Sequence record: PV577657
Reading direction: 5' to 3' (one strand)
Length of the DNA stretch: 64,000 nucleotides
From: Escherichia phage vB_EcoS_MM-1
The notes below the pieces were generated by a model, which saw nothing but the letters and a program-made list of their open reading frames with translations, was not told the origin of the DNA and did not search any database. The translations under genes were made by a program, and so were the position numbers. Shown here piece by piece: positions 1-64,000 of the stretch (the first letter of the stretch is position 1; each line of letters opens with the position of its first letter).

Positions 1-123
1 GTCCAGTGGGTCGGGGGAGAATACTTAGTCTGCTAACCGCCACCCCCCGTTACTATTATCATGGTAATTGTTTCACCCTGCAATTAAAATGGTTGCAGGG
101 TGAAACAATTTCAACTTTAATTA

Positions 124-858
124 TTACGCAACTTTTAATTTCTCGATATATTGTTGCGGGCTGCAACTATATTCTGCGCGTTCTTCCTCGGTCATACCTT
201 CCCAACATAATTTCAAACGATCAGCTAGGAATTGATAATCATTATCATCATCGAGGGATTCATCAATAAAGGTTTCACCTATCAATGCCACGCCGATTGA
301 TAGAATATCGTTAACGGCTTGCGCGTCCAGCGTTTTAAATCCGTATGATGCCGCCGCTGATAGTACACCCTTATGATCATCAATCATTGTAAAATCAGCG
401 TTCGGATATAACTGTTTAAATAATTCAAAATAATAAGATTTATAAACTGCGTCTTTGCTGTGGTATATCTCGCTAACTTTATCAGCCTCAAAATATTTAT
501 GCAGTGTATCGCGAGAAAACACGCGGATATTACTATCACCACGACCGCGCAAGCCTTGTTTGCGCAAATAATAATAGTCCGACTTGCTCATTAGTCGAGC
601 GGTACAAATAATGTTTAAAGTATTTGCGTCATTCATGCACTGGCGCATATATGTAACAAGGGGCAATAAAGTATCTTGCATTATTAAATCATGTTTGCAG
701 GCTTCATTTTTATACTTATTTAAATCTAAATTGCCCTCGCTATCAAAGCAAGGCGCTACACGATGGAAAGAATTAATGATAGTGCCGTCCAGATCCCAAA
801 TCATGACGCGGGAAATATGCGGGAAATTACGGGTAATATTCATTTTAACTTGATTCAT
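124..858 (-). CDS. dmp: HAD-superfamily 5'-deoxyribonucleotidase-like (dmp-like)
   Basis: HAD motif I 'MIWDLDGTI' near N-terminus; start moved to ATG after GGAGAA RBS (244 aa); position at left end matches T5 dmp. Confidence 0.6.
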   Translation of the reverse strand: MNQVKMNITRNFPHISRVMIWDLDGTIINSFHRVAPCFDSEGNLDLNKYKNEACKHDLIMQDTLLPLVTYMRQCMNDANTLNIICTARLMSKSDYYYLRKQGLRGRGDSNIRVFSRDTLHKYFEADKVSEIYHSKDAVYKSYYFELFKQLYPNADFTMIDDHKGVLSAAASYGFKTLDAQAVNDILSIGVALIGETFIDESLDDDNDYQFLADRLKLCWEGMTEEERAEYSCSPQQYIEKLKVA

Positions 859-938
859 TTTGTTACGTTCTCCATTAAAGGGATTTAGTTTATCCAGCAT
901 TACCCGCTATTTATAAGCGGGTAATAATAAATCAACTA

Positions 939-1331
939 TTAAAGACCATAAGCCAACGCATCAGCGATAAAACTAACATCCTCACCGGATACGCTAGAAC
1001 GAATCCCCGCGCAGGTGTATACCTTTGCGCTCGCTAGCTGATCATCAAGGCAAGCGGGGCAAGGCGCGACAACTGCAAAGGCTAGACCAGATTTTACCGC
1101 GTCAATAATGATTGTTTCTTGTTTCATCGTGTCAACATAAACGCCTTTTGCTTTAATATGGCTGGTTAGTTTGCCTTGCGTATAGGCAAAGGTAGTAACC
1201 TGTAAAGCGTCATTGAAATCTAATAATTCATCAATAACGTGCCCCGCCTCGACGTGGTAACGTTCACCATTAGAATAAACCAGAACAATGGAAGACTGAG
1301 CGCGATCGAATGGAATATTTTGCTTTTTCAT
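939..1331 (-). CDS. hypothetical pre-early protein with HxE and PCxxC motifs
   Basis: 130-aa ORF; 'HVEAGH' and 'PCPAC' are reminiscent of zinc deaminase ligands but spacing is atypical. Confidence 0.45.
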   Translation of the reverse strand: MKKQNIPFDRAQSSIVLVYSNGERYHVEAGHVIDELLDFNDALQVTTFAYTQGKLTSHIKAKGVYVDTMKQETIIIDAVKSGLAFAVVAPCPACLDDQLASAKVYTCAGIRSSVSGEDVSFIADALAYGL

Positions 1332-1370
1332 ACTTATAAAACTCCAATTAGTTTAATATAGGGATTTAAT

Positions 1371-1661
1371 TTATTTGATAATAATCTGCATCTGGTACGG
1401 CGTTAATTCACCGTTTACGGGTAAATTATTATCGCTTAGCCACTCATAAAAAGCGCCATCATCATCAAAAGGAACAACATCATTATCACGATAATCGATG
1501 GAAATAATGCCATCCGTATTAGTTTTGGCGGCTAGGATAGGCCCAAAGCTGTAAACTTTATCGGATTCCATTTCATCCGGTGAGATGAATGCTTTTTCGT
1601 CCAATGTTTTGGGTAATGTAACTTTCATTTTTTGACTCCTGTAATAGCGGCTATATTTCAA
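1371..1661 (-). CDS. hypothetical protein
   Basis: 96-aa ORF packed between neighbours on same strand. Confidence 0.45.
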   Translation of the reverse strand: MKYSRYYRSQKMKVTLPKTLDEKAFISPDEMESDKVYSFGPILAAKTNTDGIISIDYRDNDVVPFDDDGAFYEWLSDNNLPVNGELTPYQMQIIIK

Positions 1662-1681
1662 GCCGCTAGGGGATAATTTAA

Positions 1682-3346
1682 TTACGCGAAAAATTTACCG
1701 TTTTTAAAGTCAATCAAAGTGCGCTGACCGTTTGCATAGGTAATTAAATGCGTTTGCGTCCAGCTTGACGCGCCAACGTTGTAACCCATATCCAGACTAC
1801 CAGCTACGCCAGCGGTATAAACGCCACCGTAAATGCTAGCGGTATGGGTGTGTCCCGTGTTTAGCTTGCCCAATTTCTTAAACTGTTTAGGATTGCCACG
1901 ACTGCCGTTAATGCCGTTGTGACCGTGTACGCCGCACTCAATGCCTGCAATCTTGAAAGATTGATCAGTGGTTAGGAAAATGGCGTTAAACTCACAACCT
2001 GCAACCTTGCGCAGCGCATAATCTAGCACGTTAAAAGTATCATCATGATCACTGATCGCCGCGTAAATTGCAGCATTCAGGCGGTGATATAGTTCGGCGT
2101 TGGCTGGATCGTCTTTGATGTTAGCATTACGATCATCTAACCAGCGGGATAGCGCCAAATCGTGATTAGATTCAACAATGATTGTTTGAGAGAAATCACG
2201 TTCCATTGATTCCAGCACGCGCCCCGTATCGATAAGATCATCCAGAACTTTATCACGTCCAGCGGCATACTGTTTTGCTAGGAATACACCGGATGCACGG
2301 TTATGATGATTGCGCGATGTAAAATCATGCACGTCATGGATAAACTGATATTTTGGTTTAAGAATATCAAGCAAGCTATTTTCGCCAGCCCATGACGCAA
2401 CGGCACAATCATCATCTAATTTTTCCGCATGAATATCGCCATACTGCAAGCCTAAAACATGCCCCGATGTTTCATAGCATCCGGCAGGAGTAGCGCAAAC
2501 ATTCAGATCATAAAACACCCCGCTTTCGTCCATTGTTTCAAGCTGGCGAACAAAAAATTCCCCGTCCTCGTCGAACTCAACAATCAGCGCGCCGAAGTTA
2601 TGCAGAGCTTCCGCTTTTTGTCCTGCTTTCTGCTGAATATAGTTTTTAAGCGTTGCCGTTCCGGTTGAATACATACGGCGCACTACTTCACCTTTTAAAG
2701 CTGGCACGCTTTCAGCGGTGATTTTAGCGTGACCAATTGCCAGCCCCTCAATATTGAGCGCCGTTGCAGTTTCTGCAAATCCTGAAAGCGGGTAATCTGC
2801 GGTTGGCAAAACATTAATTTCAGCCATGAAAGCAAAACGGCGGTTATTTAAAAACACGTTTTTGCTGCAAATATATTTATCAAATGCGGGATCGTATTTG
2901 ATACCGTCTGCACCTTCTTCATTCTGGAAGCCATTTTTATTATAAATATACTTAGAAACAAGCAAATCAGCACCGATATATTCAGCGAATTTTTCCAGAC
3001 TTGCTAAAAAGTTTTTATGCGGGAAAGTATTATTTTGAATCGACGTAATAATAAAGCGTTTACCCTGTTTTACTTCCCATTGCTCAACCGTACTAGAAAC
3101 AATTCCCGCCGCTTCTGGGCGCTCATCGTTTTTAATGGCTTTTGCTACTTTTGCCGCTTTCGGTTTAGCTGGTTTATTTGCTTCCAGCCAGTCGCAGATA
3201 GCGGTTGAATGCTTCGTTGTATCGTAGACCGCTTTTGATATATCGTCGCAGACTTCCAGTTTAGTAGCGCGCAGACGTTTACCATAGAAATTAAAGTCAG
3301 CGGCCATTTTCAGGATAACGGTTTGTTTTTCTGCGGAAATAATCAT
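1682..3346 (-). CDS. A1: A1-like pre-early protein, calcineurin-like metallophosphoesterase/nuclease fold
   Basis: 554 aa; motifs GDIH, SNHD, GHTH in phosphoesterase order; size and position match T5 A1. Confidence 0.6.
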   Translation of the reverse strand: MIISAEKQTVILKMAADFNFYGKRLRATKLEVCDDISKAVYDTTKHSTAICDWLEANKPAKPKAAKVAKAIKNDERPEAAGIVSSTVEQWEVKQGKRFIITSIQNNTFPHKNFLASLEKFAEYIGADLLVSKYIYNKNGFQNEEGADGIKYDPAFDKYICSKNVFLNNRRFAFMAEINVLPTADYPLSGFAETATALNIEGLAIGHAKITAESVPALKGEVVRRMYSTGTATLKNYIQQKAGQKAEALHNFGALIVEFDEDGEFFVRQLETMDESGVFYDLNVCATPAGCYETSGHVLGLQYGDIHAEKLDDDCAVASWAGENSLLDILKPKYQFIHDVHDFTSRNHHNRASGVFLAKQYAAGRDKVLDDLIDTGRVLESMERDFSQTIIVESNHDLALSRWLDDRNANIKDDPANAELYHRLNAAIYAAISDHDDTFNVLDYALRKVAGCEFNAIFLTTDQSFKIAGIECGVHGHNGINGSRGNPKQFKKLGKLNTGHTHTASIYGGVYTAGVAGSLDMGYNVGASSWTQTHLITYANGQRTLIDFKNGKFFA

Positions 3347-3436
3347 AGTAATAAAACTCCATTAAAGGGATTAGATTAATAACGGCAATATTGCCAAATA
3401 TAACGCCTCAAATAATAGGCGTTATAATTTGCAACA

Positions 3437-3634
3437 TTAATTTAAAGGCACTAGGCTAGAACTAACACCACAAGCAACGGCAGCGATAAAACAAAGCAAG
3501 CCCAAACGTTTTGCTAATTTAGATTTACGTTTAAAATAATATGAATCTAAATCATTTTGAAAATAAGCGAACAATAACGAGGGCGCCATAATAAACAAGC
3601 CTAGAATTAATGATTCAGTAGGATAAAAGATCAT
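3437..3634 (-). CDS. small membrane protein
   Basis: 65 aa with two hydrophobic segments. Confidence 0.4.
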   Translation of the reverse strand: MIFYPTESLILGLFIMAPSLLFAYFQNDLDSYYFKRKSKLAKRLGLLCFIAAVACGVSSSLVPLN

Positions 3635-3728
3635 TTTAAAAACTCCTGATTTAAGGGAAGAAAATAACTATCGCTAAACAGTTATATTATTGCCCCCTCA
3701 CTAAAAAAAGGGGGGCAAGGTATAACTA

Positions 3729-4136
3729 TTATTCGCCTGCGGCTTGTTTTACTTCCTCGGCAACGCCTAACAATTGCGCTACTGCGTCCAGCGTTTCAAG
3801 TTTTGCACTTTCAAGGCTTGCCAGATCATCGGCATCTTTGATAATGCCGGAATCGATAGCGTGTTTTGCAATAACGCGTACATAATGAGCTTTGCGGATT
3901 GAACTACCGCCGCCAACTTTGCGGGGCTTACCGCTTTTTTGATATGCTTTTGCGCTGGTCAATTTTGACCGAACGGATACGGGAGAAGCCGCGCCTACTG
4001 CTTTTGCAATCTCTTTCAGGCCGTCGCTATTTGCGAAATCTAAACCGTTTTCATTAATTAACTGTTGATACATGGAAACAGCTTTCTGAGTGTTTTCTTC
4101 ATTCCATGCGAATTTTGCGGTTTTAGCGTTAGTCAT
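3729..4136 (-). CDS. A2: A2-like pre-early protein
   Basis: 135 aa, immediately downstream of A1-like gene; assignment by size and synteny only. Confidence 0.4.
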   Translation of the reverse strand: MTNAKTAKFAWNEENTQKAVSMYQQLINENGLDFANSDGLKEIAKAVGAASPVSVRSKLTSAKAYQKSGKPRKVGGGSSIRKAHYVRVIAKHAIDSGIIKDADDLASLESAKLETLDAVAQLLGVAEEVKQAAGE

Positions 4137-4232
4137 GATGTAACTCCTATTAGTTTAATTTAAGGGATTAGATTAACTTAATGTTAATCGTTATATCCCC
4201 CTGAAATAAGGGGATATAAAGTTAACACTAAT

Positions 4233-4484
4233 TTACAATACAGCTTCCCATTTTTCGTTGCGTTGAACAACCTTTACAACATCGCCGGATTTAACGCGAA
4301 CGCTAAAAACGGGCTTGCCGTTGTTACTACGTTCATTTTCAGCGTATACCGCGTCGATTGTATCGAACGGCATAAGCGCCGCACCTTTAATACGTTCGGC
4401 CTTTCCGGTTAATTCATCCGTTTTAGTAACGAAAGGAATGAAGACGAATTGACCAACTTTCGGCGCGGTAATAACGTTTTGCAT
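4233..4484 (-). CDS. hypothetical protein
   Basis: 83-aa ORF. Confidence 0.45.
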   Translation of the reverse strand: MQNVITAPKVGQFVFIPFVTKTDELTGKAERIKGAALMPFDTIDAVYAENERSNNGKPVFSVRVKSGDVVKVVQRNEKWEAVL

Positions 4485-4519
4485 AATATAAACTCCTAGT
4501 TATTTGGGGATTGTTCCGC

Positions 4520-4549
4520 ATTACCTGCTAGAAAGTAACAGCAGGTAAT
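4520..4549. other. 10-bp stem hairpin (attacctgct / agcaggtaat)
   Basis: perfect inverted repeat with 10-nt loop; no flanking U-run on either strand. Confidence 0.5.
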
Positions 4550-4714
4550 AAGTAACAATCCGCTCGCCAATATAATCAATTTTAAAGAACTCCACGTAGG
4601 CCGCTATATCCCGTTAGGGGGCGGGATGCATTATGGTAAGCACCGACCGTCAAATTTTATCAAGTTATCGCTCTTATCGAACTGGGTACATCTTAAAACC
4701 TATCGGCTAGGTTG

Positions 4715-4918
4715 TCAAACAATTTTTTGCAATTTTTTATGATTTTCTTTTAGGTCAATCATAATATTTCGCCAGATCATTTCCAGACCTTGCTGGCGAC
4801 CTTTCTTGTACTGCGTGAATCTATATCTTACTGATCTTTGAGCTACTGTCAACAAATTTTTTGTTTTGCTATCTAGTGCCTTAATAGGCTTGCCAGTGAT
4901 CAAAAGCGTTTGTTTCAT
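4715..4918 (-). CDS. small basic protein
   Basis: 67 aa, Lys/Arg-rich; AAGGAA RBS upstream of ATG. Confidence 0.4.
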   Translation of the reverse strand: MKQTLLITGKPIKALDSKTKNLLTVAQRSVRYRFTQYKKGRQQGLEMIWRNIMIDLKENHKKLQKIV

Positions 4919-5365
4919 ATCGTCGATTCCTTATAATGAATAAGTTTACCGCCGATAGGCTTTAAGATGTACCCAATTTTTAAAGAGCGTGGCGGTAAAC
5001 TTCCCGCCGTGTAGTTCGTCATTGCCGCCCTACGAGATAAATAATAGGGGATTCCCGAAAATGGCGCAACCTTATTTTTGTAAAGAAATGTAAAGGTAAA
5101 ACTCACCGGACACCGTGCGGCGACGGCCTAAAATTAAAAGAAACGGGCGCGCGAATACCACAAAATAAAGCAAATAGGCAAGTAATTTTTTCATTTATAT
5201 TTGCTTTGCCCTACTTGACAAAATCTAAAAAGCTCGTGGTAACGATAAACGGCTTATCCCCTTATGATGGGATGGCTAAAAACTTTATTGCGTTCTGGAG
5301 CGTTTTAGGCGCATTCTAGCCTTGTTGATAACTTATCCCCAAAAGCAAAAATGAAATTTTCCTAG

Positions 5366-5398
5366 TTATCCACTTGACTTTTATTTTCCAGTGGATAA
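5366..5398. promoter_or_regulatory. inverted pair of DnaA-box-like 9-mers
   Basis: TTATCCACT and its reverse complement AGTGGATAA separated by 15 bp (consensus TTATCCACA). Confidence 0.5.
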
Positions 5399-5662
5399 CT
5401 ACTTATTTTATGAAATAAATTAATTGACTTTTATTTGTTAGTATGCATCGGAAAGATAGCAGACTAATAATTGCTAGAATGATAATCATGCTGGTGGATT
5501 GTAACGACCTGAATTATTAGCAGACTATTAATCACGGAAAAATCTCATTAGCCAACTAACTATTTCATGATATATAATATACATATAAATTAATGAGAAA
5601 TAATAACTATAAGAAATCATCTAGCTAAGTGAGAACCACTATCATTTAAGTTATACACAAAG

Positions 5663-5671
5663 TTATCCACA
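5663..5671. promoter_or_regulatory. DnaA box, perfect consensus
   Basis: TTATCCACA. Confidence 0.5.
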
Positions 5672-6025
5672 GCACTTTTTGACTTGACACGATAGGCGGC
5701 GATATAAGGACTTTTACACAGACTTATCTACAGGTTATTCCACTGTATAAATATACAGGGTAAAAAGGTAGTGTTAACAACTGCAATCAATTTTAAGCGG
5801 CTTAAATCGCATTCTAACGAGCTAAACGCTGCGGGGTAATATTAAAGTAAAGCCTTAATGCGTCGCCCTGGTGGCTTCGCCGTGGTTTGCTCTTTATTGC
5901 ACCGCTGCGCGGTTAGCATAAAAATAGGCGCTAGGCAAGGAAAATAAAAAGGTAAAATAATATTTGCCTATGCTAGAAATTTACCTTTATCATTCACTCA
6001 CCGATTAACGAGGGAGGCCGAACAA

Positions 6026-6805
6026 ATGAGGCTTTATAAACCTGATAATGCCACCGTTTTAAAAGGTGCATTGCGCAACCTGCTGGATGGTAGCAAGTCA
6101 ACCAGCATTAAACATTTTATTAACAAGATTGAAACTATTCATCAAAACTTTTTTGATGATTATGACGCTTATGATATGGATAGTTTTCTACCCTTATATA
6201 GACAAGGGGCAACGCTAGTTTTATATAATCGGGATTGCCATATCTTTACAGGCAGGGGAGCGGGGCCGGATACCGATTTTATTGTTGCGCAGGGTAATAA
6301 TATTGTTGCGTATCATAGCAATTCAGGCCGTCAATCATTTAATATAAATAGTTTTGAGCTTATTGGACTTGATCTGATAAATGGACTTTCTAGCATTGAG
6401 GGATTTTTAGATGTTATCTGGAAGTATTTACCCGCTGGATGGCATAAGCCGGATAACGACGGATCTCAATATACCGGTATAATGGCTTTTGATGGCGACG
6501 GTAATTTTTTGTTACCACGGGAGCTATACCCATATATTTATGATGGGGATATAGAAAGCGCTGGTTTTTCTTTCTGGAAAGATGAAGATCAGATTATTGA
6601 CAGCGTAGAAAACCATGCTGTAAATTCTAACACTCAAAGCGTTAACACTCAAACTACTGAAAACAAAGGAAAAAACACTATGACCAAGATTGCTAACATC
6701 GTTGCCGCTAATAAATCCGCCGTTGTAAATGCTGCAAAACTGGAAGCGGGTAAAATTGCACTGACTCAAATCACGAAAGTAGCGGCTAAAAAGCACCGTT
6801 CATGA
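6026..6805 (+). CDS. hypothetical protein
   Basis: 259 aa; GAGGGAGG RBS 8 nt upstream. Confidence 0.6.
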   Translation: MRLYKPDNATVLKGALRNLLDGSKSTSIKHFINKIETIHQNFFDDYDAYDMDSFLPLYRQGATLVLYNRDCHIFTGRGAGPDTDFIVAQGNNIVAYHSNSGRQSFNINSFELIGLDLINGLSSIEGFLDVIWKYLPAGWHKPDNDGSQYTGIMAFDGDGNFLLPRELYPYIYDGDIESAGFSFWKDEDQIIDSVENHAVNSNTQSVNTQTTENKGKNTMTKIANIVAANKSAVVNAAKLEAGKIALTQITKVAAKKHRS

Positions 6806-7035
6806 TTAAAGGCTATATTGATACGCCGATTGGTCGAGTAGTGATTGCTAACCTGCTAAGTGTAGCGGTTGACCAGTACGCACCGACTAACCAGAAAGCG
6901 AAAGCGGTAGCAGGGGCGGCTATGGAAGCGGCAATGCTGGAAATGGTGCAAAGTTTTAACATCGCTGAAATGATTGATGAAATGGTGAAAGGTATTGATA
7001 TTTCTACTTTTACCACTAGCACCGAAATCGAGTAA
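6802..7035 (+). CDS. hypothetical protein
   Basis: 77 aa; ATGA start/stop overlap with upstream gene. Confidence 0.45.
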   Translation: MIKGYIDTPIGRVVIANLLSVAVDQYAPTNQKAKAVAGAAMEAAMLEMVQSFNIAEMIDEMVKGIDISTFTTSTEIE

Positions 7036-7100
7036 TAATATTTAGTGGGGATTATTTCCCCACTTTACTACTCCCTTGTTAATTAATAGGAGGCTAACTA

Positions 7101-7595
7101 ATGGCTGAGGAAAAATACGGCTTCTCGCTAGGAGAAGTGAGCACGGCTAAACATGATATGATCATTTTAGTCGATTGTCATACTGGCTATTGCGGAGAAG
7201 GGAACACCGAAGAATACTTTGTTCCTGCTGGTACGGATCTGGACGCTTTCGCTCATGAAATGGCTATTGATAATGCTTCTCGTTTTGGTAGCGATGGCTA
7301 TGAAGACGAAGAAACTGGCGAATGGTATGAAAATGAAAACGTATATGCAAGCCTTTATCATTATCAGCTAAGTAAATCCGGCACATATGTAAACGGCGGC
7401 GATCCTATTAATTCCGTCATGAAATTAATTATTAAATATGGTGGCGTCGAGATAATTGATAACAAAGCGGTAATATACGCAAACCGATTAAAACAGCTTG
7501 TTTATATTCCTGATAGTACCCGATGGGATGAATACGCTGTTTTGCATGACGAATTGAAACGATGTTTCAATATTGAATCCCTGCAAGTAGTCTAA
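7101..7595 (+). CDS. hypothetical acidic protein
   Basis: 164 aa; AGGAGG RBS. Confidence 0.6.
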   Translation: MAEEKYGFSLGEVSTAKHDMIILVDCHTGYCGEGNTEEYFVPAGTDLDAFAHEMAIDNASRFGSDGYEDEETGEWYENENVYASLYHYQLSKSGTYVNGGDPINSVMKLIIKYGGVEIIDNKAVIYANRLKQLVYIPDSTRWDEYAVLHDELKRCFNIESLQVV

Positions 7596-7608
7596 TGTAA
7601 AGTTTTGT

Positions 7609-7638
7609 AAAGGTCGCCTTTTATGGTGGCCTTTTTTG
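7609..7638 (+). terminator. rho-independent terminator
   Basis: 9-bp stem (two G-U pairs) followed by TTTTTTGTT. Confidence 0.55.
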
Positions 7639-7700
7639 TTATAATGCTTTTACACCAAAACGGTGGATTGAAAATTTTCCCAAAAATTTGGAGGCTTAAA

Positions 7701-7931
7701 ATGGTTGCTTATTCTTCTGCTAGTCATCTGTTTACCGCGCAAGGCTGGGTATCTAATCGTGCTGTCATCTATGAAATGGTGCAGGAGTTCGGCATTGCTA
7801 AAACTTATAATACCATTCAGGAACTATATAACGCCGATAAAATCGATCAGCAAACGGCTGGCTTTTTACTGGATACCCTGAAAGCTGAACATTGCACTAA
7901 AAAACAAGCCGCTAAAATTGTTTTAATGTAA
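7701..7931 (+). CDS. hypothetical protein
   Basis: start moved from track 7623 to ATG after GGAGG RBS, because the 7623 extension runs through the upstream terminator. Confidence 0.5.
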   Translation: MVAYSSASHLFTAQGWVSNRAVIYEMVQEFGIAKTYNTIQELYNADKIDQQTAGFLLDTLKAEHCTKKQAAKIVLM

Positions 7932-7980
7932 TTAATAACGGGGCGTTACTTTCGCCCCGATAACTAGGAGGCTATCACAA

Positions 7981-8130
7981 ATGGTTATTTTTCGATCTAT
8001 TTTAGCGGGTATCTTGGGCGCTATTTTATCGTTATTTGCGATAGCTTTCGGCGTTCACGCTGTTATTATTGGCGCTGGCATTGCTGCGTTTTCTTATCTG
8101 CTGGGCTGCATGACTAGTAAAGGAGAATAA
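7981..8130 (+). CDS. small hydrophobic membrane protein
   Basis: 49 aa, below ORF-track cutoff; AGGAGG RBS; Gly/Ala-rich TM segment. Confidence 0.4.
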   Translation: MVIFRSILAGILGAILSLFAIAFGVHAVIIGAGIAAFSYLLGCMTSKGE

Positions 8131-8132
8131 AA

Positions 8133-8345
8133 ATGATCCGCAACGTTTCCCTTGCACGTTCGAAAGGCTTTAAGCTGGTGGATGTTAACACGTTCGAGTG
8201 GGAAGATTGTAAAATCGAATATGTAGCACGTAACAAAAATGCCTTTCGTGTTACCGAGAAAAAATTTGATAAGCGCGGCAACGTGATAGCTGAAACAGTT
8301 AAACATTTTGCCACCTTTTACGCTGCTTTCCGTGGGGTATTATGA
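8133..8345 (+). CDS. hypothetical protein
   Basis: 70 aa; AAGGAGAA RBS. Confidence 0.5.
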   Translation: MIRNVSLARSKGFKLVDVNTFEWEDCKIEYVARNKNAFRVTEKKFDKRGNVIAETVKHFATFYAAFRGVL

Positions 8346-8460
8346 TTCAGCAAATTAAAACGGCTTTTCGTTTTTGGGGCGTCCTGCCTTCAATTGGTTT
8401 TATTCTGATAATTATTAGTCAGCTAATGATCATCGGCGGAACTATTTGGGAGCTATGCAA

Positions 8461-8805
8461 ATGATAATTTATGAAGGCAATCGCTTTGTTGCTAATTGCC
8501 GTCCGGCATTATTAGCAAACTATTTAAACCAGCTTTCCCCAGCTTATAAGGGCGTTATTAATATTTATGAGGGAAAGGCGCATTATAAAATTAATGCGGT
8601 CGTTGCCCGTGAACTAGCATTTCAATTTTTGACCTTTGCATCTTGTGACGTTCAGGTTATGGGTGAGGCATTAATCGCGGAAAATGAAGAGGATTTTATT
8701 AATATTTTCCGTAAGGTATGCACTGAGCGCTTGATAATGAAAGGCGCGTATATTCAATCAACTGCGGAAAGTATTGAAACAGCATTTCGAAAGGTGGCGC
8801 AATGA
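8461..8805 (+). CDS. hypothetical protein
   Basis: ORF track 8446..8805; ATG at 8461 gives ATGA coupling with upstream small ORF. Confidence 0.5.
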   Translation: MIIYEGNRFVANCRPALLANYLNQLSPAYKGVINIYEGKAHYKINAVVARELAFQFLTFASCDVQVMGEALIAENEEDFINIFRKVCTERLIMKGAYIQSTAESIETAFRKVAQ

Positions 8806-9028
8806 GATTATATATTTTCGTTGGTAATGTTAAGGCAGCTAATGATTCCGCTGGTGGCGACAACGTTCGCCACCATTGGCAAAAATATATTTACTAGGAG
8901 TTATTATGTCTGGTTTAATGTTTACCTTATTAGTAGTTTATAGCATAATTACGGCAGGAATAGTAACTTATGTTACTAGTAAAATTTGGCCGGGAATATA
9001 TGGTAATTTTTAATAACGGAGCGTTATT

Positions 9029-9232
9029 ATGAGCAATAAAATTATTGTAACCAAAATCAGTACAATGGTTGATGTTTTTTACGTGCCAGATACGCCGGAG
9101 AATCGGCAAGCGGTCGAGCGGGGCGAATATGATAAAGTGATTTATGATCACGATGGTTATTATCAGTATTTGGTGGATTCCTACGGGGAGGAGGAGAAGA
9201 TCACGCATCGACTACCGGAGGAGGGTTTATGA
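9029..9232 (+). CDS. hypothetical acidic protein
   Basis: 67 aa; GGAG RBS. Confidence 0.5.
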   Translation: MSNKIIVTKISTMVDVFYVPDTPENRQAVERGEYDKVIYDHDGYYQYLVDSYGEEEKITHRLPEEGL

Positions 9233-9381
9233 AACGATGGTTTAATCACTGGTACAAGCGGTTTTTAGTACGCCGTCGCAAGTCTAGGCATCAAGATGAG
9301 TGGCGGGAGTGGGCAAAGCGTAACGGTTGCCCGCTACTATAATAATCACGGGGCGCAACTATCGGGAAGTGCCCCCAATTC

Positions 9382-9406
9382 TCAAATGAGAATCATTCTC
9401 ATTTGA
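9382..9406. repeat. 25-bp perfect palindrome
   Basis: tcaaatgagaat-c-attctcatttga, 12-1-12. Confidence 0.9.
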
Positions 9407-9626
9407 CCGCGCCCGCGATGGTTAGCCTGCTAATGATTAGGGTGTTACGTGTCGCCTTGTGTGATCGTTAGCGAGCTAACTAATTTTCAAGCCTCCTCCA
9501 ATTTTGCCCTTGTTTTAGTATCTCCACCAAAATTAAACGCGTTAGAATGCGATCTAGGACGTTTTAACGCTATATTAGAATTATTCACTGCGTAGGAATA
9601 CTGTATATTTATACAGTAGGATAAGC

Positions 9627-9708
9627 TGTGGATAAGTCTGTTAATAACACCCCAAAATGGCTAGGATTCTGTCAAGTCAAATCGTGCTGTTAATAAGTCT
9701 GTGGATAA
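9627..9708. promoter_or_regulatory. two DnaA boxes in direct orientation
   Basis: TGTGGATAA at 9627-9635 and 9700-9708, each beside a ctgttaataa motif. Confidence 0.5.
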
Positions 9709-9719
9709 CTTAAATAATA

Positions 9720-9910
9720 GTGTTTCTCACTTCCGTTCTTAAATACGAATCACTATCATTTGCGTTCCACTTTCTAAATGAGAATCATTCTGCTTTTTAA
9801 AGGAGAATCGTTTCACTTCCTGAATAATTCTCACTTCCATTCTTAAATGCGAATTATTATCATTCTCATTCCGCTTTTTAAATGAGAATCATTCTCATTA
9901 TCATTCGCAT
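9720..9910. repeat. array of direct and inverted repeats
   Basis: repeated cttccgttcttaaatacgaat and aaatgagaatcattctcatt units; ORF-free. Confidence 0.8.
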
Positions 9911-9941
9911 TCAGGCGAGCAGGGCAATTGCCCTGCGCTTT

Positions 9942-10542
9942 TGTGCAAATCCGACATTGCTCCACGGGTGTTACGTGCGGGCGTGTATGTGCGAATCCGA
10001 CAATTTTTGGTAGTGTGCAAATCCGACCCGAAAAATTTTTATAGTGTGCAAATCCGACAATGAATTTTCCTAAAAACTCCAGCAATCACGAACTGCGTTC
10101 GAATCCTGTGGGGTATGTGCAAATCCGACACGGTTTTTCTAGGATTAAGATGTGCGAATCCGACAAGATTTTTGTGACTTCGATTGGAGGGTGTGTGATT
10201 GTGTGAGTTTGGGGAGAAGTTGAGAGAGCGAGAAAAATTTGAGGGAACTGCGGGAGGGGCGCATGTTTGGTGCGGAGCACCTGATTTGCGGGGATTTTGG
10301 GGAAGAGTTGAGAAGATTTGGGTTAATTTGAGATTAGTGCAGAAAAAGTAAAATTTTATTAGCTAAATGGAGCAAAATAGCTTGACAAGTGAAAATTCTT
10401 GTGGCTCTAAAAACTCAGGCAATCATGGGCCTTCGGCCCGAAATAATGCTGCCATTTTCAGGAGATTATGTGTCCATGAAAACTTAGGCAATTGTGCAAA
10501 TCCGACCAGTTTTTAAACTTATGTCAGTGTGCAAATCCGACA
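9942..10542 (+). repeat. eight direct copies of 15-mer TGTGC(A/G)AATCCGAC(A/C)
   Basis: copies at 9942, 9988, 10014, 10045, 10116, 10151, 10493, 10528; same orientation, irregular spacing, each followed by a T-run. Confidence 0.9.
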
Positions 10543-10564
10543 GTAATTTCTGGAAATGTGTTTT

Positions 10565-10640
10565 GGAAAAATGCCCTCTAGAAATAACCGCCCTCCCAAT
10601 AACCGCCCTGTATTAAACCGCCTAGTATATGTTCCTAGAA
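10565..10640. repeat. AACCGCCCT and CTAGAAA short direct repeats
   Basis: four AACCGCC(C)T copies within 75 bp. Confidence 0.7.
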
Positions 10641-10986
10641 ACTTAAGAGAACCGCCCTAGAAAGAGGGAGTATTTCGTGAGAACTCTGGAGTTTCTAGGA
10701 AAGTGTTGTGCCATCCTAGCAGAAGAGCGGCAACCGGTGTATCATCTTGAACACAAATATTGCCTTTAAATATTTTTAGTTATTTAAAAGTAAATATACC
10801 CCCATTTCATGTGAGATTCCTCGTGGGGCGCGTGAGTATTACGGAAGAACTCTAATATTGGCCCGCGCTAAGACTAGCCGCTATAGCACAGACGCAAATA
10901 GAGTTGTAATAATCATCGCCCCTAGAGTTCACAATAAGAGTTATTGTTAATCTATGAGATTATTATAACATACATTTTTAATAACG

Positions 10987-11742
10987 TCAAGAAGATTTTA
11001 CTAATGTTTTTGGATTCTTCTTGGCTTTGAGATATATCCCTTTAGATGCTAGATAGATATATGTTGCTAGAAATGAAGATTCTGATCCCGATTCCTCATA
11101 GGTTAACGTACCTCTAGGGTATTTATTTGTTTTAGGAGCATAGTTAAGCACAGCCGCAGTTAATGACCCTAATCCTAGAACATCTGCAAGACGTCTAAAG
11201 GTATTCTCTTCATCATGGATAGCATAAAGAATGTTATCTTCAATATCCGTTAATGGAATTTTACGGGTATGAGATACTGCAATCCGTGCTATCATAGCTC
11301 CAATTGTTTTATTAATATCCTCGAAAGAAACACTCTCCATATATTTTAGAGGGGGAAGATGGTCATATTTACATTTCTTAGGTGGAATAAGAAGTTGTTC
11401 AGGATAAGCCTCTAGTGCCTGACGAACGTTTGCTTCTGGATATGTTGGTAAAGGTTCATCTATAATAACATGTAAGAAATTAGCTCTGTGCCCCTTAGCA
11501 GTTGGATCTAAAGACTTCAATATTTTGTTCATATCCACGTATGAATACGCTAGATCTGCTTGAGGAGCATTAATATCAAACTTAATCTTCTTACCTTCCC
11601 ATTTAGCAGGGAACATCTCACAAACAAACATTACTGCATGTTTAACATCTGGCTCTAGCTCTGATAGACATTTGTGATCTGCTGTTACTGCTAAAGCGAG
11701 TATATTCTTAAATTTATTAGCTTCTTCAATCATATATCCCAT
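10987..11742 (-). CDS. hypothetical protein, AT-rich island
   Basis: 251-aa ORF. Confidence 0.55.
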   Translation of the reverse strand: MGYMIEEANKFKNILALAVTADHKCLSELEPDVKHAVMFVCEMFPAKWEGKKIKFDINAPQADLAYSYVDMNKILKSLDPTAKGHRANFLHVIIDEPLPTYPEANVRQALEAYPEQLLIPPKKCKYDHLPPLKYMESVSFEDINKTIGAMIARIAVSHTRKIPLTDIEDNILYAIHDEENTFRRLADVLGLGSLTAAVLNYAPKTNKYPRGTLTYEESGSESSFLATYIYLASKGIYLKAKKNPKTLVKSS

Positions 11743-12071
11743 GCCTGCTGACTATTATCACTAACTTGTGTCTTTTTCTTTCTTTGTGGTTTAAAAGCTC
11801 CTTTAGTATTGCTTCTATTAGGCTCTAATTTATACCACAGCATTCCTAGCTGGTTAACCATATGAGCAACATTTCTAGGAGTCAATGGTGGTAGAAATTC
11901 GCAGTTTGATATTTCCACTAATATATTAAGTAACTCTGTCTCTTTAGCTTTACTGTTTACTACCACCACGTATTCTAATGTTTCTACCTCGGAATCCTCG
12001 TCTTTATAGTAGAGGCTAAGAGTAATTAAATTGTCACCAGCAGGAGTTATTTTTGTTTTACCAAATATCAT
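11730..12071 (-). CDS. hypothetical protein
   Basis: 113 aa. Confidence 0.5.
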   Translation of the reverse strand: MIFGKTKITPAGDNLITLSLYYKDEDSEVETLEYVVVVNSKAKETELLNILVEISNCEFLPPLTPRNVAHMVNQLGMLWYKLEPNRSNTKGAFKPQRKKKTQVSDNSQQAWDI

Positions 12072-12670
12072 TAATTACCTCTCTTATCTTCATTAATAGC
12101 AGCTCCCAACGCCTCCATAATAGCATCCTCTAAACTTCCATGTTTACCAGGATTATTAAAATGAATAGTACAAACAGAACTCCTAGAAACTCCAGCATCC
12201 GCAGGTGCTACGCTTCGCATATCAGATTCAAAAGCTTCTTGAGTATGTTTCAACTGCACAGAAGGGCCGTAATCTTCACCAACTCGATAAGATTGATTAG
12301 ACGACAGCGTACCACCGCATGGAACATTGTGCAAATCCGATGATTTATTTAACAGTGCAATACCGCCTTTTGACCACGGGTCACTAACAGTGGTACTGGG
12401 ACGATTTACCTCAGTCTTCACAAGTTTGTACTCTGCATCGATTAATGCGTTAATTAGATTATCAGCTGGGATGCGAGCCTTACCAAAAATCTTACGAGCG
12501 TCTTCAAGCTTACCTTCAAAATCTTTACACGCTCTAAGGTCGGTGTGTGCAAATGTTAGTTTCATAGACTTGAACTGTACAGTAGCAGTTAAATCTTTAA
12601 AGCTATAATCCCACGTATTCAATTCATGGTCTGGTACTACTTGAATAGATTGTTGCGCATTAAAAGTCAT
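12071..12670 (-). CDS. hypothetical protein
   Basis: 199 aa; contains a 13-nt partial copy of the 15-mer repeat at 12329-12341. Confidence 0.55.
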   Translation of the reverse strand: MTFNAQQSIQVVPDHELNTWDYSFKDLTATVQFKSMKLTFAHTDLRACKDFEGKLEDARKIFGKARIPADNLINALIDAEYKLVKTEVNRPSTTVSDPWSKGGIALLNKSSDLHNVPCGGTLSSNQSYRVGEDYGPSVQLKHTQEAFESDMRSVAPADAGVSRSSVCTIHFNNPGKHGSLEDAIMEALGAAINEDKRGN

Positions 12671-12855
12671 TATTTATTCTCCAGTTTGTCTAACAGTTTA
12701 TGGGCTGCGATGTTATATTGTTTAATTTCACGGTTAAGGATTTGGTTCTCACACTTTAGCTCTAGATTCTTATTATTAAGAATATTGCAGATTAGTAGGA
12801 GTGCTAGTATTAGTAACAGAGAACCTACGAGCATTAAAAGAAAAAGAGTTTCCAT
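12670..12855 (-). CDS. small membrane protein
   Basis: 61 aa, one TM. Confidence 0.4.
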   Translation of the reverse strand: METLFLLMLVGSLLLILALLLICNILNNKNLELKCENQILNREIKQYNIAAHKLLDKLENK

Positions 12856-13088
12856 TATTTTATCTCCATGTAACGTTTGAGATATATGATGAAGTCCTCT
12901 GCTGTATGCTCTACGCTACCTTGAGCTACGAATAGCTTGAGAGCTTCACGTTGTAGTTTGAGAGCAGCCAACTCACCACGCAATTTTATTAGATCTTCTG
13001 CTAGTTCTCTAGCTCTATGCATAATAGCAAAAGATACAAGTACTACGATGAATAACATAACTACTAAGATACTTGCTATGATTTCCAT
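12855..13088 (-). CDS. small membrane protein
   Basis: 77 aa, N-terminal TM and coiled coil. Confidence 0.4.
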   Translation of the reverse strand: MEIIASILVVMLFIVVLVSFAIMHRARELAEDLIKLRGELAALKLQREALKLFVAQGSVEHTAEDFIIYLKRYMEIK

Positions 13089-13366
13089 ATTAACATCCAG
13101 CTTTTATCACACATTTGGGCATGATATATCAGTTCATTCATTGATGTGTTGTTATCATAAATGCACTCTAGTATATACTTTCTGTCAAATTCGTCAACCA
13201 AATATTCTACATTATTTATTACTACTTTATACAGATCTGGGACTAGAGAGCATGTATTTGGTACGGGGCGACTGCTTAAGTCTATTTCATTATAGCCCCA
13301 TGTTGTTTTAAATAGTTTGTTACTAAGTGCTGCTAATGGATTTGACCATATAATATAGCTACTCAC
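13076..13366 (-). CDS. hypothetical protein
   Basis: 96 aa. Confidence 0.45.
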   Translation of the reverse strand: MSSYIIWSNPLAALSNKLFKTTWGYNEIDLSSRPVPNTCSLVPDLYKVVINNVEYLVDEFDRKYILECIYDNNTSMNELIYHAQMCDKSWMLIWKS

Positions 13367-13907
13367 TATTTATCTCCATTCTTAACTTTGAAAACTTATT
13401 ATACCAAACTATATGATTATCGTCAATTACAAATTTATGATAACATGCTGGTACGGTATAAGTTCCATAATCCGTGACACGCTGCACAACCTTGTGTGCA
13501 CACAGTCGACAACCGTGCCCTTCTAAATGAGATCTAGCCGTTTGCCAGTAATAACCATCATGATCCGGACAATAGATCTCGACTTGCTGTTGCATTGTTT
13601 TATAATTTACACGCTCATACCCAAAGAAAGCTCCATGAGCTGCAACAGCTTTCTTGATAAATATAAGGTTTAGTGCTTCTTGCTGAAAGTCGGGATGTAG
13701 CTGCTTAATCTTATTTCTATTAATAGATCCATCAGATTTGATAAACCTATTTATTGGGAAGTTGTTAGCTTCCTCGATTAATAATTCATTTACTTTTTCT
13801 CTCATATTAGATATTCTCACAGCTAAGGTAGAAGCATTCGTAAGCATCACCAGTAAACTCTTTATCTTGTAGTATACACTTAGCCTGGTCTTGTGGTACT
13901 CCGGCAT
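13359..13907 (-). CDS. hypothetical Cys/His-rich protein
   Basis: 182 aa; 'CPDHDGYYW...HLEGHGCRLCAH' looks like a metal-binding cluster. Confidence 0.5.
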   Translation of the reverse strand: MPEYHKTRLSVYYKIKSLLVMLTNASTLAVRISNMREKVNELLIEEANNFPINRFIKSDGSINRNKIKQLHPDFQQEALNLIFIKKAVAAHGAFFGYERVNYKTMQQQVEIYCPDHDGYYWQTARSHLEGHGCRLCAHKVVQRVTDYGTYTVPACYHKFVIDDNHIVWYNKFSKLRMEINSE

Positions 13908-14031
13908 CTAATAATTGTTGTTTACTTGGCTTTTCAGCGAATACTTTTACAAAATATTCGCCATCCTGATTATACTCATTTATATCTCTAGTAAGGACAT
14001 ATACTTGCATTTGAAGTTCCTTGAAACACAA
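13807..14031 (-). CDS. hypothetical protein
   Basis: 74 aa; overlaps upstream ORF, start uncertain. Confidence 0.35.
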   Translation of the reverse strand: MCFKELQMQVYVLTRDINEYNQDGEYFVKVFAEKPSKQQLLDAGVPQDQAKCILQDKEFTGDAYECFYLSCENI

Positions 14032-14048
14032 AAGGCCAGAACAATTAA
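14015..14048 (-). terminator. rho-independent terminator
   Basis: aggccag / ctggcct stem followed by U-run on minus strand. Confidence 0.5.
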
Positions 14049-14064
14049 GTCCTGGCCTCTAGAA

Positions 14065-14502
14065 TTAATGAAGTTGTTTACCACTTCTTAAAATAGTGGC
14101 CGTTTCCATAAGATTTAACGTTGTATCACGCTTTTTGATTTGTTTGTCCAGTTCATCGGTACGTTTGCCAATGTAAGCGTTAATAGCCATATTCATAGCT
14201 GAGGCAAGATCTTCTTTGGTTATCTCTTCATTATCTAAAGCTAATTTAGCTAAAGAATCGAAAGTACTAGAAAGGCCTATAAGATCTGAGGTTTCACTGG
14301 CCAAAATAGGGTTAATATTATCTATTGTTACTTCTAACATAGAGTTAACAATATCTTCTCCGTCTACTAGACCAGATTCAATATTACTCTCCCATTCCTT
14401 CATCTGCTCCAGCAAGGGATTTTTCTTTTCTGTCATGGTAGAGATTTCCTGTGTCAGTTGGTAAGAAGGATGATTGCGTTTTAGGTGGATGTTGTTTAGC
14501 AA
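14065..14502 (-). CDS. hypothetical acidic protein
   Basis: 145 aa; start may be internal. Confidence 0.45.
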   Translation of the reverse strand: MLNNIHLKRNHPSYQLTQEISTMTEKKNPLLEQMKEWESNIESGLVDGEDIVNSMLEVTIDNINPILASETSDLIGLSSTFDSLAKLALDNEEITKEDLASAMNMAINAYIGKRTDELDKQIKKRDTTLNLMETATILRSGKQLH

Positions 14503-14845
14503 TCCAGTTAAGAATCAGCACACGACTAGGAACAATATCAGTGTTGTACCAGAAATCGTGAACCCATTGACGAGCATCCTCAAACTTACCAAATTTATAC
14601 GCTTTCTTAAACAATTCAAACCCAAAACAATCTGGTGTAAAGTCTACTTCACGATACTGAATTACTTTAGAACCAGTTAGGTCTTGGATCGCTGCATTAA
14701 TTTCTGTATGCGAGAATTTTGTTTCGTGAAACTTGTTAAAGAATCGGTAGTTGAAGCGTCCGTTCGTTTCGACAAACAACTGGATGAAGAGATCGTTAAA
14801 TTGGTTATCAAACCAGTAATTCTGTAGTTGTTGTAGTGCTGTCAT
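14384..14845 (-). CDS. hypothetical protein
   Basis: 153 aa, aromatic-rich. Confidence 0.45.
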   Translation of the reverse strand: MTALQQLQNYWFDNQFNDLFIQLFVETNGRFNYRFFNKFHETKFSHTEINAAIQDLTGSKVIQYREVDFTPDCFGFELFKKAYKFGKFEDARQWVHDFWYNTDIVPSRVLILNWIAKQHPPKTQSSFLPTDTGNLYHDRKEKSLAGADEGMGE

Positions 14846-15141
14846 TTACGAACTCCGTTAATCGCCACGATGATGCCTTCGTACATAAAAGGAAGTAGTT
14901 CAGAAGTGTAGAAGATATTTTCCGTTATTCCTAGATGTAGAAAAAGTATATTAAATAATGCTGTTAGAAATACAATCTGAGGCAGTAATACAAAATACTC
15001 AGTTACAATCTTTGGTGCCTGATAAACAAGACGTTTTATCATTGTTTTTAAGTCTCCTTATTACTTTGGCCTGCTCCACAATAATAAAAACTGCGAGCAC
15101 TAATAGTGCTATTAGCCCAGCAGTAATTGGTACTAAATCAA

Positions 15142-15468
15142 TCATGGGAGACGCCATACGTAATTAGCTGTCTGTAGAGTCTTAGGAGTATTACCTTTAT
15201 GCATTACTACAGACTCCGGTGAATAACTATTAGCTAGTTCTTTACGAATCAGCTCACATTCTTCACCAGTATCGATATTTTTAACTATCACTTTCATATT
15301 AAGAGGTGTTAATACAGAAAGTGGCTTCCAGGAGTCCTCAATCTCAATTCCTACCTTTTTATCAATTATCATGAGAACTTCTAATGTATCATCCGGAATA
15401 CTAATATTATTATTCACAAACTGTAATATCTCATGTAAGGTATTTAATTCATTAAAATTAAGCTTCAT
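15142..15468 (-). CDS. hypothetical protein
   Basis: 108 aa. Confidence 0.45.
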   Translation of the reverse strand: MKLNFNELNTLHEILQFVNNNISIPDDTLEVLMIIDKKVGIEIEDSWKPLSVLTPLNMKVIVKNIDTGEECELIRKELANSYSPESVVMHKGNTPKTLQTANYVWRLP

Positions 15469-15703
15469 CTTTAATAATATCCTCTACCATATCACAAGAC
15501 TGTTGCAATTCATCAGCAATACGTTTAACATCGGTTTTTGTTACTTTACCAATTAGCATTACCAGTAACATAGAGAAGATAATAAAAGGTACTGGAATAA
15601 CAAATAAAGCTACCTTAGCTACATTCTTTGGTGTCCATGTGTGGTATTTAGTAACTAGTACACCAACCACAACTAAATAAAATGCGAGAATAAACATCAT
15701 CAT
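15458..15703 (-). CDS. membrane protein
   Basis: 81 aa, two TM. Confidence 0.45.
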   Translation of the reverse strand: MMMFILAFYLVVVGVLVTKYHTWTPKNVAKVALFVIPVPFIIFSMLLVMLIGKVTKTDVKRIADELQQSCDMVEDIIKDEA

Positions 15704-15981
15704 TTTTTAATCTCCGTAATTATCTGCGCACGCATTACTTTAGCAGGTAATTTATTATTTCCAACTATTACTTCAATATTATTTAACTTTTCTTTAAGAA
15801 TATCTGAGCGTCTTTGGGCCAGTTCAATATCTTGTTCTTGCTCTAGTAAACGGTGGTGCAACCCGCTGTTAGTAATGCGCATACCTTCCATATTTTTTCG
15901 TATGCTTACAATACCAATAATTCCACCAATCGCTGCTAGTGTCATAAGCACTAGCAGTCCAATAAGAATTTCTATAATCAT
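15700..15981 (-). CDS. membrane protein
   Basis: 93 aa, N-terminal TM then coiled coil. Confidence 0.45.
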   Translation of the reverse strand: MIIEILIGLLVLMTLAAIGGIIGIVSIRKNMEGMRITNSGLHHRLLEQEQDIELAQRRSDILKEKLNNIEVIVGNNKLPAKVMRAQIITEIKK

Positions 15982-16403
15982 TTGTCCGTTACTCCATTAC
16001 TACACTTAATGTAGGGGCTTACAGTTTCGTAGAATTTAATCTTGACTAAAGATCCGTTAACTGCTCTACAAAATCTCTTACCCTCTTCAATTTGAAGTTT
16101 GGCCTCAATTGAATCTTCCATTTTGTAGGCATCTACTACTTCAACCCCAGAATCTTTAGATAAGGCTTCATCTAGTTTTATTTGCTTGAGCACAAGGTCT
16201 GCTTCTGCAAGCATTATTTTATGTTTTGATAGTAACTTATTGCTTTCTGCCCTAGCTTTAATTTCTGGACTGATATGTTCCTCTATTACAACTTCCTTCA
16301 CTTCGTCACGTTGATTAAGTATATAGTCGGTAACACCAATCGATATTGCTAAAGAAAGCAGCGAGTTAACTGATATAGTATAGAAAAATTGGCCATTAGT
16401 CAT
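15978..16403 (-). CDS. membrane protein
   Basis: 141 aa, N-terminal TM. Confidence 0.45.
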   Translation of the reverse strand: MTNGQFFYTISVNSLLSLAISIGVTDYILNQRDEVKEVVIEEHISPEIKARAESNKLLSKHKIMLAEADLVLKQIKLDEALSKDSGVEVVDAYKMEDSIEAKLQIEEGKRFCRAVNGSLVKIKFYETVSPYIKCSNGVTDK

Positions 16404-16654
16404 TATTTCTTACCTTTCAGTTGCTTAACTTCACGTTCAAAAGATGCTGCACGACGTTCGGCAGTTGCCTGATGCTCTTTAGCAAAACGTGCTTCTTGTT
16501 TTGCAAGGTTGAATGCCATAGCATTCTTGTTAAGAGAATCGTACATCTTTTTCATTGCCGGAATAGACATCTTCATGAGCTGGCCCTCAAAACCCTGCAT
16601 ATCGAGGAGAATTGCCAGAACGTTAGCCATTTCATTTTTAGTCATGTTTTCCAT
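16403..16654 (-). CDS. hypothetical protein
   Basis: track start 16672 lies inside the conserved leader; moved to the ATG after the GAGGA RBS. Confidence 0.45.
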   Translation of the reverse strand: MENMTKNEMANVLAILLDMQGFEGQLMKMSIPAMKKMYDSLNKNAMAFNLAKQEARFAKEHQATAERRAASFEREVKQLKGKK

Positions 16655-16656
16655 TA

Positions 16657-16726
16657 GAATTTCCTCTCTCATTAATTTATGAACTTATTATACAGAATTT
16701 TAAGGCTTAAAGCAACTGAATTTTTT
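16657..16726 (-). promoter_or_regulatory. conserved early promoter plus leader
   Basis: TTGCTT-like -35, TATAAT -10, leader aaattaatgagagagg. Confidence 0.6.
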
Positions 16727-16732
16727 AATTAC

Positions 16733-17164
16733 TTACCAATCGTTAACAACGCCGGAGAACTCAGAAGCAAAAACTTTTTCAAATTTTTCTGCAATTTCAG
16801 GATGATCTTTACAGATTAACTCAATACATGCTTCTGGAGCCATTCCTTCGTCTTCAGGATCACCATAATACTTGTCCCAAAGATCATCTGGGATGATGTG
16901 TTCTGCTAAATCTTGAAAAGAGATTAACTGATAACGTTCTGCTTCCTCGGGGATAAGGATTTCACAAAGATCTTTATCTATATCACTACGATAATCAGCA
17001 ATTAGCAGGGCATTACAAGCATGACACTCCCAGACCATCAAGCGTTCAGAAATAGGATTAGACTTATCCTGAATGTAGGACTGAAACAGGGTTCGGAAAG
17101 TAGCTTTAACTTGTTCAAACTTATCTGCTGCTGCGAAAACTAGAGCTTTATCAACTTTGTTCAT
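16733..17164 (-). CDS. hypothetical acidic protein
   Basis: 143 aa. Confidence 0.5.
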   Translation of the reverse strand: MNKVDKALVFAAADKFEQVKATFRTLFQSYIQDKSNPISERLMVWECHACNALLIADYRSDIDKDLCEILIPEEAERYQLISFQDLAEHIIPDDLWDKYYGDPEDEGMAPEACIELICKDHPEIAEKFEKVFASEFSGVVNDW

Positions 17165-17331
17165 TTTGTCTCCTTCTCATCAATTTATAAAGTAATTATA
17201 CAGAAACTTAGGCATTTTAGCAAATAAAACTTTTAATTAAAATGCCTAGTCCTGTACCAACAGCAATACAAATGATTATAAGTATTGCTACTGTTTGTAT
17301 GATTCGTTTAATAATAGCCTCAGCTATATAC

Positions 17332-17955
17332 TTAGACATTTATATCACCACGCAATACGGCAGCTACATCTTCCCCTATTTGTAATACTTCACCAGTAGT
17401 GCAGTTGACCACTCTATCATAGCTAGTAAACTTACCTGATACAATATCTTCTAGAGGAATAGGAGTTTTGCTCATCTCAAATGAGACATTGATGTAACGA
17501 GGGTCACGTAGAGAAGTAGTATGTACGTGTCCGTGAATATTTAACTTGCCCCGAAGTTCATTGGGGTGCAAAGGACAATGAGATAGCCAAAACTTTTTGC
17601 CACCACCAGTCTGTTTACCTAGAGCCTGAATATCATCGTAAACTTCTACTAAATCTTTAATACAGAGTCCTTGACGTTCCGCATCGTGGTTGCCCATAAT
17701 AAGTTGATTAGGAACATTGTGGATAACCGACTTTAGCTTGGCCAAGCCTTCACGACCTACTGCAATGTCTCCTAACAAGATGAGTTTAGTACGCTTGCCA
17801 ATGTGCTTGGAGAGAGTATCCAGAATGTACTCGTCATGTTCTTTCATATTCTTAAACCACGGACGGAAACGTAATGCCCCAGGATGATCTAAGTGCAAAT
17901 CCGACCAAAATTTAACTTTCATTATTCTTTCCTTTATTCCGAATAATATTATCAA
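17332..17955 (-). CDS. calcineurin-like metallophosphoesterase
   Basis: motifs SDLHLD, GDIAVGR, GNHD, GHVH; likely true start at internal MKVKF; contains a 14-nt partial copy of the 15-mer repeat. Confidence 0.6.
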   Translation of the reverse strand: MIILFGIKERIMKVKFWSDLHLDHPGALRFRPWFKNMKEHDEYILDTLSKHIGKRTKLILLGDIAVGREGLAKLKSVIHNVPNQLIMGNHDAERQGLCIKDLVEVYDDIQALGKQTGGGKKFWLSHCPLHPNELRGKLNIHGHVHTTSLRDPRYINVSFEMSKTPIPLEDIVSGKFTSYDRVVNCTTGEVLQIGEDVAAVLRGDINV

Positions 17956-18202
17956 CCCAAGTAGTTAATACTCTAGCTTTAAACTCTTCGGGAGTTTCTG
18001 TTTTCTTAAAGGCCTCCTCATTAAGGAGGAAAATACTAAGTCTTGTTTCTACCTCTATCTCAGTAGGGGAGTCAAAACAAAAATTGGCTGATACTCCAGA
18101 GTACCATACTCCAGTATCCCCCTTACTGAAGGCATTAACTAGTGCCCTCCAACGAAGGGCATCAAGATGTGTTGAACTTGATTGTTCTTGTTTACTATCC
18201 AT
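17912..18202 (-). CDS. hypothetical protein
   Basis: 96 aa. Confidence 0.4.
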   Translation of the reverse strand: MDSKQEQSSSTHLDALRWRALVNAFSKGDTGVWYSGVSANFCFDSPTEIEVETRLSIFLLNEEAFKKTETPEEFKARVLTTWVDNIIRNKGKNNES

Positions 18203-19077
18203 TAAAGAATCCTCTGTATGCCACAGCTATCTTCTCGAAGCGTGGTAAATGTTGCGATTTTCCCAGTTTCATCATTAACCTGCGCAATCGTCAACTGCCC
18301 ATTGAAAACACCGCCAGTATCAAGATAAACACGGTTTTTATAAAGAAGCGGGTAAGGTACTCCAGTATGTCCGTGAAACACGAAATCTACTCCTTTAACT
18401 TCTGGCACTTCTACCATGTATTTTTCTTTAAACCCAGAATAACGCTGGAAATAGGGGTGTTCCTCACCATTTTTAGACAAGTGGAAGCCTATCTCTTGGA
18501 TTACATCTCGATCCCATAAATATGGTTCAACATAGTATCCAGGATGGTCATGTGGGTCTTCCTTAGCTGCTTCTACTTGTGTAATAAGGTTATCCCATAC
18601 TGGGGTTTCCACTTCGTTACCGCATTCTTTGTACGTAAAAGGTACACCACCATGAACAACACCATATTTCTTGCCACGATGCAGCACAGTCAGAAATACT
18701 GGAAGTTTTTCAGCCATGTCTTCGGCAATATTTTTAATGGTATCTGCATCTAGTTCATTCATAGCCCACATACCACCGTTATACATCCAGTTAGCCCAAT
18801 CTCCTACAATCATAAACTGGTCATGATTTCCACGGACACTGATAAAGCGTGGGTTATACAGGAATTTAGCTAGAACTTGTAGATTCTGCGTGCCTCGGTC
18901 AATTAAATCCCCTACACATACAACGCAATCTTTCTTGCCGTTATATCCAGCTAATTTCAACGCATCTTCTAGCAAATCATTGCATCCATGAATATCACCA
19001 ACGAAAAACAAGTTGGCGTCATCCGGCACTACTAGAGTTTTATGTACATTAAATTCTTTTTTCATAATTATTCCCAA
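18202..19077 (-). CDS. serine/threonine protein phosphatase (PPP family)
   Basis: GDIHGC, GDLIDRG, GNHD motifs. Confidence 0.7.
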   Translation of the reverse strand: MGIIMKKEFNVHKTLVVPDDANLFFVGDIHGCNDLLEDALKLAGYNGKKDCVVCVGDLIDRGTQNLQVLAKFLYNPRFISVRGNHDQFMIVGDWANWMYNGGMWAMNELDADTIKNIAEDMAEKLPVFLTVLHRGKKYGVVHGGVPFTYKECGNEVETPVWDNLITQVEAAKEDPHDHPGYYVEPYLWDRDVIQEIGFHLSKNGEEHPYFQRYSGFKEKYMVEVPEVKGVDFVFHGHTGVPYPLLYKNRVYLDTGGVFNGQLTIAQVNDETGKIATFTTLREDSCGIQRIL

Positions 19078-19313
19078 ATAACAGTTAAAATAGTTGTGCC
19101 ATAATCATTAGATAGTTGGAGAGTATAACCCTCTTTATAGAGGGCTTTTATAGCTTCATAACTAATTTCATCACGATTAAACTGTACAAAAGAACCTCCA
19201 ATCTCCACAGAAGAAACTATTCTCTTTTTAACATACTTATATGGTTTCTTTCTGCTATTAAAAAGTGCAGCTCTGTTTATCCTGGCTAAACGTTTTGCTT
19301 GTTCCGCTAACAT
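19068..19313 (-). CDS. hypothetical protein
   Basis: 81 aa. Confidence 0.4.
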   Translation of the reverse strand: MLAEQAKRLARINRAALFNSRKKPYKYVKKRIVSSVEIGGSFVQFNRDEISYEAIKALYKEGYTLQLSNDYGTTILTVIWE

Positions 19314-19370
19314 TTAATCCTCCAATCAATTTATATAAGTATTATACCAAAATTTTTAGCAAAAAGCAAG

Positions 19371-19402
19371 TAAAATAAAAGCCTGATCAGCTAAGATCAG
19401 GC
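19371..19402 (-). terminator. rho-independent terminator
   Basis: gcctgatc / gatcaggc stem, U-run on minus strand. Confidence 0.55.
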
Positions 19403-19410
19403 TTTGTTTA

Positions 19411-19701
19411 TTAGTCCTCTGGATTATCATCCAGGAAATTTTTAATAGCTTCGTGCATAGTTTCTTTACGAAGCTGACGTCCAATCAAAATATGGTTAGC
19501 TTCTACTCGACCATTAGGTAAGCGATCCGCTAGAACTACTACAGGAACTTGGCGTACACCAAATTTCTGCATTAATTCTGTATTATCAGTCTCTTTATGG
19601 ACTTCCAAATTATAGTCATTGACTACTTTATCAAATACTGGCTCAAACATTTTGCAAGGATTGCAAGTAGAACCTTTCAATAGATATACTAATTTACTCA
19701 T
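19411..19701 (-). CDS. thioredoxin/glutaredoxin-like protein
   Basis: 96 aa with CNPC (CxxC) near N-terminus. Confidence 0.5.
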   Translation of the reverse strand: MSKLVYLLKGSTCNPCKMFEPVFDKVVNDYNLEVHKETDNTELMQKFGVRQVPVVVLADRLPNGRVEANHILIGRQLRKETMHEAIKNFLDDNPED

Positions 19702-20125
19702 AGTTATTAATGGCCTCTAAGAAGTTTTTCATAGTTTTTACGGTTGCGGTGCTCAGATCAAGATTTACACCCAAACACTCGGTTAATGCTTCCTGATAAG
19801 GAGCCTTTAATCTGCCTTCTGGGACTTCAACCTTCTTATATTCTTTATTTTTGACCTTTTTAATCATAGTCTCTAGTACAAGAAGTGGTAATTTAGCACC
19901 TTCAATATCAGTACCCAAAAGTTCAGTTAAAATTTTATTAAGATCAAGACGAGTTAACTTTTTGCCTTTAGACATAGGAGCACCTACCTTTGTATCAATA
20001 GATTTTTCCGCTTTCTTTTCGAGCTTTTTGTACTCAGGAGAGTCATGATCACGGAGTGCAATGTTTAGCTCGTAATGTGGTATACGAAAATGTTCCGCCA
20101 TTTGAGTGTAGAAACGATCAGACAT
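19694..20125 (-). CDS. hypothetical protein
   Basis: 143 aa. Confidence 0.5.
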   Translation of the reverse strand: MSDRFYTQMAEHFRIPHYELNIALRDHDSPEYKKLEKKAEKSIDTKVGAPMSKGKKLTRLDLNKILTELLGTDIEGAKLPLLVLETMIKKVKNKEYKKVEVPEGRLKAPYQEALTECLGVNLDLSTATVKTMKNFLEAINNYE

Positions 20126-20200
20126 AATATATACCTCTCTTAACTAATTTATGTATATATTATATAATAACTAGGGCTAAAAGTCAACTACTTTTTTATC

Positions 20201-20617
20201 TTAATCTACTGCATGTATAAATCTTTTCCTAACTAGATACATAGTTATTGGGTAAATTGAGTACATAAGTATCGGGGAGAAAAGGGTGAAATACGCTGTA
20301 ACTCCCCCAGCTAACATCAAAGGTATTAATGCTAGAGTAAGGGCCATAAGAATCATACCGAATGAAACAGCCAAAGCTATGGATATGGGATTCTCTAGTT
20401 CCATCCATAACCAACAATATTTCGTATTTCTATGGCAATTGCATTTACAAACGCCGAATGAACCCATAATTATATACTCTAGTCCGTGAATAACCTTTAT
20501 TAATAAGCTATTTCGGGTAGTTAATGCAATGATAGTAAAGACTATCATTAAAACGAATACTACTAGACTTATTTTCCAGATACCTAGCAGCATCATAGTG
20601 AATAGTTCTGCAAACAT
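20201..20617 (-). CDS. multi-pass membrane protein
   Basis: 138 aa, about four hydrophobic segments. Confidence 0.45.
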   Translation of the reverse strand: MFAELFTMMLLGIWKISLVVFVLMIVFTIIALTTRNSLLIKVIHGLEYIIMGSFGVCKCNCHRNTKYCWLWMELENPISIALAVSFGMILMALTLALIPLMLAGGVTAYFTLFSPILMYSIYPITMYLVRKRFIHAVD

Positions 20618-20694
20618 GGCTTTCTCCTATCTTCAAAAATTATTAAAGCCCCCTTTGCCTAAAAAGGCGGGAATATTCCCGCCTAAGTTATTAA

Positions 20695-21108
20695 TTAAAC
20701 TAGTTCTACATGACCGCCATCATAGGTACCACGTTTTATTTCATCGTGATAGTCTCCCGAAGCATTCCAATCAGCACCAAAACGAAGTTTAATGCCTAGT
20801 TCTTTACCAGCTTGTTCAAAAGCCTTTTTAACTGCCCAAAATGCTTCTAAGTCATTCCAATCAATTTTGCCATTAATATATGGAGCAAAATCAATAGCAT
20901 CCCCAGTAATATGTTTGCTTTTACTAGGATCTTTTAGAAATGAAGTACCATTAGCAATGTTCTGGGCACTTTGTGCTACTGTACGAATACCTTGCACGAT
21001 TGTGAAATCATACGGAGATAATTCTAAAGCCCTACGAGCTACTTTTTGTAGTTCGGGCTTAACGGTTGCTAATTGTTTTTCGCTATTTTTACCAAATTTA
21101 AAACTCAT
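20695..21108 (-). CDS. lys: endolysin, L-alanyl-D-glutamate peptidase (M15 family)
   Basis: 137 aa; zinc-ligand pattern H...D...H ('DGGHVEL'); same length as T5 endolysin. Confidence 0.7.
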   Translation of the reverse strand: MSFKFGKNSEKQLATVKPELQKVARRALELSPYDFTIVQGIRTVAQSAQNIANGTSFLKDPSKSKHITGDAIDFAPYINGKIDWNDLEAFWAVKKAFEQAGKELGIKLRFGADWNASGDYHDEIKRGTYDGGHVELV

Positions 21109-21815
21109 ATTGACCTACCTAAAGATCTCTGTTGTGGAGAACAGAGCTTTGCTAAATATTCCTTGAACTGTTCAGAATCAGCTGTATCTACCGGATTATC
21201 TTTCCAAGCAATACCAATGTACCCAGCATAGATATTTTTTAGATTGAAGTATGGACAAGTGTATATGTAATTAAAAGTAACGTTTTTAAACGCAGGTATA
21301 TTTAACCCCATATATTTATTTACTTTTACACTTAAATCCGATGCGTAGTTAAAGCCCTCTAAATGACGTCTGTATAATTCAGACGTTTTATTTACCGCTT
21401 TATCGGCCAAGTCAGCCCTATCTAATTGCGCATTACTTTCCCATGCAATAATATTGGAATAATCATTGATAGCATCTGGTTTATACTTGACTACAAAAAC
21501 AGCATCTGCACCCGTCTGAGAGAAGAGAACCATGCTCTTTTCCCTCGCCACATTAGGGAAGTTATCTATCCTCTGGGTTTGTAAATCCTGTAAAACTGCA
21601 GACGTGGAAAAAGTCTTTAAGAATGACATCACTTCACTAGTATTACTAACAAATAAGAAAATAATGACAGCAACTAAGATAGTTAGCAGACGTTTAAGAA
21701 GCGATGCTGGGTCTTTCGCTTCTTGGAGCAGTACTGTTAATAATTGTAAGAACTTTTCCAATTTGTAACCTCCTCTAACCAGTACCATTATACTAATTTT
21801 GGAGGAAAATTTCAA
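21105..21815 (-). CDS. membrane protein, putative holin
   Basis: TM segment; sits immediately upstream of endolysin; start uncertain. Confidence 0.4.
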   Translation of the reverse strand: MKFSSKISIMVLVRGGYKLEKFLQLLTVLLQEAKDPASLLKRLLTILVAVIIFLFVSNTSEVMSFLKTFSTSAVLQDLQTQRIDNFPNVAREKSMVLFSQTGADAVFVVKYKPDAINDYSNIIAWESNAQLDRADLADKAVNKTSELYRRHLEGFNYASDLSVKVNKYMGLNIPAFKNVTFNYIYTCPYFNLKNIYAGYIGIAWKDNPVDTADSEQFKEYLAKLCSPQQRSLGRSI

Positions 21816-21917
21816 TGGGTTTTTAAATGTTACACTTGGAGCACAAAATTATGTCGTTGTCAAGAAGAATTTTAGATAAAAGAAAAGCCAGGGTACTTAA
21901 CCCTGGCTTAAAATTAC

Positions 21918-22517
21918 TTACTCTTCGTTGTGCTCCTCGGATTGAGGTAACTGGGCTTTACTATATTGCTCAGATCGATATTTTGCCAAGATTTCAATAC
22001 GCTTATGGATTTCCTTGCTATCTAGATAGATATTTTTGTTGTCTTTTACCATCTCGTCGATTTCATCTATTGAGAAGAACGGATAGTAGACATCTAGCAT
22101 CATATCTTCTACGAACTTGTTGTAAGATTCATAGGCTTTCTTGATTTCTTGACCTTTCTCACAGAACCCACCAGAGAACGTGTGTCCCATTAGCGTAGCA
22201 TGTGGATGTACTACCCATCCATGACAAGATAGGAAAATCGTGCAATAAGCAGAAGCACTAGGACCAATCAGGTGTCCTATAACTGTTCCACGGCAATTAG
22301 CAATTAAGTTAGATAACTGTGCAGCGGTATCAACATAGCCACCAGGGCCATTAATCATCAGATTAATTTCGTCGTCCTCATTTGCCTGCATAAGTACCAT
22401 TGATAAATCACGGTATTCATCCGGCGGACCAAGTTCTTCATCAAAGAAAAAGGTATACTCGTTAGATTGGCGAATGGAGTGGAACAGGTTAGTCTTTTCT
22501 TCTTTTTTATTAGTCAT
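21918..22517 (-). CDS. ClpP-like serine protease
   Basis: 199 aa; 'NGPGGYVDTA' resembles the ClpP active-site region. Confidence 0.55.
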   Translation of the reverse strand: MTNKKEEKTNLFHSIRQSNEYTFFFDEELGPPDEYRDLSMVLMQANEDDEINLMINGPGGYVDTAAQLSNLIANCRGTVIGHLIGPSASAYCTIFLSCHGWVVHPHATLMGHTFSGGFCEKGQEIKKAYESYNKFVEDMMLDVYYPFFSIDEIDEMVKDNKNIYLDSKEIHKRIEILAKYRSEQYSKAQLPQSEEHNEE

Positions 22518-22529
22518 AGCGATCCTTGA

Positions 22530-23282
22530 TTATCCAACTAGTGGTTCTAGCTCTAAGTCACAGAAGTTATACACTTCTAGTTTAAGGTTATTGATACCCT
22601 CGAATTTATTAACTAATTCGTGAGTGATATATTTTGCAGGAATACCACTTTCAGATGGATGATCTGATTTAATAGTGAACTTCTGCTCAGCGGGTACTAC
22701 ATTTACTATCAAAGAATCCATATCTAAATGATTTGTTTCTCTGAGTAACTCTCCTTCATTGGGGAATCTAACATCTGTTATTACGGCGACATCTGGGTCG
22801 TCTTTAGCGATGGATTGCTCCAGAATTATGAGCCAAATGCGTTCATGCACCAGCTGCCTTCCTAGCTCTGTCCCTACGAGCTGTAACATTTTTCTCGGAG
22901 AAATAAATAAACTATAAAGTCCGTCTTCTTTATTCTCTGAGATAAGTTGTTGAGGATTAAGATATTTTTCCTCAAAAATAGGCCAAACGTACGAGAAGTC
23001 TTCAAACTTATCGATACCATACTTAAACCACACATCTCTGGCTCGCTCCAATTGAGATTGTGTGACCGTAAACCATTGGTCAACCTCTTTTCCCTTGCGC
23101 TCTCCTAGAAACTCTGGAGTTACACCGAGGATTACGGATGCAAGTTCATAAACGGGCTTAGCAAAACTGTAACGACGGGGTAAACACGTTGGATACGTGT
23201 CATTACACCAATCGATAATTAGTTTTGCAACAGTGTCTTTTCCAGAACCAGCCTCACCATGCAGACCTACTAATACTGACAT
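22530..23282 (-). CDS. dnk: deoxynucleoside monophosphate kinase
   Basis: 250 aa; P-loop GEAGSGKDT at N-terminus. Confidence 0.65.
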   Translation of the reverse strand: MSVLVGLHGEAGSGKDTVAKLIIDWCNDTYPTCLPRRYSFAKPVYELASVILGVTPEFLGERKGKEVDQWFTVTQSQLERARDVWFKYGIDKFEDFSYVWPIFEEKYLNPQQLISENKEDGLYSLFISPRKMLQLVGTELGRQLVHERIWLIILEQSIAKDDPDVAVITDVRFPNEGELLRETNHLDMDSLIVNVVPAEQKFTIKSDHPSESGIPAKYITHELVNKFEGINNLKLEVYNFCDLELEPLVG

Positions 23283-23635
23283 TAATCTTTCCTATTGTTA
23301 ATGGGTGGATAGTAAACTAAGCAACGTTTTTCTTGTAAATCTTGGCGATAGAAGCAAACCATACTAGTCAATCGTGAGATATATGAATATTCTGCCTCCC
23401 GGCATTTTGCCAACATATTCCAATCTTTATATGGTACAACAACTACTACGCCATCTTCGCCATTTGTAGCTAATTTCTTTTCGAATTTGAAATCAAAGCT
23501 ACAAGGCTGAAGTCCTTTAGGCCAATCCACATGGGCTGTTGGTAGCTCATGTGTAGGTTCTGGCTTTATTTCTTGTGCACAGCCTGTGATTGTGATTGTG
23601 GCTGCGAGCAGTATTCCAAGTTTCCAGTTAAACAT
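23282..23635 (-). CDS. lipoprotein, possible o-spanin
   Basis: signal peptide with lipobox ITGC; 5' end overlaps the upstream TM/coiled-coil ORF by 70 nt. Confidence 0.45.
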   Translation of the reverse strand: MFNWKLGILLAATITITGCAQEIKPEPTHELPTAHVDWPKGLQPCSFDFKFEKKLATNGEDGVVVVVPYKDWNMLAKCREAEYSYISRLTSMVCFYRQDLQEKRCLVYYPPINNRKD

Positions 23636-24009
23636 GCTAATCTTTCCTCGAACTCCTTACTCTGCTTTTTAGCAATTAATGTAACCAATCCAGGCTTTGC
23701 AGCTATAATATCTTGACGACTAAGTGCTTTATCAAGCTGGGAGATCTTCTTATCAAGATCTTGTTGAGAAATATTATTCATTGTGAAATACTGATTCATT
23801 CTAGTCTCACGAAGTTCACTTTCAGCTTTCACCTTATTAAGGGAAGTCTCTAGAGAAGAAATCTTTTTAGTAGCTACCGCAAGATCTCCCGCTAAAGTCT
23901 CCACTTTATCTACTAAGTGATAAGCACCGAATCCGATGCCTATCGCTAGACCTGCTCCCAGGATATACATCTTGTTATTCCAAACAAAGTCTACAAACCA
24001 TTTTCGCAT
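23566..24009 (-). CDS. TM plus coiled-coil protein, possible i-spanin
   Basis: N-terminal TM then long coiled coil; overlapped-pair architecture with the lipoprotein. Confidence 0.45.
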   Translation of the reverse strand: MRKWFVDFVWNNKMYILGAGLAIGIGFGAYHLVDKVETLAGDLAVATKKISSLETSLNKVKAESELRETRMNQYFTMNNISQQDLDKKISQLDKALSRQDIIAAKPGLVTLIAKKQSKEFEERLACLTGNLEYCSQPQSQSQAVHKK

Positions 24010-24506
24010 TAGCCTGTACTCGCAAACTCACCGTGGAGTTCTTTGAGTTTGGTATCCCGCCATTTTATAGCCTCTTCCAAACTCTTAAGTGTTTTCGAAA
24101 CTTGCTTACCATGTTTGGTAATTCTTACTTGGTAAGTCCCATTTGTTTTTCTATGGATATTTTTAACGCCTAAATGGTTATCACTTCTTACTTTTTGGTT
24201 ACAAGCATTATCAGATCTTGTAGCAGGCCTTAGATTCTCAAATCTATCATTAGTTGAGTCTTTGTCCTTGTGATCAACTATTTCAGGCCATTCTCCAGTA
24301 TGCCATGCATAGATTAATCTATGTGCCCCTATAGCTATGGAACCATTATATAGTTCAACTACTCTATGCCCTGTACTTTGTCTAGATCCTGCTACTGTTC
24401 CGGCGAATATCTTATTAAAATGTTCGTCCCCTTCCCTGGGTTTCCAGATAAGATTACCATCTTCTTGGTAATCGAACATTCTTCTTAGCTCTTCCTTACT
24501 GATCAT
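24009..24506 (-). CDS. HNH homing endonuclease
   Basis: 'HKDKDSTNDRFENL' His-Asn-His motif. Confidence 0.6.
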   Translation of the reverse strand: MISKEELRRMFDYQEDGNLIWKPREGDEHFNKIFAGTVAGSRQSTGHRVVELYNGSIAIGAHRLIYAWHTGEWPEIVDHKDKDSTNDRFENLRPATRSDNACNQKVRSDNHLGVKNIHRKTNGTYQVRITKHGKQVSKTLKSLEEAIKWRDTKLKELHGEFASTG

Positions 24507-25201
24507 CTTTTCATATTCCTAAAAGAAGTAACAGTATCAAATCCATGTGCAGCTAAGCGATCCTTATCGGAAATCGTAATAGTATTTGGTTCACCGGTTC
24601 CTAACACGCCCCAGATATATTGCTCGATCATCTGGTGTAAACGGTATAAGTTACTTTCAATTTCCTGCCACGGAATACCTGACTGATGGAAACGAATGTT
24701 AGTCTGAATCACGAAGTTACGAACATCATCGTTATCGTTCTTTTTAATACCTTTCACATATGCAATCGGTACACGCAGTTCGGATAAGATACGTTCTGCT
24801 TTAGGTTTTGCTTCAGCGAGCAAATCACGCATTGTTTCACGAACATCTCCGCGACTCTTATCCATTAAATAAGAGCGGGCATGCAATCCCATCTCTTCCA
24901 TTTTATCGAACATAGTGTCGAGGTTGAACGTTTTGAAGCTAAATGCCGGATGCCAGCAGTACAGCTCGTGCAACCAGTAAACTTCACCTGCAACAAATAG
25001 TGGATTTACAAAATATTCGAAATCACCACGAAAAGATAGCGAGCCATCACGAAATACCTGGCGAGTATGCACAATGTTCTTTTCTGCATCATCGGTTACT
25101 TTAACCAGCAACTCTTCAGTTTTACGCTCCCAAACACGATCTGGGTCGAACAGACTGTTTTGCAAATCATACACATCGGCGAACTTAGAAATAATCCTCA
25201 T
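24503..25201 (-). CDS. hypothetical protein
   Basis: 232 aa. Confidence 0.5.
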   Translation of the reverse strand: MRIISKFADVYDLQNSLFDPDRVWERKTEELLVKVTDDAEKNIVHTRQVFRDGSLSFRGDFEYFVNPLFVAGEVYWLHELYCWHPAFSFKTFNLDTMFDKMEEMGLHARSYLMDKSRGDVRETMRDLLAEAKPKAERILSELRVPIAYVKGIKKNDNDDVRNFVIQTNIRFHQSGIPWQEIESNLYRLHQMIEQYIWGVLGTGEPNTITISDKDRLAAHGFDTVTSFRNMKR

Positions 25202-25267
25202 ATTTAATCCTCTTGCCTCAATCTATAAACATATTATACAAAAGTTTGGGCATCTAAGCAACTAAAA

Positions 25268-25311
25268 TTTTATTATAAAAATAGCCCAGTCGCAAAAGTG
25301 CAGGCTGGGCT
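25268..25311 (-). terminator. rho-independent terminator
   Basis: agcccag / ctgggct stem, U-run on minus strand. Confidence 0.5.
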
Positions 25312-25355
25312 TTGTCATTATTTGCTTTTGCTAGTAAGTTGATTTAGTATCAATC

Positions 25356-25736
25356 TTATGTAATATTAGTTTCTCTAGCTTTGCGTAGTACCCCTGCATT
25401 TCTCCACAATTTGATGTCAGCAACTGTTTCTTTATATGGAGCAATGGTAGAACCAATTGGGCCAGCAACTAATAGTCCAAAGAACCCTACAATACGCATG
25501 TAGAACAAGCATTCTTTGGCTGTCATATTATTTACTGCTTTTTTCTGCTTTTCATCTTTAAACTTCTGTTCTTGATCATCAATACGTAGATACTTAACAA
25601 ACCATTCAGCAGAATGTTCATCCAAATGTCTAATAATAGCTATCGCATATACAGCACCGATTAAAAACCAAGTTGTAACAAGAATTAGTAATATAGTCAT
25701 ATTATCTCCAGTTAGGGCTGGCAGCCACCTCACCAC
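25356..25736 (-). CDS. membrane protein
   Basis: 126 aa, two TM. Confidence 0.45.
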   Translation of the reverse strand: MVRWLPALTGDNMTILLILVTTWFLIGAVYAIAIIRHLDEHSAEWFVKYLRIDDQEQKFKDEKQKKAVNNMTAKECLFYMRIVGFFGLLVAGPIGSTIAPYKETVADIKLWRNAGVLRKARETNIT

Positions 25737-25810
25737 TTACCGCACTAAGGGGCACGACTCCCTTATCCGTAACAGTTGCAGGTGACGCAACTCGGTCCTA
25801 CGCGAGTTCT

Positions 25811-26095
25811 TTAGGTATTCTGCATTTCAGCTTTAAATTTTTTCATATTACGAGTCTTTCTATAAAAGAAAAACACAGATGTTGGGCCTAGAAGAATATC
25901 CACAATAAATATCATAGATCTAGCACATCTGAGTAATGTTTTATCATCAAGAGGGGGCAGATCTAACGGTCGAGTTTTATGTATAACGTATAATATTACA
26001 TCTTTATTCTTAGAAATATACAGATCATCAACCAAGCTGTAAATAGCTACTATAGATCCAATGACGAACCAAAGAGCAAATGGAGAGATAATCAT
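25811..26095 (-). CDS. membrane protein
   Basis: 94 aa, two TM. Confidence 0.4.
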   Translation of the reverse strand: MIISPFALWFVIGSIVAIYSLVDDLYISKNKDVILYVIHKTRPLDLPPLDDKTLLRCARSMIFIVDILLGPTSVFFFYRKTRNMKKFKAEMQNT

Positions 26096-26388
26096 TTCAG
26101 ATCCTTTTCATTAATTAGAATATTAGTAAACAGTGGAGTAACTCCTAGACTCATAGTAGGTCCAAACGTATTCATGGCTACCCACAATTGCATAGTGATC
26201 ATCCCATCTTTAATCTCTGGATCTTTATATTCTTCGATACGTTTTTTGGCAAAGGCAACTACATCTGGAATACTACCGTTCTTTACAACATGATCATGCC
26301 AAAACTGAGCGTTTTCACTTCGTAGGAATGTTAAAACATCCTTAGTTGCTGGAATCTGCACTGTGCTATTGATGTTTAGTTTTTTCAC
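26092..26388 (-). CDS. hypothetical protein
   Basis: 98 aa. Confidence 0.45.
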   Translation of the reverse strand: MKKLNINSTVQIPATKDVLTFLRSENAQFWHDHVVKNGSIPDVVAFAKKRIEEYKDPEIKDGMITMQLWVAMNTFGPTMSLGVTPLFTNILINEKDLK

Positions 26389-26773
26389 GTTCTTCTCTCC
26401 GACGTTTAGATTCTTTCATCATATGAGCTGCTACAACTTCGTGGTAGTAGTCATTAATGTTATCTTCTGGCAAGAAATGCTTAATAGTCTCTAGCTGACA
26501 AATAACTCGATGAAGATGGTTATTTGGTAGACACAATTTTATACCTGCAACAAATCCAGAGAAGCCTGGAACACTGAACATGGGTTGGGCTTCTACTCTG
26601 CCTTCAGAGTTGATATTAAGCTCAATTGAGATACCCATTTTCATACTATAAAGCTGGCAATATTCTCCATTACCAGACCTTGACCAAACAGTGAAGTCCT
26701 CATCAATTTGATCTTGGATTTCTGTAATTGCAAATTTAATTCTAGGGTCTAAATTATTCATCTTCACCTTCAA
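26366..26773 (-). CDS. hypothetical protein
   Basis: 135 aa. Confidence 0.45.
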   Translation of the reverse strand: MKVKMNNLDPRIKFAITEIQDQIDEDFTVWSRSGNGEYCQLYSMKMGISIELNINSEGRVEAQPMFSVPGFSGFVAGIKLCLPNNHLHRVICQLETIKHFLPEDNINDYYHEVVAAHMMKESKRRREEREKTKHQ

Positions 26774-27086
26774 AGTCGCAATTATAACGACAAGTAAAAG
26801 AACCGGAGCTATTAGTACGTTGAGTGGTTATTTCACCGTGTTTGCTAATAGTAACGGCTGGAGTAGAGAAGTTTTTATTAGTATAGATTTCTACCTTACC
26901 ATTACGTTCTTTAACATCACGAACTTTACCATACTCGGTAATAATGCCGTTCTGTTGGACTTTAACATTACCATTTTTCATAGAAACTTTGGTAGACGCC
27001 AGAGAACCGAAACTAACTGCGGAGATCATCAGTGCAATAATAAACTTATTCATCTTCATCCTCCCCACTACACCACTGATTACCAT
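26754..27086 (-). CDS. secreted protein with signal peptide
   Basis: 110 aa, N-terminal hydrophobic signal. Confidence 0.45.
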   Translation of the reverse strand: MVISGVVGRMKMNKFIIALMISAVSFGSLASTKVSMKNGNVKVQQNGIITEYGKVRDVKERNGKVEIYTNKNFSTPAVTISKHGEITTQRTNSSGSFTCRYNCDFEGEDE

Positions 27087-27146
27087 CCCATGCGGTAATG
27101 ATCATAACACCATTACTCATGATCTTTTCTGTAAAAGTAATCCTCA

Positions 27147-27440
27147 TTATAGCAACTCGTCTAAGCAAGAGGTATATTTAAGTTTACCATCTTTATCTAC
27201 TTTGATTTCGACTTCCGCTCGTGGTACTTGACGAACTACACCATGAATCATCTTATAGCGAATGCCTTTAGCTGGTTCATGCTCTTTTGGAAATACTTGC
27301 TTAACCGTTACTACCTTAAAACCCTCACGCGGTGTTAACACTACTACTTGATCACCTTCTTTGATCTTCCAAGAGCCAGGAAATTCATAGGTATAGCGTT
27401 GACCACCAGTTTGGAACACAACAGAAAGATAACGTTTCAT
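27147..27440 (-). CDS. hypothetical protein
   Basis: 97 aa; conserved promoter/leader directly upstream. Confidence 0.5.
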   Translation of the reverse strand: MKRYLSVVFQTGGQRYTYEFPGSWKIKEGDQVVVLTPREGFKVVTVKQVFPKEHEPAKGIRYKMIHGVVRQVPRAEVEIKVDKDGKLKYTSCLDELL

Positions 27441-27689
27441 TTGGCTTCCCTCTCATTAATTTATATAAATATTATAACAATAAATAAGAGAGAAAGCAAA
27501 TGAATTTTTAATAAAGTTTAGTCACTTCATAAACTATACTACGAGATTCTTTATTACGTTCTATTAAATTAGAATATGCTTTTTCAGCTTCATTTTTAGT
27601 ATTAAAGTCTATAACGTGGGAGGTATTCGCTCTATTTGATTGACTATACCAGATAACTACTAATAATTTAAACATAATAGTCCTTAAGT

Positions 27690-27776
27690 TGGTGCTGGGC
27701 ACAGGATTCGAACCTGTAACGGGATTACTCCTCCTGATTACAAATCAGGTGCATTCAACCATTCTGCCAACCCAGC
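27690..27776 (-). tRNA. tRNA, type II (long variable arm), anticodon loop UUUGUAA (anticodon UGU)
   Basis: 7-bp acceptor GCTGGGT/GCCCAGC, Ser-like D-loop GGTTGAA, T-loop TTCGAAT, encoded CCA; anticodon and body type do not match a standard isotype. Confidence 0.5.
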
Positions 27777-27784
27777 AGAACCCG

Positions 27785-27949
27785 TTATTTCAACGGGATT
27801 TCTTTTTCAATAACAGGAGACTTATCAGTCATAACCGCCATTGCCATTTGTTGTAGAAATTCAAAGGTGAAGGCTACACGTTCTTCACCAATCTCTACTT
27901 CTACACGTTTCTTTTGTTTATCGATCTTGACTTTTAGGTTATCAGCCAT
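27785..27949 (-). CDS. small hypothetical protein
   Basis: 54-aa ORF below track cutoff. Confidence 0.3.
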   Translation of the reverse strand: MADNLKVKIDKQKKRVEVEIGEERVAFTFEFLQQMAMAVMTDKSPVIEKEIPLK

Positions 27950-28193
27950 TAGAGAGTACAGTACTGGTAGTTGGCAATACTACAGATGAAGCAACAGTGT
28001 TTAAATGCTTTCCCCAGTCTAGGTTAAATTGTTTTCGAAACTCTTCATAAGGTTCTTCTGGATAAAAGCTAAAACCTCCTTTCTCATCATTCAGGATAAC
28101 AGAGCCGTCAGTTTGTTCGTATGCTCGGTATGTTTCTCCAATAACAATAACTCGTTTTTCGGTACTTTTATTACGAAACTCAAAAACGTGCAT
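27942..28193 (-). CDS. hypothetical protein
   Basis: 83 aa. Confidence 0.4.
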   Translation of the reverse strand: MHVFEFRNKSTEKRVIVIGETYRAYEQTDGSVILNDEKGGFSFYPEEPYEEFRKQFNLDWGKHLNTVASSVVLPTTSTVLSNG

Positions 28194-28209
28194 AATGTTT
28201 CCTTAAAGT

Positions 28210-28285
28210 TGGAGCGGCTAGAGGGAATCGAACCCTACTCAGCGAGGCTTGGAAGGCCTGCGGCACAACCCGTGTGCTTAACCGC
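28210..28285 (-). tRNA. tRNA-Gly (UCC)
   Basis: acceptor GCGGTTA/TAGCCGC, anticodon loop CUUCCAA, T-loop TTCGATT, discriminator U, CCA encoded. Confidence 0.65.
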
Positions 28286-28293
28286 TTATTGTT

Positions 28294-28369
28294 TGGCTGG
28301 AGAAGGAGGAATCGAACCTACCATTAACGGAGTCAAAGGCCGTTGTGCTAACCGTTACACTACTCTCCA
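28294..28369 (-). tRNA. tRNA-Gln (UUG)
   Basis: U1-A72 acceptor, anticodon loop CUUUGAC, discriminator G. Confidence 0.65.
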
Positions 28370-28375
28370 ATTATT

Positions 28376-28451
28376 TGGCTGGGATGCCACGGATCGAACG
28401 TGGAACCTTCGGAGTCAGAGGCCGACGATCTGCCAATTGATCTACATCCCA
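28376..28451 (-). tRNA. tRNA-Gln (CUG)
   Basis: U1-A72, anticodon loop CUCUGAC, same architecture as the neighbouring Gln. Confidence 0.65.
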
Positions 28452-28463
28452 ATAATTTTTATT

Positions 28464-28658
28464 CTACGGAAAAATTGTTGTTGGCTCAGATTCTTCCAAA
28501 CGTTTGCCTTCATGATCAACACGAATAACGCCGCATCCTTCGCAAATCACAACTGCACCATAACCTTCTTTGACCTCAGCTTCTGTAATCAAACCAGAAA
28601 GATCACCAGTATCTTTACCCCACATATCAATGGAGCATTGTTTGCAGAAATCAGCCAT
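28464..28658 (-). CDS. small Cys-containing protein
   Basis: 64 aa with CxxC pairs. Confidence 0.35.
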   Translation of the reverse strand: MADFCKQCSIDMWGKDTGDLSGLITEAEVKEGYGAVVICEGCGVIRVDHEGKRLEESEPTTIFP

Positions 28659-28683
28659 ATTTTATTTCCTATTTAAGTTAATT

Positions 28684-28760
28684 TGGGGTGGCTAGTGAAA
28701 TTCGAATCCACATAGGCCTGATTCACAATCAGGATCATTAACCAATTATGATATAGCCAC
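28684..28760 (-). tRNA. tRNA-His (GUG)
   Basis: 5' GTGGCTA, anticodon loop UUGUGAA, 3' end AGCCACCCCA. Confidence 0.7.
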
Positions 28761-29126
28761 AATTGAAAACTCGCAGGGTTAGCGAAACCTTCCTCAATTA
28801 GCATGTTCTAGAATACTAATCAAGTTATCTCCTATTGCACGCAGCTCAAGACGAGTACGAATTTTCAATTGTGGCGGCTCTCAGAAACTCTTCTACTCTA
28901 GTCTTAGCAGCTTACTCCCGAACGCATGTCGGGGAAGTCTTACTAAGCGCATCAAATAGCACCGTTACACTTTGAGCCATTGGTGTATCAAGAAGCAGAA
29001 GGACTTGAACCTTCACGAGATAGACCATTTATCTCAGCCGCTTTATGAGGTATGTTGCAGGGAGTGGATGTTCCCTATAAACCTTTTAGGCAGCCCCGTC
29101 TACCGATTCCGGCATACTTCAGGATT

Positions 29127-29221
29127 TGGAGGTAGGTAAGGGGATCGAACCCTTACACCGTATCACTACGATCAACCGATTTCAAGTCGGAGTCCAGCGC
29201 CAGCCATTGGATTGACCTACC
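29127..29221 (-). tRNA. tRNA-Ser (UGA)
   Basis: 95 nt, long variable arm with 6-bp stem, anticodon loop CUUGAAA. Confidence 0.55.
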
Positions 29222-29233
29222 ATATAAATTGTT

Positions 29234-29324
29234 TGGCGGAAGAGGAGAGATTTGAACTCTCAAGCCGTTTTACCAGTCAGCCACTTTCCAAGCGGTTTTC
29301 GTCACCAATTCGATTTGCTCTTCC
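29234..29324 (-). tRNA. tRNA-Ser (GGA)
   Basis: 91 nt type II, anticodon loop UUGGAAA, discriminator G. Confidence 0.6.
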
Positions 29325-29436
29325 AATAACAAGATGATGCCTCTATCACACCAGGCAGTTACGCCTCGCTGGGATTCGAACCCATTAAAACAGCTCAACC
29401 GAGATAGTAGGTTTAATTTACTCTGACCATCAAATT

Positions 29437-29513
29437 TGGTGCGTGACAAGGGATTCGAACCCTCAAAACCCGACTTCTAAGGACGGTATGTATGCCAATT
29501 CCATCAATCACGC
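29437..29513 (-). tRNA. tRNA, anticodon loop CUUAGAA (UAG, Leu-type) with short variable arm
   Basis: good acceptor and T-arm; anticodon stem has one U-U mismatch; type I body is unusual for Leu. Confidence 0.45.
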
Positions 29514-29518
29514 GTATT

Positions 29519-29597
29519 TGGTGGAGAATAACGGAATCGAACCGTTCTGATGTCCTCGGTGCAAGCGAGGTGTCCACTCCATGCAGACCCATTCCCC
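29519..29597 (-). tRNA. tRNA-Ala (UGC)
   Basis: G3-U70 pair in acceptor, anticodon loop CUUGCAC, discriminator A. Confidence 0.65.
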
Positions 29598-29810
29598 AAA
29601 TTATTTAGTTTACTAAGGCTATTAGCTCGGCGTAACTACAGCACCTTCGCTTCGAGCGGAAGGAACCGCGTCATCTCGCAAACCCGATACACTATTCAGT
29701 TGCCACTGAATCTAGTGGACTAATCTAGAACTTCTCCCGAATCGTAGGGATCGTGCTTTTTGGCAGCCAGTCCTAGGTCGAACTAATACCTTAGTGAACT
29801 ATGATGAGGA

Positions 29811-29880
29811 TTTCTCCTCATCAATTTATATAAATATTATAACAAGAAATTAAGCATTAAGCAACTGCGTTTTTCTTGAA
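29811..29880 (-). promoter_or_regulatory. conserved early promoter reading into tRNA genes
   Basis: TTGCTT -35, TATAAT -10, conserved leader; no ORF follows. Confidence 0.55.
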
Positions 29881-29882
29881 AT

Positions 29883-29961
29883 TGGTAGATCGCCTGGGAC
29901 TCGAACCCAGAACCTTCCGATTAAAAGTCGGATGCTACTAAACCTATTGAGCTAGCGATCT
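29883..29961 (-). tRNA. tRNA-Lys (UUU)
   Basis: anticodon loop CUUUUAA, T-loop TTCGAGT. Confidence 0.65.
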
Positions 29962-29962
29962 A

Positions 29963-30130
29963 TTAGTAACCATTATACACTTCTTTAATAGAGTGGACTT
30001 TTAAGTAAGGGTGATTAGTACTAAACTCTACCATTACTTCATCCCAATTTTTACCATAATGAGCGAGTAAGGATTTTGATGTATTCTTACCTAACCGTTT
30101 GTCACTTACTACTAATCGAAATACTTTCAT
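29963..30130 (-). CDS. small hypothetical protein
   Basis: 55-aa ORF with GAGGA RBS, between tRNA genes. Confidence 0.3.
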   Translation of the reverse strand: MKVFRLVVSDKRLGKNTSKSLLAHYGKNWDEVMVEFSTNHPYLKVHSIKEVYNGY

Positions 30131-30150
30131 TTCGAAATCCTCTATTAAAA

Positions 30151-30228
30151 TGGAAGCGGGTGCAGGAATCGAACCTACCTCTTTCTAGCTTATGAGACTA
30201 GCGATCTCTACCAGAGATCTAACCCGCA
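30151..30228 (-). tRNA. tRNA-Met/Ile2-type (CAU)
   Basis: anticodon loop CUCAUAA; position 1-72 reads as U-U mismatch. Confidence 0.5.
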
Positions 30229-30234
30229 ATTGTT

Positions 30235-30310
30235 TGGTCAGTGCGGCAGGACTCGAACCTGCGACCCGAAGCATCCAAGGCTCCCACGCTACCAACTGCG
30301 CTACGCACTG
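30235..30310 (-). tRNA. tRNA-Pro (UGG)
   Basis: C1-G72, anticodon loop CUUGGAU, discriminator A. Confidence 0.65.
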
Positions 30311-30319
30311 TTAATTCTT

Positions 30320-30517
30320 TTATTGTGGAGGAATATTAATAATTCGTCCGTCTACACAATAAACGGTACTAGGAATTGTACTATATATGTAGAAATTCTT
30401 TATATTACTCTCTCCGCCACAGAAATTTTTAGCAAATTCATACTCTTTATTAATGGTTGAGTCAAGTTTAAAACAACCAGTAAGTAGGAATACAGACAGC
30501 AGTAAAACTTTTTTCAT
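30320..30517 (-). CDS. small lipoprotein
   Basis: 65 aa; signal peptide with lipobox LLTGC. Confidence 0.45.
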   Translation of the reverse strand: MKKVLLLSVFLLTGCFKLDSTINKEYEFAKNFCGGESNIKNFYIYSTIPSTVYCVDGRIINIPPQ

Positions 30518-30727
30518 TTTGCTTTCCTTCTCAACACTTTATAAGGTATATTATACAGAGAATTAAGCATAATAGCAAATGAATTTTTAATAAATTTACT
30601 TATTGTGTAGGCCACCTGGAGGCTACCAACCCCACGGCTGACAAAGAAGTTTGCGAGACCTCTCTTAAGTGCCAGAATAGACCCGCCGATCTATCGGAAC
30701 CTACATAATAAGTAAACTTTATAGTGT

Positions 30728-30848
30728 CATTCTAGACAGGACTCGAACCTGTTATCACTTGTGCGGACTTACGAGAACCATTCTTTCACTCGAATCGAAC
30801 GAGCTTCTGCCCTCGCCAAGCTGGTTTCCCCATCAACCACGCTAGAAT
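30728..30848 (-). ncRNA. 121-nt tRNA-like element
   Basis: perfect 7-bp terminal helix (attctag / ctagaat), canonical T-arm and a D-arm-like stem, about 45 nt of extra internal sequence. Confidence 0.3.
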
Positions 30849-30970
30849 GTTTGATTGTTTTCAGTGCAAGAGTCCGAGTCTTGGACACGACCGCTTCGCA
30901 AGTACATAGGCAGCTTATCATGAGTCAGCACTTCCGAATTGCTAGCTCCGTGTTCTGCACTGAAATTTTA

Positions 30971-31318
30971 TTAGTTTAACCGTAAAGTATTATCTACTTC
31001 ACCATTAATTGTTCGGCATTCTTCTGGGATTGCTGGTGTAGCCTTATATTCCCACCATTCAGAACCGTCGTATTCACCACGTTCTAACCAAGTTCCATCA
31101 GTAAACCACACGTTACCATAAAGCAATTGCCCACCGAAACCAGAATCATATTTAAAGTCTAGATTATTTAGAAAATCTTCAATATCTTTTTCTGTATAAC
31201 CTACGGGTAACACCCAAACTTCTTTGTCCCCATAATAACCGAATTCTATCTTAATACACTTAACTTCAGAATTAATATTCTTTAAGGCAAGTAACAATTC
31301 TTCTTTAGCATTAATCAT
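30971..31318 (-). CDS. hypothetical protein
   Basis: 115 aa. Confidence 0.5.
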   Translation of the reverse strand: MINAKEELLLALKNINSEVKCIKIEFGYYGDKEVWVLPVGYTEKDIEDFLNNLDFKYDSGFGGQLLYGNVWFTDGTWLERGEYDGSEWWEYKATPAIPEECRTINGEVDNTLRLN

Positions 31319-31344
31319 AGCATATTTCTCGTACTAGTTTAATT

Positions 31345-31421
31345 TGGCGCGACCGATGGGATTTGAACCCACATTCCCTCCCGTGACAGAGGAGTACCAT
31401 TACCAAGCCAGCCCCGGTCGC
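31345..31421 (-). tRNA. tRNA-Asp (GUC)
   Basis: anticodon loop CUGUCAC, discriminator G. Confidence 0.65.
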
Positions 31422-31430
31422 ATAATTCAT

Positions 31431-31616
31431 TTACTCAGCTTTGAGTTTTTCAATAGCTGCATTAAGTTCTTTAAGAAACTTTTTTCGTACATTAAGACGG
31501 TTGAGACTTACTAGTATATCATGTTTAAGTTCTTCGATGTATTTCTTCTCAACTTCAATATTGTTGATAGTGCTATCACGATGAACTTCTAGCTGTGCAA
31601 TTACATTCTTGGACAT
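31431..31616 (-). CDS. small coiled-coil protein
   Basis: 61 aa. Confidence 0.35.
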   Translation of the reverse strand: MSKNVIAQLEVHRDSTINNIEVEKKYIEELKHDILVSLNRLNVRKKFLKELNAAIEKLKAE

Positions 31617-31718
31617 GCTTGTTTCCTCAGTTATTAATGAAAATGGTATCTGTGACTGAATTCGATGTCAGCAATGATAGCTGGTTGGCTACCGGTTTAC
31701 TTAACTCTACACAGAATT

Positions 31719-31800
31719 TGGCGGGCCGTGTAGGATTCGAACCTACGTTGTCTTTCGACATGGATTAACAGTCCACCGCCAAACCGCTTGGCTAACGACC
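31719..31800 (-). tRNA. tRNA-Asn (GUU)
   Basis: anticodon loop CUGUUAA; variable region about 13 nt. Confidence 0.55.
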
Positions 31801-31953
31801 CTAAATTTATATTGCTGACTAGGATTTTCACCTAGACGGAGTTAGCACCGTAGCGTGTAGCGGCATACCTCTCCAAACCGTGCCTCATCTTTCAATTACG
31901 GAGACAGTGTTCCTACGCGTGCCTGAATTGATTTAACAACTCTTTCAGCAAAT

Positions 31954-32029
31954 TGGACGACCGCATGAGATTTGAACTCACATAAAAAGGATTTGCAATC
32001 CTTCGCCTAAGCCATTCAGCCAACGGTCG
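31954..32029 (-). tRNA. tRNA-Cys (GCA)
   Basis: anticodon loop UUGCAAA, discriminator U. Confidence 0.65.
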
Positions 32030-32098
32030 ATTTATCTTGTTCTGTCATGTTGCTTCTCCAGTTCAATTTATGTAATTATTATACAGAACTTTTGGAAA

Positions 32099-32386
32099 CT
32101 AAGCAACTACATTTTTTAAAAATTTGATGCCTTTCTTTTTCTTCTTATATTTCCACGTTAAGGGATTCTGTCGATTATGAACGCTTGAGATCTTTGTCTC
32201 GTCAAAGTTCTTCAATATCATGTAATCACAGGATAATTGTTCTAATGGAATGTGATCACCGTCAAAAGCGTATACATAAGGCTGTTGACTAGCACGATAA
32301 TGATAGACTTTGTTAATTCTACGTTTCAGCAACTTATCCGCGCAGTAAATAAAGAAGTTTTCAGGATGCATCAGCAGCTCCCTCAA
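32099..32386 (-). CDS. hypothetical protein
   Basis: 95 aa; conserved promoter/leader upstream. Confidence 0.45.
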   Translation of the reverse strand: MRELLMHPENFFIYCADKLLKRRINKVYHYRASQQPYVYAFDGDHIPLEQLSCDYMILKNFDETKISSVHNRQNPLTWKYKKKKKGIKFLKNVVA

Positions 32387-32469
32387 TTTGGTGCACCCTG
32401 TTCGTATCGAACGAACCTCTCAAGCTCTTCAGGCAAGCGCTAATCCATCTCAGCTAAAGGTGCAAATTT

Positions 32470-32546
32470 TGGCAAACCTACTAGGACTTGAACCTAGACC
32501 GTACGGTTTTGGAGACCGACATGCTGTCCAGTAACACTCTAGGAAT
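32470..32546 (-). ncRNA. tRNA-like, Trp-type anticodon arm (CCA); possible pseudo-tRNA
   Basis: T-arm and anticodon loop CUCCAAA present but acceptor stem has two adjacent U-U mismatches. Confidence 0.35.
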
Positions 32547-32553
32547 GCAGGAT

Positions 32554-32630
32554 TGGCGTCCTGTGCGGGGATCGAACCCACAAATCCTACCTTGAAAGGG
32601 TAGTGACTTTACCAGTTTGTCTAACAGGAC
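32554..32630 (-). tRNA. tRNA-Glu (UUC)
   Basis: 5' GTCCTGT, anticodon loop CUUUCAA, 3' ACAGGACGCCA. Confidence 0.65.
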
Positions 32631-32637
32631 TTAAATT

Positions 32638-32728
32638 TGGTGTTGGATGATGGAGTCGAACCACCCGAGACCCTTCCGAGTCGGCAGATTTACAGTCTGC
32701 TTCGCTACCTCTACGATACTAATCCAAC
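32638..32728 (-). tRNA. tRNA-Tyr (GUA)
   Basis: 91 nt type II, anticodon loop CUGUAAA, discriminator A. Confidence 0.65.
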
Positions 32729-32856
32729 ATATTTAAAAGTATTCAAATACTAGTTTAAACACTTTTAGATATGTTTCCAAATTAGATAACTATTATATCA
32801 AGTTTTATGGCACTGAGCAAGTCAAATTTTAAAGAACTTGCTCAGTGCTGTATTAG

Positions 32857-33132
32857 TTAGTCGAACTTAGGAGCGACAGTTAAGGAGAATGGAAGTTCGA
32901 AAACTTCTTCGCCCTCATCACTAACAGTAATTACACGACCTTTAAGTTCAGACATTGAAATATCAATATCAGCTTTTGCATCTGGAGCCATGCCAGCTTC
33001 AATACATTTAGCTTTAACTTCCGGCAGAAGTTCTACATCGTAGAAATAAAGCCATTCAATCTCACCTTCCCAGCCTTCCCAGGATTTACAGATTGCACTT
33101 TCAATACCAGTTGCTATAACACGATTTTGCAT
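32857..33132 (-). CDS. hypothetical acidic protein
   Basis: 91 aa. Confidence 0.5.
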   Translation of the reverse strand: MQNRVIATGIESAICKSWEGWEGEIEWLYFYDVELLPEVKAKCIEAGMAPDAKADIDISMSELKGRVITVSDEGEEVFELPFSLTVAPKFD

Positions 33133-33222
33133 TCGTTAACTCCTTCATCAATTTATATAACTATTATACCAGAAATTTAAAGCAAAAGGCAAGTACATTT
33201 TTAAAAATTCTGTTTGGAGGAG

Positions 33223-33429
33223 CTAAACTCCAGATTCTTCAGCTAAGTCTAGGCTAATAAGAGATATAGCCATAATTGCTGCTCCGTGTTCTCTTTCTCC
33301 TGTCTCTTTAGCTAGGGTTATAATATCAAGAAATTGCTTATGAAAGTCTGCAACCTCTTGAGTCATACCTGCCTCAGCAATCATGCCTTTAAGCATGAAA
33401 CGTTGTGCGGTAATTTCGGGATTAGCCAT
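33223..33429 (-). CDS. hypothetical protein
   Basis: 68 aa. Confidence 0.45.
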   Translation of the reverse strand: MANPEITAQRFMLKGMIAEAGMTQEVADFHKQFLDIITLAKETGEREHGAAIMAISLISLDLAEESGV

Positions 33430-33587
33430 GTTGTTTCTCCAGTTTCATGTTTAATAGTCTACAAATAAAATCAATGTCTTCATCTGTGCCTAGATCTCTA
33501 TCTTCAAGAGTTGCCTTGAAGTTTTTCGTCAATTCCATGAGGATAACTTCTCTAGAACGACGTGTTGGCGGAGGTGGATGTCTATAC
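33423..33587 (-). CDS. small hypothetical protein
   Basis: 54 aa, AAGGA RBS; stop overlaps next start. Confidence 0.3.
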
Positions 33588-33604
33588 ATCTTATTTCCTT
33601 AAGT

Positions 33605-33681
33605 TGGTAGGGGTGGTGGGATTCGAACCCACAAAACCTGAATTTTAAGTCCAGTACCTATGCCAATTCGATTACACCCCC
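33605..33681 (-). tRNA. tRNA, anticodon loop CUUAAAA (UAA, Leu-type) with short variable arm
   Basis: G1-U72 acceptor, T-loop TTCGAAT; type I body is unusual for Leu. Confidence 0.45.
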
Positions 33682-33782
33682 ATGTAATCAGTTTATTAGT
33701 TGATACATATTATAGCCTAGTGAAAATCCTACTACTAGTCCCACAAACCAACCAATATAATAATCTTTTAGTTTCACAGGTA

Positions 33783-33968
33783 TTATCCTCGTTCAATATC
33801 TAGGGAAACACCGCAGTTAGGATTAATACCTGTACCGTTGCAATTTGAACAAATCCAGATATTGCAAAAAGTATCTCCTGCTTCTGCATCAGAACTTTCA
33901 CCAATTCCCCTACACTCAGGGCAGGCACATTCTTCTAGCTCTTGCTTGAGTTCTTGAAACTTGGACAT
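33783..33968 (-). CDS. small Cys-rich zinc-ribbon-like protein
   Basis: 61 aa with CxCPEC and CSNCNGTG clusters. Confidence 0.45.
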   Translation of the reverse strand: MSKFQELKQELEECACPECRGIGESSDAEAGDTFCNIWICSNCNGTGINPNCGVSLDIERG

Positions 33969-33977
33969 ATAGTCTCC

Positions 33978-34166
33978 TTAGTCAATTACTTTTGAGGCTT
34001 CAAGGGAGTCGATATAGTATACGTTTTCTACCATAATCATATAATCTGCCACTTTATCCATAGCTTGGGCCTCAGAGGTAGCTCTGGCTAACCTATATCC
34101 TTTTTTATATTCATCCGGGTATTCTCTATCTTGAATAAATACAACATAAACTATGTATAATTCCAC
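33978..34166 (-). CDS. small hypothetical protein
   Basis: track ORF 33978..34313 overlaps two tRNAs; trimmed to GTG start after AGGGGA RBS. Confidence 0.3.
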   Translation of the reverse strand: MELYIVYVVFIQDREYPDEYKKGYRLARATSEAQAMDKVADYMIMVENVYYIDSLEASKVID

Positions 34167-34186
34167 TTGTAATCCCCTAATTAAGT

Positions 34187-34264
34187 TGGTGGCTCCCCGA
34201 GGATTCGAACCTACGTACCTTCCGGTTATGAGCCGGGTGCTCATACCATATGAGCTTGAGAACC
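34187..34264 (-). tRNA. tRNA-Met (CAU)
   Basis: anticodon loop CUCAUAA with G-C-rich anticodon stem, D-stem GCTC/GAGC, discriminator A. Confidence 0.55.
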
Positions 34265-34270
34265 AGAATT

Positions 34271-34359
34271 TGGCGGAAGAAGTGGGAATCGAACCCACAA
34301 GGCTATATTTCAAACCGACAGATTAGCAATCTGCTGCAATACCGTTATGCTATTCTTCC
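34271..34359 (-). tRNA. tRNA-Ser (GCU)
   Basis: 89 nt type II, anticodon loop UUGCUAA, discriminator G. Confidence 0.6.
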
Positions 34360-34380
34360 GAATTTATAAGATATATTATA

Positions 34381-34899
34381 TTAGAAATTTAGCTTCATAG
34401 CAAGAAAATTTTTCAAGTTTTCGGTAGACATCTCATCCACATCTACGGGAGAAACAAAGCCGTTTAATTTTCTAGCAAATTTTTCACCCGCAGGATCGTT
34501 GTCTCCGACAGCTACCAATTTAAAAGGTAATAATTTCAGTTGCTTTAATAACGCTTTTCCTGGAGAAGAACCTAACATTGCCAGGGCTGGATAACCAGCG
34601 TTATGTAGCGCAACTGCCTTAAATACAGATTCAGCGATCAATACTACTTTTTCATCTCCATTGAGAGTTTCTAGTCCCCATACACACTGGGTAGTAGAAT
34701 AAGTAAAATATTTAGCTTCAAAGGGACACTTACCATGACCTTTTGGAGCAGAAGGATTATACGTCTGATAGCCTCGCAACATCCCGGAGAAGTCATACAA
34801 CGGGACTGTTAGCCATCCTTCCGGACTTAACCAGCAATGATATTTATCTGTATCAAATCCTCTGGATAAGAGGTGCTGTGTTAGCTCATCAACATTCAT
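34381..34899 (-). CDS. Toprim-domain protein
   Basis: 'LIAES' and 'VAVGDNDPAGEKFA' (E and DxD Toprim motifs); start moved to the ATG after the conserved leader. Confidence 0.45.
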   Translation of the reverse strand: MNVDELTQHLLSRGFDTDKYHCWLSPEGWLTVPLYDFSGMLRGYQTYNPSAPKGHGKCPFEAKYFTYSTTQCVWGLETLNGDEKVVLIAESVFKAVALHNAGYPALAMLGSSPGKALLKQLKLLPFKLVAVGDNDPAGEKFARKLNGFVSPVDVDEMSTENLKNFLAMKLNF

Positions 34900-35074
34900 A
34901 TTTGGTTCCTCTCTCAAATTTATAGATATATTATACAGAGAATTTAGCATTCAAGCAATCAAATTTTTTAACTTTTTAGAGGAAAATCATAGGGCACTTA
35001 AGGGTAGCAGATAAGTGGGGAGGACCAAAATTTGTGACCCCACTAAAAATCCGGGGGCAATTTTTAAAGACCCC

Positions 35075-35103
35075 TTGACATTTTCGCTGGGGTAGTGTAA
35101 AGT
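35075..35103 (+). promoter_or_regulatory. sigma70-type promoter
   Basis: TTGACA, 17-bp spacer, TAAAGT; differs from the conserved early promoter motif. Confidence 0.5.
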
Positions 35104-35165
35104 ATATGTTATGGATGAGTGATCAAAGAGACACACATTTTCTATATACTAGGAGGTGTCAAAAT

Positions 35166-36155
35166 ATGACAGAAGAAGTAGCTAAGAGTCCTGAGACCGT
35201 CGCTAGCGTTGCAGCAGAACTGCACCGTCACGAGGAATCAGATAAGAAAAAGTGGGAGAAGGTCAGAGCCTACGAAGAAAAACATCGTGAACACGATGAT
35301 GAAGAAGAAGATGACGATGATGAACATTGTCATAAATATGGAAAACATAAAATGCAAGAACCAGTAAACGTATTCACTAGTGGCTTCCCTGGCCTACTGG
35401 GTGGTTACCCAGCAAACGCAGGTGCTTTCGGTGGTGAAGGTATGGGACTATTCGGAGCTATCCTAATCGGTGCTCTATTAACCGGCGGATTCGGTGGTTT
35501 CGGTGGATTCGGTGGACGTGGTGTAGTTGGTGAAGGTACCGCAGTTGATGCAGTACTTCAGAACCAAGATACCGCTAGTATTCTAGCAGCTATCAACACT
35601 ACTCGTACAGAGGCTAACCAGGGTACTGGAGCTGTTTTAAGCGCAGTTAACAATGGTTTTAGCCAGACAACCCAAAACCAGAGCCGTGATACTCAGTCTG
35701 TACTAACTACGATCTACGGTACAGATGCTAATCTGTCTAATCAGATCTGCCAGGAAACTCGCAACGTTATTCAGGGTCAGTTCGATCTTTCTCGCCAGAT
35801 TGATCAATCTTTCGCAGCTAACCAGATAGCTCGTGCACAAGATAAGTTTGATTCTGCACAGATCGCTTTCCAGCAGACTTTACAAACTAATAACCAGTTT
35901 GCCGCTGTTCAGGCTCAGATGTGTGCTAACCAGAACTCTCTGGAACGTCAGATCGCTGAATGTTGCTGTGAACTTCAGACTGCGATCGCTGGTGTAACTA
36001 CTGCGCGTATCCAGGATGAGTTAGACGCATGTCGCCTACGTGAAGCAATCGCTGCGGGTAGCGGTGCTAACGGTCAGGTAATTAATCAAATCGCTTTAAG
36101 TCTTGGTGCTATCACTCAGACTCTGGCTGGTCTGCAGGCTAAACTGCCGGCTTAA
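35166..36155 (+). CDS. glycine-zipper membrane protein with acidic/His-rich N-terminus and Gln/Asn-rich C-terminus
   Basis: AGGAGG RBS; 'GLFGAILIGALLTGGFGGFGGFGGRG'; low-complexity Q/N/T C-terminal half with Cys. Confidence 0.55.
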   Translation: MTEEVAKSPETVASVAAELHRHEESDKKKWEKVRAYEEKHREHDDEEEDDDDEHCHKYGKHKMQEPVNVFTSGFPGLLGGYPANAGAFGGEGMGLFGAILIGALLTGGFGGFGGFGGRGVVGEGTAVDAVLQNQDTASILAAINTTRTEANQGTGAVLSAVNNGFSQTTQNQSRDTQSVLTTIYGTDANLSNQICQETRNVIQGQFDLSRQIDQSFAANQIARAQDKFDSAQIAFQQTLQTNNQFAAVQAQMCANQNSLERQIAECCCELQTAIAGVTTARIQDELDACRLREAIAAGSGANGQVINQIALSLGAITQTLAGLQAKLPA

Positions 36156-36176
36156 TATTAAGGGGAGGAGCCCATT

Positions 36177-36593
36177 ATGAGTAAATATGGTTTTGTAAAT
36201 AACGGACTTAATCAAAGTATGGGCTCCCAGCAGCCCATTCCGGGTCTGGATAACCCCTACTTACAACAGTTGCAACAGCGTTTAGCAGAAGCGCAACAGA
36301 TGCAGCAACAACTCCAGCAAAACCCTGGAAGTGTGAGTCCTATGCAAATGATGCAGCAAATGAGCGGGCAGTCGCAAATGCCTCAACAAATGCAGCAACA
36401 GGTGCCTCAGCAGCAAGTTCAGCAACAAACCCAACAACCGCAGGTTTCTGCGGAAGGACAGGCAGTACTAGCCCTTTTCGAAGACTTCGCAAAGACAGAG
36501 GATGGGAAACAGCTTGTATCACTTATGGGTAAGTTTAATAGCTTCTGCCAAAGCCAAGTTGCAAAAGCTCAAAATGGGGGTAGTAACTCCTAA
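36177..36593 (+). CDS. glutamine-rich protein
   Basis: 138 aa, long Q runs; GGGAGGAG RBS. Confidence 0.5.
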   Translation: MSKYGFVNNGLNQSMGSQQPIPGLDNPYLQQLQQRLAEAQQMQQQLQQNPGSVSPMQMMQQMSGQSQMPQQMQQQVPQQQVQQQTQQPQVSAEGQAVLALFEDFAKTEDGKQLVSLMGKFNSFCQSQVAKAQNGGSNS

Positions 36594-36602
36594 GGAGGAA
36601 AT

Positions 36603-36797
36603 ATGTGTTGCAGAAAATCTGTTTCGTGCTGCCCAGTGCCTGTAGCACGTTGTTGCTCTCCAGCAATGTTTACGCAAATACCGGCGTTCAATCCCTTTGC
36701 CTTTAAGCCTACTCTTATCCTGCCCCCTAGAGTAGATTTTCAGTCAAGATTGGCCTCCCGTATGGGTGGTTGCTGTACACCGAGAGTATGGTTCTAA
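36603..36797 (+). CDS. small protein with four Cys-Cys doublets
   Basis: 64 aa; AAGGAGGA RBS. Confidence 0.45.
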   Translation: MCCRKSVSCCPVPVARCCSPAMFTQIPAFNPFAFKPTLILPPRVDFQSRLASRMGGCCTPRVWF

Positions 36798-36806
36798 ACC
36801 AAAAAC

Positions 36807-36840
36807 AAAAGCCCCTGCCGAAAGGTAAGGGGCTTTTTCT
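36807..36840 (+). terminator. rho-independent terminator of plus-strand cassette
   Basis: gcccct / aggggc stem then TTTTTCTTTT. Confidence 0.7.
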
Positions 36841-36846
36841 TTTGCC

Positions 36847-36887
36847 TTAAATACAGAAAAGCCCGCGCTCTCGTAGGAAACGCGGGC
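36847..36887 (-). terminator. rho-independent terminator of SPFH gene
   Basis: gcccgcg / cgcgggc stem, U-run on minus strand. Confidence 0.6.
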
Positions 36888-36912
36888 TTGGTTCGAAGAT
36901 TACGTGTAACTA

Positions 36913-37860
36913 TTACTTGTTACGCATATCCATGATCATTTGACCATCGTAGCCAGTACCTACCACAGTCTGAGGTACACCACCTTGATACTTCTGAGCA
37001 CGGATCATTTCAACTTCCAGTTGTTTCCAACGAATCATTTCAGGAGTAATGGTACGTTGCAATGCGGCGTTAGCTTCAGCTTCTTTCTTAGCTGCGTACA
37101 GTTTAGCATCTGCGTCACGTTCATTAGCAATAGCTTGGTTGTTACGAGCTTCACGATCTGCTTCTGCTTGTTTAACTTTTTGCTGTGCTTCCTGTTCAAC
37201 GCGAGCAAGTTCAGCTTTCGCAGCATTAACTTGCTCTTCACGAACTTTGGTATTCTGTACCTGTTCCATGATTACTGGCGGCAAGGTAATATCCTGAAGG
37301 AATACCTGCTTAACTGTGTAACCATATGGGCGCGCATACTCTTCAACTTCCTGTTGAATTGCAGTTTGCAATTGAGCCTGAATTTTAGCATCAAATAAAT
37401 CTTGTGCTTTAGGTACAGACTTACCAAACTCACGAATAGTAGACAGTAATTTTTCAGTTACATACTTGTCTAGTGCCTGATCCTGAGTACCTGCGTTAAT
37501 ACGGTTAATCGGTGCTTTAGAACCATCAAACTGCAACATAACAGTCAGGTCAACAGTGGATTTAAACTTATCCTGGCTAGGAACCTGAAGTTTATCTAAT
37601 TTTACAGCAATATCTTTTGTACTAAAAGTATCGAAAGATGCAAACGGGTTTACAAGATGGAAGCCCGGCAATACTGGATTAGGGTCTACTTTACCCAGGA
37701 ATGTTTGGGTTTTAACCGTACCATCAGAAACAATAGTATATGAATTAAAAGCTAGGATTAAACCTGCTAAACCAACTACAGCACCAATACCCCAACGTTT
37801 AATAGTACGAATTACTTTCTGCTCAGAAGTCAGTTCTTTCATATTTTTAGTAGCAAACAT
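36913..37860 (-). CDS. SPFH/Band-7 (stomatin/prohibitin-like) membrane protein
   Basis: N-terminal TM, SPFH-like core, C-terminal Ala/Glu/Gln-rich coiled coil. Confidence 0.6.
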   Translation of the reverse strand: MFATKNMKELTSEQKVIRTIKRWGIGAVVGLAGLILAFNSYTIVSDGTVKTQTFLGKVDPNPVLPGFHLVNPFASFDTFSTKDIAVKLDKLQVPSQDKFKSTVDLTVMLQFDGSKAPINRINAGTQDQALDKYVTEKLLSTIREFGKSVPKAQDLFDAKIQAQLQTAIQQEVEEYARPYGYTVKQVFLQDITLPPVIMEQVQNTKVREEQVNAAKAELARVEQEAQQKVKQAEADREARNNQAIANERDADAKLYAAKKEAEANAALQRTITPEMIRWKQLEVEMIRAQKYQGGVPQTVVGTGYDGQMIMDMRNK

Positions 37861-37894
37861 ATATTTCCTTTGTTTTAGTTACAGTTAATAAAAT

Positions 37895-37969
37895 TGGCCG
37901 AGGTGACAGGATTCGAACCTGCATAAAGGAATTTAGAAGACTCCTGCCTCTCCCTTAGACTACACCCCG
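37895..37969 (-). tRNA. tRNA-Arg (UCU)
   Basis: anticodon loop CUUCUAA, T-loop TTCGAAT. Confidence 0.6.
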
Positions 37970-38803
37970 TTTAAGTATTTTTAAGAACTCTCGTAAAAAC
38001 TCTTAAAAATACAGACGATACCGGGAGAGTCATAAGTCTCACTCATTAAGTATTTCAAGACAAAATACAGTAACGTCTATTATTTTCCAGTTTAAGTCAG
38101 GGTGACTTAGTGGTTATGTCCTGCGGTATATTGAGGACTCGGTTAGGCTTGGGGTCATGACTTCCCACCTTTTGCTGCTACTCAACAGGAGTTATCGCGA
38201 ATTACCTGTGCTATTGTGCACCATTAGTGACATCTCTCATGTCAGCATTTCCCACTTTGTGGATAGCTTGAAAAACTACTCCGATATGGAGAAAGAACTT
38301 CACTATCCTAGAATACCTTCTAAAGTTCTTCTTTAGCCTGGACATAGTTAAATCGTAATAAAACTATTCAGCAGACTGGTTGGTTAGTCTGGAACCAACT
38401 ACCGCGTGGTTTAGGCAGTGCGCAACTAACCTCGGAAGCTTTTATGTTAAAAGCATCAGTTATCCAGTTCTTACCGACCGTAGGATTCGAACCTACATCT
38501 TCCACCAGTTACGGCTTGATAATACCAATTATACTAGGACGGCAGTGTTACTACATAAGTGATTTCCACACCCCACTATTTATAAATCAGAGAAGAGTTT
38601 AGGGGAGAGGTTTCAGACGCCTCATTTTACACGTTCTAGCCACTAACCGGGATTGCCGCCCCCTGTGTACTAGTTTTACAACTAACCCACCGACTCTATT
38701 CAATGCGCTCCGGTTGGGATTCTGCACTCAGCGTAATCGGCTCGCTGTTCCCTAATTTATGAATATATTATACAGAATTTATAAGCATTTAGCAAATGAA
38801 TTT

Positions 38804-39238
38804 TTAGAAAAATTCACTAGCAATCAAAGCAGTTGTTTTACCGTCATAACGTCCGGGAAATTCTGCCTTAATAGTTTTCATTAATAGAGCTTTGGTAATA
38901 CCTGGGTTTAATTTAACCAGTTCTGCAAAATACTCACGAATCTGAACCTCAGTCAGTTGACTTGGCTGATACTCTTGCAGCATGGAATAAAGCAGTTGCT
39001 CATAGTCTACATCAGTAGGAACTTCCATACCAACTTTAATAGCGCGTTGTTTTGCATTTTCTAGAGCCTTAATCTGAGCTTTCAGATAGGCTACGAACTC
39101 GGTTCGAGTAACAATGTCTTTATCAATACGTTGCAGATCACCAATCATGGTCTGAAGATTAAGTGCCCGTTCCTTATCACCGTGAGTACGTGCTAGACTA
39201 AGTAGTGCACGAAGGGTCATTAGAATATTTTCACCCAT
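38804..39238 (-). CDS. hypothetical protein
   Basis: 144 aa. Confidence 0.45.
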   Translation of the reverse strand: MGENILMTLRALLSLARTHGDKERALNLQTMIGDLQRIDKDIVTRTEFVAYLKAQIKALENAKQRAIKVGMEVPTDVDYEQLLYSMLQEYQPSQLTEVQIREYFAELVKLNPGITKALLMKTIKAEFPGRYDGKTTALIASEFF

Positions 39239-39408
39239 TATTTCATCCCCAATGCTTGGTTAAAAGATTGTTCTGTCATAACTGCTGAGACTTTGGCGAA
39301 ATCAAACTTTTTAGGGTTCGTAGTTATTTCAGCAACGTTAGAAGTTTTAACAGTTTTCGTAGTACGAATACCGCGAGTGTTAACACCAATAATTACAACT
39401 GATTTCAT
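39238..39408 (-). CDS. small basic protein
   Basis: 56-aa ORF after conserved leader; TAATG overlap with downstream gene. Confidence 0.4.
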   Translation of the reverse strand: MKSVVIIGVNTRGIRTTKTVKTSNVAEITTNPKKFDFAKVSAVMTEQSFNQALGMK

Positions 39409-39476
39409 ATTTCGCTTCCTCTCATTAATTTATGAAAGTATTATACAGAAATTTAAGTAGCTAAGCAAGTAAATTT

Positions 39477-39944
39477 TTAAGTTTTAGTGACAACAGGTTT
39501 ATAGAATGTATGTCCCTTAATCTTAGTTGTTTTCTTAAACTTCTTTGTCCAGTAAGGTTTATCTTTACCACTATGGAAGTATAGTGCTCCATATGTAGGA
39601 TCTTGTGGTAAATCAACGTAGTATATCACTCTAGCTAAATTCTTAGCGGTTTGCCAAGCCTCATCAGTTTTATCAACTTTTGGTCTCTTAGATACCCAAG
39701 AGAACTGGTTAGACTGATATACTACTTTACAGTAGGAATCTGGGAATTTACCGGAGTTTACACGGTTTTTAGTAACATGTGCAATCGCCGTCATTCCCTT
39801 TATGCCCTCACCACGACTTTCGAAATAGATATTTTTAGCAATGCAATCTATTTCTTTTGCATCGTGCGATGCCTGACTACTAAAGCTGAAGGTAAGGGCA
39901 GCTACTAAAAGCAAAGCTGCCTTCATTCTTTTTACTCCTGCCAA
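39477..39944 (-). CDS. secreted SleB-like cell-wall hydrolase
   Basis: signal peptide; 'AIAHVTKNRVNSGKFP', 'QFSWVS', 'GALYFH', 'PYW' match SleB/Hydrolase_2 pattern. Confidence 0.55.
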   Translation of the reverse strand: MAGVKRMKAALLLVAALTFSFSSQASHDAKEIDCIAKNIYFESRGEGIKGMTAIAHVTKNRVNSGKFPDSYCKVVYQSNQFSWVSKRPKVDKTDEAWQTAKNLARVIYYVDLPQDPTYGALYFHSGKDKPYWTKKFKKTTKIKGHTFYKPVVTKT

Positions 39945-40249
39945 TCATATTCAACACGATTGGGATTTTCTTTATACCCTAAGTCAAGCAAATCATTACG
40001 CATATTTTGCTTAGCTACTGGGTTCGAGGTTACTAGTACCACTTTCTTTGGTCTCTGCCCAAATTCTAAGAGTAAACGAAGAATTTGATAACCTTCCATA
40101 CCATCTACAGCCAAGTCATTATCCATATAAACGAAATGGCCGGTGGTATCAGTTTTATTCAGAAACTCTACAGCGGCTTCTGGGGTTCGAATGATAATGT
40201 CCATTCCGTGAAGATTACGCACATCATCAATCAAAATATGAAAAGTCAT
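39932..40249 (-). CDS. hypothetical protein, receiver-like fold possible
   Basis: 105 aa. Confidence 0.4.
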   Translation of the reverse strand: MTFHILIDDVRNLHGMDIIIRTPEAAVEFLNKTDTTGHFVYMDNDLAVDGMEGYQILRLLLEFGQRPKKVVLVTSNPVAKQNMRNDLLDLGYKENPNRVEYDWQE

Positions 40250-40691
40250 AATAGCCTCGTTTCATCAATTTAAAAATATATTATACAGATAACTTAGTAA
40301 ATTAGCAAATACATTTTTAAATTGTGAAACTAGTAAACCGATAAACAGCCTAGAGGCGCCACAGGCCATATCTTATGAGCCATGTACCTTTGATCTAGGG
40401 TTTGAATCATCAACGAATACTTTGCATCTTTTAGCTTTAGAAGTTTAGAAGTTTGAGTTCTTTAAACTTTTCAGCTTTCATACTTAAATGTTGATCTTTG
40501 AAGTTGTGTCGGTAATATCAACGACGCTTTGTTCTTACGTGTCAGCTTAAAAGGCTGGTGTAATAAACATAATCTCCAATAGATTATACTTTATAGTATG
40601 GTCAGCGGTCTTATTTAACCTCGTATTTCAACCGCTGCTGCGAGGTAAGATGCTTGGGCTTTCGTCTACCGATTTACTAGCTTTTAAATTA

Positions 40692-41330
40692 TTACTCTAC
40701 TTCAATGAAGGTAGAGGCGTTAGACTCGGACAGAACAAAATCAACATTTGTTGCAAAGTCCTGGTATTCCTCGTCATGCTGCTTAATCAGCTTCTCCAGT
40801 TCCAGCGGATCAATCAAGAATGGAGTATTCTTGAGTTCCAGCAGGTTGAGCTGCATTTTAACTTCATCTTCGGAAGTTTTCTTATCGCGGGTAGCCATGC
40901 TATCCTGCAAACGCTCATATTTAGCATCAAACTGTGCTTTCTGCGTATTAAACTTAACCGTGGCGGCATGGAACTGCTTACGCATGTTAGCCAGCAGTTG
41001 GGCTTTAAGTTCCATAGAACGCTTAGCTTCAATTGCTTCCGCAACAGTCATTTTACGAGAGCCTATCTCAACGATCGTTTCTGCATTGCTCTTAATCAGA
41101 GCAGCTTTGATACGATCACGCTGGGACATCATATCCAGCAGGGACTGGAAATCTGTCTTAATACGCTCAGATAAATCATCTACTTCGATTGCAGCGCCAA
41201 CTACAACCTTATTTTTATCCTTACCTTCACCAACAGCGATCAGAAGCTGTTGTTCAGTAGCTTTACGGATTTTAGCTTCCAGAGATTTGATAGTTGCCAG
41301 AGCGCGAGTTTTAGAGATACGAGTAGTCAT
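40692..41330 (-). CDS. coiled-coil protein
   Basis: 212 aa, heptad-rich. Confidence 0.5.
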   Translation of the reverse strand: MTTRISKTRALATIKSLEAKIRKATEQQLLIAVGEGKDKNKVVVGAAIEVDDLSERIKTDFQSLLDMMSQRDRIKAALIKSNAETIVEIGSRKMTVAEAIEAKRSMELKAQLLANMRKQFHAATVKFNTQKAQFDAKYERLQDSMATRDKKTSEDEVKMQLNLLELKNTPFLIDPLELEKLIKQHDEEYQDFATNVDFVLSESNASTFIEVE

Positions 41331-41383
41331 TATTTGCTTCCTTATATGAAGTTTGAGATTTGAATTTGTTTAAAGTTGGTCTA

Positions 41384-41566
41384 TTACAGACCAATTGCCA
41401 GCAGAGTGCGCAGAACAGTATCGTTACTGTTATCAATTTTAGGATTAGCACGATTTAGCAGATCAAAGATTTTCTGGATACCTGATTGACGTTCAGCCAT
41501 ACGACGGATACCCAGATTACGAGTAGCTTTCTTACCATTTTTACGAACATTTTTAGATACTGGCAT
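41384..41566 (-). CDS. small basic protein
   Basis: 60 aa. Confidence 0.35.
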   Translation of the reverse strand: MPVSKNVRKNGKKATRNLGIRRMAERQSGIQKIFDLLNRANPKIDNSNDTVLRTLLAIGL

Positions 41567-41636
41567 ATTTGTTTTCCTTTTATTGTTTTCTCAAATTTAT
41601 GAATATATTATACAGAATTTTGGAGCCGGAAGCAAA

Positions 41637-42338
41637 TCAAATTTTCATTTTTTCGATCATAGCTGCAACACAATAGCTCTCAACTAAGGCATCAAATGCT
41701 GGGTCGTGCTTAACCGGATAGATCCCATAACGAATGGTGTCCATCTTCTCCATTTTAGCTATTGCCCAGCTAATACCTTCGGTCTCTAGAGCTTTATAAC
41801 TGTATCCAGCTTGCATCCAGAGGTTACGAAGAGATCGAACATTACCCAAATTCCAGAATTTCCACGGAACTACCTCTTCATTGGTTCCAGCATGGAACGT
41901 GTTTGCAGAGTAGATAGTCATATCAAACTCTGGACCGTTTCCATAATACAAAGCATTTTCGCCTAAAGCCAACTCCATAATATTTTTAGCCATAGAGTAG
42001 GCAGCATAGTTAGAGCCGAGTTTATTAGTGCAATGATGTTTACCATTTTGGAAGGCAATCAGTTTTGGATTACGTTCCTTCATAGCTTCCATAATGTGGA
42101 TAGCAGACGGGCTATTTTTAGCTTGATCCATCCAGAATGCTAGAGTAGATGCTGTAACTTTGGCACCAGAATTAAGTTGATCTTGTACATCCAAAGTAAC
42201 AAATATTAGATCAGGGTCTTTATCAATTCCATGCATAGCCACAAAAGCGAAAGAAGGCATTGCGATATGAGTAGTACCACAATCTCCTGGAGTTCCCAGA
42301 GATTCAATATCTAGCATACCAAATGGTTTTACTTTCAT
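41637..42338 (-). CDS. DEDDh-type 3'-5' exonuclease-like protein
   Basis: 'MLDIESLG' (Exo I D-x-E), 'HDPAFD' (H-x4-D). Confidence 0.5.
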   Translation of the reverse strand: MKVKPFGMLDIESLGTPGDCGTTHIAMPSFAFVAMHGIDKDPDLIFVTLDVQDQLNSGAKVTASTLAFWMDQAKNSPSAIHIMEAMKERNPKLIAFQNGKHHCTNKLGSNYAAYSMAKNIMELALGENALYYGNGPEFDMTIYSANTFHAGTNEEVVPWKFWNLGNVRSLRNLWMQAGYSYKALETEGISWAIAKMEKMDTIRYGIYPVKHDPAFDALVESYCVAAMIEKMKI

Positions 42339-42366
42339 AACTTATCCTTTATTGTGTAGAAAACTA

Positions 42367-42603
42367 TTAAAGAGACAGCTCTTTAATAGACTCCCACTTC
42401 TTGGGGTCTTTAAAACCAGGAAGCATATCCTCACTGACATCCCAGTTCTCTTCCATAGAGAAGTCGGGCCACTCATTCCAGCTACCTTCCAGCTCTTCAT
42501 AACAGGTATCCATTACCTCATGACTAGAAAGTCGTGTATAATCTCTAGCGGACTTATGAGTGCTAGCACGGTTAAAATCATTCTTTGCTACAAAATTACG
42601 CAT
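42367..42603 (-). CDS. hypothetical acidic protein
   Basis: 78 aa. Confidence 0.4.
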   Translation of the reverse strand: MRNFVAKNDFNRASTHKSARDYTRLSSHEVMDTCYEELEGSWNEWPDFSMEENWDVSEDMLPGFKDPKKWESIKELSL

Positions 42604-42644
42604 AGTTTCTCCAAATAAGAGGGGCTTTCGCCCCCTGATTTAAA

Positions 42645-42860
42645 TCATTTGCCCAGCAGTTTAAGGATATTTTCCATAATAGTTTGGGCAGATTTTTCAC
42701 TCTTGTTGGTTTCAGTCAACTTTAAAGCGAGTTCTTCCTGCTGTTTCTGAATATCAGCAGCGATTTTTTGATCAGCCTCAATACGAGCTTGAAGCTCATC
42801 AGTGATAGTGGTAAAGGAAGCAACGATTTCAGTAACGGAACGTGGTTTCTTAGAGAACAT
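42645..42860 (-). CDS. hypothetical protein
   Basis: 71 aa; hairpin downstream. Confidence 0.4.
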   Translation of the reverse strand: MFSKKPRSVTEIVASFTTITDELQARIEADQKIAADIQKQQEELALKLTETNKSEKSAQTIMENILKLLGK

Positions 42861-42923
42861 AAAAGTATCCTTGATTAGTTAGAGAATCAGTAGATTGTAG
42901 GGGCTTCTGCCCCTATTTATCTA

Positions 42924-43439
42924 TTACTTCGCTTTACGTTTGCGAGCTGGTTTAGCAGATTTACGAGCGGAATCACCCGTGAACTTAATGCCTACGCCGT
43001 AACACAGAGCACGAACATTATCTTTACTATACTCTACGCCAAAGATATTTGGCTTAACAGAACCAAACTGTCCACGAGTATCACGCAATACATCTGCTGT
43101 TGGTTTACGCTTCTGGTTAACTGCCTTCTCATAGTCTTTCATAGACATACCATTACGAGAGAACAATTCAGCCCCAGCGTTGAAGCTCAGGGAAACTGGG
43201 ACAGATTTGTGGCCGTAATTTTCTACATACATAACCATTTTGTAGGATTTACGGGTGGCATTTTTAGCTTTAGGCTTCTGACGAATCGGAGCCGGATTAT
43301 TCAGTGCTTGCGCAGCCTGAGCATCAGTAGGATGCTTACGCAGGTGACGTTCCAGACGAGCTTTGCGATTAGCCTCAGTCTTCGGGAAAGTTTTAACTGC
43401 CGGAGCTGCTTGAGTTTTTGCGTTTTTCTGCTTAGCCAT
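42924..43439 (-). CDS. basic protein, possibly nucleic-acid binding
   Basis: 171 aa, Lys/Arg-rich termini. Confidence 0.5.
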   Translation of the reverse strand: MAKQKNAKTQAAPAVKTFPKTEANRKARLERHLRKHPTDAQAAQALNNPAPIRQKPKAKNATRKSYKMVMYVENYGHKSVPVSLSFNAGAELFSRNGMSMKDYEKAVNQKRKPTADVLRDTRGQFGSVKPNIFGVEYSKDNVRALCYGVGIKFTGDSARKSAKPARKRKAK

Positions 43440-43514
43440 TATTTGTTTTCCTTTTTGTTTATCAATTTATGAAGTATATTATACGAGAATTTGAAGCGTT
43501 TAGCAAATGAATTT

Positions 43515-43964
43515 TTAATTTATTAACTGTAAGCTTCTTTTAATTTCAGACCTTACTTGCATCAAAAGGACTCCTAAAGTATTATCCCCGATGCCTCGGC
43601 AAACACCCCAATATGTATCTCCCCAGGTATTTCCTTCGATCAAAGTTGCATTTTCTGTTGCTAACAGTTTATCTCTTAAATCAGGAATTGCAAACTTTAA
43701 TCGTAAAAGCTCTAGCATTACATCATCTTTTACTTTATCCCAGTCAGAGCGTAGGGTTAATTTACGTCCTATACGTTTAGCAACTCCTGCATTTAGGGAG
43801 CGAAGTACATGAGCTACATCATCTTTTTGGTCGGATTTCATAGCCTGAAAAGCATGTTCTACAGTATCAGCATGCCATATCTCATTTAGATATTCGAAAG
43901 TAATTGGTGATAAATAAAAGTTAGATAAGAAACTATAAGTACCTTTAAATTCAGTAATCTTCAT
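43515..43964 (-). CDS. NADAR (YbiA-like) domain protein
   Basis: 'SFLSNFY', 'EHAFQAMK', 'LELLRLKF', 'DTYWG', 'GDNTLGVLLMQVR' align with the YbiA/NADAR pattern. Confidence 0.6.
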   Translation of the reverse strand: MKITEFKGTYSFLSNFYLSPITFEYLNEIWHADTVEHAFQAMKSDQKDDVAHVLRSLNAGVAKRIGRKLTLRSDWDKVKDDVMLELLRLKFAIPDLRDKLLATENATLIEGNTWGDTYWGVCRGIGDNTLGVLLMQVRSEIKRSLQLIN

Positions 43965-44245
43965 TTTTTACGCCCCGCATCTTTAGCCTCCTCGGCTGTA
44001 TAGATATACTGATAAGCCCCTTTGGAGTAGGCTGGAGCAGTACACATTTTCTTACGCTCAATCTCTTCTTGAGCTTTTCTTTCGCGTTCCGCTAATTCTT
44101 CGTCCAAATAAACTAAACGTTGTTCTGGAGGAGGTGGAAGACGTGTTTCTGGCTCGCCAATATTAGCCTTTCTTATTTGACGAGGTGATTGTGCACGTTT
44201 TCTCAATGGTTTAAATCCTAATGAATTTGAGTTATAGATCCGCAT
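43961..44245 (-). CDS. hypothetical protein
   Basis: 94 aa. Confidence 0.45.
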   Translation of the reverse strand: MRIYNSNSLGFKPLRKRAQSPRQIRKANIGEPETRLPPPPEQRLVYLDEELAERERKAQEEIERKKMCTAPAYSKGAYQYIYTAEEAKDAGRKK

Positions 44246-44322
44246 AAAGCCCTCCTCACTTTCAATACGAATATTATACTAAATTATAGGGCTTTAAGCA
44301 AGAGAATTTTTTAATTTATTTA

Positions 44323-44799
44323 TCACATCTCAGCCATTTCAGCTTCAGTAATAACTGTATTACATAAGGCGTCTACAGCTTCATTACCACTAATACCAGA
44401 GTGCCCTTTAACCTTAATAAAGGTAGGATTAGTATTATGAAAGTTGATATACTGTTGTGTTAATTTAAATGCTTCCTGCCAAAGTTCTAGATTAAGAGGA
44501 ACTTCACCATCTGCTTTCTTCCAGCCTTTCCTTTGCCAAGAAAACATCCAACTTTCCATGCCATTTTTGCAATAAGCAGAGTCAGTATAGATAGCAATTG
44601 GTCTATTATCTTTTTTAACAGACCAACGTAGAGCTTCTACAATAGCTGTGAGTTCCATCTCATTATTTGTAGTTTTAGGATTATAACCAGATTTAGAACC
44701 TAAACGATCGTCGTTATCATCATAGACAATAAAACCCCAAGCACCCGGACCTGGGTTAGACTTACAAGCACCATCTGTATAAATGTGGAAAACCGACAT
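44323..44799 (-). CDS. rnh: ribonuclease H
   Basis: 'IYTDGAC...GPGAWG' N-terminus; start moved to the ATG after GGGAGG RBS. Confidence 0.7.
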   Translation of the reverse strand: MSVFHIYTDGACKSNPGPGAWGFIVYDDNDDRLGSKSGYNPKTTNNEMELTAIVEALRWSVKKDNRPIAIYTDSAYCKNGMESWMFSWQRKGWKKADGEVPLNLELWQEAFKLTQQYINFHNTNPTFIKVKGHSGISGNEAVDALCNTVITEAEMAEM

Positions 44800-45080
44800 T
44801 ATACCTCCCAACTAATTTTAAGACCCATGTCTACAAAGGCGGCTTCTCGGTAGTATTGTGAGAGATGATACCCCTTATCCGATAAGGTTTTTAGTACTGA
44901 TTTAGCTGCTCCTGGCATTTCTCTAGGATTATATAGCCACCTAGCGTAAGGATTATCTCGAATAATTACTTCTGTATTTCCAGACTTAGCAGCTTCTACA
45001 ATCTTTTCTTCTATAAACTTTAGAAATGCGGGTACTTCTGTTAATCCTGCAAGTTCTTGGGCTTCTTTGGCTGAAATCAT
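44799..45080 (-). CDS. hypothetical protein
   Basis: 93 aa. Confidence 0.45.
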   Translation of the reverse strand: MISAKEAQELAGLTEVPAFLKFIEEKIVEAAKSGNTEVIIRDNPYARWLYNPREMPGAAKSVLKTLSDKGYHLSQYYREAAFVDMGLKISWEV

Positions 45081-45280
45081 GGCTTTTCACCTTCTGCTAC
45101 ACTTCTGGTTTTTGGTGGGATGGGAGGGTTAGGTTTTATAGCCGCTAATTCCCTATCTAAGAATTCCTCTATTGCTCTATCTACAAAGTAGTCATAGGGT
45201 AAATGATAATGTTCTGATAGAGTAAGAAGTTTGTGCTCTTGGCTTTCTGTTAAATAAACTTTCTTTCTAAAGAGTCCCAT
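45077..45280 (-). CDS. hypothetical protein
   Basis: 67 aa. Confidence 0.4.
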   Translation of the reverse strand: MGLFRKKVYLTESQEHKLLTLSEHYHLPYDYFVDRAIEEFLDRELAAIKPNPPIPPKTRSVAEGEKP

Positions 45281-45374
45281 ATGTGTATCTCCAATTTATA
45301 AAATATATTATATTTAAATTTCACTAAATAAGCAAATGAAATTTAAATATAATAGCCCCGAAGGGCTATTTAAA

Positions 45375-46229
45375 TTACACAGTGAATGGATATGCAATAG
45401 CAGGATGGTGTTCGTAACCACGAACAGTAAAATCATCCTTATTTACCCAGGTCAATACATCCTCCAGAGTTCGGATATTTGGATTGATTTCTAGAGTAGG
45501 AGGTGCAAAGGGTTCACGATCAAATTGCTTATGCTCCATCAAAACATTATACTGATCCTCATAGATATGAAGATTGATAATCTTCTGGCGTGCAATCCCT
45601 GGTTTAAGGCCTGTAATCTGTGCCATTAATGCTAGAAGCGTATAGCACTGAACCATGTTAAATACTTGGCCTAACAGGAAGTCATTAGATCTCTGGAAAG
45701 AGTTCAGATATAATGTATCTCCCAAAATAGAGAACTGATGAGTATGCATACATGGACGTAAGCAACCCTTTGAGAACTCCCCCGGATTCCAGAAGGTTAG
45801 AATTTCCCCACGATCATCAATGCCCTTTTTCAGATTATGATAAATCTTGGCTAGTTGGTCAAACATAAGACCATCGGAATTAGTCCACTGACGTCCTTGA
45901 ACACCATAGACTCGTCCCATATCATCCTCACCTTTACGGTATGGATTGTCTAGCCAAGCTAAGTTTTCATTTGCATTAGCATTCCATGTGTTAACACCAA
46001 TAGCGCGGAATTGTGCTGCTGAATCATACCCACGTAGATACCCAATCATTTCCATTATTGCTTGTTTTGCAAACGCCTTACGAGTAGTAATAAGTGGGAA
46101 TTCACCTGCACCTACGTTAAAAGTAAAATCTGCATCAATAATGGTGAGGCAACGAACCCCTGTTCTGGGATTCGTTACCCACTGACCTTCTGATAGAATA
46201 CGTTTTCCAACTTCTATATACTGATCCAT
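45375..46229 (-). CDS. thyA: thymidylate synthase
   Basis: 284 aa; N-terminus and C-terminal 'NLHIYEDQ' region align with ThyA. Confidence 0.8.
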
Positions 46230-46762
46230 TAATAAGTAACCAATTCCTGTACAAATCGCAGGCTGTTATCACTGTTTGCGCCAGTTGCGTAAACTAAACG
46301 AGTAGATTCATAGTTGTAATCTAGAATCGTATTATCCAGATATACATCTGCCTCTAGTTTTTGATTACTAAAGATTGTGGATACAAAAGCACTTTCAATA
46401 TGACCATATTGATACATTTCTAGAAGAAGGTTAGCACCACCTAGAACTACTGTCTGCTGATCTTTCAGAAATGTAGGTAAAGCATCCCCAATCTTAGAAA
46501 TTGGGGTGTAAATATCATGTGTAATATCATCTGGCAGTGGACGATCAGCACGAATAAATAGGTCAGAAGCTCCAATCATACGTTCTCTAACGGCGTATGG
46601 AAGAGCTAAATAAGTACCCGCACCAATGATGATGTTATCTGGATTCAACACGTCCAGTTGAGAATAGAAAGCATCTAGTTCTTCTTTGAAGGAACCCCAT
46701 GGAAGTTTACCGCGGAGGCCGAACTCCCCATTCGGCCCAACTGCATACATTGCTGTAATCAT
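46229..46762 (-). CDS. frd: dihydrofolate reductase
   Basis: 177 aa; 'GLRGKLPW' motif; overlaps thyA start. Confidence 0.7.
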
Positions 46763-47904
46763 AAGAAATCTCCAAATTCATTACCCAGATCTTTCAGAGT
46801 ATCAGTAGAGGTCTCAGTTACCTGACCTACACGGTAGGCTGCACCAATCTGGATTTCTTGTGGAGCAGGCTGTAGAGAAGTAGTATCCAACCAGTTCATA
46901 ATCCACGGAATAGGGTTTTTGGTGATTACTGGTAAATGACTAGGCCATTCTACACCGATGTGCATAAATGCATTACGTCCCACAAAATACAGATATTCTT
47001 CTAGAAGTTCTGCATTCAAGCCAATCAGACTACGACCTTTGAAAATGAAATGACCCCATTCAATTTCAGTTTTCAGAGTTTTCAGGAGCTGTGCTGGTGC
47101 TTTAGCCACTGCTTCATCTACCAGATCTTTGTCAAATTGCTGAAACATAATCTGGATGATTGCTTTGGACATCTGAGTGTGCAGAGCTTCATCTTTAGCG
47201 ATTAATTGCAGATTTTTAGCAATACCTTGCAGAATATCGTTCTCTGCTAATGCAAAGGTACATGCAAAGGATGCGTAAAACTGCATTGCTTCCAGACCAT
47301 AGATCGCAAAGTAAGCGTCTAATAGTTTAGCCTGAGTTTCACGTTTAACTTCAGGGAACTCAGTTTCTGGATATGTATTGTCGCCACGATGATCGCGTAC
47401 TGCGATGAAATACTGACCTAACTGGTACAGTTCATCGAATAGTTCAACAGAATCAGCGATGCGCGCGAATGCTTCTTGGTTTTTGGTTACAGAATCAATA
47501 AATTCTGCTGGATCAGTCAGCACATTACGAATAATATTGCTATAAGCACGACTATGCAGGTCTTCAAAATAGCTCCACTGTTTGAGCATACCTTCCAATT
47601 CTGGACGACTTACAAGCGGCATAATAGCTGCTTCAGGGGCACGACTGATAAAGGAATCAGTTTGAGTTTGCCATGCTAAGTTCAGGAGTGTAATTTCCTG
47701 AATTTCTCGTGGGAGATTAGGCCATTGTTTCTTATCTGCTTCCAGACTGATTTCAGTTTCAGTCCAAAATTGAGAGCGCTGCAGAAGTGCCAGACGTTCT
47801 AGTTCTGGATGTGCTACACGTACATAATCTGCGATACCGAGAGAATCTCCCAGGAAAAGGTCGGCGTTAGTATGATCCCAATTCAGGTTTAGTAAAGTAG
47901 TCAT
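46759..47904 (-). CDS. nrdB: ribonucleotide reductase class I small subunit
   Basis: 381 aa; TTGCTA-N17-TATAAT promoter at 47905-47975. Confidence 0.8.
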   Translation of the reverse strand: MTTLLNLNWDHTNADLFLGDSLGIADYVRVAHPELERLALLQRSQFWTETEISLEADKKQWPNLPREIQEITLLNLAWQTQTDSFISRAPEAAIMPLVSRPELEGMLKQWSYFEDLHSRAYSNIIRNVLTDPAEFIDSVTKNQEAFARIADSVELFDELYQLGQYFIAVRDHRGDNTYPETEFPEVKRETQAKLLDAYFAIYGLEAMQFYASFACTFALAENDILQGIAKNLQLIAKDEALHTQMSKAIIQIMFQQFDKDLVDEAVAKAPAQLLKTLKTEIEWGHFIFKGRSLIGLNAELLEEYLYFVGRNAFMHIGVEWPSHLPVITKNPIPWIMNWLDTTSLQPAPQEIQIGAAYRVGQVTETSTDTLKDLGNEFGDFL

Positions 47905-47975
47905 TGATTTTCCTCTTTCTCACTATTTCAGGAATATTATAGCAAATCTGGTAGCGATTAGCAAGTAAAATTTCA
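47905..47975 (-). promoter_or_regulatory. early promoter of nrdB operon
   Basis: TTGCTA, 17-bp spacer, TATAAT, leader with GAGGAAAA RBS. Confidence 0.6.
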
Positions 47976-48010
47976 AAGAAAAAGGAGACCCGAAGATCTC
48001 CTTGTTTTTA

Positions 48011-50341
48011 TTAAATAGTACAACCGCCTGATGCACAACCAGCTGCTTCTTCTCCAGCACCACCACCATTTGCGGTGTTGAAGTTAGCATAATACCAAGT
48101 TTTCCACCCGTATTTAACAGCAGTCATGAAATCACGAACTACTACTGGGCCAGGAATAATTTCATTCTCAAACTTGGTGTAGTCGTAGTACATATTAGTA
48201 CTAACAGACTGGCTGAAGAATTTCTGCATAGTTGCTACCCATTTGATCCACTCGATACGATCTACATCATAAGCCAATTTATAGCTCATTAACGTTTCCC
48301 AATCGGTTGCACCTGGAGCAATTGCAATTACTTTATTTACTGCACTACCCTTGATAGATACAATCTTACGAGGTGGTTCGATAGAGTTAGTAACACCTAA
48401 CAGAACAGAAGAACTTTCTCCCGGCATCTGAGCAGTCAGAACAGAGTTACGCATACCATATTTCAGAATATCTGCACGCAGAGACTCCCAGTCCATTTCT
48501 AGACCTACGGATACCAGCTCATCAACAGTTTTCTTGTACGTGTCGATTACCAGAATTCCTTTAGATGGTTTAGTACGATCAAACCACTCACATGCACCCT
48601 GTTCCTTAGCCAGGCGTACAGAGGCTTTATGCAGGAAGTAAGACAGTTTTTCAGCCTCACGGTGGATCCAGTTACGAGCTTCAATACCTTCGTAAGCCAG
48701 ACCTTCTGCTGCCATTGCACCTGCTGCGTTCATTAGGCCAATACCGACATTACGACGTTTCTTGGCCGTATATTCCATAGTTGGGAACGGATAATCCTGA
48801 ATTTCAATAATTGTATCAACAAACTTCAGAAGGATGTAGCAAGTTTTTTCCCACTCAGCCAGAGATTCCATGCGTCCAAGTACAACACCACCTAAGTTAC
48901 ACAGAGATACTTCACCAATATCCTCCGGCTTCATTTGATCAAGCTGCTCTTTTGTCTTATACAGCTCTGTGATATGATGGAACGGGCGAGTAGGCTGAGT
49001 AATTTCAACACAAAGGTTTGTCATACGGATCGGATCAAGGAAATTACCGTGACGATTAGATTCCCCGATGTGATGAGCATACATACGTCCTGTTTCCATT
49101 CGGATACGTAGCCAAGTATCTAGAATTTCTTTTGCAGAGACTTTAGGAGCTGCTGGAACTGTTTTTCCTTCATGGTCGATCTTTGTAAGAGATGCCACAC
49201 GTTTCTCCGCTGCCACGTAGATTTCTTCAAATTTAGCCTCGTCATCACTATAAAACGCTTCATGAACTTCTGGAGCATAGAAGTATGACATTAGCGTAAT
49301 ATCTTCATTTTTCAGATAACGTTTTAACAAAAGATTGTTGAAGCTCAGAGAATAATCCATCTTATCGATTTTATTCTCATCTGTAGCACGTTGTTGCTTA
49401 ACCTGCATCAATTGAATGATTTCAGGATCGAAATACGGATAAGACACTGTAGCAGAACCACCACGAGTTTGCTGAGTATTGGCCTTTACTGAGCGGTCAA
49501 TGTGTCGATAATATGGCAGTTTTCCGGAATGCGGGAATGCCCCATTTCGCACCGGATCAGCAATTGATCGGCTTTCAAGATGATACCCGATTCCCGCTCT
49601 GGCTGCGACCATTTTGAAGACGATGTGCTCGGCGGTGTCGATTGAATCCAACGTGTCAGTGGAATCCACGAGGCAGCAACTAGCAAATCCACGGTCACTA
49701 GAGCGCAGGCCAACCAGTGGCGGCGTAGGAACGTTGATTTTGTGGAGCGACATTGCGTTGTAGAGGTCGATTGCATCTAAAATTGTCCAATTAGGTTGAG
49801 ATAACATCGCCATTGCCATACCCATGTAGGCAAACTGCGGGGTTTCATAAATTTCACCAGTGGCTATATTACGACGGGAATACTTATCAAAGAACTGCTT
49901 CAGCCCACCACTAGTAAAAAGACGGTCACGATCATGGTCGATAACCTGATTCAGAGCTTCAAATTGCTCATCGGTAATCCATGCACTCATATCTTCCCAT
50001 GCACCTACACTAACCATGTGGTCATGGAAGAAGCGTAGAGAAGGTGGTTCGAAAGAATCATAAAGACGTTTACGCATTTGCGCAAGACGTAATTCCTTTG
50101 CTGGCACATCGTATGCTGGGTTATCTTTGATAAGACTTTCAGCAGCTTTAATTAATGCGTCCATCAGAGTGTCGGAATCTACAACCCCTTTAGGTAGAGT
50201 TTTTTGAGCAGCCATAGTAATGGCTGACCAGCTTACATCAACTGTTTTGCAACCATACTCTGCCCAACCATTGAGTTTTTCAGGAGCAAAGTCTTCTACA
50301 GTACCGTCACGTTTAATTACTTTTTCAATGCGATGGCTCAT
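48011..50341 (-). CDS. nrdA: ribonucleotide reductase class I large subunit
   Basis: starts 'MSHRIEKVIKRDGT' like NrdA; track's 35-aa N-terminal extension rejected because it spans a terminator hairpin. Confidence 0.8.
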   Translation of the reverse strand: MSHRIEKVIKRDGTVEDFAPEKLNGWAEYGCKTVDVSWSAITMAAQKTLPKGVVDSDTLMDALIKAAESLIKDNPAYDVPAKELRLAQMRKRLYDSFEPPSLRFFHDHMVSVGAWEDMSAWITDEQFEALNQVIDHDRDRLFTSGGLKQFFDKYSRRNIATGEIYETPQFAYMGMAMAMLSQPNWTILDAIDLYNAMSLHKINVPTPPLVGLRSSDRGFASCCLVDSTDTLDSIDTAEHIVFKMVAARAGIGYHLESRSIADPVRNGAFPHSGKLPYYRHIDRSVKANTQQTRGGSATVSYPYFDPEIIQLMQVKQQRATDENKIDKMDYSLSFNNLLLKRYLKNEDITLMSYFYAPEVHEAFYSDDEAKFEEIYVAAEKRVASLTKIDHEGKTVPAAPKVSAKEILDTWLRIRMETGRMYAHHIGESNRHGNFLDPIRMTNLCVEITQPTRPFHHITELYKTKEQLDQMKPEDIGEVSLCNLGGVVLGRMESLAEWEKTCYILLKFVDTIIEIQDYPFPTMEYTAKKRRNVGIGLMNAAGAMAAEGLAYEGIEARNWIHREAEKLSYFLHKASVRLAKEQGACEWFDRTKPSKGILVIDTYKKTVDELVSVGLEMDWESLRADILKYGMRNSVLTAQMPGESSSVLLGVTNSIEPPRKIVSIKGSAVNKVIAIAPGATDWETLMSYKLAYDVDRIEWIKWVATMQKFFSQSVSTNMYYDYTKFENEIIPGPVVVRDFMTAVKYGWKTWYYANFNTANGGGAGEEAAGCASGGCTI

Positions 50342-50410
50342 TTGGCTTTCCTTTTTATAGTTATCAGGATTTAAGGAATATTCTACTTTATTATCGGTCA
50401 TTAGGCAAAT

Positions 50411-50456
50411 AAAATTTTCTGATAGAAAAGGCCCGAGTATTTTCATACCCAGGCCT
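50411..50456 (-). terminator. rho-independent terminator
   Basis: aggcc / ggcct stem, U-run on minus strand. Confidence 0.45.
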
Positions 50457-50482
50457 GTATATTACCAGTCTAGCTTTTTAGC

Positions 50483-50704
50483 TTATTCAATTACTTTAGC
50501 TCTAGCTACTTCTTTTAATAGAATATCTATGGAGGTGCTCAGCTCGTTATAATTGAATGGTTTATTTGGATTTGAGGTTACAATTTTCCACGCTAGGGTT
50601 GTCTTAGGACTTTCTTCCCCTTCCTTACGTGTAATCATATTAGCAGCACTCAGTGAAGTACGATGTATTTTAGTTTTACGGCTCAGATGAACGACGTTTC
50701 CCAT
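50483..50704 (-). CDS. hypothetical protein
   Basis: start trimmed to ATG 1 nt after phoH stop, GGAAGG RBS. Confidence 0.35.
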   Translation of the reverse strand: MGNVVHLSRKTKIHRTSLSAANMITRKEGEESPKTTLAWKIVTSNPNKPFNYNELSTSIDILLKEVARAKVIE

Positions 50705-50705
50705 A

Positions 50706-51467
50706 TTACACCTTCCCCATGTCTTTAAAAATATCATAGAATGCTTTAGACTCAACAGAACGAACGTTATCAATCAATTCGATCATTGAGAATGGGGCAT
50801 TTTCGTATCTCTCATAGACTTCCATAAGGAGTGCTAGACCTGAGTCACCTTTAATGTCTTTCTGAGCTATATCTCCGCAGATAATTAAACGGCAGTCTTG
50901 TCCTACACGAGTTAGGAGACAAATCATTGCCTCAACGGAAATATTCTGAGCTTCATCGACAATTACATAGGAGTTGTTGAAAGTTCTGCCACGAGCATGT
51001 TCGATAGCCAAAAATTTAATTTTCTGACGTTCGACATATCCCTTATAGGCATGTTCGCCGATGGCCCATTTCATACCATCAGCTATTGGCTCCAACCAAG
51101 GCTCTAGCTTTTCTGCTAGATCACCAGGAAGCATACCAAGAGACTTACCTAGAGGTTCATTAGGACGTACGAGAATCACTTGCTCAATATCTGAGTGAAT
51201 GTCTACGAGTTCCTGAGCTGCAAGAACGGACGGAATAAAGGTTTTACCAGTACCTGGCTCACCGATACCCACAGTCACTGTGTTGTTCTTGATCATATTG
51301 ATATATGATTTTTGCTCGCGGTTTTTACCTACTAGGGATTTAGCAACTGGGTTAGCGTAATCATTAGAAAAATCAGCCTGAATTACGTTATTCTCATATT
51401 TGTTGCCACGCTTTCTTGAACCATTGCGGTTCTCTCTTTTTTGACGTGCTTTTCCCATAAATAACAC
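50706..51467 (-). CDS. phoH: PhoH-like ATPase
   Basis: Walker A 'GEPGTGKT', 'VIVDEAQN' Walker B. Confidence 0.7.
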   Translation of the reverse strand: MLFMGKARQKRENRNGSRKRGNKYENNVIQADFSNDYANPVAKSLVGKNREQKSYINMIKNNTVTVGIGEPGTGKTFIPSVLAAQELVDIHSDIEQVILVRPNEPLGKSLGMLPGDLAEKLEPWLEPIADGMKWAIGEHAYKGYVERQKIKFLAIEHARGRTFNNSYVIVDEAQNISVEAMICLLTRVGQDCRLIICGDIAQKDIKGDSGLALLMEVYERYENAPFSMIELIDNVRSVESKAFYDIFKDMGKV

Positions 51468-51752
51468 TCCTATAGTGTACTTCGCTAACAGAGGATCAAC
51501 AAAAAGATCTTGTTTATCAACTTACAAATATATTATACCAATATATACAGTAAAAAGCAACTACAATTTTAAATAAGCCTATGATATTGCATTTAAATAA
51601 AAAATTTGCTTGCTTTTAACGTGAGATGTGTGATACTAGATAATCATTTTATATCGCGTGTACGAGTGCGTGATTATACAATTTTTAATAGAGATTGGCA
51701 AATAAAATTTTTTGACTCAGATCATGTTACAGAACTTTATAGTAAAATATTG

Positions 51753-51781
51753 TTGACATCCGCCCTCGAATGAGTTATAAT
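51753..51781 (+). promoter_or_regulatory. promoter of nrdD
   Basis: TTGACA, 17-bp spacer, TATAAT. Confidence 0.6.
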
Positions 51782-51810
51782 AGTAGTCTTAGTTAGAGAA
51801 GGAGAGTATA

Positions 51811-53685
51811 ATGAATCGCAATGAAGAACTAAAGTATAAAGAAATGCAGGCGTTAATTAGAAACTGCAAAGAGATTATCGAAGGGTCAGCAGATGAAGAG
51901 CTGCTGTTTAATAATGCCAATAAACCCTCAGAACGTTTCCCTACTCAGAGGGATATGCTTGCAGGTGAATTGAGTAAGTATCTGATTCTAGAAGAAATGC
52001 CAATTCAGATTCGAAATGCTCATATGATTGGGGATATTCATTTCCATGATGCTGATTATGCTGCATTAGGCATGACTAATTGTTGTCTGGTAGCTCTGGA
52101 AGATATGTTGAAGAATGGTATGAAGGTTGGTAATGCTGAAATTAGCCCTCCAAACTCTATCACTACTGCAGCGGCTATTACTGCTCAGATTATCACTCAA
52201 GTTAGCTCCCATCAGTATGGTGGCACTTCCGTGGATCGCCTTGATGAAGTATTAGCTCCTTATGTTCGTAAATCCTATGACAAAAATCATGCGTTTGCAA
52301 AACGTTGGACTAAGGATGAGGCCAAAGCATCAGTAATGGCTACGGAGATGACTGAAAAAGAAGTCTATGATGCTTGTCAGGGTCTAGAGTATGAAATCAA
52401 TACGATGTTCAACTCTAATGGTCAGAGTCCATTTATTACCTTTGGTTTTGGTCTAGGAACTTCTTGGGAAGCACGTCTAGTACAGAAAGCAATACTGAAA
52501 GTACGCATGGATGGTTTAGGTATCAATAAACGTACAGCTATCTTCCCGAAACTGGTATTTGTACTTCGTGATGGCGTAAATATGAAACCAGGAGATGTTA
52601 ATTATGACATCAAGAAGTTAGCTATGAAATGTACTGCTGAACGTATGTATCCAGATTATATCAGCTATGACAAGGTTGTAGAAGTTACTGGAGACTATAA
52701 AGTTTCTATGGGCTGTCGTTCATTCCTAGCTGCTACAGAAGATGGTGAAACTGCCGGTCGTAATAACTTAGGTGTTGTTTCTGTAAACTTGCCTAGAATT
52801 GCTATCGAAGCTGAAGGAAATATTGATCTATTCTTTGATTTGCTTGAGCTACGTGTGGATACAGCGTTAAAAGCATTGGAGTGGAGAGTTGATCGCTTAA
52901 AATACATCCAAGCTAAAGCTGCACCTATCCTCTATATGTCAGGAGCCTTTGGTTTACGCTTGGAGCCTGATGAATATGTATTCGATCATTTCTATAACCG
53001 TGCTTCTGTATCTCTAGGGTATATTGGTTGTCATGAAATGCTACAGTTCATGTTTGGCAAAGATGTAGACACAATGTCCGAGACCTGCATCAAGTTTGTT
53101 CAGCGTGTATTGCAGTATATGCGAGATAGAGTCGATCAAAAGAAGGAAGAGACTAAGTTAGGTTATAGCCTATATGCTACACCATCAGAATCCCTATGTG
53201 ACCGGTTTTGTCGTCTAGACCGTGAATATTTTCCAGAGCATGAAGATATTCTGTCCAAAGGATACTATACTAACTCTCACCACCTTGATGTGGAACGTAA
53301 AGTTGCTCCTAACGTGAAATTTGATTATGAATCTAACTTTACTCCGATTGCTTCTGGTGGGTGTATTTCCTATGTAGAACTACCGGATATGAAACGATTC
53401 CCAGATGCACTGGAATGGGTTATTAATTATGCTGCTAGTAAGGTTCACTACTTCGGTATTAATACTCCAGTAGATTCTTGTGGTAAATGTGGATTCTTAG
53501 GTGAAACAATAGCATCCGAAGATGGATTTAAGTGCCCTATCTGTGGCAACCATGACCCCGAAACTCTTGAAGTGACTCGTCGAGTTTGTGGGTATCTTGG
53601 AAATCCAGGTGCTCGTCCATTTAACCCAGGCAAACAGCATGAGGTTATGAGCAGGGTGAAACATCAGGATATTCGAGCTAAATAA
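51811..53685 (+). CDS. nrdD: anaerobic ribonucleoside-triphosphate reductase
   Basis: 624 aa; C-terminal glycyl-radical motif 'RVCGYLG'. Confidence 0.8.
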   Translation: MNRNEELKYKEMQALIRNCKEIIEGSADEELLFNNANKPSERFPTQRDMLAGELSKYLILEEMPIQIRNAHMIGDIHFHDADYAALGMTNCCLVALEDMLKNGMKVGNAEISPPNSITTAAAITAQIITQVSSHQYGGTSVDRLDEVLAPYVRKSYDKNHAFAKRWTKDEAKASVMATEMTEKEVYDACQGLEYEINTMFNSNGQSPFITFGFGLGTSWEARLVQKAILKVRMDGLGINKRTAIFPKLVFVLRDGVNMKPGDVNYDIKKLAMKCTAERMYPDYISYDKVVEVTGDYKVSMGCRSFLAATEDGETAGRNNLGVVSVNLPRIAIEAEGNIDLFFDLLELRVDTALKALEWRVDRLKYIQAKAAPILYMSGAFGLRLEPDEYVFDHFYNRASVSLGYIGCHEMLQFMFGKDVDTMSETCIKFVQRVLQYMRDRVDQKKEETKLGYSLYATPSESLCDRFCRLDREYFPEHEDILSKGYYTNSHHLDVERKVAPNVKFDYESNFTPIASGGCISYVELPDMKRFPDALEWVINYAASKVHYFGINTPVDSCGKCGFLGETIASEDGFKCPICGNHDPETLEVTRRVCGYLGNPGARPFNPGKQHEVMSRVKHQDIRAK

Positions 53686-53727
53686 GCTAATCAGCCGGGT
53701 TGCTAGTCGACCTGGCTTTTATTTTAT

Positions 53728-53756
53728 TTGCTTTCAGCCAAAAATTTATATATAAT
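53728..53756 (+). promoter_or_regulatory. early promoter
   Basis: TTGCTT, 17-bp spacer, TATAAT, conserved leader tttgagaggag. Confidence 0.55.
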
Positions 53757-53784
53757 AGATTTATAAATTTGAGAGGAGAAAGAT

Positions 53785-54165
53785 ATGGAATTAAAGCCCT
53801 ATATAGTTGAATCTACATGTGGTAGTTTCCATCTGGGTGTAGATGATATTGCTGAGGCTGTCTTTGCTGCCACAGGTGATTACTCGCATATAGAGGGTGT
53901 TGCATATCCTACTATTATTGGCGATTGGGTGGGAACAAATCTAGATGTATCACCTTATAATCCATATTGCTTGTTTGATGAAGACAGAGATGAAGTAAAA
54001 TGTAATCTTGAATTTGTGTATAATAGAGTGCTAAAAGTATACCAACGTAGCCCCCATGGGTACGAAGATATTACTTGGAGTATTAAACAATATCTTAAAG
54101 ATGTATACTCTAGTTTTTCTGATGAAGACCTAGAAACAGTTGCAGTGGAGTTTAATAATGACTAA
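53785..54165 (+). CDS. hypothetical acidic protein
   Basis: 126 aa. Confidence 0.5.
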   Translation: MELKPYIVESTCGSFHLGVDDIAEAVFAATGDYSHIEGVAYPTIIGDWVGTNLDVSPYNPYCLFDEDRDEVKCNLEFVYNRVLKVYQRSPHGYEDITWSIKQYLKDVYSSFSDEDLETVAVEFNND

Positions 54166-54364
54166 GAATGTGAAACACCTTAAATATCGCTTAATTTACA
54201 ACGGACGTATGGAAACGGAAGACCTGGCCAAATTAGCTATTAACTCTAATGAGGTTACAGTGCGTGCGCTGGCAATTGAAAAGTTGCGTGCCTCTTATGA
54301 AAATCGTGTTATGGAACTAGAGGAGAAACTTTATGGCATTCTCGAAGCCGATGCTACCAGATAA
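54158..54364 (+). CDS. hypothetical protein
   Basis: ATG after GGAG RBS; overlaps upstream stop. Confidence 0.4.
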   Translation: MTKNVKHLKYRLIYNGRMETEDLAKLAINSNEVTVRALAIEKLRASYENRVMELEEKLYGILEADATR

Positions 54365-54554
54365 GGGTTTAAACGCCGCTTTGGAAAACGCATTAATGCA
54401 GCACTGGGAAACTGGCTATAAGGATGGTGTTGAATCCTGCGCTACTATGCTAGAAGTTATTGCTAATACCTTAATGGAGAAAGGCAATAAAGAATTAGCT
54501 GAGCTATTAGACAGTATTGGGCAAAACTTCAGAGAACAGGTGAAAAATGCGTAG
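54333..54554 (+). CDS. hypothetical protein
   Basis: 73 aa. Confidence 0.4.
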   Translation: MAFSKPMLPDKGLNAALENALMQHWETGYKDGVESCATMLEVIANTLMEKGNKELAELLDSIGQNFREQVKNA

Positions 54555-55383
54555 ATTAATTATTATTAGCGGTGCAGGTTTGAGTGTTGAAAGTGGTGTA
54601 CGAGCTTTTCGTACTGATACTGCTAGTGGTAAAGCATTGTGGGATGACTATGATCTAGAAGAAGTATGTAATATTCATGCCTTTCGTGGTAATTTTTATC
54701 ATAAAACCCACATGTTTTACAACAAGCGTCGTGAAGAGCTAAAAACTGTTGAACCCAATCTTGCGCATTTGCGTATTGGTGAATGGTATAAACAATATCC
54801 AGGTCAAGTAGTAAACTTGACTACCAACGTTGATGACCTTATTGAGCGTGCTGGCGTCCCACATAGTGACATTCTGCACATTCACGGATATTTAAAAGAG
54901 GTTGTTGTAGCTGATAGCTACAATAGTAGCAATAAACGGATTATTGATGTAGGATACAATTCTATTGATCCAGATGATTATAAATGGGTTAAACCTAATG
55001 TAATCTTCTTTGGAGAGCATGCTCCTGCATACGCAGAAATGTATAATGTTTTTGATGGTATTACCAGTCAAGATATGATCATTGTGGTTGGTTGCTCTAA
55101 CCAAGTAATTAACTTCTACTGGGAATTATTTCCTGTTCTTAATTTGACTGCTGCGAAACTTATGGTTGTTAACTACTATGATAGTGCCCTCGCAGCGGAA
55201 CCGGTCTATCAAGGTATGACTCGTAGTGAGATGTACCAGCTGGAGGAACGCGGTATCCCTTACTGGAGTAAAGGTGCGGTAGATGCTTTCAGTGACCCTG
55301 ATTTTATTGCTCGTGTAGAAGCTCATTTAGAGGGTAGACCTTATGTGTCGAGAAGCAAGAGAAACAGGTATGTCCATAGTTAA
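54547..55383 (+). CDS. Sir2-family (sirtuin-like) protein without Zn-ribbon
   Basis: 'GAGLSVESGVRAFR', 'TTNVDDLIERAG', 'HIHG'; no CxxC...CxxC pair. Confidence 0.65.
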   Translation: MRRLIIISGAGLSVESGVRAFRTDTASGKALWDDYDLEEVCNIHAFRGNFYHKTHMFYNKRREELKTVEPNLAHLRIGEWYKQYPGQVVNLTTNVDDLIERAGVPHSDILHIHGYLKEVVVADSYNSSNKRIIDVGYNSIDPDDYKWVKPNVIFFGEHAPAYAEMYNVFDGITSQDMIIVVGCSNQVINFYWELFPVLNLTAAKLMVVNYYDSALAAEPVYQGMTRSEMYQLEERGIPYWSKGAVDAFSDPDFIARVEAHLEGRPYVSRSKRNRYVHS

Positions 55384-55552
55384 ATCTGTATATACACATC
55401 CCGACGATATATTTGTATGGGCAGATGGTAGTTGGTGCTATCGCTGTGAGCTGTGGGAGATGGACTATAAATCCGATGACTATGGTGTTATATATGTTGA
55501 TACGGTTGAGTATGATACGTTCTTAGAAAGGAACAAAAATGGAAATAAGTAA
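55343..55552 (+). CDS. hypothetical protein
   Basis: 69 aa; start uncertain. Confidence 0.35.
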   Translation: MCREARETGMSIVKSVYTHPDDIFVWADGSWCYRCELWEMDYKSDDYGVIYVDTVEYDTFLERNKNGNK

Positions 55553-56045
55553 TACTCCAATTATTTTTCTAGATATTGATGGGGTGCTCAATTCGAGCAT
55601 CTCCCACCATCATGCACCTGATGACGAAAAGATTTTCTTTGGAAGTGACTGGGTTTTCAAGCCGCTTCTCAAGGCTTTTCAGGACTTTATTCGTCCTTCT
55701 CCAATAATGATTGTTGGAGTATCATCTTGGTTCTCTGTCAGAAATGAGATGGAGAACGTTCAGATTATGACCGGATTAGGTCTTATCGATCGTTTTCTTG
55801 GTACAACGGATTTTACTGGGGGTGGGTTATCTAGGGGTAATTCTGTCCTTCGCTTCGTTGAAAAGCATAAGCTCAAACATTGGTGTGTTCTGGATGACGC
55901 TGGTGCTATGATGTATCAGTATCCAACGGTTATAGTCAACGGTAGAACTGGAATAAATCTTCAAGATTTAATGGCTGTTAGCTATATGTTAGAGTTTAGT
56001 CCAGATCTTGAAATGTGTAAATCCTTACAACAATTTAAGGTGTAA
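55539..56045 (+). CDS. HAD-superfamily hydrolase-like protein
   Basis: motif I 'FLDIDGVLN', later 'VLDDAG'. Confidence 0.5.
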   Translation: MEISNTPIIFLDIDGVLNSSISHHHAPDDEKIFFGSDWVFKPLLKAFQDFIRPSPIMIVGVSSWFSVRNEMENVQIMTGLGLIDRFLGTTDFTGGGLSRGNSVLRFVEKHKLKHWCVLDDAGAMMYQYPTVIVNGRTGINLQDLMAVSYMLEFSPDLEMCKSLQQFKV

Positions 56046-56047
56046 AT

Positions 56048-56476
56048 ATGTTCAATAATGTATTCTCTAAAGAAGCTAACCCAATTTTGGTTAACTTTTG
56101 GCGTACTCTCCCAGCTAGCCTGTATAATGAGGCTATTAACTCCTTGAAAATATGGTGTGAGAATAACGAAATCTCCTTTGCTTTTAAAGATGATATTGAT
56201 GAGGCCCCCTGTATTGGTTTAATTGTGCAGGTAGAGGATGGTCTTGAAGAGATTGTCGGCTGGAAAGAGTTAGATGAAATGGGCTTAATTTTTGCGTTAA
56301 ACTATAAGCTGTTTATGCCTGCTAAGCATCGCCTAGTTGTTAACTATAAAACTAGTGAATCTCCTGGTTTTCAGGTTAATGAACGTTATGGTTGGTCTTA
56401 CTCACCGGAAGAAGTAAATGAGGGGATTCAGAAACTTCGACGTTTCGGGTATATGATCCCAGGTTTAACTGCTTAA
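56048..56476 (+). CDS. hypothetical protein, paralog A
   Basis: 142 aa; shares 'PCIG...GWKELDEMGLIFALN...PGL' pattern with the next gene. Confidence 0.5.
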   Translation: MFNNVFSKEANPILVNFWRTLPASLYNEAINSLKIWCENNEISFAFKDDIDEAPCIGLIVQVEDGLEEIVGWKELDEMGLIFALNYKLFMPAKHRLVVNYKTSESPGFQVNERYGWSYSPEEVNEGIQKLRRFGYMIPGLTA

Positions 56477-56485
56477 GGAGGCAGA

Positions 56486-56877
56486 ATGGAACAAGTATAT
56501 TGGCGTCAGATTGACCCTAGTTTGGTGAAACGTGCGGAGAAGCTGCTACAACGTTGGTTGTGGGTAAGACAAGCCTCCTTCACTTTTCCGAGCAGCAAAC
56601 AGATGATCCCTGTATTGGTGTTTTCCTATCCGGCTACGCCGGGGAATGGGAATTGGATTGGAATGAATTGTCTGCTATGGGTTTAATTGTTGCCCTAAAT
56701 TTCTCTTTGTTCCATCCACGTGGGTTGGCCATACGTCGTGTGCCGGGTGATGGTTGTTCGCCCCATTTTTTACAGGTGGAAGATGATATTTGGGAGTACA
56801 CTCCAGATATTCTCGCAGAAGCTAAAGAACAATTAAATCGTGTTGGGATTTATGTTCCAGGCCTAAATGATGAATGA
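56486..56877 (+). pseudogene. paralog B with an internal frameshift
   Basis: N-terminal homology in the frame starting 56486, remainder in the frame starting 56554; switch near 56555-56575. Confidence 0.4.
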
Positions 56878-57016
56878 TTTTTATTAGCTGAAATTTGTAA
56901 TCCGGGCTATTAGTGCTCGGATTATTACATAATCTTTTCAGTCGATTGACAGTCAAAATAAATTGTCGTTGACAATTTGGATGGATTATGTAATAATATA
57001 TGTATTGGAGGTGAGG

Positions 57017-57469
57017 ATGTCATTCACACAGCAAGAACTTTTAGATAACTTCCGATATGAAGATGGTAAGTTATTTAGAACTACAGGAAGAAATGCAGGG
57101 AAAGAATGTTGTGTTTCTACAGGTAACGGATATTATCGTATATCTCTAGGGAATAGGACTATGCTTCGGCATAGAGCAATATTTTTAATGCATCATGGAT
57201 ACTTACCTGATTTAGTAGATCATGTGAATACTATAAAAGGTGATGATCGTATTGAAAATCTTAGAGAGCAGACAGTATCCGGTAATCTAAGAAATATCAA
57301 ATATAAGAAAGGAATGCATGTTTACCCTTCTGGTAGTAAGAACTGGCAAGTGGTATTTACTATTAACCGTAAACGTATAGTTAAAGGAACATATGACAAC
57401 TATGAGGTTGCATGTTCTATGGCCAAGATGTTTAGAGGTCAATTATACGGTAGGGAATCAATCCAGTAA
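57017..57469 (+). CDS. HNH homing endonuclease
   Basis: 'HHGYLPDLVDHVNTIKGDDRIENL'; GGAGGTGAGG RBS. Confidence 0.55.
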   Translation: MSFTQQELLDNFRYEDGKLFRTTGRNAGKECCVSTGNGYYRISLGNRTMLRHRAIFLMHHGYLPDLVDHVNTIKGDDRIENLREQTVSGNLRNIKYKKGMHVYPSGSKNWQVVFTINRKRIVKGTYDNYEVACSMAKMFRGQLYGRESIQ

Positions 57470-57479
57470 AATTTCATTT

Positions 57480-57509
57480 GCAAGGGAGTATTATTTTATA
57501 GTATAATAT
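57480..57509 (+). promoter_or_regulatory. early-type promoter
   Basis: TTGCAA, 18-bp spacer, TATAAT, then conserved leader without an ORF. Confidence 0.45.
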
Positions 57510-58004
57510 TCCCATAAATGAGAGACATTAGTAAAAATTGATTTTGCTAATTTTTCTTGTTTACAATCCGCGATACGGAACAGTTAGGCTGCCCCATTAA
57601 GGGTTGTTTTAACTGTTACGTGTTAGTTTTTAAACAAATAGTTAATAGAATACTTAGCGATCTACATCCCGTAGGAACCCTGGTAAGGCCTCGAAGCAAC
57701 CTAGTGTGAGGTGGTTGTGAAGTGAGACGGGAAGAGTGAAAAACTCTGAGAAGTGATGACGTAAGGTATACTGCATCTAGTATGAGCTAGTACATGAAGC
57801 ATTAGGTGAGCAAATCTGGCTTAGCGGCCATCCTCAAGGATTTGTGCGGTATAGTGAAGCGGCAGTGTAGCGTGAAAGGGGAAGTTGCCACCCCCCTTCA
57901 GTATTTGCGATTAATTTGTTGAGAAATTGACAGTAACAGTTGTTCTATTCTTTCTGAATAGTCCTAAAGAAAACTTATTTCATTTCCAACACAGGAGTAT
58001 TGTT

Positions 58005-60791
58005 GTGTTCTCAATCCTACAAGGTCATGCAGGATTTCATCGCGATTTAGCCACAGGCATTTGGCGAGAAGTTAAAGCAGAAGACTATCTTTTTGCTAAA
58101 AGATTTTCCTCAAAGCATCCTGAAGGTAAACCAGCTTCAATGCCCTTCAAGTTTGATGTAATTGATGAAGTTGATCCTCAAACCCTAGTAGAAATGCTCC
58201 CTCTTATGAGACGTTTAACGTCTGACCCTCATATCGTTGCGGTACGAGGTCGATGTCTTGCACCCAAAAATAATGTGCGGCGTAAGAAGGGCAACTTTAA
58301 TGTATCTAACCCAAGTCATATAATTGCAATGGACGTGGATGGTATTGTAGATACAGGTGGTTGTAACAAGTTTGATCTTGTTGGCATGGCTCGACATATT
58401 ATTAGAATGTTAAATAGTATTAGTGAGGATATGTTTCCTCTTGATGCAGGGTTTATTGCTCATGCATCGTCTTCGGCTGGGCTAAAACCAGGTATCCGAA
58501 TGCACTTAATACTAGAATCTAATGTTAAAGTAACTCAGGGTCAAATCAAATTCTTATTTACATCTATCAATGAAAGTAGTAGACAAAAGTATGGCTTTGA
58601 TATTGCCGACTTAGCTTATTACTCTTCCGTACAGCTCCATTATTTTGCAGATCCGTTATTTACCGATGGTATAGTAGATCCGTTTAAGGCGGAGGGTGCT
58701 TCACGTCTGGTATTTGTTAAGGGTTCTAAAGTAAACTTACCTAATAATCTGGTTGACTATGAAACAACTAGAGGTGAGTTTAAGGAGGAGTTTTACTCTT
58801 TACTCGATCAAATTAAAGGTAAAAAAGCTGCCTCCGATAAAGTAGAGGAAACTATCAGCGAACTAGAAGAAGCTGAGGATGGAGTGTATCTACGTATCAT
58901 ACCTAAACTCTATCACAGAGCTTTAGAGGATGGTGTTGATTTTGCATGGCTAGAAAAAGAAATCCGTCCAGCCTTATCAGAATATATTGCAACCAAAGAT
59001 AATAGTCGTAATATTCAAGATTACTTTAATAACGGTCGTAAACAGGCTCTGAAAGCATTTGTTAATAATTCTAAACGCGATATACCTGATGTTTTAAAAG
59101 GTATTCCACTTAAAAAGCTAGAAACTAACTCTCTAGAAACTGATAACTTCTTGAAATTAAATACTGTACCACCAGAAGGTTATATGACTTTTGTAAAAGC
59201 AAGTCTAGGTACAGGTAAAACTACGGCGGTTGTGCGTTGGTTAGATTCAGGAGTTATTAAAGGTAATTTCTTAGCAATTACCAATACTCGAGCACTGGTA
59301 TCTTCAAATGCTAAGAAATTTAGTGCAGGACAATATGATAAGTCTGTAGATATGCTTAATTTTAAGCGTGGTGCTATTGACCGTATGTCCACAACTATTC
59401 ACTCTTTGCATAAGTTCAAGAGTTTTATTGGTCAAATCGATGCAATCTTTATAGATGAATGTGATGCTGTAATGAATGACCTATTATTCGCCCCGGTTGT
59501 TAAACAACGTCGTGAATGTATTCAGGTTCTTCGGGATATTCTTGCAACTGCAAAAATCATTATATTATCTGATGGGGATATTAGTGCAGAAACAATTGAA
59601 GCATATGGTTCTTTAATTGAGTTTGATAAACCGGTTGCATTTTATAATCATCACCGAAAAATGCTATCAAAAGCTCATGCCTACGAGTTCCCTGATGAAT
59701 CCAGTATTTGGGTTGCACTTCAGACTTCTCTAGAGATGGGTGAGAAATCTATCCTAGTATCTGACTGTGGGCCGGATGAACTGAATGAGAAGGGCATGGC
59801 GTTGCGTCGTAATACGGGTGCGTTAGTTAAGGAAATCCACTCAAACTCTACGTCTGATGTAGATATTCGACGTATTCTGGATTACACAACTAATGAGTTA
59901 ATTGACCAACAAATTGATTGCTTATTATGTAGTCCATCCGTAACGAGTGGTGTTGACTTCAACTATTTTGATAACGTATTCGTTATTACTAGAACCAGTA
60001 ACCAAGCGCCAAACATGCGTTTTCAAGCAATCAGGCGCGACCGTGGTGCTCAGAACATTTATTATTTTATTGATAAATCTACGAGTGGATTCTCCGCAGG
60101 CTCTGAACAATATAATATTGATGAAGGTTGGCTGGAGTTAGCACAGCAATTATACGCACGTCGTAGGGAGCTGGAGTCTAGGAACTATACTAGTACTTTA
60201 CGTTATTACTTGCTTGATCAGGGTGCAACTATTGATATTTTCAGTGAAAGCTGGGGAACTATCGAAGGTGCAGGTAAAGAGTATACAGAAGAGCGAATCA
60301 AAGCCATTTTGTATTCAACTCCTGATTATTGTGCTCCACGCCATGCAGATGCATATGAAGCTAAACTACTTCTTGTTCGCTATTATCATCTTGAGTCTAT
60401 TAAAGATGTAACAGTTGAGCATGTTGAGCAATACATTAAGGATAAACCGAATGATCGAGCGGCATTCTTCCATAAAATGCACGAGATGTTCTGGGAAGAT
60501 ATTAAGAAGTGTTCAAATGTCACTATCAAACCATTCATAGAAGCTCTGAAAGGCAAGAAGAAAGATTTCTTCCTTAAAACAGGTCAGAGTGCTAACCCAA
60601 AATATGCCAGAATGTATCTTGGTATGATGGGTATTGGCAAGGATATGAACACGGAGAATATTGTAGACTGGTACAGAACTTATTGTAAAATCGAGTGTAT
60701 GCCAATTCCTTTCAAATTCATGACAGAGGAAGAGAAGGCTATGGCAGAAGAAGTACTGTCCGAACTTGGAGCAACTAATGAAGACGCATAA
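58005..60791 (+). CDS. P-loop NTPase, helicase-like replication protein
   Basis: Walker A 'GTGKTT' (59208-59225), Walker B 'IDECD' (59454-59465); GTG start after AGGAG RBS preferred over track start 57927. Confidence 0.55.
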   Translation: MFSILQGHAGFHRDLATGIWREVKAEDYLFAKRFSSKHPEGKPASMPFKFDVIDEVDPQTLVEMLPLMRRLTSDPHIVAVRGRCLAPKNNVRRKKGNFNVSNPSHIIAMDVDGIVDTGGCNKFDLVGMARHIIRMLNSISEDMFPLDAGFIAHASSSAGLKPGIRMHLILESNVKVTQGQIKFLFTSINESSRQKYGFDIADLAYYSSVQLHYFADPLFTDGIVDPFKAEGASRLVFVKGSKVNLPNNLVDYETTRGEFKEEFYSLLDQIKGKKAASDKVEETISELEEAEDGVYLRIIPKLYHRALEDGVDFAWLEKEIRPALSEYIATKDNSRNIQDYFNNGRKQALKAFVNNSKRDIPDVLKGIPLKKLETNSLETDNFLKLNTVPPEGYMTFVKASLGTGKTTAVVRWLDSGVIKGNFLAITNTRALVSSNAKKFSAGQYDKSVDMLNFKRGAIDRMSTTIHSLHKFKSFIGQIDAIFIDECDAVMNDLLFAPVVKQRRECIQVLRDILATAKIIILSDGDISAETIEAYGSLIEFDKPVAFYNHHRKMLSKAHAYEFPDESSIWVALQTSLEMGEKSILVSDCGPDELNEKGMALRRNTGALVKEIHSNSTSDVDIRRILDYTTNELIDQQIDCLLCSPSVTSGVDFNYFDNVFVITRTSNQAPNMRFQAIRRDRGAQNIYYFIDKSTSGFSAGSEQYNIDEGWLELAQQLYARRRELESRNYTSTLRYYLLDQGATIDIFSESWGTIEGAGKEYTEERIKAILYSTPDYCAPRHADAYEAKLLLVRYYHLESIKDVTVEHVEQYIKDKPNDRAAFFHKMHEMFWEDIKKCSNVTIKPFIEALKGKKKDFFLKTGQSANPKYARMYLGMMGIGKDMNTENIVDWYRTYCKIECMPIPFKFMTEEEKAMAEEVLSELGATNEDA

Positions 60792-61296
60792 ACCAATGCC
60801 TCCTATGGCATTTATCCTAGAAAAGCTTAGGTATGACGAAAGTACTGGGGACTTAATTTGGTTATCTGGCCCAAGGAAGGGAAAGGTAGCGGGCTCCAAA
60901 ATGAAAACTGGGAGACAGCTAGAGTTTATGATAAATGGGGGGCGGACAGCTTACTTAGCCCATAGAATAATCTGGTTTATAAAGACAGGTGAAGATCCTG
61001 GAGATAAAACTATTGACCATAAAGACGGTGATAGTTTAAACAACTTGTGGGATAATTTACGTAAGGCTACCTATTCCGAAAATGGAAAGAATAAGAAGTG
61101 TTCTACTAATTCTACCGGATTCACTGGAGTTGTAAAACGAGGTAATAGGTATATGGCCTACGCTTACTGCGATGGAAAGCAACATATTTTTGGTAGACGA
61201 GATACCCCGGAAGAAGCCCATCAGCTATACCTTAGGGGAGTTAAAGAGCTGTTTGGTGAATTTAATCCCTCGGAGAGATATGACAGTGAAGAATAA
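60778..61296 (+). CDS. HNH homing endonuclease
   Basis: 'IDHKDGDSLNNLWDNL'; ATG after GGAG RBS. Confidence 0.55.
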   Translation: MKTHKPMPPMAFILEKLRYDESTGDLIWLSGPRKGKVAGSKMKTGRQLEFMINGGRTAYLAHRIIWFIKTGEDPGDKTIDHKDGDSLNNLWDNLRKATYSENGKNKKCSTNSTGFTGVVKRGNRYMAYAYCDGKQHIFGRRDTPEEAHQLYLRGVKELFGEFNPSERYDSEE

Positions 61297-61513
61297 AAAA
61301 TGGGAAACAAGGAAGTTTCCAGTAAAAGAACGTAAAGTTCCTGTTTATGATACTTCGGAGAAGCTATGTAGGGTGGTACCGCACAGATTAGCTGGCATCC
61401 CTAACATATCCGAGTGGTTACTTAAACAACGGAGGACTAGCGTATCCCTTCGCATAGGGTTTGAGTTAGATAAAGTATATGCTGAACTTTCTTCTTTGCT
61501 CAAGGAATCGTAA
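61280..61513 (+). CDS. hypothetical protein
   Basis: 77-aa internal-start version of track ORF 61172..61513. Confidence 0.35.
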   Translation: MTVKNKKWETRKFPVKERKVPVYDTSEKLCRVVPHRLAGIPNISEWLLKQRRTSVSLRIGFELDKVYAELSSLLKES

Positions 61514-61581
61514 AAATTTATTTGCATAGTGCAAAAAATTTCTGTATAATAGATTCATAAATTTGAGAGAGGAGTTTAAAT

Positions 61582-62286
61582 ATGGCTGGTTCTCGTAGAA
61601 AGAAACATATCCATGAAATCCCGGATGAAGTCTTTAAAAAGGTTATAGAGCATCTGGAGAACGGTGGTACTAAGAAAGCAGCATGTGAAATGCTCGGCGT
61701 ATCATCCAATCCAACTATGGAAAGGATGATTGAAGAATGGCAAGACCGCCAGATTCAAGTTGCCGAAATGAAGAAAAAGAAACGTGGCACACTCATTGAA
61801 GGCATTGAGTTAGCTAACGTTATTGAGCAGTATTTATCTGGTGATTCTTTTGAAGAAATTGCCGATCGTAATTACCGCTCTGTAGCAATGGTTAAATCTG
61901 TTCTGGAACGATATGGTGCTCTACTTCGTTTGAACGATATTGTAGATCCATTGAATCCTCCAATTATTCCTGATGATGCTGTAGCAGAAGAATTTGCAGT
62001 TGGTGAGCTTGTTTGGGTTCCTGGATACCAGTGTATCGGTGAAATCAAAAAAGCAATGGATAATCCTGTTGGTTGCTACCGTGTATGGCTTCTATCCGAA
62101 GGCAAACAACAGAACGTTCATTATATGAATTACGAGCTGGCTTCTGTTAAACATCTGGAAAAGTTAGGGGTAGACGTAAAATCTCTAGGGTATAAGTGGA
62201 CTCGTGAAGAAATTATTACGTTGATTAACGAAGCTGTTAAGGCTGCTCTGAAACTTGATAAAGAAAAAGGAAAACGCCGTGAGTAA
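61582..62286 (+). CDS. hypothetical protein
   Basis: 234 aa; conserved promoter/leader upstream. Confidence 0.55.
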   Translation: MAGSRRKKHIHEIPDEVFKKVIEHLENGGTKKAACEMLGVSSNPTMERMIEEWQDRQIQVAEMKKKKRGTLIEGIELANVIEQYLSGDSFEEIADRNYRSVAMVKSVLERYGALLRLNDIVDPLNPPIIPDDAVAEEFAVGELVWVPGYQCIGEIKKAMDNPVGCYRVWLLSEGKQQNVHYMNYELASVKHLEKLGVDVKSLGYKWTREEIITLINEAVKAALKLDKEKGKRRE

Positions 62287-62530
62287 GCTAACAGATTTGC
62301 TTAAGGATGGTGAAACAAAAACCGTGTATCGTAGAAGCTGGGATAATGACAATAATGGCTTAGTGTTACTAACTTTAGACGCTGACTCAGATGTAGCTAC
62401 CCAACATACCTGGGTAGCTGGTAATTATCCCTATAGTGAGGTTGTTACGTTAACAGTATGCGAAGCTATTGCCGACGATTGGGAGATTGCCAGCATTGAT
62501 GATATGCTTGCTGTTGGCCTGGTGGAGTAA
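62278..62530 (+). CDS. hypothetical protein
   Basis: GTG start after AAGGAAAA RBS; track start 62255 also possible. Confidence 0.4.
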
Positions 62531-62633
62531 CTACTGAAAAATTTCAGTTGCTTAATCCTATAATTCTTGATATAATATTCTCATAGTTTGAAAGAACTAT
62601 TCTGTTTAATTCTTAATTAAGGAAATATAAAAT

Positions 62634-63044
62634 ATGACTACTCCAACTCAGTGGACTGATGAACTGTTCGAAAAAATGTCTTCCGAATACGTTGCTCGTA
62701 TGGAGCAATTCCCAGAGGATGAACGTCCGGGTGTTAGCATGGAAATTGTTAGCGAAATTGCCCAGGAAAATGGTGTAACTCCGAACGGTTTTCGTATGAA
62801 GCTGACTAAAGCAGGTTTGTATATCAAGAAAGCTGCTGGCTCTGCTTCTAAATCTAGCGCATCTACTGGAGAAAAGGCTTCTGGTGGTTCTCGTACCTCC
62901 AAAGCTCAAGCTCATGCCGATCTTCGTTCAGCATTCTCTGATGCTGGCTTAGCACCGGATTTTCTGGATGATGCAATTATCGATAAACTGACCGGTAAAG
63001 CGGCTGCTCATCTGGCAGAAGCAATCCGAGCTATCACTAAGTAA
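62634..63044 (+). CDS. hypothetical protein
   Basis: 136 aa. Confidence 0.55.
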   Translation: MTTPTQWTDELFEKMSSEYVARMEQFPEDERPGVSMEIVSEIAQENGVTPNGFRMKLTKAGLYIKKAAGSASKSSASTGEKASGGSRTSKAQAHADLRSAFSDAGLAPDFLDDAIIDKLTGKAAAHLAEAIRAITK

Positions 63045-63080
63045 TTTTTAGATAAATCCACCAACAAAAGGAACACAGTT

Positions 63081-63377
63081 ATGACCAAAGCTGAAATTAT
63101 CGCACAATGTGAAAAATTTGGTGAGTTTTATCTTCATTACGAGAAACTTCGTCAGAAAGGAACCACGTATCTTCAGGGTACGATGGAATTTGATCCAGCC
63201 CAAGATAAATATCTAGCTGAGCGTATTAAACGTGAACGTATTCGTAAAGCGAAAGATGATGAGATCCTTGTCTTCTCTCGTACTAATGATAGCTTCCGTT
63301 TTATTCCTGTCGAAAAAGTCCGTCGTGTGACTAGCCTCCAATCAGAGTTAGATCGTGCTTCTCCAGTAGGCCGATAA
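63081..63377 (+). CDS. hypothetical protein
   Basis: 98 aa; AAAGGAA RBS. Confidence 0.55.
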   Translation: MTKAEIIAQCEKFGEFYLHYEKLRQKGTTYLQGTMEFDPAQDKYLAERIKRERIRKAKDDEILVFSRTNDSFRFIPVEKVRRVTSLQSELDRASPVGR

Positions 63378-63427
63378 GAAACCAATTAGCCCCTATATGG
63401 GGCTTTTTGTGTATTTGGGATATGTAA

Positions 63428-63736
63428 ATGAGCGAACAGGTAAATCAAAACTATGAAGGACACGTTGATGACCAGTCCATCATACTTTGGGAGAAGGAGG
63501 GAGAACAAGTAAGATTAACAGTATCTGAATTTCGTGGGAATCTATACATGGGTATTCGTTACTGGCTTCTTGATATTAATGATGAGTGGTTTCCAACGAA
63601 ATCTGGCTTCTCTTTTCCTTACACCCTAGAAACAACATCACAGCTTTTCTATGCGTTTACACAGATTCTTAGCGAATCTGAGGTTTTACATGAAGTACAG
63701 AAACGAGCTGAAGAACTCAAAGCCAAGAATGCCTAG
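63428..63736 (+). CDS. hypothetical protein
   Basis: 102 aa. Confidence 0.55.
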   Translation: MSEQVNQNYEGHVDDQSIILWEKEGEQVRLTVSEFRGNLYMGIRYWLLDINDEWFPTKSGFSFPYTLETTSQLFYAFTQILSESEVLHEVQKRAEELKAKNA

Positions 63737-63822
63737 TTCTTGGCTTTTTCTTTATAAATGTACTTGCTTTCAACTCAGTTTTGTTATATAATATTTATAT
63801 AAATTAATGAGAGGGTTGCAAA

Positions 63823-64000
63823 GTGAAAAAGATAAGTATAAGTACACTTAAACCTTTCCCGTACATCGGACAGCCTCTTATACTTATGTGGGAGGAGAAG
63901 ATTAATGGGGAAAAGTATACTAAAACTAGAAGTGGGTATAAGCTGACTTCACTTCATTACGAAAAAGAAGTATTAGTAGCTGAAATATACTCTCCGTTGT
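63823..64000 (+). CDS. hypothetical protein, 5' partial at window edge
   Basis: GTG after GAGAGGG RBS; frame stays open to the end of the window. Confidence 0.3.
   Translation, partial: MKKISISTLKPFPYIGQPLILMWEEKINGEKYTKTRSGYKLTSLHYEKEVLVAEIYSPL

What the first reader, a model, noticed from the sequence alone, without database searches (positions are those of the whole stretch)
5100..6025. ORF-free 0.9 kb with DnaA-box-like 9-mers, including an inverted pair
TTATCCACT and AGTGGATAA form an inverted pair at 5366-5398 and a perfect TTATCCACA lies at 5663. With the two boxes near 9.6-9.7 kb, host DnaA-binding sites flank the plus-strand small-gene block (6.0-9.3 kb). This suggests host DnaA involvement in DNA entry control or replication.
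Basis: partly seen in the sequence, partly recalled or inferred. Interest (0 to 1): 0.45.

Follow-up and report, generated by a model that had tools for sequence, protein, structure and literature searches.

The report
Known T5 DnaA-box control region
This stretch is the already-described non-coding control region in the first-injected DNA of a T5-like phage; its paired DnaA-type boxes are real and deeply conserved, but whether host DnaA uses them to pause DNA entry is a published idea that nobody has tested.

Summary
The window begins at the left terminal repeat of a Tequintavirus (T5-like phage). The stretch 5000-6100 is 100% identical to phages vB_EcoS_MM-2 and ECOP18. Region 5100-6025 corresponds to T5 "Repeat Regions 1+2", which lie between the leftward (dmp/A1/A2) and rightward pre-early genes.

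All the quoted 9-mers are present. The conserved part is a 132-bp module at 5627-5758 ("IRC-spacer-IRD"). It holds two tandem pairs of DnaA-type boxes and has an inverted copy at 9601-9732, inside the region that T5 RefSeq annotates as the injection stop signal.

Across 29 genomes the box positions vary as the DnaA consensus TTWTNCACA allows, except position 6. The module is found in 541 phage records and reaches Klebsiella and Pectobacterium phages in full and a Vibrio phage in part.

Davison (bioRxiv 2020, citing a 1987 observation) already proposed DnaA boxes flanking this block as an entry-control device, and papers up to 2026 say it is untested. I found no origin-of-replication features.

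One possible addition: each module ends in a near-consensus LexA (SOS) box, which I did not find described.

Verdict: real, non-random, already known.

The parts
5323..5341 (.). Back-to-back pair of one-mismatch DnaA-like 9-mers: TGTTGATAA, then C, then TTATCCCCA.
   Evidence: Found. It is part of block 5311-5378, which is 82.6% conserved in Klebsiella phage IME260. T5 carries a box-free allele here.
5363..5401 (.). It is a 15-nt-arm inverted repeat, a possible hairpin, and is specific to one allele.
   Evidence: I23. As RNA it folds at -16.2 kcal/mol, z = -5.6. It is invariant in 12 of 28 genomes; the genomes lacking it include T5, L016, L033 and all those with a full-length HNH insert, while L036 and L039 keep only the left half.
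5430..5515 (.). Variable segment and insertion hot spot. In T5 and about half of the relatives, a 172-174-aa HNH homing endonuclease gene (hegG) sits here. The window has no insert.
   Evidence: Alignment with T5. Segment lengths range from 511 to 1019 nt, and ORFs in relatives are listed. T5 RefSeq annotates hegG here.
5549..5578 (+). Conserved promoter-like site, TAGCCA-18-TATAAT, pointing rightward into arm 1.
   Evidence: Consensus scan. It is conserved in all short-type genomes and in T5. Function is inferred only.
5596..5626 (.). One copy of a roughly 31-nt unit (AATAATAACTATAAGAAATCATC...) that is tandemly repeated up to about 7 times in relatives.
   Evidence: Alignment.
5627..5758 (+). 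Arm 1, the 'IRC-spacer-IRD' module of T5. In order it contains: the outer block AGTGAGAAnCACT..ATTTAAG; box pair 1 (5651-5659, 5663-5671); a spacer with TTGACTTGACA; box pair 2 (5712-5720, 5724-5732); and a palindrome.
   Evidence: Inverted repeat I1. It aligns without gaps to T5 6022-6152, which is annotated as inverted repeats C and D. It is conserved in 29 genomes.
5741..5760 (.). CTGT-N8-ACAG palindrome at the inner end of arm 1: CACTGTATAAATATACAGGG. It resembles a LexA box, with 4 mismatches to the consensus.
5792..5826 (.). Extension of the inverted repeat. It pairs with 9533-9567 and overlaps T5's IRB'.
   Evidence: (I3).
5964..5993 (+). Promoter of the rightward pre-early operon: TTGCCT-18-TATCAT with an A-rich upstream block. 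The ribosome-binding site GGGAGG and the ATG at 6026 follow.
   Evidence: Scan. It is strongly conserved. The equivalent T5 site is annotated as a promoter, and a promoter upstream of gene 011 has been characterised experimentally.
6026..9595 (+). The rightward pre-early gene cassette enclosed by the two arms. It includes DUF7566 and the Ung-site nicking endonuclease homolog.
   Evidence: Gene content varies among relatives, and the orientation is reversed in IME260 and My1.
9599..9618 (.). Near-consensus LexA-type palindrome at the inner end of arm 2: TACTGTATATTTATACAGTA, matching 19 of 20 positions.
   Evidence: It has 1 mismatch in 24 of 29 genomes.
9601..9732 (-). Arm 2, the 'IRD'-spacer-IRC'' module and the inverted partner of arm 1. 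Its boxes are at 9627-9635, 9639-9647, 9688-9696 and 9700-9708 (minus strand). It lies inside the region annotated as the injection stop signal in T5.
   Evidence: T5 RefSeq annotates iss at 9140-10149. It is more strongly conserved than arm 1.

Best explanation
What it is (shown). The region is the central non-coding control region of the first-step-transfer (pre-early) DNA of a T5-like phage. Its only deeply conserved element is a 132-bp module at 5627-5758. An inverted twin at 9601-9732 lies at the right edge of the first-injected DNA, so the two modules bracket the rightward pre-early cassette.

Each module carries two head-to-tail pairs of DnaA-type 9-mers. Starts within a pair are 12 bp apart, and the two pairs are 61 bp apart. 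A CTGT-N8-ACAG palindrome sits at the cassette-facing end.

How it most likely works (inferred, not shown). Host DnaA binds the paired boxes co-operatively once the DNA is in the cytoplasm. LexA may also bind the palindrome. The resulting protein-DNA complexes hold or block the first-injected DNA.

The right-hand module would be the main site. [quoted passage not shown] The module inside this finding would be the accessory, dispensable copy. It is not a replication origin.
For: Identity:
- The stretch 5000-6100 is 100% identical to Tequintavirus records whose LTR covers 1-10299.
- It aligns without gaps to T5 inverted repeats C and D.

Box pattern:
- In 232 boxes from 29 genomes, positions 1 and 2 are always T. 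Position 3 is A or T only, position 4 is T in 98%, and position 5 takes any base. Position 7 is A in 94%, position 8 is C in 98%, and position 9 is A in 97%.
- This is the freedom the consensus TTWTNCACA allows. That consensus, from Schaper and Messer, is quoted.

Deep conservation:
- The module occurs in 541 phage records.
- In Sugarlandvirus, Myunavirus and a Vibrio Pogseptimavirus, almost nothing else in the region still aligns, yet the palindrome and the adjacent box pair remain. In the Vibrio phage the pair is two perfect TTATCCACA boxes 3 bp apart.

Pairing between the arms is not what is selected:
- The spacers of the two arms differ, yet each is conserved in its own lineage. This fits protein-site conservation better than stem formation.

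Position:
- Arm 2 lies in the annotated injection stop signal.
- Davison reports an old observation of a second, smaller first-step DNA band at about 5.85 kb, near arm 1.
Against: - No binding data exist; papers from 2023 and 2026 say functional studies are lacking.
- Position 6 is A rather than the required C in 27% of boxes. This is mostly the inner boxes of arm 2, TTATTAACA and TTATCAACA, so about half of the sites may bind DnaA poorly.
- Sequences between the boxes are as conserved as the boxes within Tequintavirus, so the boxes are not the only constrained element.
- Some T5-like phages lack arm 1 entirely (Davison's 'Type 4'), so the copy inside this finding cannot be essential.
- The 12-bp repeat spacing differs from the 11-bp spacing of DnaA arrays in E. 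coli oriC. This point is from my own knowledge.
Confidence: 0.4

Rival explanations
1. The repeated 9-mers are operators for a phage protein made from the first-injected DNA. The most obvious candidate is the dimeric DNA-binding protein A2, alone or with A1. The resemblance to DnaA boxes would then be incidental or mimicry. Binding at both modules would allow second-step transfer to restart, or shut off pre-early transcription.
Against: The pause happens without phage protein synthesis, so a phage protein cannot cause the stop itself. The pattern W at position 3 and N at position 5 matches DnaA specifically. Several boxes are the perfect E. coli R-box TTATCCACA, even in a Vibrio phage. Nothing links A2 to this sequence.
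Confidence: 0.25
2. The modules are transcription boundaries or regulatory sites. DnaA on the boxes (a known orientation-dependent roadblock to RNA polymerase) and LexA on the palindrome would stop polymerase leaving the cassette in either direction. In arm 1 they might also regulate a weak promoter between the box pairs.
For: The modules sit exactly at both ends of the cassette, with the same end facing inward. This holds whichever way the cassette is oriented: it is reversed in IME260 and My1. TTGAC is conserved in the spacer, and arm 1 has TTGACT-18-TATAAG with box pair 2 over the expected start site. That DnaA-box complexes can block transcription is from my own knowledge (Schaefer and Messer, 1988).
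Against: The putative -10 element lacks the final T and is absent from arm 2. The characterised promoter for the cassette lies 200 nt downstream of arm 1. I found no transcription start-site map.
Confidence: 0.15
3. The arm in this finding is mainly a historical product: an inverted duplication of the injection-stop module. It persists because homologous recombination between the two arms inverts or exchanges the gene cassette. Its boxes were simply inherited with it.
For: The whole cassette is inverted between the arms in IME260 and My1 relative to this window. Cassette content and length vary widely; the arms are 1.85 to 4.2 kb apart. The centre of the palindrome flips between AAA and TTT among genomes. 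Some phages lack arm 1.
Against: All 37 Tequintavirus and Epseptimavirus loci share one orientation, so inversion is rare and ancient. Arm 1 keeps intact boxes over large evolutionary distances even where its flanks no longer align. The arms are not homogenised with each other.
Confidence: 0.08
4. The box clusters form a DnaA-dependent origin of replication.
For: The only support is the general resemblance of clustered DnaA boxes to oriC and plasmid origins.
Against: The 926 nt contain no GATC sites (2.9 expected) and no 13-mer unwinding element. No similarity to any plasmid was found. According to Davison, T5 origins map near the genome centre and the replication genes are not expressed during first-step transfer.
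Confidence: 0.03

Closest known systems
T5 left-terminal-repeat 'Repeat Regions 1 and 2' with the inverted repeats IRC-spacer-IRD and IRD'-spacer-IRC' and the injection stop signal (GenBank AY587007 annotation; Heusterspreute 1987; Davison 2015 and 2020)
   Same: Same position, same 131-132-bp inverted modules, same four box pairs 3 bp apart, same flanking promoters. It aligns without gaps to the annotated T5 features.
   Different: This phage has no HNH endonuclease insert, so regions 1 and 2 are contiguous. It has all eight boxes, whereas T5 has seven. It also carries an extra cluster of four one-mismatch boxes at 5323-5398 that T5 lacks.
Chromosomal DnaA-box clusters of E. coli (oriC, datA, DARS)
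   Same: Clustered 9-mers fit TTWTNCACA and include the perfect R-box TTATCCACA. They are arranged head-to-tail about one helical turn apart.
   Different: The repeat is 12 bp rather than 11 bp (own knowledge). There are no GATC sites and no unwinding element. No IHF site was identified. The sites are on a lytic phage's first-injected DNA, and no binding has been shown.
LexA (SOS) operators of gamma-proteobacteria, consensus TACTGTATATATATACAGTA
   Same: Arm 2 matches 19 of 20 positions and arm 1 matches 16 of 20. The CTGT and ACAG ends are kept in 27/29 and 24/29 genomes, and in Klebsiella and Vibrio phages.
   Different: The palindrome does not overlap an identified promoter. It lies in a strictly lytic phage. 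T5 plates on recA1 laboratory strains (own knowledge), so LexA cleavage cannot be required for growth.
Plasmid origins with DnaA boxes at both flanks (P1 oriR, F oriS)
   Same: Tandem DnaA boxes sit at both ends of a functional unit. This comparison is from my own knowledge and is only a lead.
   Different: No iterons, no initiator gene, and no sequence similarity to any plasmid. The enclosed unit is a 3.8-kb gene cassette, not an origin core.

Membership tests
T5-type IRC-spacer-IRD module (LTR Repeat Region 2) | Lies in the left terminal repeat, between the leftward dmp/A1/A2 operon and the rightward pre-early operon. | tested here: met
   A1 is at 1682-3346 (-), A2 at 3729-4136 (-), and the cassette starts at 6026 (+).
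T5-type IRC-spacer-IRD module (LTR Repeat Region 2) | Has an inverted partner of about 131 bp at the right edge of the first-step-transfer DNA. | tested here: met
   5627-5758 versus 9601-9732, 102/132 identical. The same pairing is found in 38 of 39 loci; L037, which shows neither arm, ends too early.
T5-type IRC-spacer-IRD module (LTR Repeat Region 2) | Contains four DnaA-type boxes in two pairs, each pair 3 bp apart, at fixed positions, with a fixed-length spacer between the pairs. | tested here: met
   Box starts are 5651, 5663, 5712 and 5724 in arm 1, and 9627, 9639, 9688 and 9700 in arm 2. The arm aligns to T5 6022-6152 at equal length.
DnaA box (E. coli consensus TTWTNCACA) | The 9-mer matches the strict consensus. 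| tested here: inconclusive
Five of the eight arm boxes match. Three do not: TTATCTACA and two copies of TTATTAACA.
DnaA box (E. coli consensus TTWTNCACA) | Variation among relatives is confined to the positions the consensus leaves free. | tested here: met
   Across 232 instances, position 3 is A or T only, position 5 takes any base, and positions 1, 2, 4, 7, 8 and 9 are 94-100% fixed. The exception is position 6, which is A in 27%. The genomes are related, so the counts are not independent.
DnaA box (E. coli consensus TTWTNCACA) | DnaA protein binds the site. | not testable with these tools
   I found no binding data in the literature held.
oriC-type replication origin | Has a cluster of GATC sites and an AT-rich 13-mer unwinding element next to the boxes. 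| tested here: not met
   There are 0 GATC sites in 926 nt (2.9 expected) and no 13-mer with 2 or fewer mismatches.
LexA (SOS) box | A CTGT-N8-ACAG palindrome with an AT-rich centre, close to the 20-mer consensus. | tested here: met
   9599-9618 has 1 mismatch and 5741-5760 has 4. These are the only two 20-mers in 64 kb with 5 or fewer mismatches.
LexA (SOS) box | Overlaps the promoter it represses, and LexA binds it. | tested here: inconclusive
   Only a weak leftward promoter-like site (TTAACA-16-TATATT, 5777-5750) overlaps the arm 1 palindrome, and none overlaps arm 2. Binding cannot be tested here.

The most novel reading that the evidence does not exclude
The conserved module may be a composite landing pad for host regulators. 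It would combine two DnaA-box pairs, a near-consensus LexA operator at the inner end, and an outer block related to the Fur-box-like palindromes that fill the rest of the injection-stop region.

On this reading LexA, an abundant tight-binding dimer, occupies the injection-stop module together with DnaA. It would form part of the roadblock or boundary that holds the first-injected DNA.

I did not find the LexA resemblance described. Davison's 2020 text mentions neither LexA nor SOS, and two literature searches found nothing. However, the 1987 and 2015 papers were not readable here.
Probability: 0.2. Interest if true: 0.55.

Novelty: already known. Interest (0 to 1): 0.2.

Why it matters
How T5 pauses DNA injection after 8% of its genome, and then restarts, has been open since the 1960s. 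The DnaA-box modules are the leading sequence candidate for the pause signal, so they define a clear experiment.

This finding does not add to that. The boxes, their pairing, their inverted arrangement around the pre-early cassette and the DnaA entry-control idea are all in print, and are partly annotated in GenBank.

What this check adds is modest:
- A quantitative footprint showing that the boxes vary as DnaA sites should.
- Evidence that the module reaches other genera of the family.
- Evidence that the cassette has been inverted between the arms during evolution.
- A near-consensus LexA-type box at the inner end of each module, which would be cheap to test alongside DnaA.

Tried and rejected
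- **RNA families:** an Rfam scan of 4000-11000 gave only sub-threshold chance hits. One was a microRNA-like hit that merely reflects the 5363-5401 hairpin.
- **Structured RNA at the GC-rich stretches** (5095-5170 and 5855-5925): folding energies were no better than shuffled sequence.
- **Small ORFs in the region:** rejected as genes. They are 40 aa or shorter, and the longest (40 aa, 5072-5194, minus strand) loses its start codon in two relatives and is crossed by an 11-nt indel.
- **Arms pairing as a DNA cruciform or long-range RNA stem:** rejected. The spacers of the two arms differ, yet each is conserved in its own right, and no compensatory pattern is seen.
- **Replication origin:** no GATC sites, no 13-mers, no plasmid similarity.
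- **A2 as a DnaA-domain-IV-like protein that might read DnaA boxes itself:** the model's best matches are GcrA, Myb and homeodomain-type three-helix domains, and DnaA is not among the top hits. A sequence search of solved structures found nothing.
- **Active, switch-like inversion of the cassette:** rejected, because all 37 close loci share one orientation.
- **LexA cleavage as the trigger for restarting transfer:** considered and set aside. T5 grows on recA1 strains (own knowledge), and A2 mutants degrade host DNA yet still fail to complete transfer.
- **Locating the leftward promoter that serves hdi:** consensus scanning gave no convincing conserved candidate, and no start-site map was found in the literature.
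- **TTAGC-NN-GCTAA palindrome family:** only a weak signal. There were 5 hits against 3.1 expected, although all 5 lie in the first 9.5 kb.
- **Practical failures:** two Python calls failed because a locus file was stored under another name. Davison's 2015 review could not be opened.

Full report
**Where the window comes from.**
The stretch 5000-6100 is 100% identical to Escherichia phages vB_EcoS_MM-2 and ECOP18. It is 92-98% identical to many other Tequintavirus and Epseptimavirus genomes.

In the MM-2 record the same coordinates lie inside a left terminal repeat annotated as 1-10299. To the left are the pre-early genes on the minus strand, including the A1 and A2 homologs. To the right, a plus-strand block of small genes starts at 6026.

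The finding is therefore the gap between the two divergent pre-early gene sets of a T5-like phage.

**Check of the observation.**
The region has no ORF longer than 40 aa. The longest one is not conserved as a coding sequence.

The boxes are strongly clustered:
- 7 of 32 boxes with one mismatch or none fall in 926 of 64,000 nt (P = 3e-7).
- All 8 TTWTNNACA sites that form tandem pairs lie in two 132-nt segments.

Arm 1 (5627-5758) holds TTATACACA-aag-TTATCCACA and, 61 bp further on, TTTTACACA-gac-TTATCTACA. Arm 2 (9601-9732) is its inverted copy, 102/132 identical, with four boxes on the other strand. The inverted relationship continues at 5792-5826 versus 9533-9567.

**This is a described structure.**
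The T5 GenBank record AY587007 annotates inverted repeats A, A', B, C, D and B' and pre-early promoters in this gap. It annotates D' and C' near 9.3-9.5 kb. The window's arm 1 aligns at equal length to T5 6022-6152, which covers repeats C and D.

T5 RefSeq labels 9140-10149 'injection stop signal'.

Davison's 2020 preprint compares 25 T5-like phages and makes these points:
- Almost all have eight DnaA boxes in pairs 3 bp apart, two in each of IRC, IRD, IRD' and IRC'.
- The first box was noticed in 1987.
- Replication is an unlikely role, because the origins map mid-genome.
- Membrane-bound DnaA could hold these boxes and stop injection until A1/A2 act.

Papers from 2023 and 2026 repeat the idea and say it is untested.

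**Comparative evidence gathered here.**
I fetched 37 loci through the A2 protein. Both arms are present in every locus long enough to contain them. The arms lie 1.85 to 4.2 kb apart.

In 29 distinct genomes (232 boxes), the positions behave as follows:

| Position | Observed |
|---|---|
| 1, 2 | T, invariant |
| 3 | A or T only |
| 4 | T in 98% |
| 5 | any base |
| 6 | C 71%, A 27% |
| 7 | A in 94% |
| 8 | C in 98% |
| 9 | A in 97% |

That is the DnaA consensus TTWTNCACA apart from position 6. The genomes are related, so these are not independent counts. Even so, the restriction of change to positions 3 and 5 is what selection for DnaA recognition predicts.

Arm 2 is more conserved than arm 1. 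The two arms also differ in their spacers in a way that is itself conserved. This argues for protein-site conservation and against selection for pairing between the arms.

The module is found in 541 phage records. In distant genera (Sugarlandvirus IME260, Myunavirus My1, a Vibrio Pogseptimavirus), nearly all other non-coding sequence has diverged beyond alignment. What survives is the palindrome plus the adjacent box pair.

The pair at 5363-5401 would form a 12-bp hairpin. Its 9-mers have T at position 9. It is invariant in 12 of 28 genomes.

T5, L016, L033 and every genome carrying the full-length (172-174 aa) homing-endonuclease gene have a diverged, box-free allele instead. L034 is the exception: it keeps the pair alongside a shorter 112-aa ORF of that kind.

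The surrounding block, 5311-5378, is old. It is 82.6% identical in IME260, where only the left 9-mer is kept. It also holds a back-to-back pair of mismatched boxes at 5323-5341.

So this region has a second, weaker box cluster that T5 lacks. I did not see it mentioned in Davison's text. Its absence from many relatives shows it is dispensable.

**The rest of the region, from left to right.**
- A conserved block runs up to about 5311.
- A variable segment follows, where the endonuclease gene inserts (about 5430-5515).
- A conserved promoter-like site is at 5549-5578.
- A roughly 31-nt unit follows; it is tandemly repeated in some relatives.
- Arm 1 comes next.
- A conserved stretch follows arm 1.
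- The well-conserved promoter and ribosome-binding site of the first cassette gene are at 5964-6025.

These features rest.

**Mechanism.**
Shown: the modules are conserved, bracket the cassette, and carry sites with the variation pattern of DnaA boxes.

Inferred: DnaA binds them. I rate the published hold-or-roadblock model as the single most likely reading, at about 0.4.

The main points against it are the absence of binding data, the deviation at position 6, and the conservation of sequence outside the boxes. In addition, arm 1 is missing from some phages.

Rivals are:
- Binding by a phage protein such as A2. Its model has a GcrA/Myb-like three-helix DNA-binding domain.
- A transcription-boundary role.
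- A largely historical inverted duplication.

An origin of replication is disfavoured.

**Additions beyond the literature I could read.**
1. The inner end of each module is a CTGT-N8-ACAG palindrome. In arm 2 it is TACTGTATATTTATACAGTA, 19 of 20 matches to the textbook LexA consensus. It has one mismatch in 24 of 29 genomes. These are the only two such 20-mers in 64 kb.
2. The cassette between the arms is inverted in IME260 and My1 relative to this phage, with the arms as the boundaries.
3. The outer block of each arm is related to the Fur-box-like palindromes that fill the injection-stop region.

None of these has been tested, and the 1987 and 2015 papers could not be checked.

**Verdict.**

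Noticed in passing
window 9599-9618 and 5741-5760: The palindrome at the cassette-facing end of each module looks like a LexA (SOS) box. Arm 2 matches the consensus at 19 of 20 positions and arm 1 at 16 of 20. The palindrome is conserved in 29 genomes and in Klebsiella and Vibrio relatives. It is not described as a LexA site in the papers I could read.
   Followed up: partly
window 9375-9404, 9767-9796, 9871-9900; also 233-247: The repeated palindrome TGAGAATCATTCTCA resembles the 7-1-7 Fur-box motif TGATAATnATTATCA (12 of 14 positions). There are 13 hits with 3 or fewer mismatches against 3.25 expected. An exact TGATAATCATTATCA lies inside the dmp gene. The outer block of each arm (5630-5644) is a diverged copy of the same unit.
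   Followed up: partly
window 6026-9595; L042 (IME260) 2484-4931; L041 (My1) 3387-5855: The whole pre-early cassette between the two arms is in the opposite orientation in Klebsiella phage IME260 and Pectobacterium phage My1. Homologs of DUF7566 and of the 164-aa protein are on the other strand in reversed order. The arms are therefore the inversion boundaries. All 37 closer relatives share the window's orientation.
   Followed up: partly
window about 5430-5515: This is the insertion site of a 172-174-aa HNH homing endonuclease gene (T5 hegG), present in about half of the relatives. Genomes carrying the full-length gene also carry a diverged allele of the neighbouring 5312-5400 stretch. That is the pattern expected from co-conversion during homing.
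   Followed up: partly
window 5596-5626: A roughly 31-nt unit (AATAATAACTATAAGAAATCATCACC...) occurs once here but in up to about 7 tandem copies in relatives such as L033, immediately left of arm 1.
   Followed up: no
window 6026-6805 and 6802-7035: Two ORFs that overlap by 4 nt cover one Pfam family, DUF7566: profile positions 5-256 in the first and 260-334 in the second. T5 RefSeq has a single 336-aa gene, T5.011. The gene is therefore split here by a frameshift, a sequencing error or recoding.
   Followed up: no
[not shown]
   Followed up: partly
window 25-36, 5548-5559, 8415-8426, 9422-9433, 9468-9479: A 12-bp palindrome, TTAGC-NN-GCTAA (1 mismatch or none), occurs five times. All five are within the first 9.5 kb, the terminal repeat. 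The total count is not significant (3.1 expected), but the confinement to the repeat is notable.
   Followed up: no
window 9941-10550: Eight copies of TGTGCAAATCCGAC lie around the right boundary of the terminal repeat. These correspond to T5's annotated 'direct repeat D' series.
   Followed up: no

What the first reader, a model, noticed from the sequence alone, without database searches (positions are those of the whole stretch)
9360..9910. Dense palindrome and repeat field including a 25-bp perfect palindrome
A 12-1-12 perfect palindrome (9382-9406) and many repeated and inverted GAGAATCATTCTC-type units fill about 550 bp without ORFs, flanked by DnaA-box 9-mers at 9627 and 9700. The architecture resembles an operator or DNA-transfer control locus rather than a promoter.
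Basis: partly seen in the sequence, partly recalled or inferred. Interest (0 to 1): 0.5.

Follow-up and report, generated by a model that had tools for sequence, protein, structure and literature searches.

The report
T5-type injection-stop region, already described
This palindrome-rich, gene-free stretch is the known "injection stop signal" region at the end of the left terminal repeat of a T5-like phage, where DNA entry pauses; its most conserved core looks like a binding site for the host SOS repressor LexA placed next to DnaA boxes, which I did not find noted in the literature I could search.

Summary
The 12-1-12 palindrome (9382-9406) is perfect and is the longest in the 64 kb. Its unit recurs only in this field (9 matches against 0.08 expected). 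Two consensus DnaA boxes lie at 9627 and 9700.

The window is a Tequintavirus genome read from its left end.

Details added here:
- The 25-bp palindrome lies in 116 bp that T5 lacks. 178 phage records keep it, and a Vibrio phage keeps 28/30 bases, so T5 lost it.
- The units form a family-wide 21-bp dyad, AAATG(A/C)GAAT(C/G)ATTCTCATT. Half-sites vary independently, which fits a protein site rather than a hairpin.
- "palD" (9599-9618) matches the LexA SOS-box consensus at 19/20. It lies near consensus DnaA boxes in all 13 Demerecviridae lineages checked and is mirrored at 5743-5758.
- The field ends in a terminator hairpin, T5's major nick site, an iteron array, and the repeat end at 10407.

The mechanism of the pause remains unproven.

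The parts
9354..9469 (.). 116-bp segment absent from T5. T5 has a rho-independent terminator here instead. It contains the 25-bp palindrome.
   Evidence: Alignment gap in T5. The segment is present full-length at 92-100% identity in 178 phage records.
9382..9406 (.). Perfect 12-1-12 palindrome: the upstream copy of the family-wide 21-bp dyad unit.
   Evidence: Window 9383-9412 is 28/30 identical to Vibrio phage VspSw_1 at the same relative position. In 15 anchor-selected relatives the arms are nearly invariant and the centre base flips between C and G.
9599..9618 (.). 'palD' TACTGTATATTTATACAGTA: an SOS-box (LexA operator)-like dyad.
   Evidence: 19/20 to TACTGTATATATATACAGTA. It is the only match at up to 3 mismatches in 64 kb, and no shuffle gives one. 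It is conserved in all 13 lineages checked. It scores 27.0 of a possible 28.1 bits on a PWM built from SOS boxes recalled from memory.
9627..9647 (-). First DnaA-box pair: consensus TTATCCACA (9627-9635), 3 bp, TTATTAACA (9639-9647), read on the minus strand.
   Evidence: The pairing and 3-bp spacing are as Davison describes.
9688..9708 (-). Second DnaA-box pair, a mirror of the first: TTATTAACA (9688-9696), 3 bp, TTATCCACA (9700-9708).
   Evidence: (D8).
9601..9732 (.). Right arm (IRD'-spacer-IRC') of a 132-nt inverted repeat. Its partner is at 5627-5758.
   Evidence: I1 (77% complementary, arms 3842 nt apart).
5627..5760 (.). Left mirror module between the divergent pre-early operons: two DnaA-box pairs (5650-5673, 5712-5733) and an SOS-like core CTGTATAAATATACAG (5743-5758).
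   Evidence: The same layout occurs in T5 at 6121-6228.
9724..9895 (+). Two 68-nt direct repeats (9724-9791 and 9828-9895, 87% identical; DRE1/DRE2 of the T5 nomenclature). They carry dyad units centred at 9786, 9855/9861 and 9890.
   Evidence: (D1, D3), and the nomenclature.
9878..9902 (.). Second best dyad unit (AATGAGAATCATTCTCATT, 9-1-9 perfect). The overlapping 19-mer 9884-9902 matches the Fur box at 16/19.
9919..9936 (+). GC-rich hairpin GCAGGGCAATTGCCCTGC followed by GCTTTTG. It is terminator-like for the rightward pre-early operon.
   Evidence: It is identical in T5.
9938..9939 (-). Position homologous to T5's annotated major single-chain interruption (nick).
   Evidence: T5 feature 9748/9749, mapped through the alignment.
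9942..10164 (+). Six direct repeats of TGTGCRAATCCGAC (DRD iterons). Two more lie at 10493-10541, beyond the repeat end.
   Evidence: 10 matches against 0.00 expected. Copy number differs in the 99%-identical phage MM-2, which lacks 9999-10105.
10407..10408 (.). Right end of the left terminal repeat, by homology.
   Evidence: The T5 end (10219) and the MM-2 end (10299) both map here.

Best explanation
The field is the left two-thirds of the non-coding "injection stop signal" region (Repeat Region 3 of T5). It lies at the right end of the left terminal repeat of a T5-like phage, and it is the last DNA to reach the cell during first-step transfer.

It most likely works as double-stranded DNA, as a platform on which proteins assemble:
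- A universally conserved core combines an SOS-box-like dyad with two mirror pairs of DnaA boxes. A mirror copy lies 3.8 kb to the left.
- The field closes with the terminator of the rightward pre-early operon, the virion nick site, and an iteron array that spans the repeat end.

Inferred mechanism: host proteins occupy the core as it emerges at the inner membrane and hold the DNA there. DnaA is the published proposal; by sequence, LexA is a further candidate. The essential pre-early protein A2, a dimeric helix-turn-helix protein, is the best candidate reader of the dyad units. A2 and A1 together then release the block so that second-step transfer proceeds.

Shown: the identity of the locus, its anatomy and its conservation. 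Inferred: which proteins bind, and that binding causes the pause.
For: Identity:
- The genome is T5-like and the window starts at the genome's left end.
- The field aligns to T5's annotated iss.
- Two independent annotations place the repeat end at 10407.
- All the named T5 elements are present: IRD'-spacer-IRC' with paired DnaA boxes, the distant inverted partner, the DRE repeats and the DRD repeats.

Selection:
- Window 9450-10649 is 84-95% identical to T5, while the coding DNA at 6900-7499 and 10800-11999 is only 45-62% identical.
- The order palD, then DnaA pairs, then dyad units, then iterons recurs in Tequintavirus, Epseptimavirus, Sugarlandvirus, Erwinia phage KEY and a Pectobacterium phage. 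A Vibrio phage keeps the same order but its iterons have drifted in sequence.
- The SOS-like box lies close to consensus DnaA boxes also in Vibrio phages Skimmer and D254 and in Proteus phage M4H10_20.

A protein site rather than a hairpin:
- Unit half-sites do not co-vary. Complementary pairs at +/-4 are 37 observed against 41.0 expected under independence; at +/-5 they are 26 against 28.0.
- Only the centre base is free to change.

A2 as candidate reader:
- It is annotated as a DNA-binding protein required for transfer and is reported to be an essential dimeric DNA binder.
- Its putative recognition helix SVRSKL is almost invariant across the family.
- The E. coli core genome has no copy of the dyad.
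Against: - No experiment shows that this DNA stops transfer. Recent papers still call the mechanism unknown, and Davison reports that complete ejection occurs in vitro with FhuA proteoliposomes.
- Proteins bound to DNA already inside the cell do not obviously stop the DNA behind it.
- The viable T5 mutant deleted from hegG to 017 probably lacks the left mirror module, so that module is not essential. I did not verify the deletion boundaries.
- T5 itself lacks the upstream 25-bp palindrome, so that copy is dispensable for two-step transfer.
- Dyad units are sparse in Skimmer and the Proteus phage although both encode A2.
- All 16 positions of the SOS-like core are conserved, including the spacer that LexA reads only weakly. 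That could equally indicate a phage protein as the binder.
Confidence: 0.6

Rival explanations
1. The field is mainly a transcription-control region. The dyads and the SOS-like box are operators that shut off or terminate pre-early transcription and insulate the repeat end from early genes. The pause in DNA entry is set elsewhere, for example by the virion or the envelope.
For: - The field lies directly after the last rightward pre-early ORF (9229-9342) and before a terminator-like hairpin. T5 has a second terminator in place of the palindrome segment.
- The left module lies between the divergent pre-early operons.
- The left module's SOS-like core overlaps the -10 of a promoter-like TTAACA-16-TATATT.
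- Pre-early expression is known to be shut off in an A1-dependent way.
Against: - No promoter-like site of at least 9/12 overlaps the right-hand SOS-like box, and promoter-like sites in the field are weak (9/12).
- The candidate promoter at the left module is not conserved in T5.
- A dense array of five or more operators downstream of the last gene is not a usual repression layout.
Confidence: 0.2
2. The field acts through DNA secondary structure. Cruciforms or hairpins formed by the palindromes, or a long-range fold-back with the 5.6-kb partner, physically jam the DNA in the tail or channel.
For: - The strand is far more self-complementary than shuffles (z = -5.75).
- It holds the longest perfect palindrome of the window and a 132-nt distant inverted repeat.
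- The frequent C/G flip of the palindrome centre could result from hairpin-mediated template switching. This is my inference.
Against: - There is no compensatory change between half-sites. Sequence, not pairing, is conserved.
- Most units are imperfect dyads, with 7-9 of 12 pairs.
- T5 pauses without the best palindrome.
- The left partner is probably dispensable.
- Arms of 9-12 bp are short for stable cruciform extrusion. This rests on general knowledge.
Confidence: 0.1
3. The field serves genome-end processing. It would mark recognition sites for terminase and the nicking enzyme that define the right end of the terminal repeat and the 8% nick, so its link to injection would be coincidental.
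For: - The nick site (9938/9939) and the repeat end (10407) lie just to its right.
- The iterons straddle the repeat end.
Against:
- A mirror copy of its core sits in the middle of the first-step DNA, at 5.6-5.8 kb, far from any end.
Confidence: 0.07
4. The field is a replication origin. DnaA boxes with a neighbouring iteron array resemble iteron-type plasmid origins and oriC.
For: - Four consensus or near-consensus DnaA boxes arranged in pairs, and 6+2 iterons.
- GC content falls to 33% at 9600-9899.
Against: - The literature places T5 origins near the genome centre, and the replication genes are not expressed while only first-step DNA is in the cell.
- Iteron spacing is irregular (46, 26, 31, 71, 35).
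- Copy number differs between near-identical phages.
- No initiator gene lies next to the field.
Confidence: 0.03

Closest known systems
Bacteriophage T5 injection stop signal / Repeat Region 3 (Heusterspreute 1987; Wang 2005; Davison 2020, bioRxiv 10.1101/866236)
   Same: - Same genomic position, between the last pre-early gene and the end of the left terminal repeat.
- 84-95% identity per 150-bp bin from 9450 to 10649.
- Same elements in the same order: palD, IRD'-spacer-IRC' with paired DnaA boxes, DRE1/2, GC hairpin, nick, DRD array.
   Different: - This phage and 177 other records carry a 116-bp segment with a perfect 25-bp palindrome where T5 has a terminator.
- Both outer DnaA boxes are consensus here. 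In T5 only one is: the homologue of the 9627 box reads TGGGGATAA (counts).
LexA (SOS) operators of gamma-proteobacteria, consensus TACTG(TA)5CAGTA (established knowledge)
   Same: - palD matches at 19/20.
- The CTGT...ACAG arms are kept across most lineages. The ATCCAGT variant seen in three phages also occurs in genuine boxes such as uvrB; I recall this from memory.
   Different: - It is not clearly placed over a promoter.
- The whole 16-mer, spacer included, is conserved.
- It is paired with DnaA boxes.
- LexA binding was not tested.
Clustered DnaA boxes as in oriC and DnaA-titrating loci (datA)
   Same: Consensus 9-mers TTATCCACA in closely spaced pairs with fixed spacing (comparison made).
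   Different: No evidence of an unwinding element or of initiation. The boxes are arranged as mirror pairs about 60 bp apart and are duplicated in inverted orientation 3.8 kb away.
Fur-family operators (19-bp GATAATGATAATCATTATC; 7-1-7 TGATAATnATTATCA; established knowledge)
   Same: The units TGAGAATCATTCTCA match 12 of the 14 specified positions of the 7-1-7 motif. The 19-mer 9884-9902 matches at 16/19.
   Different: Family-wide, the units prefer G/C at +/-4, where all Fur-family sites have T/A. The counts are 49 G against 11 T at -4 and 51 C against 11 A at +4, out of 64 units. Copies are related by descent, so the enrichment statistic overstates the case.
Iteron arrays of plasmid or phage origins, and terminase-binding repeats near cos/pac sites
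   Same: Eight direct 14-bp repeats, all in one orientation, next to DnaA boxes and the genome-end boundary.
   Different: Spacing is irregular. The repeat sequence drifts between genera: TGTGAGTGCGGATTCTA in a Vibrio phage.

Membership tests
T5 injection stop signal / Repeat Region 3 | Lies in the large untranslated region at the right end of the left terminal repeat | tested here: met
   The last conserved ORF ends at 9342. The repeat end maps to 10407 from two independent annotations.
T5 injection stop signal / Repeat Region 3 | Sequence homology to T5 9140-10149 | tested here: met
   Pairwise alignment. Identity is 84-95% per 150-bp bin from 9450 to 10649.
T5 injection stop signal / Repeat Region 3 | IRD'-spacer-IRC' with two DnaA-box pairs, the boxes of a pair 3 bp apart | tested here: met
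   Pairs at 9627-9647 and 9688-9708 (D8, 17, 51). The feature is as described.
T5 injection stop signal / Repeat Region 3 | Inverted partner IRC-spacer-IRD several kb to the left | tested here: met
   132-nt inverted repeat, 5627-5758 against 9601-9732, 77% complementary.
T5 injection stop signal / Repeat Region 3 | DRE direct repeats and the DRD repeat array | tested here: met
   68-nt repeats at 87% identity (D3). Eight exact TGTGCRAATCCGAC copies.
T5 injection stop signal / Repeat Region 3 | Cis-acting arrest of DNA transfer at about 8% of the genome | not testable with these tools
   This needs infection experiments. Even for T5 it is inferred from position.
LexA (SOS) operator | CTGT-N8-ACAG dyad with an AT-rich spacer, close to TACTG(TA)5CAGTA | tested here: met
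   19/20 at 9599-9618. The cores at 9601-9616 and 5743-5758 are the only ones in 64 kb: 4 strand-matches against 0.01 expected.
LexA (SOS) operator | Overlaps the promoter it represses | tested here: inconclusive
   The left copy overlaps the -10 of a 10/12 promoter-like site. The right copy has none at 9/12 or better. The candidate is not conserved in T5.
LexA (SOS) operator | Bound by LexA and released on RecA-stimulated cleavage | not testable with these tools
   Needs EMSA, footprinting or ChIP.
Fur box | Close match to the 19-bp consensus or the 7-1-7 motif | tested here: inconclusive
   Best matches are 16/19 and 12 of the 14 specified 7-1-7 positions. Many AT-rich dyad consensus sequences could be compared, so chance resemblance is likely.
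Fur box | TAAT/ATTA core of each half-site (T/A at +/-4) | tested here: not met
   G at -4 in 49 of 64 units and C at +4 in 51 of 64 units across ten lineages.
DnaA-dependent replication origin | Consensus DnaA boxes TTWTNCACA | tested here: met
   Two exact boxes in the field; four in the window against 0.62 expected.
DnaA-dependent replication origin | Origin activity, with an unwinding element and an initiator | not tested
   The literature places T5 origins mid-genome. No initiator gene was found among the neighbouring pre-early proteins.
Known structured RNA (Rfam) | Match to a curated covariance model | tested here: not met
   The only hit is a spurious one of 17.8 bits against a gathering score of 627.

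The most novel reading that the evidence does not exclude
The deepest-conserved element of the Demerecviridae injection-stop locus is a functional, high-affinity LexA operator placed close to DnaA boxes, and in the ten closest lineages fused to them at a fixed 8-bp distance. It is present twice, in mirror orientation, in the first DNA to enter the cell. On this reading T5-like phages deliberately recruit the host SOS repressor, together with DnaA, to the first-step-transfer boundary. The complex would either form part of the hold on the DNA or act as a switch linking the first-step programme to the state of host DNA, which A1 destroys.

I found no mention of LexA, SOS or Fur in the main comparative paper or in the searchable library. 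I could not read the older subscription papers (Heusterspreute 1987; Wang 2005; Davison 2015).

From my own knowledge, unchecked here: T5 grows on recA laboratory strains. LexA cleavage therefore cannot be required for second-step transfer, so any role would be in binding or holding rather than as a cleavage trigger.
Probability: 0.4. Interest if true: 0.65.

Novelty: already known. Interest (0 to 1): 0.35.

Why it matters
Why T5 DNA entry pauses at 8% and how A1 and A2 restart it has been open for more than 50 years.

This field is the known candidate signal, so finding it is not new. The dissection does reduce the "Matryoshka" of repeats to three testable site classes:
- an SOS-box-like dyad,
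- paired DnaA boxes,
- a 21-bp dyad operator.

It also shows which are universal (the first two) and which are lineage-variable or dispensable (the upstream palindrome, the iteron number, and probably the left mirror module). That gives precise targets for binding assays and for the phage genome editing that now exists for T5.

Tried and rejected
- **Chance or low complexity.** Rejected by shuffles for every motif class.
- **Hidden genes.** The mechanical ORFs in the field are not conserved, and T5 RefSeq annotates none.
- **Structured RNA.** No Rfam family matches, and the half-sites show no covariation.
- **Genuine Fur boxes.** Attractive at first, but the family-wide consensus has G/C where Fur sites need T/A. 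The perfect Fur-type box at 233-247 lies inside the dmp coding sequence in a GAT/AAT-rich stretch.
- **[quoted passage not shown]** Abandoned. A2 is only 40-43% identical in Vibrio and Proteus phages, but its putative recognition helix is nearly invariant.
- **The T5-absent segment as a recent insertion or mobile element.** Rejected, because its core is 28/30 identical in a Vibrio phage.
- **A host-chromosome copy of the dyad or of the core module that would name a host binder.** None found: only marginal hits (E = 6) in 6 of 5426 E. coli genomes, and one marginal plasmid hit for the core.
- **Sequence search of A2 against solved structures.** Nothing found.
- **Davison 2015.** The paper could not be retrieved.

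Full report
**What is there.**
- The arms 9382-9393 and 9395-9406 are 100% complementary around one C.
- This is the longest perfect palindrome in the 64-kb window.
- Its 19-nt core AATGAGAATCATTCTCATT has nine strand-matches at up to 3 mismatches, all between 9385 and 9899. Dinucleotide shuffles give 0.08.
- TGTGGATAA, the reverse complement of the DnaA box TTATCCACA, is exact at 9627 and 9700. The window holds four copies against 0.62 expected.
A GC hairpin followed by a T-run lies at 9919-9936.
- Eight exact TGTGCRAATCCGAC direct repeats lie at 9942-10541.

**Whose genome.**
The 1.2 kb around the field matches 452 phage records, all T5-like Demerecviridae.
- It is 99.9% identical to Escherichia phage ECOP18 and 99% identical to vB_EcoS_MM-2, whose left terminal repeat is annotated as 1..10299.
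- The window begins at the genome's left end.
- T5 RefSeq annotates 9140-10149 as "injection stop signal (iss)". It also annotates a major single-chain interruption at 9748/9749 and the end of the left terminal repeat at 10219.
- Through the pairwise alignment, these map to window 9215-10337, 9938/9939 and 10407.
- MM-2's independently annotated repeat end maps to the same base, 10407.

The field is therefore T5's "Repeat Region 3". Davison (bioRxiv 10.1101/866236) describes it as a nested set of palindromes (palC-palJ), IRD'-spacer-IRC' with paired DnaA boxes, two DRE repeats and nine DRD repeats. He proposes it as the cis-acting stop for first-step transfer. Papers from 2026 still call the mechanism unresolved.

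**What differs from T5.**
The 25-bp palindrome lies in 116 bp (9354-9469) that T5 lacks. T5 has a rho-independent terminator there instead.
- The segment is not private to this phage. 178 records carry it full-length at 92-100% identity.
- Window 9383-9412 (AAATGAGAATCATTCTCATTTGACCGCGCC) is 28/30 identical to Vibrio phage VspSw_1 at the same relative position. The element is therefore ancestral, and T5 lost it.
- I selected environmental relatives by a flanking anchor rather than by the palindrome itself. In these, the arms are almost invariant, and the single centre base is C in about half and G in the rest.

**The units are a dyad operator, not a hairpin.**
Sixty-four units from ten lineages give the consensus AAATG(A/C)GAAT(C/G)ATTCTCATT.
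- At the variable positions the two half-sites change independently. Complementary pairs at +/-4 are 37 observed against 41.0 expected under independence. At +/-5 they are 26 against 28.0.
- Sequence is conserved rather than pairing, which points to a dimeric protein reading duplex DNA.
- The strand is nonetheless strongly self-complementary (z = -5.75), so a structural role is not excluded.
- The units resemble Fur-family operators: 12 of the 14 specified positions of the 7-1-7 motif, and 16/19 at 9884-9902.
- Against Fur, the family-wide preference for G/C at +/-4, where Fur sites have T/A, fails a defining feature.
- No copy of the dyad exists in the E. coli core genome.

**The universal core.**
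"palD" at 9599-9618, TACTGTATATTTATACAGTA, matches the LexA SOS-box consensus TACTGTATATATATACAGTA at 19 of 20 positions.
- It is the only match at up to 3 mismatches in 64 kb, and no shuffle produces one.
- On a PWM built from SOS boxes that I recalled from memory, it scores 27.0 bits of a possible 28.1. The recalled genuine boxes, scored leave-one-out, range from 11.0 to 26.1 bits.
- In an alignment of ten lineages, the best-conserved block of the whole locus is this dyad, 8 bp, then the first DnaA-box pair, with no indels.
- In Vibrio phages Skimmer and D254 and Proteus phage M4H10_20, which blastn could not reach, SOS-like dyads again lie close to consensus DnaA boxes: adjacent to 19 bp away in Skimmer and D254, and 9 bp away at one of the two Proteus sites (about 290 bp at the other). 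The geometry there varies.
- The window's 132-nt inverted partner (5627-5758) carries two DnaA pairs and CTGTATAAATATACAG.
- These two are the only SOS-like cores in the window: 4 strand-matches against 0.01 expected.
- T5 has the same left module at 6121-6228, between hegG and gene 011.
- Davison's paper never mentions LexA, SOS or Fur. The searchable library holds no paper linking them to T5. I could not read the older subscription papers.

**Candidate phage reader.**
A2 (window 3729-4136, minus strand) is the annotated DNA-binding protein required, with A1, for second-step transfer.
- A2 is only 40-43% identical in Vibrio and Proteus phages, yet the putative recognition helix SVRSKL is nearly invariant.
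- A2 could therefore read any of the family-wide motifs.
- By contrast, the iterons drift between genera, and their copy number differs between 99%-identical phages.

**Dispensability.**
- A viable T5 mutant, with small plaques, lacks "hegG to 017". By gene order this interval should include the left mirror module. I did not verify the deletion boundaries.
- Nobody has deleted the right-hand field.
- T5's natural loss of the upstream palindrome shows that this copy is not needed for two-step transfer.

**Conservation pattern.**
- Against T5, window 9450-10649 is 84-95% identical per 150-bp bin.
- The coding DNA at 6900-7499 and 10800-11999 is 45-62% identical.
- The non-coding field is thus a conserved island in a mosaic neighbourhood, as Davison also noted.

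**Verdict.**
- The locus is already known and annotated, so its novelty is low.
- The additions are a simpler parts list and the SOS-box reading of palD. That reading is well supported as a sequence fact and by conservation, but it is untested as biology.
- My confidence that this is the T5 iss homologue is about 0.97.
- My confidence that it acts as a protein-assembly platform holding the DNA is about 0.5.
- My confidence that LexA is a functional partner is about 0.4.

Noticed in passing
window 233-247: A perfect match to the Fur 7-1-7 consensus (TGATAATCATTATCA) lies about 230 bp from the genome's left end, and T5 has the identical sequence. It sits inside the 3' part of the dmp coding sequence (124-900, minus strand), in a GAT/AAT-rich stretch, so codon composition may explain it.
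   Followed up: partly
window 6026-6805 and 6802-7035: [quoted passage not shown] This is a frameshift or a genuine split relative to T5.
   Followed up: no
window 9229-9342 (+): A small basic 37-aa ORF overlaps the previous gene's stop (ATGA). Against T5 it shows about 8 synonymous and 5 non-synonymous changes by eye. T5 RefSeq does not annotate it and places it inside the 'iss' feature.
   Followed up: partly
window 10990-10962 (-): The strongest sigma-70-like promoter match in the area (TTGACG-17-TATAAT with an upstream TG, 11/12) points leftward into about 550 bp of non-coding DNA and toward the repeat end. This stretch is poorly conserved with T5.
   Followed up: no
window 9999-10105 and 9631, compared with L001 (phage MM-2): The 99%-identical phage MM-2 lacks 107 bp holding two iteron copies, and it has a 1-bp deletion inside the first consensus DnaA box. 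This is either real variation or a sequencing error.
   Followed up: partly
window 9394 (centre of the palindrome); loci L015-L037: Among close relatives the centre base of the 25-bp palindrome is C in about half and G in the rest, while the arms stay fixed. This equals an inversion of the palindrome and may reflect hairpin-mediated template switching.
   Followed up: partly
window 17718-17726 and 17892-17905; also 12328-12341: A further consensus DnaA box and one-mismatch copies of the TGTGCAAATCCGAC iteron lie outside the terminal repeat. Two of these lie within 180 bp of each other near 17.8 kb.
   Followed up: no
window 20665-20684: A perfect 20-bp GC-rich palindrome, AGGCGGGAATATTCCCGCCT, is the second longest in the window and is probably a terminator stem.
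   Followed up: no
window 27690-37969 (-): A cluster of 19 tRNA genes lies on the minus strand, as expected for a T5-like genome.
   Followed up: no
window 3729-4136 (-), protein A2: The predicted fold of A2 is an N-terminal GcrA/Myb-like three-helix HTH plus a helical C-terminal half. No Pfam family in the local copy and no solved relative by sequence matched it.
   Followed up: partly

What the first reader, a model, noticed from the sequence alone, without database searches (positions are those of the whole stretch)
9942..10542. Eight co-oriented copies of a 15-mer, with partial copies inside two distant coding regions
TGTGC(A/G)AATCCGAC(A/C) occurs eight times in 600 bp of ORF-free DNA, always in the same orientation and usually followed by a T-run. 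Partial copies lie inside coding sequence at 12329-12341 and 17893-17906, which is unlikely by chance for 12-14 nt matches in 64 kb. The pattern suggests a binding-site array, plausibly linked to the injection-stop or terminal-repeat boundary of T5-like genomes.
Basis: partly seen in the sequence, partly recalled or inferred. Interest (0 to 1): 0.55.

Follow-up and report, generated by a model that had tools for sequence, protein, structure and literature searches.

The report
T5 "direct repeat D" site array
The eight 15-mers are the already-annotated "direct repeat D" elements of phage T5 and its relatives: a conserved, one-directional array of likely protein-binding sites that starts where DNA injection pauses and straddles the end of the terminal repeat, and whose function is still unproven.

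Summary
Eight exact, co-oriented copies of TGTGCRAATCCGACM lie at 9942-10542, and exact copies of the 12-nt core sit inside two genes. The window is the left end of a T5-like phage (Tequintavirus).

The motif is not new. GenBank AY587007 (T5, 2005) annotates the same sites as "direct repeat D copy 1-9", inside the "injection stop signal" / Repeat Region 3. No function has been assigned to them in the literature I could read.

What I added:
- The core GTGCAAATCCGA and the strict co-orientation persist across three Demerecviridae subfamilies (T5, Pectobacterium My1, Vibrio Dax).
- Copy 1 abuts the 7.9% nick in T5.
- In eight records of seven phages the terminal repeat ends between copy 6 and copy 7 (window 10407|10408).
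- The array is redundant: a close relative lacks copies 2-4.

Best guess (about 0.35): the repeats are docking sites for the pre-early DNA-binding protein A2, which captures the DNA as second-step transfer resumes. A2's predicted recognition helix is invariant wherever the core is invariant. The small terminase's helix-turn-helix varies between those same lineages.

Rivals are a terminase recognition site, an iteron-like origin, and a host-factor anchor. The feature is already known; interest is modest.

The parts
9942..9956 (+). DRD copy 1 (TGTGCAAATCCGACA); begins 3 nt after the nick position inferred by homology to the T5 7.9% nick
9988..10002 (+). DRD copy 2 (TGTGCGAATCCGACA)
10014..10028 (+). 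DRD copy 3
10045..10059 (+). DRD copy 4 (the copy most often lost in relatives)
10116..10130 (+). DRD copy 5. It sits 10 bp further right in T5 because of two compensating 10-bp indels; the copy 4 to copy 6 distance stays at 106 bp
10151..10165 (+). DRD copy 6, the last copy inside the terminal repeat
10493..10507 (+). DRD copy 7, the first copy outside the terminal repeat (starts 86 bp after the cut)
10528..10542 (+). DRD copy 8
12328..12342 (+). Intragenic copy with an exact 12-nt core plus a T-run, inside the minus-strand gene 12071-12670 (T5.019 homologue). It is conserved at the same place in most Tequintavirus- and Epseptimavirus-like loci
17892..17906 (+). Second intragenic copy with an exact 12-nt core, in the minus-strand ORF 17332-17955. 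No equivalent was found in T5, so it is lineage-specific
9932..9938 (-). Nick-site consensus CCTGCGC. By homology to the T5 major nick at 7.9%, the minus strand would be nicked between 9938 and 9939
9919..9936 (+). GC-rich hairpin (T5 palindrome J) with a T-run; terminator-like, closing the rightward pre-early transcription unit
9627..9708 (+). Two consensus DnaA boxes (TGTGGATAA at 9627 and 9700), each paired with TGTTAATAA, in the same orientation as the DRD copies
9724..9912 (+). AT-rich repeat block (GC about 0.31), equivalent to the T5 direct repeats C and E
10205..10333 (+). G-rich repeats (GAGTTTGGGGAGAAGTTGAGA-like, three copies; GC skew +0.62) between copy 6 and the cut. Related G-rich repeats occur in My1 and Dax
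10380..10407 (+). Conserved box GCTTGACAAGTGAAAATTCTTGTGGCTC ending at the right end of the terminal repeat (cut between 10407 and 10408)
10962..10990 (-). Near-consensus extended -10 sigma-70 promoter pointing left into the non-coding block. It is conserved in T5, My1 and Roth49. Its relation to the array is unknown
3729..4136 (-). Gene A2 (pre-early DNA-binding protein), the candidate reader of the motif

Best explanation
What it is (shown). These are the 'direct repeat D' (DRD) elements of the non-coding 'Repeat Region 3' / injection-stop region at the right end of the left terminal repeat of a T5-like phage. They form a conserved, strictly one-directional, redundant array with an asymmetric 12-15 bp core (GTGCAAATCCGA), usually followed by a T-tract.

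Copy 1 starts 3-4 nt from the T5 7.9% nick, at the boundary between first-step and second-step DNA. Six copies lie inside the terminal repeat. Two or three lie just beyond it, and one more is conserved about 1.8 kb further in.

How it most likely works (inferred). Each repeat is a docking site for one molecule of a phage-encoded DNA-binding protein, most probably the pre-early protein A2, which is essential for second-step transfer.

A2 is predicted to have a helix-turn-helix, a basic glycine-rich linker and a second small helical domain. That layout suits an asymmetric bipartite site plus an adjacent T-tract.

When injection pauses, the array is the next DNA to enter the cell. Newly made A2, with A1, would bind the successive co-oriented sites as they emerge. 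This would hold the DNA against backsliding and bias inward movement, like a ratchet or capture device, and so restart transfer.

The terminase cut that defines the repeat end lies in the gap of the array. It is more probably specified by the lineage-variable G-rich repeats and the TTGACAA box in that gap than by the DRD copies themselves.
For: Identity:
- AY587007 annotates DRD copies 1-9 at the homologous positions, with the nick and the LTR end in the same relative places (mapping).

Real and constrained:
- There are 11 matches against 0.24 expected and 10 against 0.18 for the core.
- The core is invariant while copy number and spacing change in My1, Klebsiella Roth49 and Vibrio Dax.
- No reverse-strand copy occurs in the non-coding array spans scanned or in the multi-copy loci.
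- Two compensating 10-bp indels keep the overall spacing.
- The intragenic copy uses a single codon at each of six positions, while the neighbouring invariant residues vary at third positions.

Position at the injection pause:
- Copy 1 abuts the 7.9% nick, inside the annotated iss.
- The first-step fragment is put at about 7.9% (Davison).
- No copies occur anywhere in the first-step DNA left of the nick.

- A2 is a DNA-binding protein essential for second-step transfer, with no known target.
- Its distribution (Demerecviridae only) matches that of the motif.
- Its predicted recognition helix (VRSKL) and RKAHYVR segment are unchanged in T5, My1 and Roth49. Dax keeps the helix and has one substitution (RKEHYVR) plus a diverged Gly linker.
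- The helix changes only in the Proteus phage, whose array has decayed.
- The TerS helix-turn-helix differs in every lineage that shares the identical core.
Against: - No binding data exist. The A2 link rests on conservation patterns in five lineages, with a single 'negative' lineage.
- A2's conserved basic region could equally serve non-specific DNA binding or contact with A1.
- A2 is reported to be a dimer, and dimers usually prefer palindromes.
- The fold search gave no significant match.
- The hypothesis does not explain why the terminal-repeat end sits between copy 6 and copy 7 in all three subfamilies.
- It does not explain the need for the copies in the right terminal repeat.
- A close relative (MM-2) appears viable with copies 2-4 deleted.
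- Two-step transfer has been shown experimentally only for T5 and BF23, not for My1 or the Vibrio phages.
- Pre-early proteins are made while the array is still outside the cytoplasm, so access depends on where exactly the DNA halts. That point is known only to within a few hundred bp.
Confidence: 0.35

Rival explanations
1. Terminase recognition (cos/pac-like) site. The two DRD clusters are binding sites for the small terminase subunit. They would wrap or bend the DNA on both sides of the right terminal-repeat boundary, position the cut at 10407|10408 and start packaging from the right end.
For: - The cut lies in the gap between copy 6 and copy 7 in T5 (two records), BF23, MM-2, X5, phiR2-01, My1 and Dax.
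- Co-oriented repeats with T-tracts flanking a cut resemble the lambda cosB R sites, the P1 pac hexamers and SPP1 pacL/pacR (from my own knowledge).
- The left boundary has no comparable array, as expected if only one end carries the initiation site.
- The copies outside the repeat adjoin it only in the concatemer.
- An old GenBank entry labels the TerS ORF 'putative sciB', a nick gene, and copy 1 abuts a nick.
Against: - The putative recognition helix of the TerS helix-turn-helix differs in each lineage that shares the identical 12-nt core.
- The distance from the nearest copy to the cut varies widely: 62, 245 and 353 bp.
- The gap has its own conserved candidate terminase elements, the G-rich repeats and the TTGACAA box, and these do vary with lineage.
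- The conserved copy 1.8 kb away is unexplained.
- The packaging direction of T5 is not established. One paper even says the left end is packed first.
Confidence: 0.22
2. Iteron-type replication origin or recombination site in the terminal repeat. DnaA boxes, an AT-rich block and co-oriented DRD 'iterons' would be bound by a phage initiator, for example the UL9-like helicase, possibly activated by the conserved leftward promoter.
For: - The order DnaA boxes (9627, 9700), AT-rich repeats (9724-9912), direct repeats (9942-10165) matches the layout of P1, F and pSC101 origins (plasmid layouts from my own knowledge).
- The phage encodes a protein that matches Pfam Herpes_ori_bp.
- A strong conserved promoter points into the block.
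- Extra outlying copies recall the control iterons of plasmids.
Against: - Spacing is irregular (26-81 bp), not the regular roughly 22 bp of iterons.
- No initiator gene lies next to the array.
- The Pfam match covers only the helicase core.
- Electron-microscopy mapping is reported to place T5 origins near the centre of the genome (Davison).
- The terminal-repeat cut inside the array has no role in this model.
Confidence: 0.1
3. Host-factor anchor that causes the injection stop. The repeats would be weak sites for a conserved host protein, such as DnaA extending from the neighbouring consensus boxes as in Davison's membrane-DnaA model, and this protein would arrest the entering DNA.
For: - A 12-nt core unchanged from E. 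coli phages to Vibrio phages, while phage proteins fall to 31-46% identity, fits a conserved host partner.
- The reverse complement ATTTGCACA matches 8 of 9 positions of the DnaA box TTWTNCACA. It has the same orientation as the two consensus boxes 230-320 bp upstream.
- The array lies inside the annotated iss.
Against: - The invariant CCGA part lies outside any DnaA box.
- The G variant matches only 7 of 9 positions.
- The spacing is not the 11-bp array used by DnaA oligomers.
- No paired copies of the core occur in Enterobacterales or Vibrio genomes.
- If the pause is near 7.9%, the array has not yet entered the cytoplasm.
- The copies beyond the terminal repeat and 1.8 kb further in cannot stop anything at 8%.
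- No CRP or LexA consensus I checked by eye fits.
Confidence: 0.1
4. RNA-level element. The conserved leftward promoter would produce a non-coding RNA carrying reverse-complement DRD units (UCGGAUUUGCAC) that act as repeated protein-binding motifs, a sponge-like RNA.
For: - A near-consensus promoter lies at the same position in four lineages, with no ORF downstream.
- In My1 a minus-strand terminator follows after about 420 nt, downstream of three cluster-2 copies.
Against: - There is no Rfam match.
- No terminator is predicted in the window or in T5.
- Cluster 1 lies 800-1000 nt from the promoter, beyond the genome-end cut.
- The intragenic copies lie on the opposite side of the promoter.
- I did not examine any transcript evidence.
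Confidence: 0.03

Closest known systems
Direct repeat D (DRD) copies 1-9 of bacteriophage T5, in Repeat Region 3 / the 'injection stop signal' (Wang et al. 2005, GenBank AY587007; Davison 2020 preprint)
   Same: Same 15-mer, same order and spacing, same flanking landmarks (palindrome J hairpin, 7.9% nick, direct repeats A, C and E, LTR end between copies 6 and 7). The region is directly homologous at 86-92% identity.
   Different: - This phage has 8 rather than 9 non-coding copies; T5 copy 9 is missing.
- Copy 5 is shifted by 10 bp.
- There is an extra exact-core copy in a gene at 17893.
Terminase recognition sites with repeated small-subunit binding elements around the cut (lambda cosB R1-R3, P1 pac hexamers, SPP1 pacL/pacR, the repeat arrays next to the T7 terminal repeat)
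   Same: Short repeats lie on both sides of the site where the genome end is cut. Bent or T-tract DNA is present. Only one genome end carries the complex site.
   Different: - Binding by terminase is untested here.
- The TerS helix-turn-helix varies where the motif does not.
- The copies lie 62-353 bp from the cut, and one lies 1.8 kb away.
Iteron-type plasmid origins (P1 oriR, F oriS, pSC101, RK2 oriV)
   Same: DnaA boxes, then an AT-rich block, then co-oriented direct repeats, with outlying extra copies.
   Different: Irregular spacing, a shorter unit, no adjacent initiator gene, and no evidence of origin activity.
Protein-ratchet or pulling mechanisms of phage genome entry (T7 entry driven by RNA polymerase; binding-protein ratchet models)
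   Same: Internalisation of the genome after an initial pause depends on newly made proteins acting on the entering DNA.
   Different: In T7 the motor is transcription from promoters on the leading end. Here the proposed agent is a site-specific DNA-binding protein on a dedicated site array. The mechanism is inferred, not shown.

Membership tests
T5 direct repeat D (DRD) of Repeat Region 3 | 15-bp unit TGTGC(A/G)AATCCGAC(A/C), all copies in one orientation | tested here: met
   Eight exact copies, all on the + strand. Identical units are annotated as DRD in AY587007.
T5 direct repeat D (DRD) of Repeat Region 3 | Located in the non-coding block at the right end of the left terminal repeat, starting just after the 7.9% nick | tested here: met
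   The window aligns colinearly with T5. The hairpin, the CCTGCGC nick consensus and copy 1 are identical.
T5 direct repeat D (DRD) of Repeat Region 3 | Six copies inside the terminal repeat and further copies just outside it | tested here: met
   The repeat end maps to window 10407, from the record ends of T5, BF23, MM-2, X5 and phiR2-01. That gives six copies inside and two outside.
Terminase cos/pac recognition site | Lies at or around the terminase cut that makes the genome end | tested here: met
   The cut lies between copy 6 and copy 7 in eight records of seven phages from three subfamilies.
Terminase cos/pac recognition site | Repeats are bound by the small terminase subunit | tested here: inconclusive
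   There is no binding assay. Indirectly, the TerS recognition helix differs between lineages that share the identical core, which argues against this but does not exclude it.
Terminase cos/pac recognition site | Required in cis for packaging and terminus formation | not testable with these tools
   This needs phage genetics or in vitro packaging.
Iteron-type replication origin | Regularly spaced (about 22 bp) direct repeats of 17-22 bp | tested here: not met
   Spacings are 46, 26, 31, 71, 35, 342 and 35 bp, and the unit is 15 bp.
Iteron-type replication origin | Adjacent DnaA boxes and an AT-rich unwinding region | tested here: met
   TGTGGATAA at 9627 and 9700. GC is 0.31 over 9700-9900.
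Iteron-type replication origin | Initiator gene next to the repeats; origin activity | tested here: not met
   The flanking genes are small hypothetical ORFs. Origin activity is not testable here, and the literature places T5 origins near the centre of the genome.
DnaA-box cluster | 9-mer TT(A/T)TNCACA | tested here: not met
   The repeat gives ATTTGCACA (8 of 9) or ATTCGCACA (7 of 9), read directly. The invariant CCGA lies outside the box.
Palindromic operator of a symmetric dimer (CRP / LexA type) | Dyad symmetry with the family's half-site spacing | tested here: not met
   Only TGT-N9-ACA is symmetric. That spacing is one off LexA (N8) and CRP (N10) (sequence; consensus sites from my own knowledge). 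The outer bases are not conserved in My1 or Dax.
Known RNA family (Rfam) | Match to a covariance model | tested here: not met
   No match at E<=1 over 9300-11100 on either strand.

The most novel reading that the evidence does not exclude
The DRD array is the specific DNA target of the pre-early protein A2. [quoted passage not shown] The system would be conserved across Demerecviridae from enterobacterial to Vibrio phages.
Probability: 0.3. Interest if true: 0.65.

Novelty: already known. Interest (0 to 1): 0.33.

Why it matters
How T5 stops injecting after 8% of its genome, and how A1 and A2 restart it, has been unexplained for more than 50 years. As of 2026 the region is still described only as 'rich in repeats and palindromes'.

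The repeats themselves are a rediscovery. The comparative picture built here narrows the possibilities to a few directly testable ones. That picture has four parts:
- an invariant asymmetric core across three subfamilies;
- an array that starts at the nick and pause point;
- a genome-end cut in the gap of the array;
- an A2 recognition helix that is invariant while the terminase helix-turn-helix is variable.

If A2 binds these sites, a simple EMSA plus a repeat-deletion phage would give the first cis-trans handle on second-step transfer. If terminase binds them, this would be, as far as I know, the first defined packaging signal of a phage with long terminal repeats.

Tried and rejected
- **Chance or neutral duplication:** rejected by shuffles and by core invariance against drifting spacers across subfamilies.
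- **Coding sequence:** rejected. Only short mechanical ORFs occur, and the T5 records treat the block as non-coding.
- **Known RNA family:** none found. No credible small ORF follows the leftward promoter.
- **CRP, LexA and DnaA sites (checked by eye):** spacing or consensus is not met.
- **Host chromosomal arrays of the core:** none in Enterobacterales or Vibrio. The eight hits were one mis-binned T5-like fragment and unrelated or unidentified short repeats.
- **Motif as a general part of nick sites:** rejected. The other T5 major nicks (22336, 39746, 78573) have no adjacent copy.
- **Motif at the left terminal-repeat boundary:** absent.
- **Phyletic discrimination of A2 against TerS:** failed, because both are confined to Demerecviridae.
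- **Sequence search of A2 and TerS against PDB:** nothing found. The Foldseek search with the A2 model gave no significant hit. Pfam gave no family for either protein.
- **Codon-level test of the intragenic copy:** suggestive but not significant gene-wide.
- **Fur-box reading of the AT-rich repeats:** matches of 15-16 of 19, but similar scores occur elsewhere in the window, so I left it as a weak note.
- **Papers I could not obtain:** Davison 2015 and Rhoades 1984 are not held. I did not look up Heusterspreute 1987 or Wang 2005.
- **Kenya-K16 and Kenya-K36:** their annotated repeat ends map elsewhere (window 9715 and 10998). I treated them as unreliable software calls.

Full report
**1.

The region 9942-10542 contains eight exact matches to TGTGC(A/G)AATCCGAC(A/C), all on the + strand. 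They lie at 9942, 9988, 10014, 10045, 10116, 10151, 10493 and 10528. With up to two mismatches the window has 11 matches against 0.24 expected, and no shuffle comes close.

The 12-nt core GTGCAAATCCGA gives 10 matches at up to one mismatch, all on the + strand, against 0.18 expected. The two 'partial copies' in coding DNA (12328, 17892) both carry the exact core, so they are not chance matches. A hit at 44784 is compatible with chance.

Six of the eight copies are followed by at least four T within about 12 nt. Across 151 distinct instances from relatives, the T-tract 5-7 nt past the motif is a real flank feature. Only short mechanical ORFs overlap the region.

**2. What the window is**

The stretch is 99.9% identical to Escherichia phage ECOP18 and 99.3% identical to vB_EcoS_MM-2. 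It is 86-92% identical to many Tequintavirus and Epseptimavirus genomes. The window starts at the left genome end; compare the first bases with T5.

**3. The repeats are already known**

The T5 reference AY543070 annotates an 'injection stop signal (iss)' at 9140-10149, a major nick at 9748/9749 and the left terminal repeat (LTR) end at 10219. T5 has the same motif at 9752, 9798, 9824, 9855, 9936, 9961, 10305 and 10340, and a weaker copy at 10477.

The other T5 record, AY587007 (Wang et al. 2005), explicitly annotates these sites as 'direct repeat D copy 1-9'. In it the 7.9% nick lies immediately before copy 1, and the LTR end (10139) lies between copies 6 and 7.

Davison's 2020 preprint lists 'nine copies of direct repeat DRD' in 'Repeat Region 3'. 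It assigns them no role and favours the DnaA-box-bearing inverted repeats as the stop signal. [quoted passage not shown] So the finding rediscovers a named element whose function is open.

**4. Comparative anatomy**

*Distribution.* An exact-match scan of IMG/VR finds multi-copy arrays only on 108-122 kb contigs, which are T5-like. Single hits elsewhere are consistent with chance.

*Spacing.* In about 30 loci the start-to-start spacing is 46, 26, 31, 71 or 81, 35 or 25, about 343, 35, sometimes 137, and then 1.7-2.1 kb to a copy inside the T5.019 homologue. No copy is ever on the other strand.

*Copy 5.* The 10-bp shift of copy 5 results from two compensating 10-bp indels, which keep the copy 4 to copy 6 distance at 106 bp.

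*Distant relatives.*
- Pectobacterium My1 (Mccorquodalevirinae) has 6 + 4 copies with 17- and 27-bp spacing.
- Klebsiella Roth49 has 5 + 4 copies.
- Vibrio Dax (Ermolyevavirinae; A1 only 31-32% identical) has 6 + 2 copies.
- All keep the core GTGCAAATCCGA, and Dax allows more mismatches.
- In T5, Roth49, a Klebsiella-type contig and Dax, copy 1 follows the nick consensus GCGC after exactly 4 nt.
- A Proteus phage (Novosibvirus) keeps the landmarks but has only about two degenerate copies.

*Redundancy.* MM-2 lacks copies 2-4 in both repeats through a CGAATCC microhomology deletion, so the array is redundant.

**5. The terminal-repeat end lies inside the array**

The right record ends of BF23 (PhageTerm-determined), MM-2 and X5, the annotated ends in T5 (two records) and the annotated end in Yersinia phiR2-01 all map to one homologous base. 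That base is window 10407|10408 (…CTTGTGGCTC|TAAAAACTCAGG…). It lies 244 bp after copy 6 and 86 bp before copy 7.

In My1 the annotated end (12854) again falls between six inner and four outer copies. Its context (ATTGACAAATGAAAAA…|AAAAAC) is homologous to that of T5. In Dax the record's own 8600-bp duplicated ends place the boundary between six inner and two outer copies.

The left boundary, as it would appear in a concatemer, has no such motif or array. The gap before the cut holds strongly G-skewed repeats (GC skew +0.62) and a conserved TTGACAA box. These elements recur, but diverge, between subfamilies. Two Kenya-series records annotate discordant repeat ends, and I regard them as unreliable.

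**6. Who reads the motif?**

The core is asymmetric. Only the outer TGT…ACA is symmetric, and that symmetry is lost in My1 and Dax. This points to a monomer-like or head-to-tail reader rather than a symmetric dimer.

There are two obvious phage candidates:
- A2: pre-early, DNA-binding, essential for second-step transfer; PHROG 'DNA binding protein'.
- T5.156: PHROG 'terminase small subunit'.

Both are confined to Demerecviridae, so distribution does not separate them. Sequence conservation does.

*TerS.* Its N-terminal helix-turn-helix differs in every lineage that shares the identical core. The putative recognition helix reads SEIAFRDIM (T5), KEVDCRLML (My1), EEPKFREIM (Roth49) and PVAEVEAQL (Dax).

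*A2.* An AlphaFold model (pLDDT 85) shows a helix-turn-helix whose second helix is PVSVRSKLTS. It is followed by a disordered basic Gly-rich linker (KPRKVGGGSS) and an RKAHYVR helix that opens a second small helical domain.
- VRSKL is unchanged in T5, My1, Roth49 and Dax.
- RKAHYVR is unchanged in T5, My1 and Roth49, and Dax has one substitution (RKEHYVR).
- The Gly-rich linker is conserved in T5, My1 and Roth49 but has diverged in Dax.
- The recognition helix changes only in the Proteus phage (VRTKL, RKAHVVF), whose array has decayed.

This is the only discriminating evidence I could obtain. It is weak, with five lineages and one negative. The Foldseek search gave no significant match, only weak tri-helical HTH resemblances.

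**7. Best explanation and rivals**

I rate the A2-docking (capture or ratchet) reading at about 0.35. The array begins exactly where first-step DNA ends, and no copy lies in the first-step DNA itself. A2 is needed to resume transfer, and its reading surface is conserved wherever the core is.

On this view the terminase cut in the gap is specified by the lineage-variable gap elements. This reading does not explain why the cut stays inside the array, which is the main support for the terminase rival (about 0.22).

An iteron-like origin (about 0.10) fits the order DnaA boxes, AT-rich block, direct repeats and the conserved inward promoter. It fails on spacing, on the lack of an adjacent initiator gene and on the reported origin positions.

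A host-factor anchor (about 0.10) fits the extreme invariance and the 8-of-9 DnaA-box resemblance. It fails on the invariant CCGA outside the box, the spacing and the absence of host arrays. An RNA-level role is unlikely (about 0.03).

**8. Verdict**

The element is already known, as DRD of T5.

What this analysis adds:
- the array's conservation across subfamilies;
- its fixed relation to the genome-end cut;
- a testable candidate reader.

Noticed in passing
window 10962-10990 (- strand); T5 L004 10851-10879; My1 L133 13606-13634; Roth49 L134 11167-11196: A near-consensus extended -10 sigma-70 promoter (11-12 of 12 matches, TG present) sits just past the 3' end of the last early gene and points left into the non-coding block. 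It is conserved in four lineages. No ORF of 30 aa or more and no Rfam family lies downstream. In My1 a minus-strand terminator follows about 420 nt later.
   Followed up: partly
window 9932-9985, 23094-23140, 36862-36910: The sites homologous to T5 major nicks share more than the published GCGC consensus. The pattern is YYGCGC|T, then about 30 nt, then (G/A)(A/T)TTACG. This could be the extra specificity needed to explain why only some GCGC sites are nicked.
   Followed up: partly
window 10070-10088, 10407-10425, 10477-10491: The sequence that begins at the terminal-repeat cut (CTAAAAACTCAGGCAATCA) has a near-copy between DRD copies 4 and 5 (CTAAAAACTCCAGCAATCA). A third related copy lies just before copy 7. 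In T5 another CCTAAAAACTC lies about 400 bp left of the left junction.
   Followed up: partly
window 10205-10333: An extremely G-skewed stretch (GC skew +0.62) holds three GAGTTTGGGGAGAAGTTGAGA-like repeats between DRD copy 6 and the genome-end cut. Related G-rich repeats occur at the same place in My1 and Vibrio Dax. They are candidate terminase elements.
   Followed up: partly
window 10427-10439: A stable hairpin GGGCCTTCGGCCC (UUCG-type loop) lies 20 bp outside the terminal-repeat end. It is conserved in T5 and phiR2-01.
   Followed up: no
window 9849-9902 (also 9382): The AT-rich repeats left of the array (GAGAATCATTCTCATTATC) match the 19-bp Fur-box consensus at 15-16 of 19 positions. This is intriguing because the T5 receptor FhuA is Fur-regulated. 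However, similar scores occur elsewhere in the window (for example 228-252), so the match is weak.
   Followed up: partly
T5 (L005) record positions 78935-78964: T5 has a tandem pair of near-perfect copies (TGTGCAAATCCTACA GGTGCAAATCCGACA), same orientation, inside gene D13. It lies about 360 bp from the 64.8% major nick. This is outside the present window.
   Followed up: no
GenBank M62847 (L140) 2209-2272; Proteus phage L149 4031-4567: A 1991 T5 entry labels the start of the ORF now classed as small terminase as 'putative sciB' (single-chain-interruption gene). A Proteus relative annotates a 'putative nicking site-specific endonuclease' between the terminase and portal genes. Nicking may be linked to the packaging module.
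   Followed up: partly
L001 / L008 (phage MM-2) versus window 9997-10104: MM-2, 99.3% identical to the window, lacks 108 bp including DRD copies 2-4 in both terminal repeats. The junction lies at a CGAATCC microhomology. This is either a natural deletion or an assembly collapse.
   Followed up: yes
L002/L009 (Kenya-K16), L010 (Kenya-K36): The annotated direct terminal repeats of these records end at positions equivalent to window 9715 and 10998. That disagrees with the common end at 10407 found in T5, BF23, MM-2, X5 and phiR2-01, so the annotations are probably inaccurate.
   Followed up: partly
L141 (SABI01000336.1, 'Spirochaetia bacterium' MAG, 2589 bp): This contig carries DRD copies 7 and 8 and the intragenic copy at T5-like spacing. 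It is a T5-like phage fragment mis-binned into a bacterial MAG.
   Followed up: partly
PMC3517423 (discussion): [quoted passage not shown] This conflicts with the usual last-in-first-out rule, given that the left end is injected first. The packaging direction of T5 appears not to be firmly documented.
   Followed up: no
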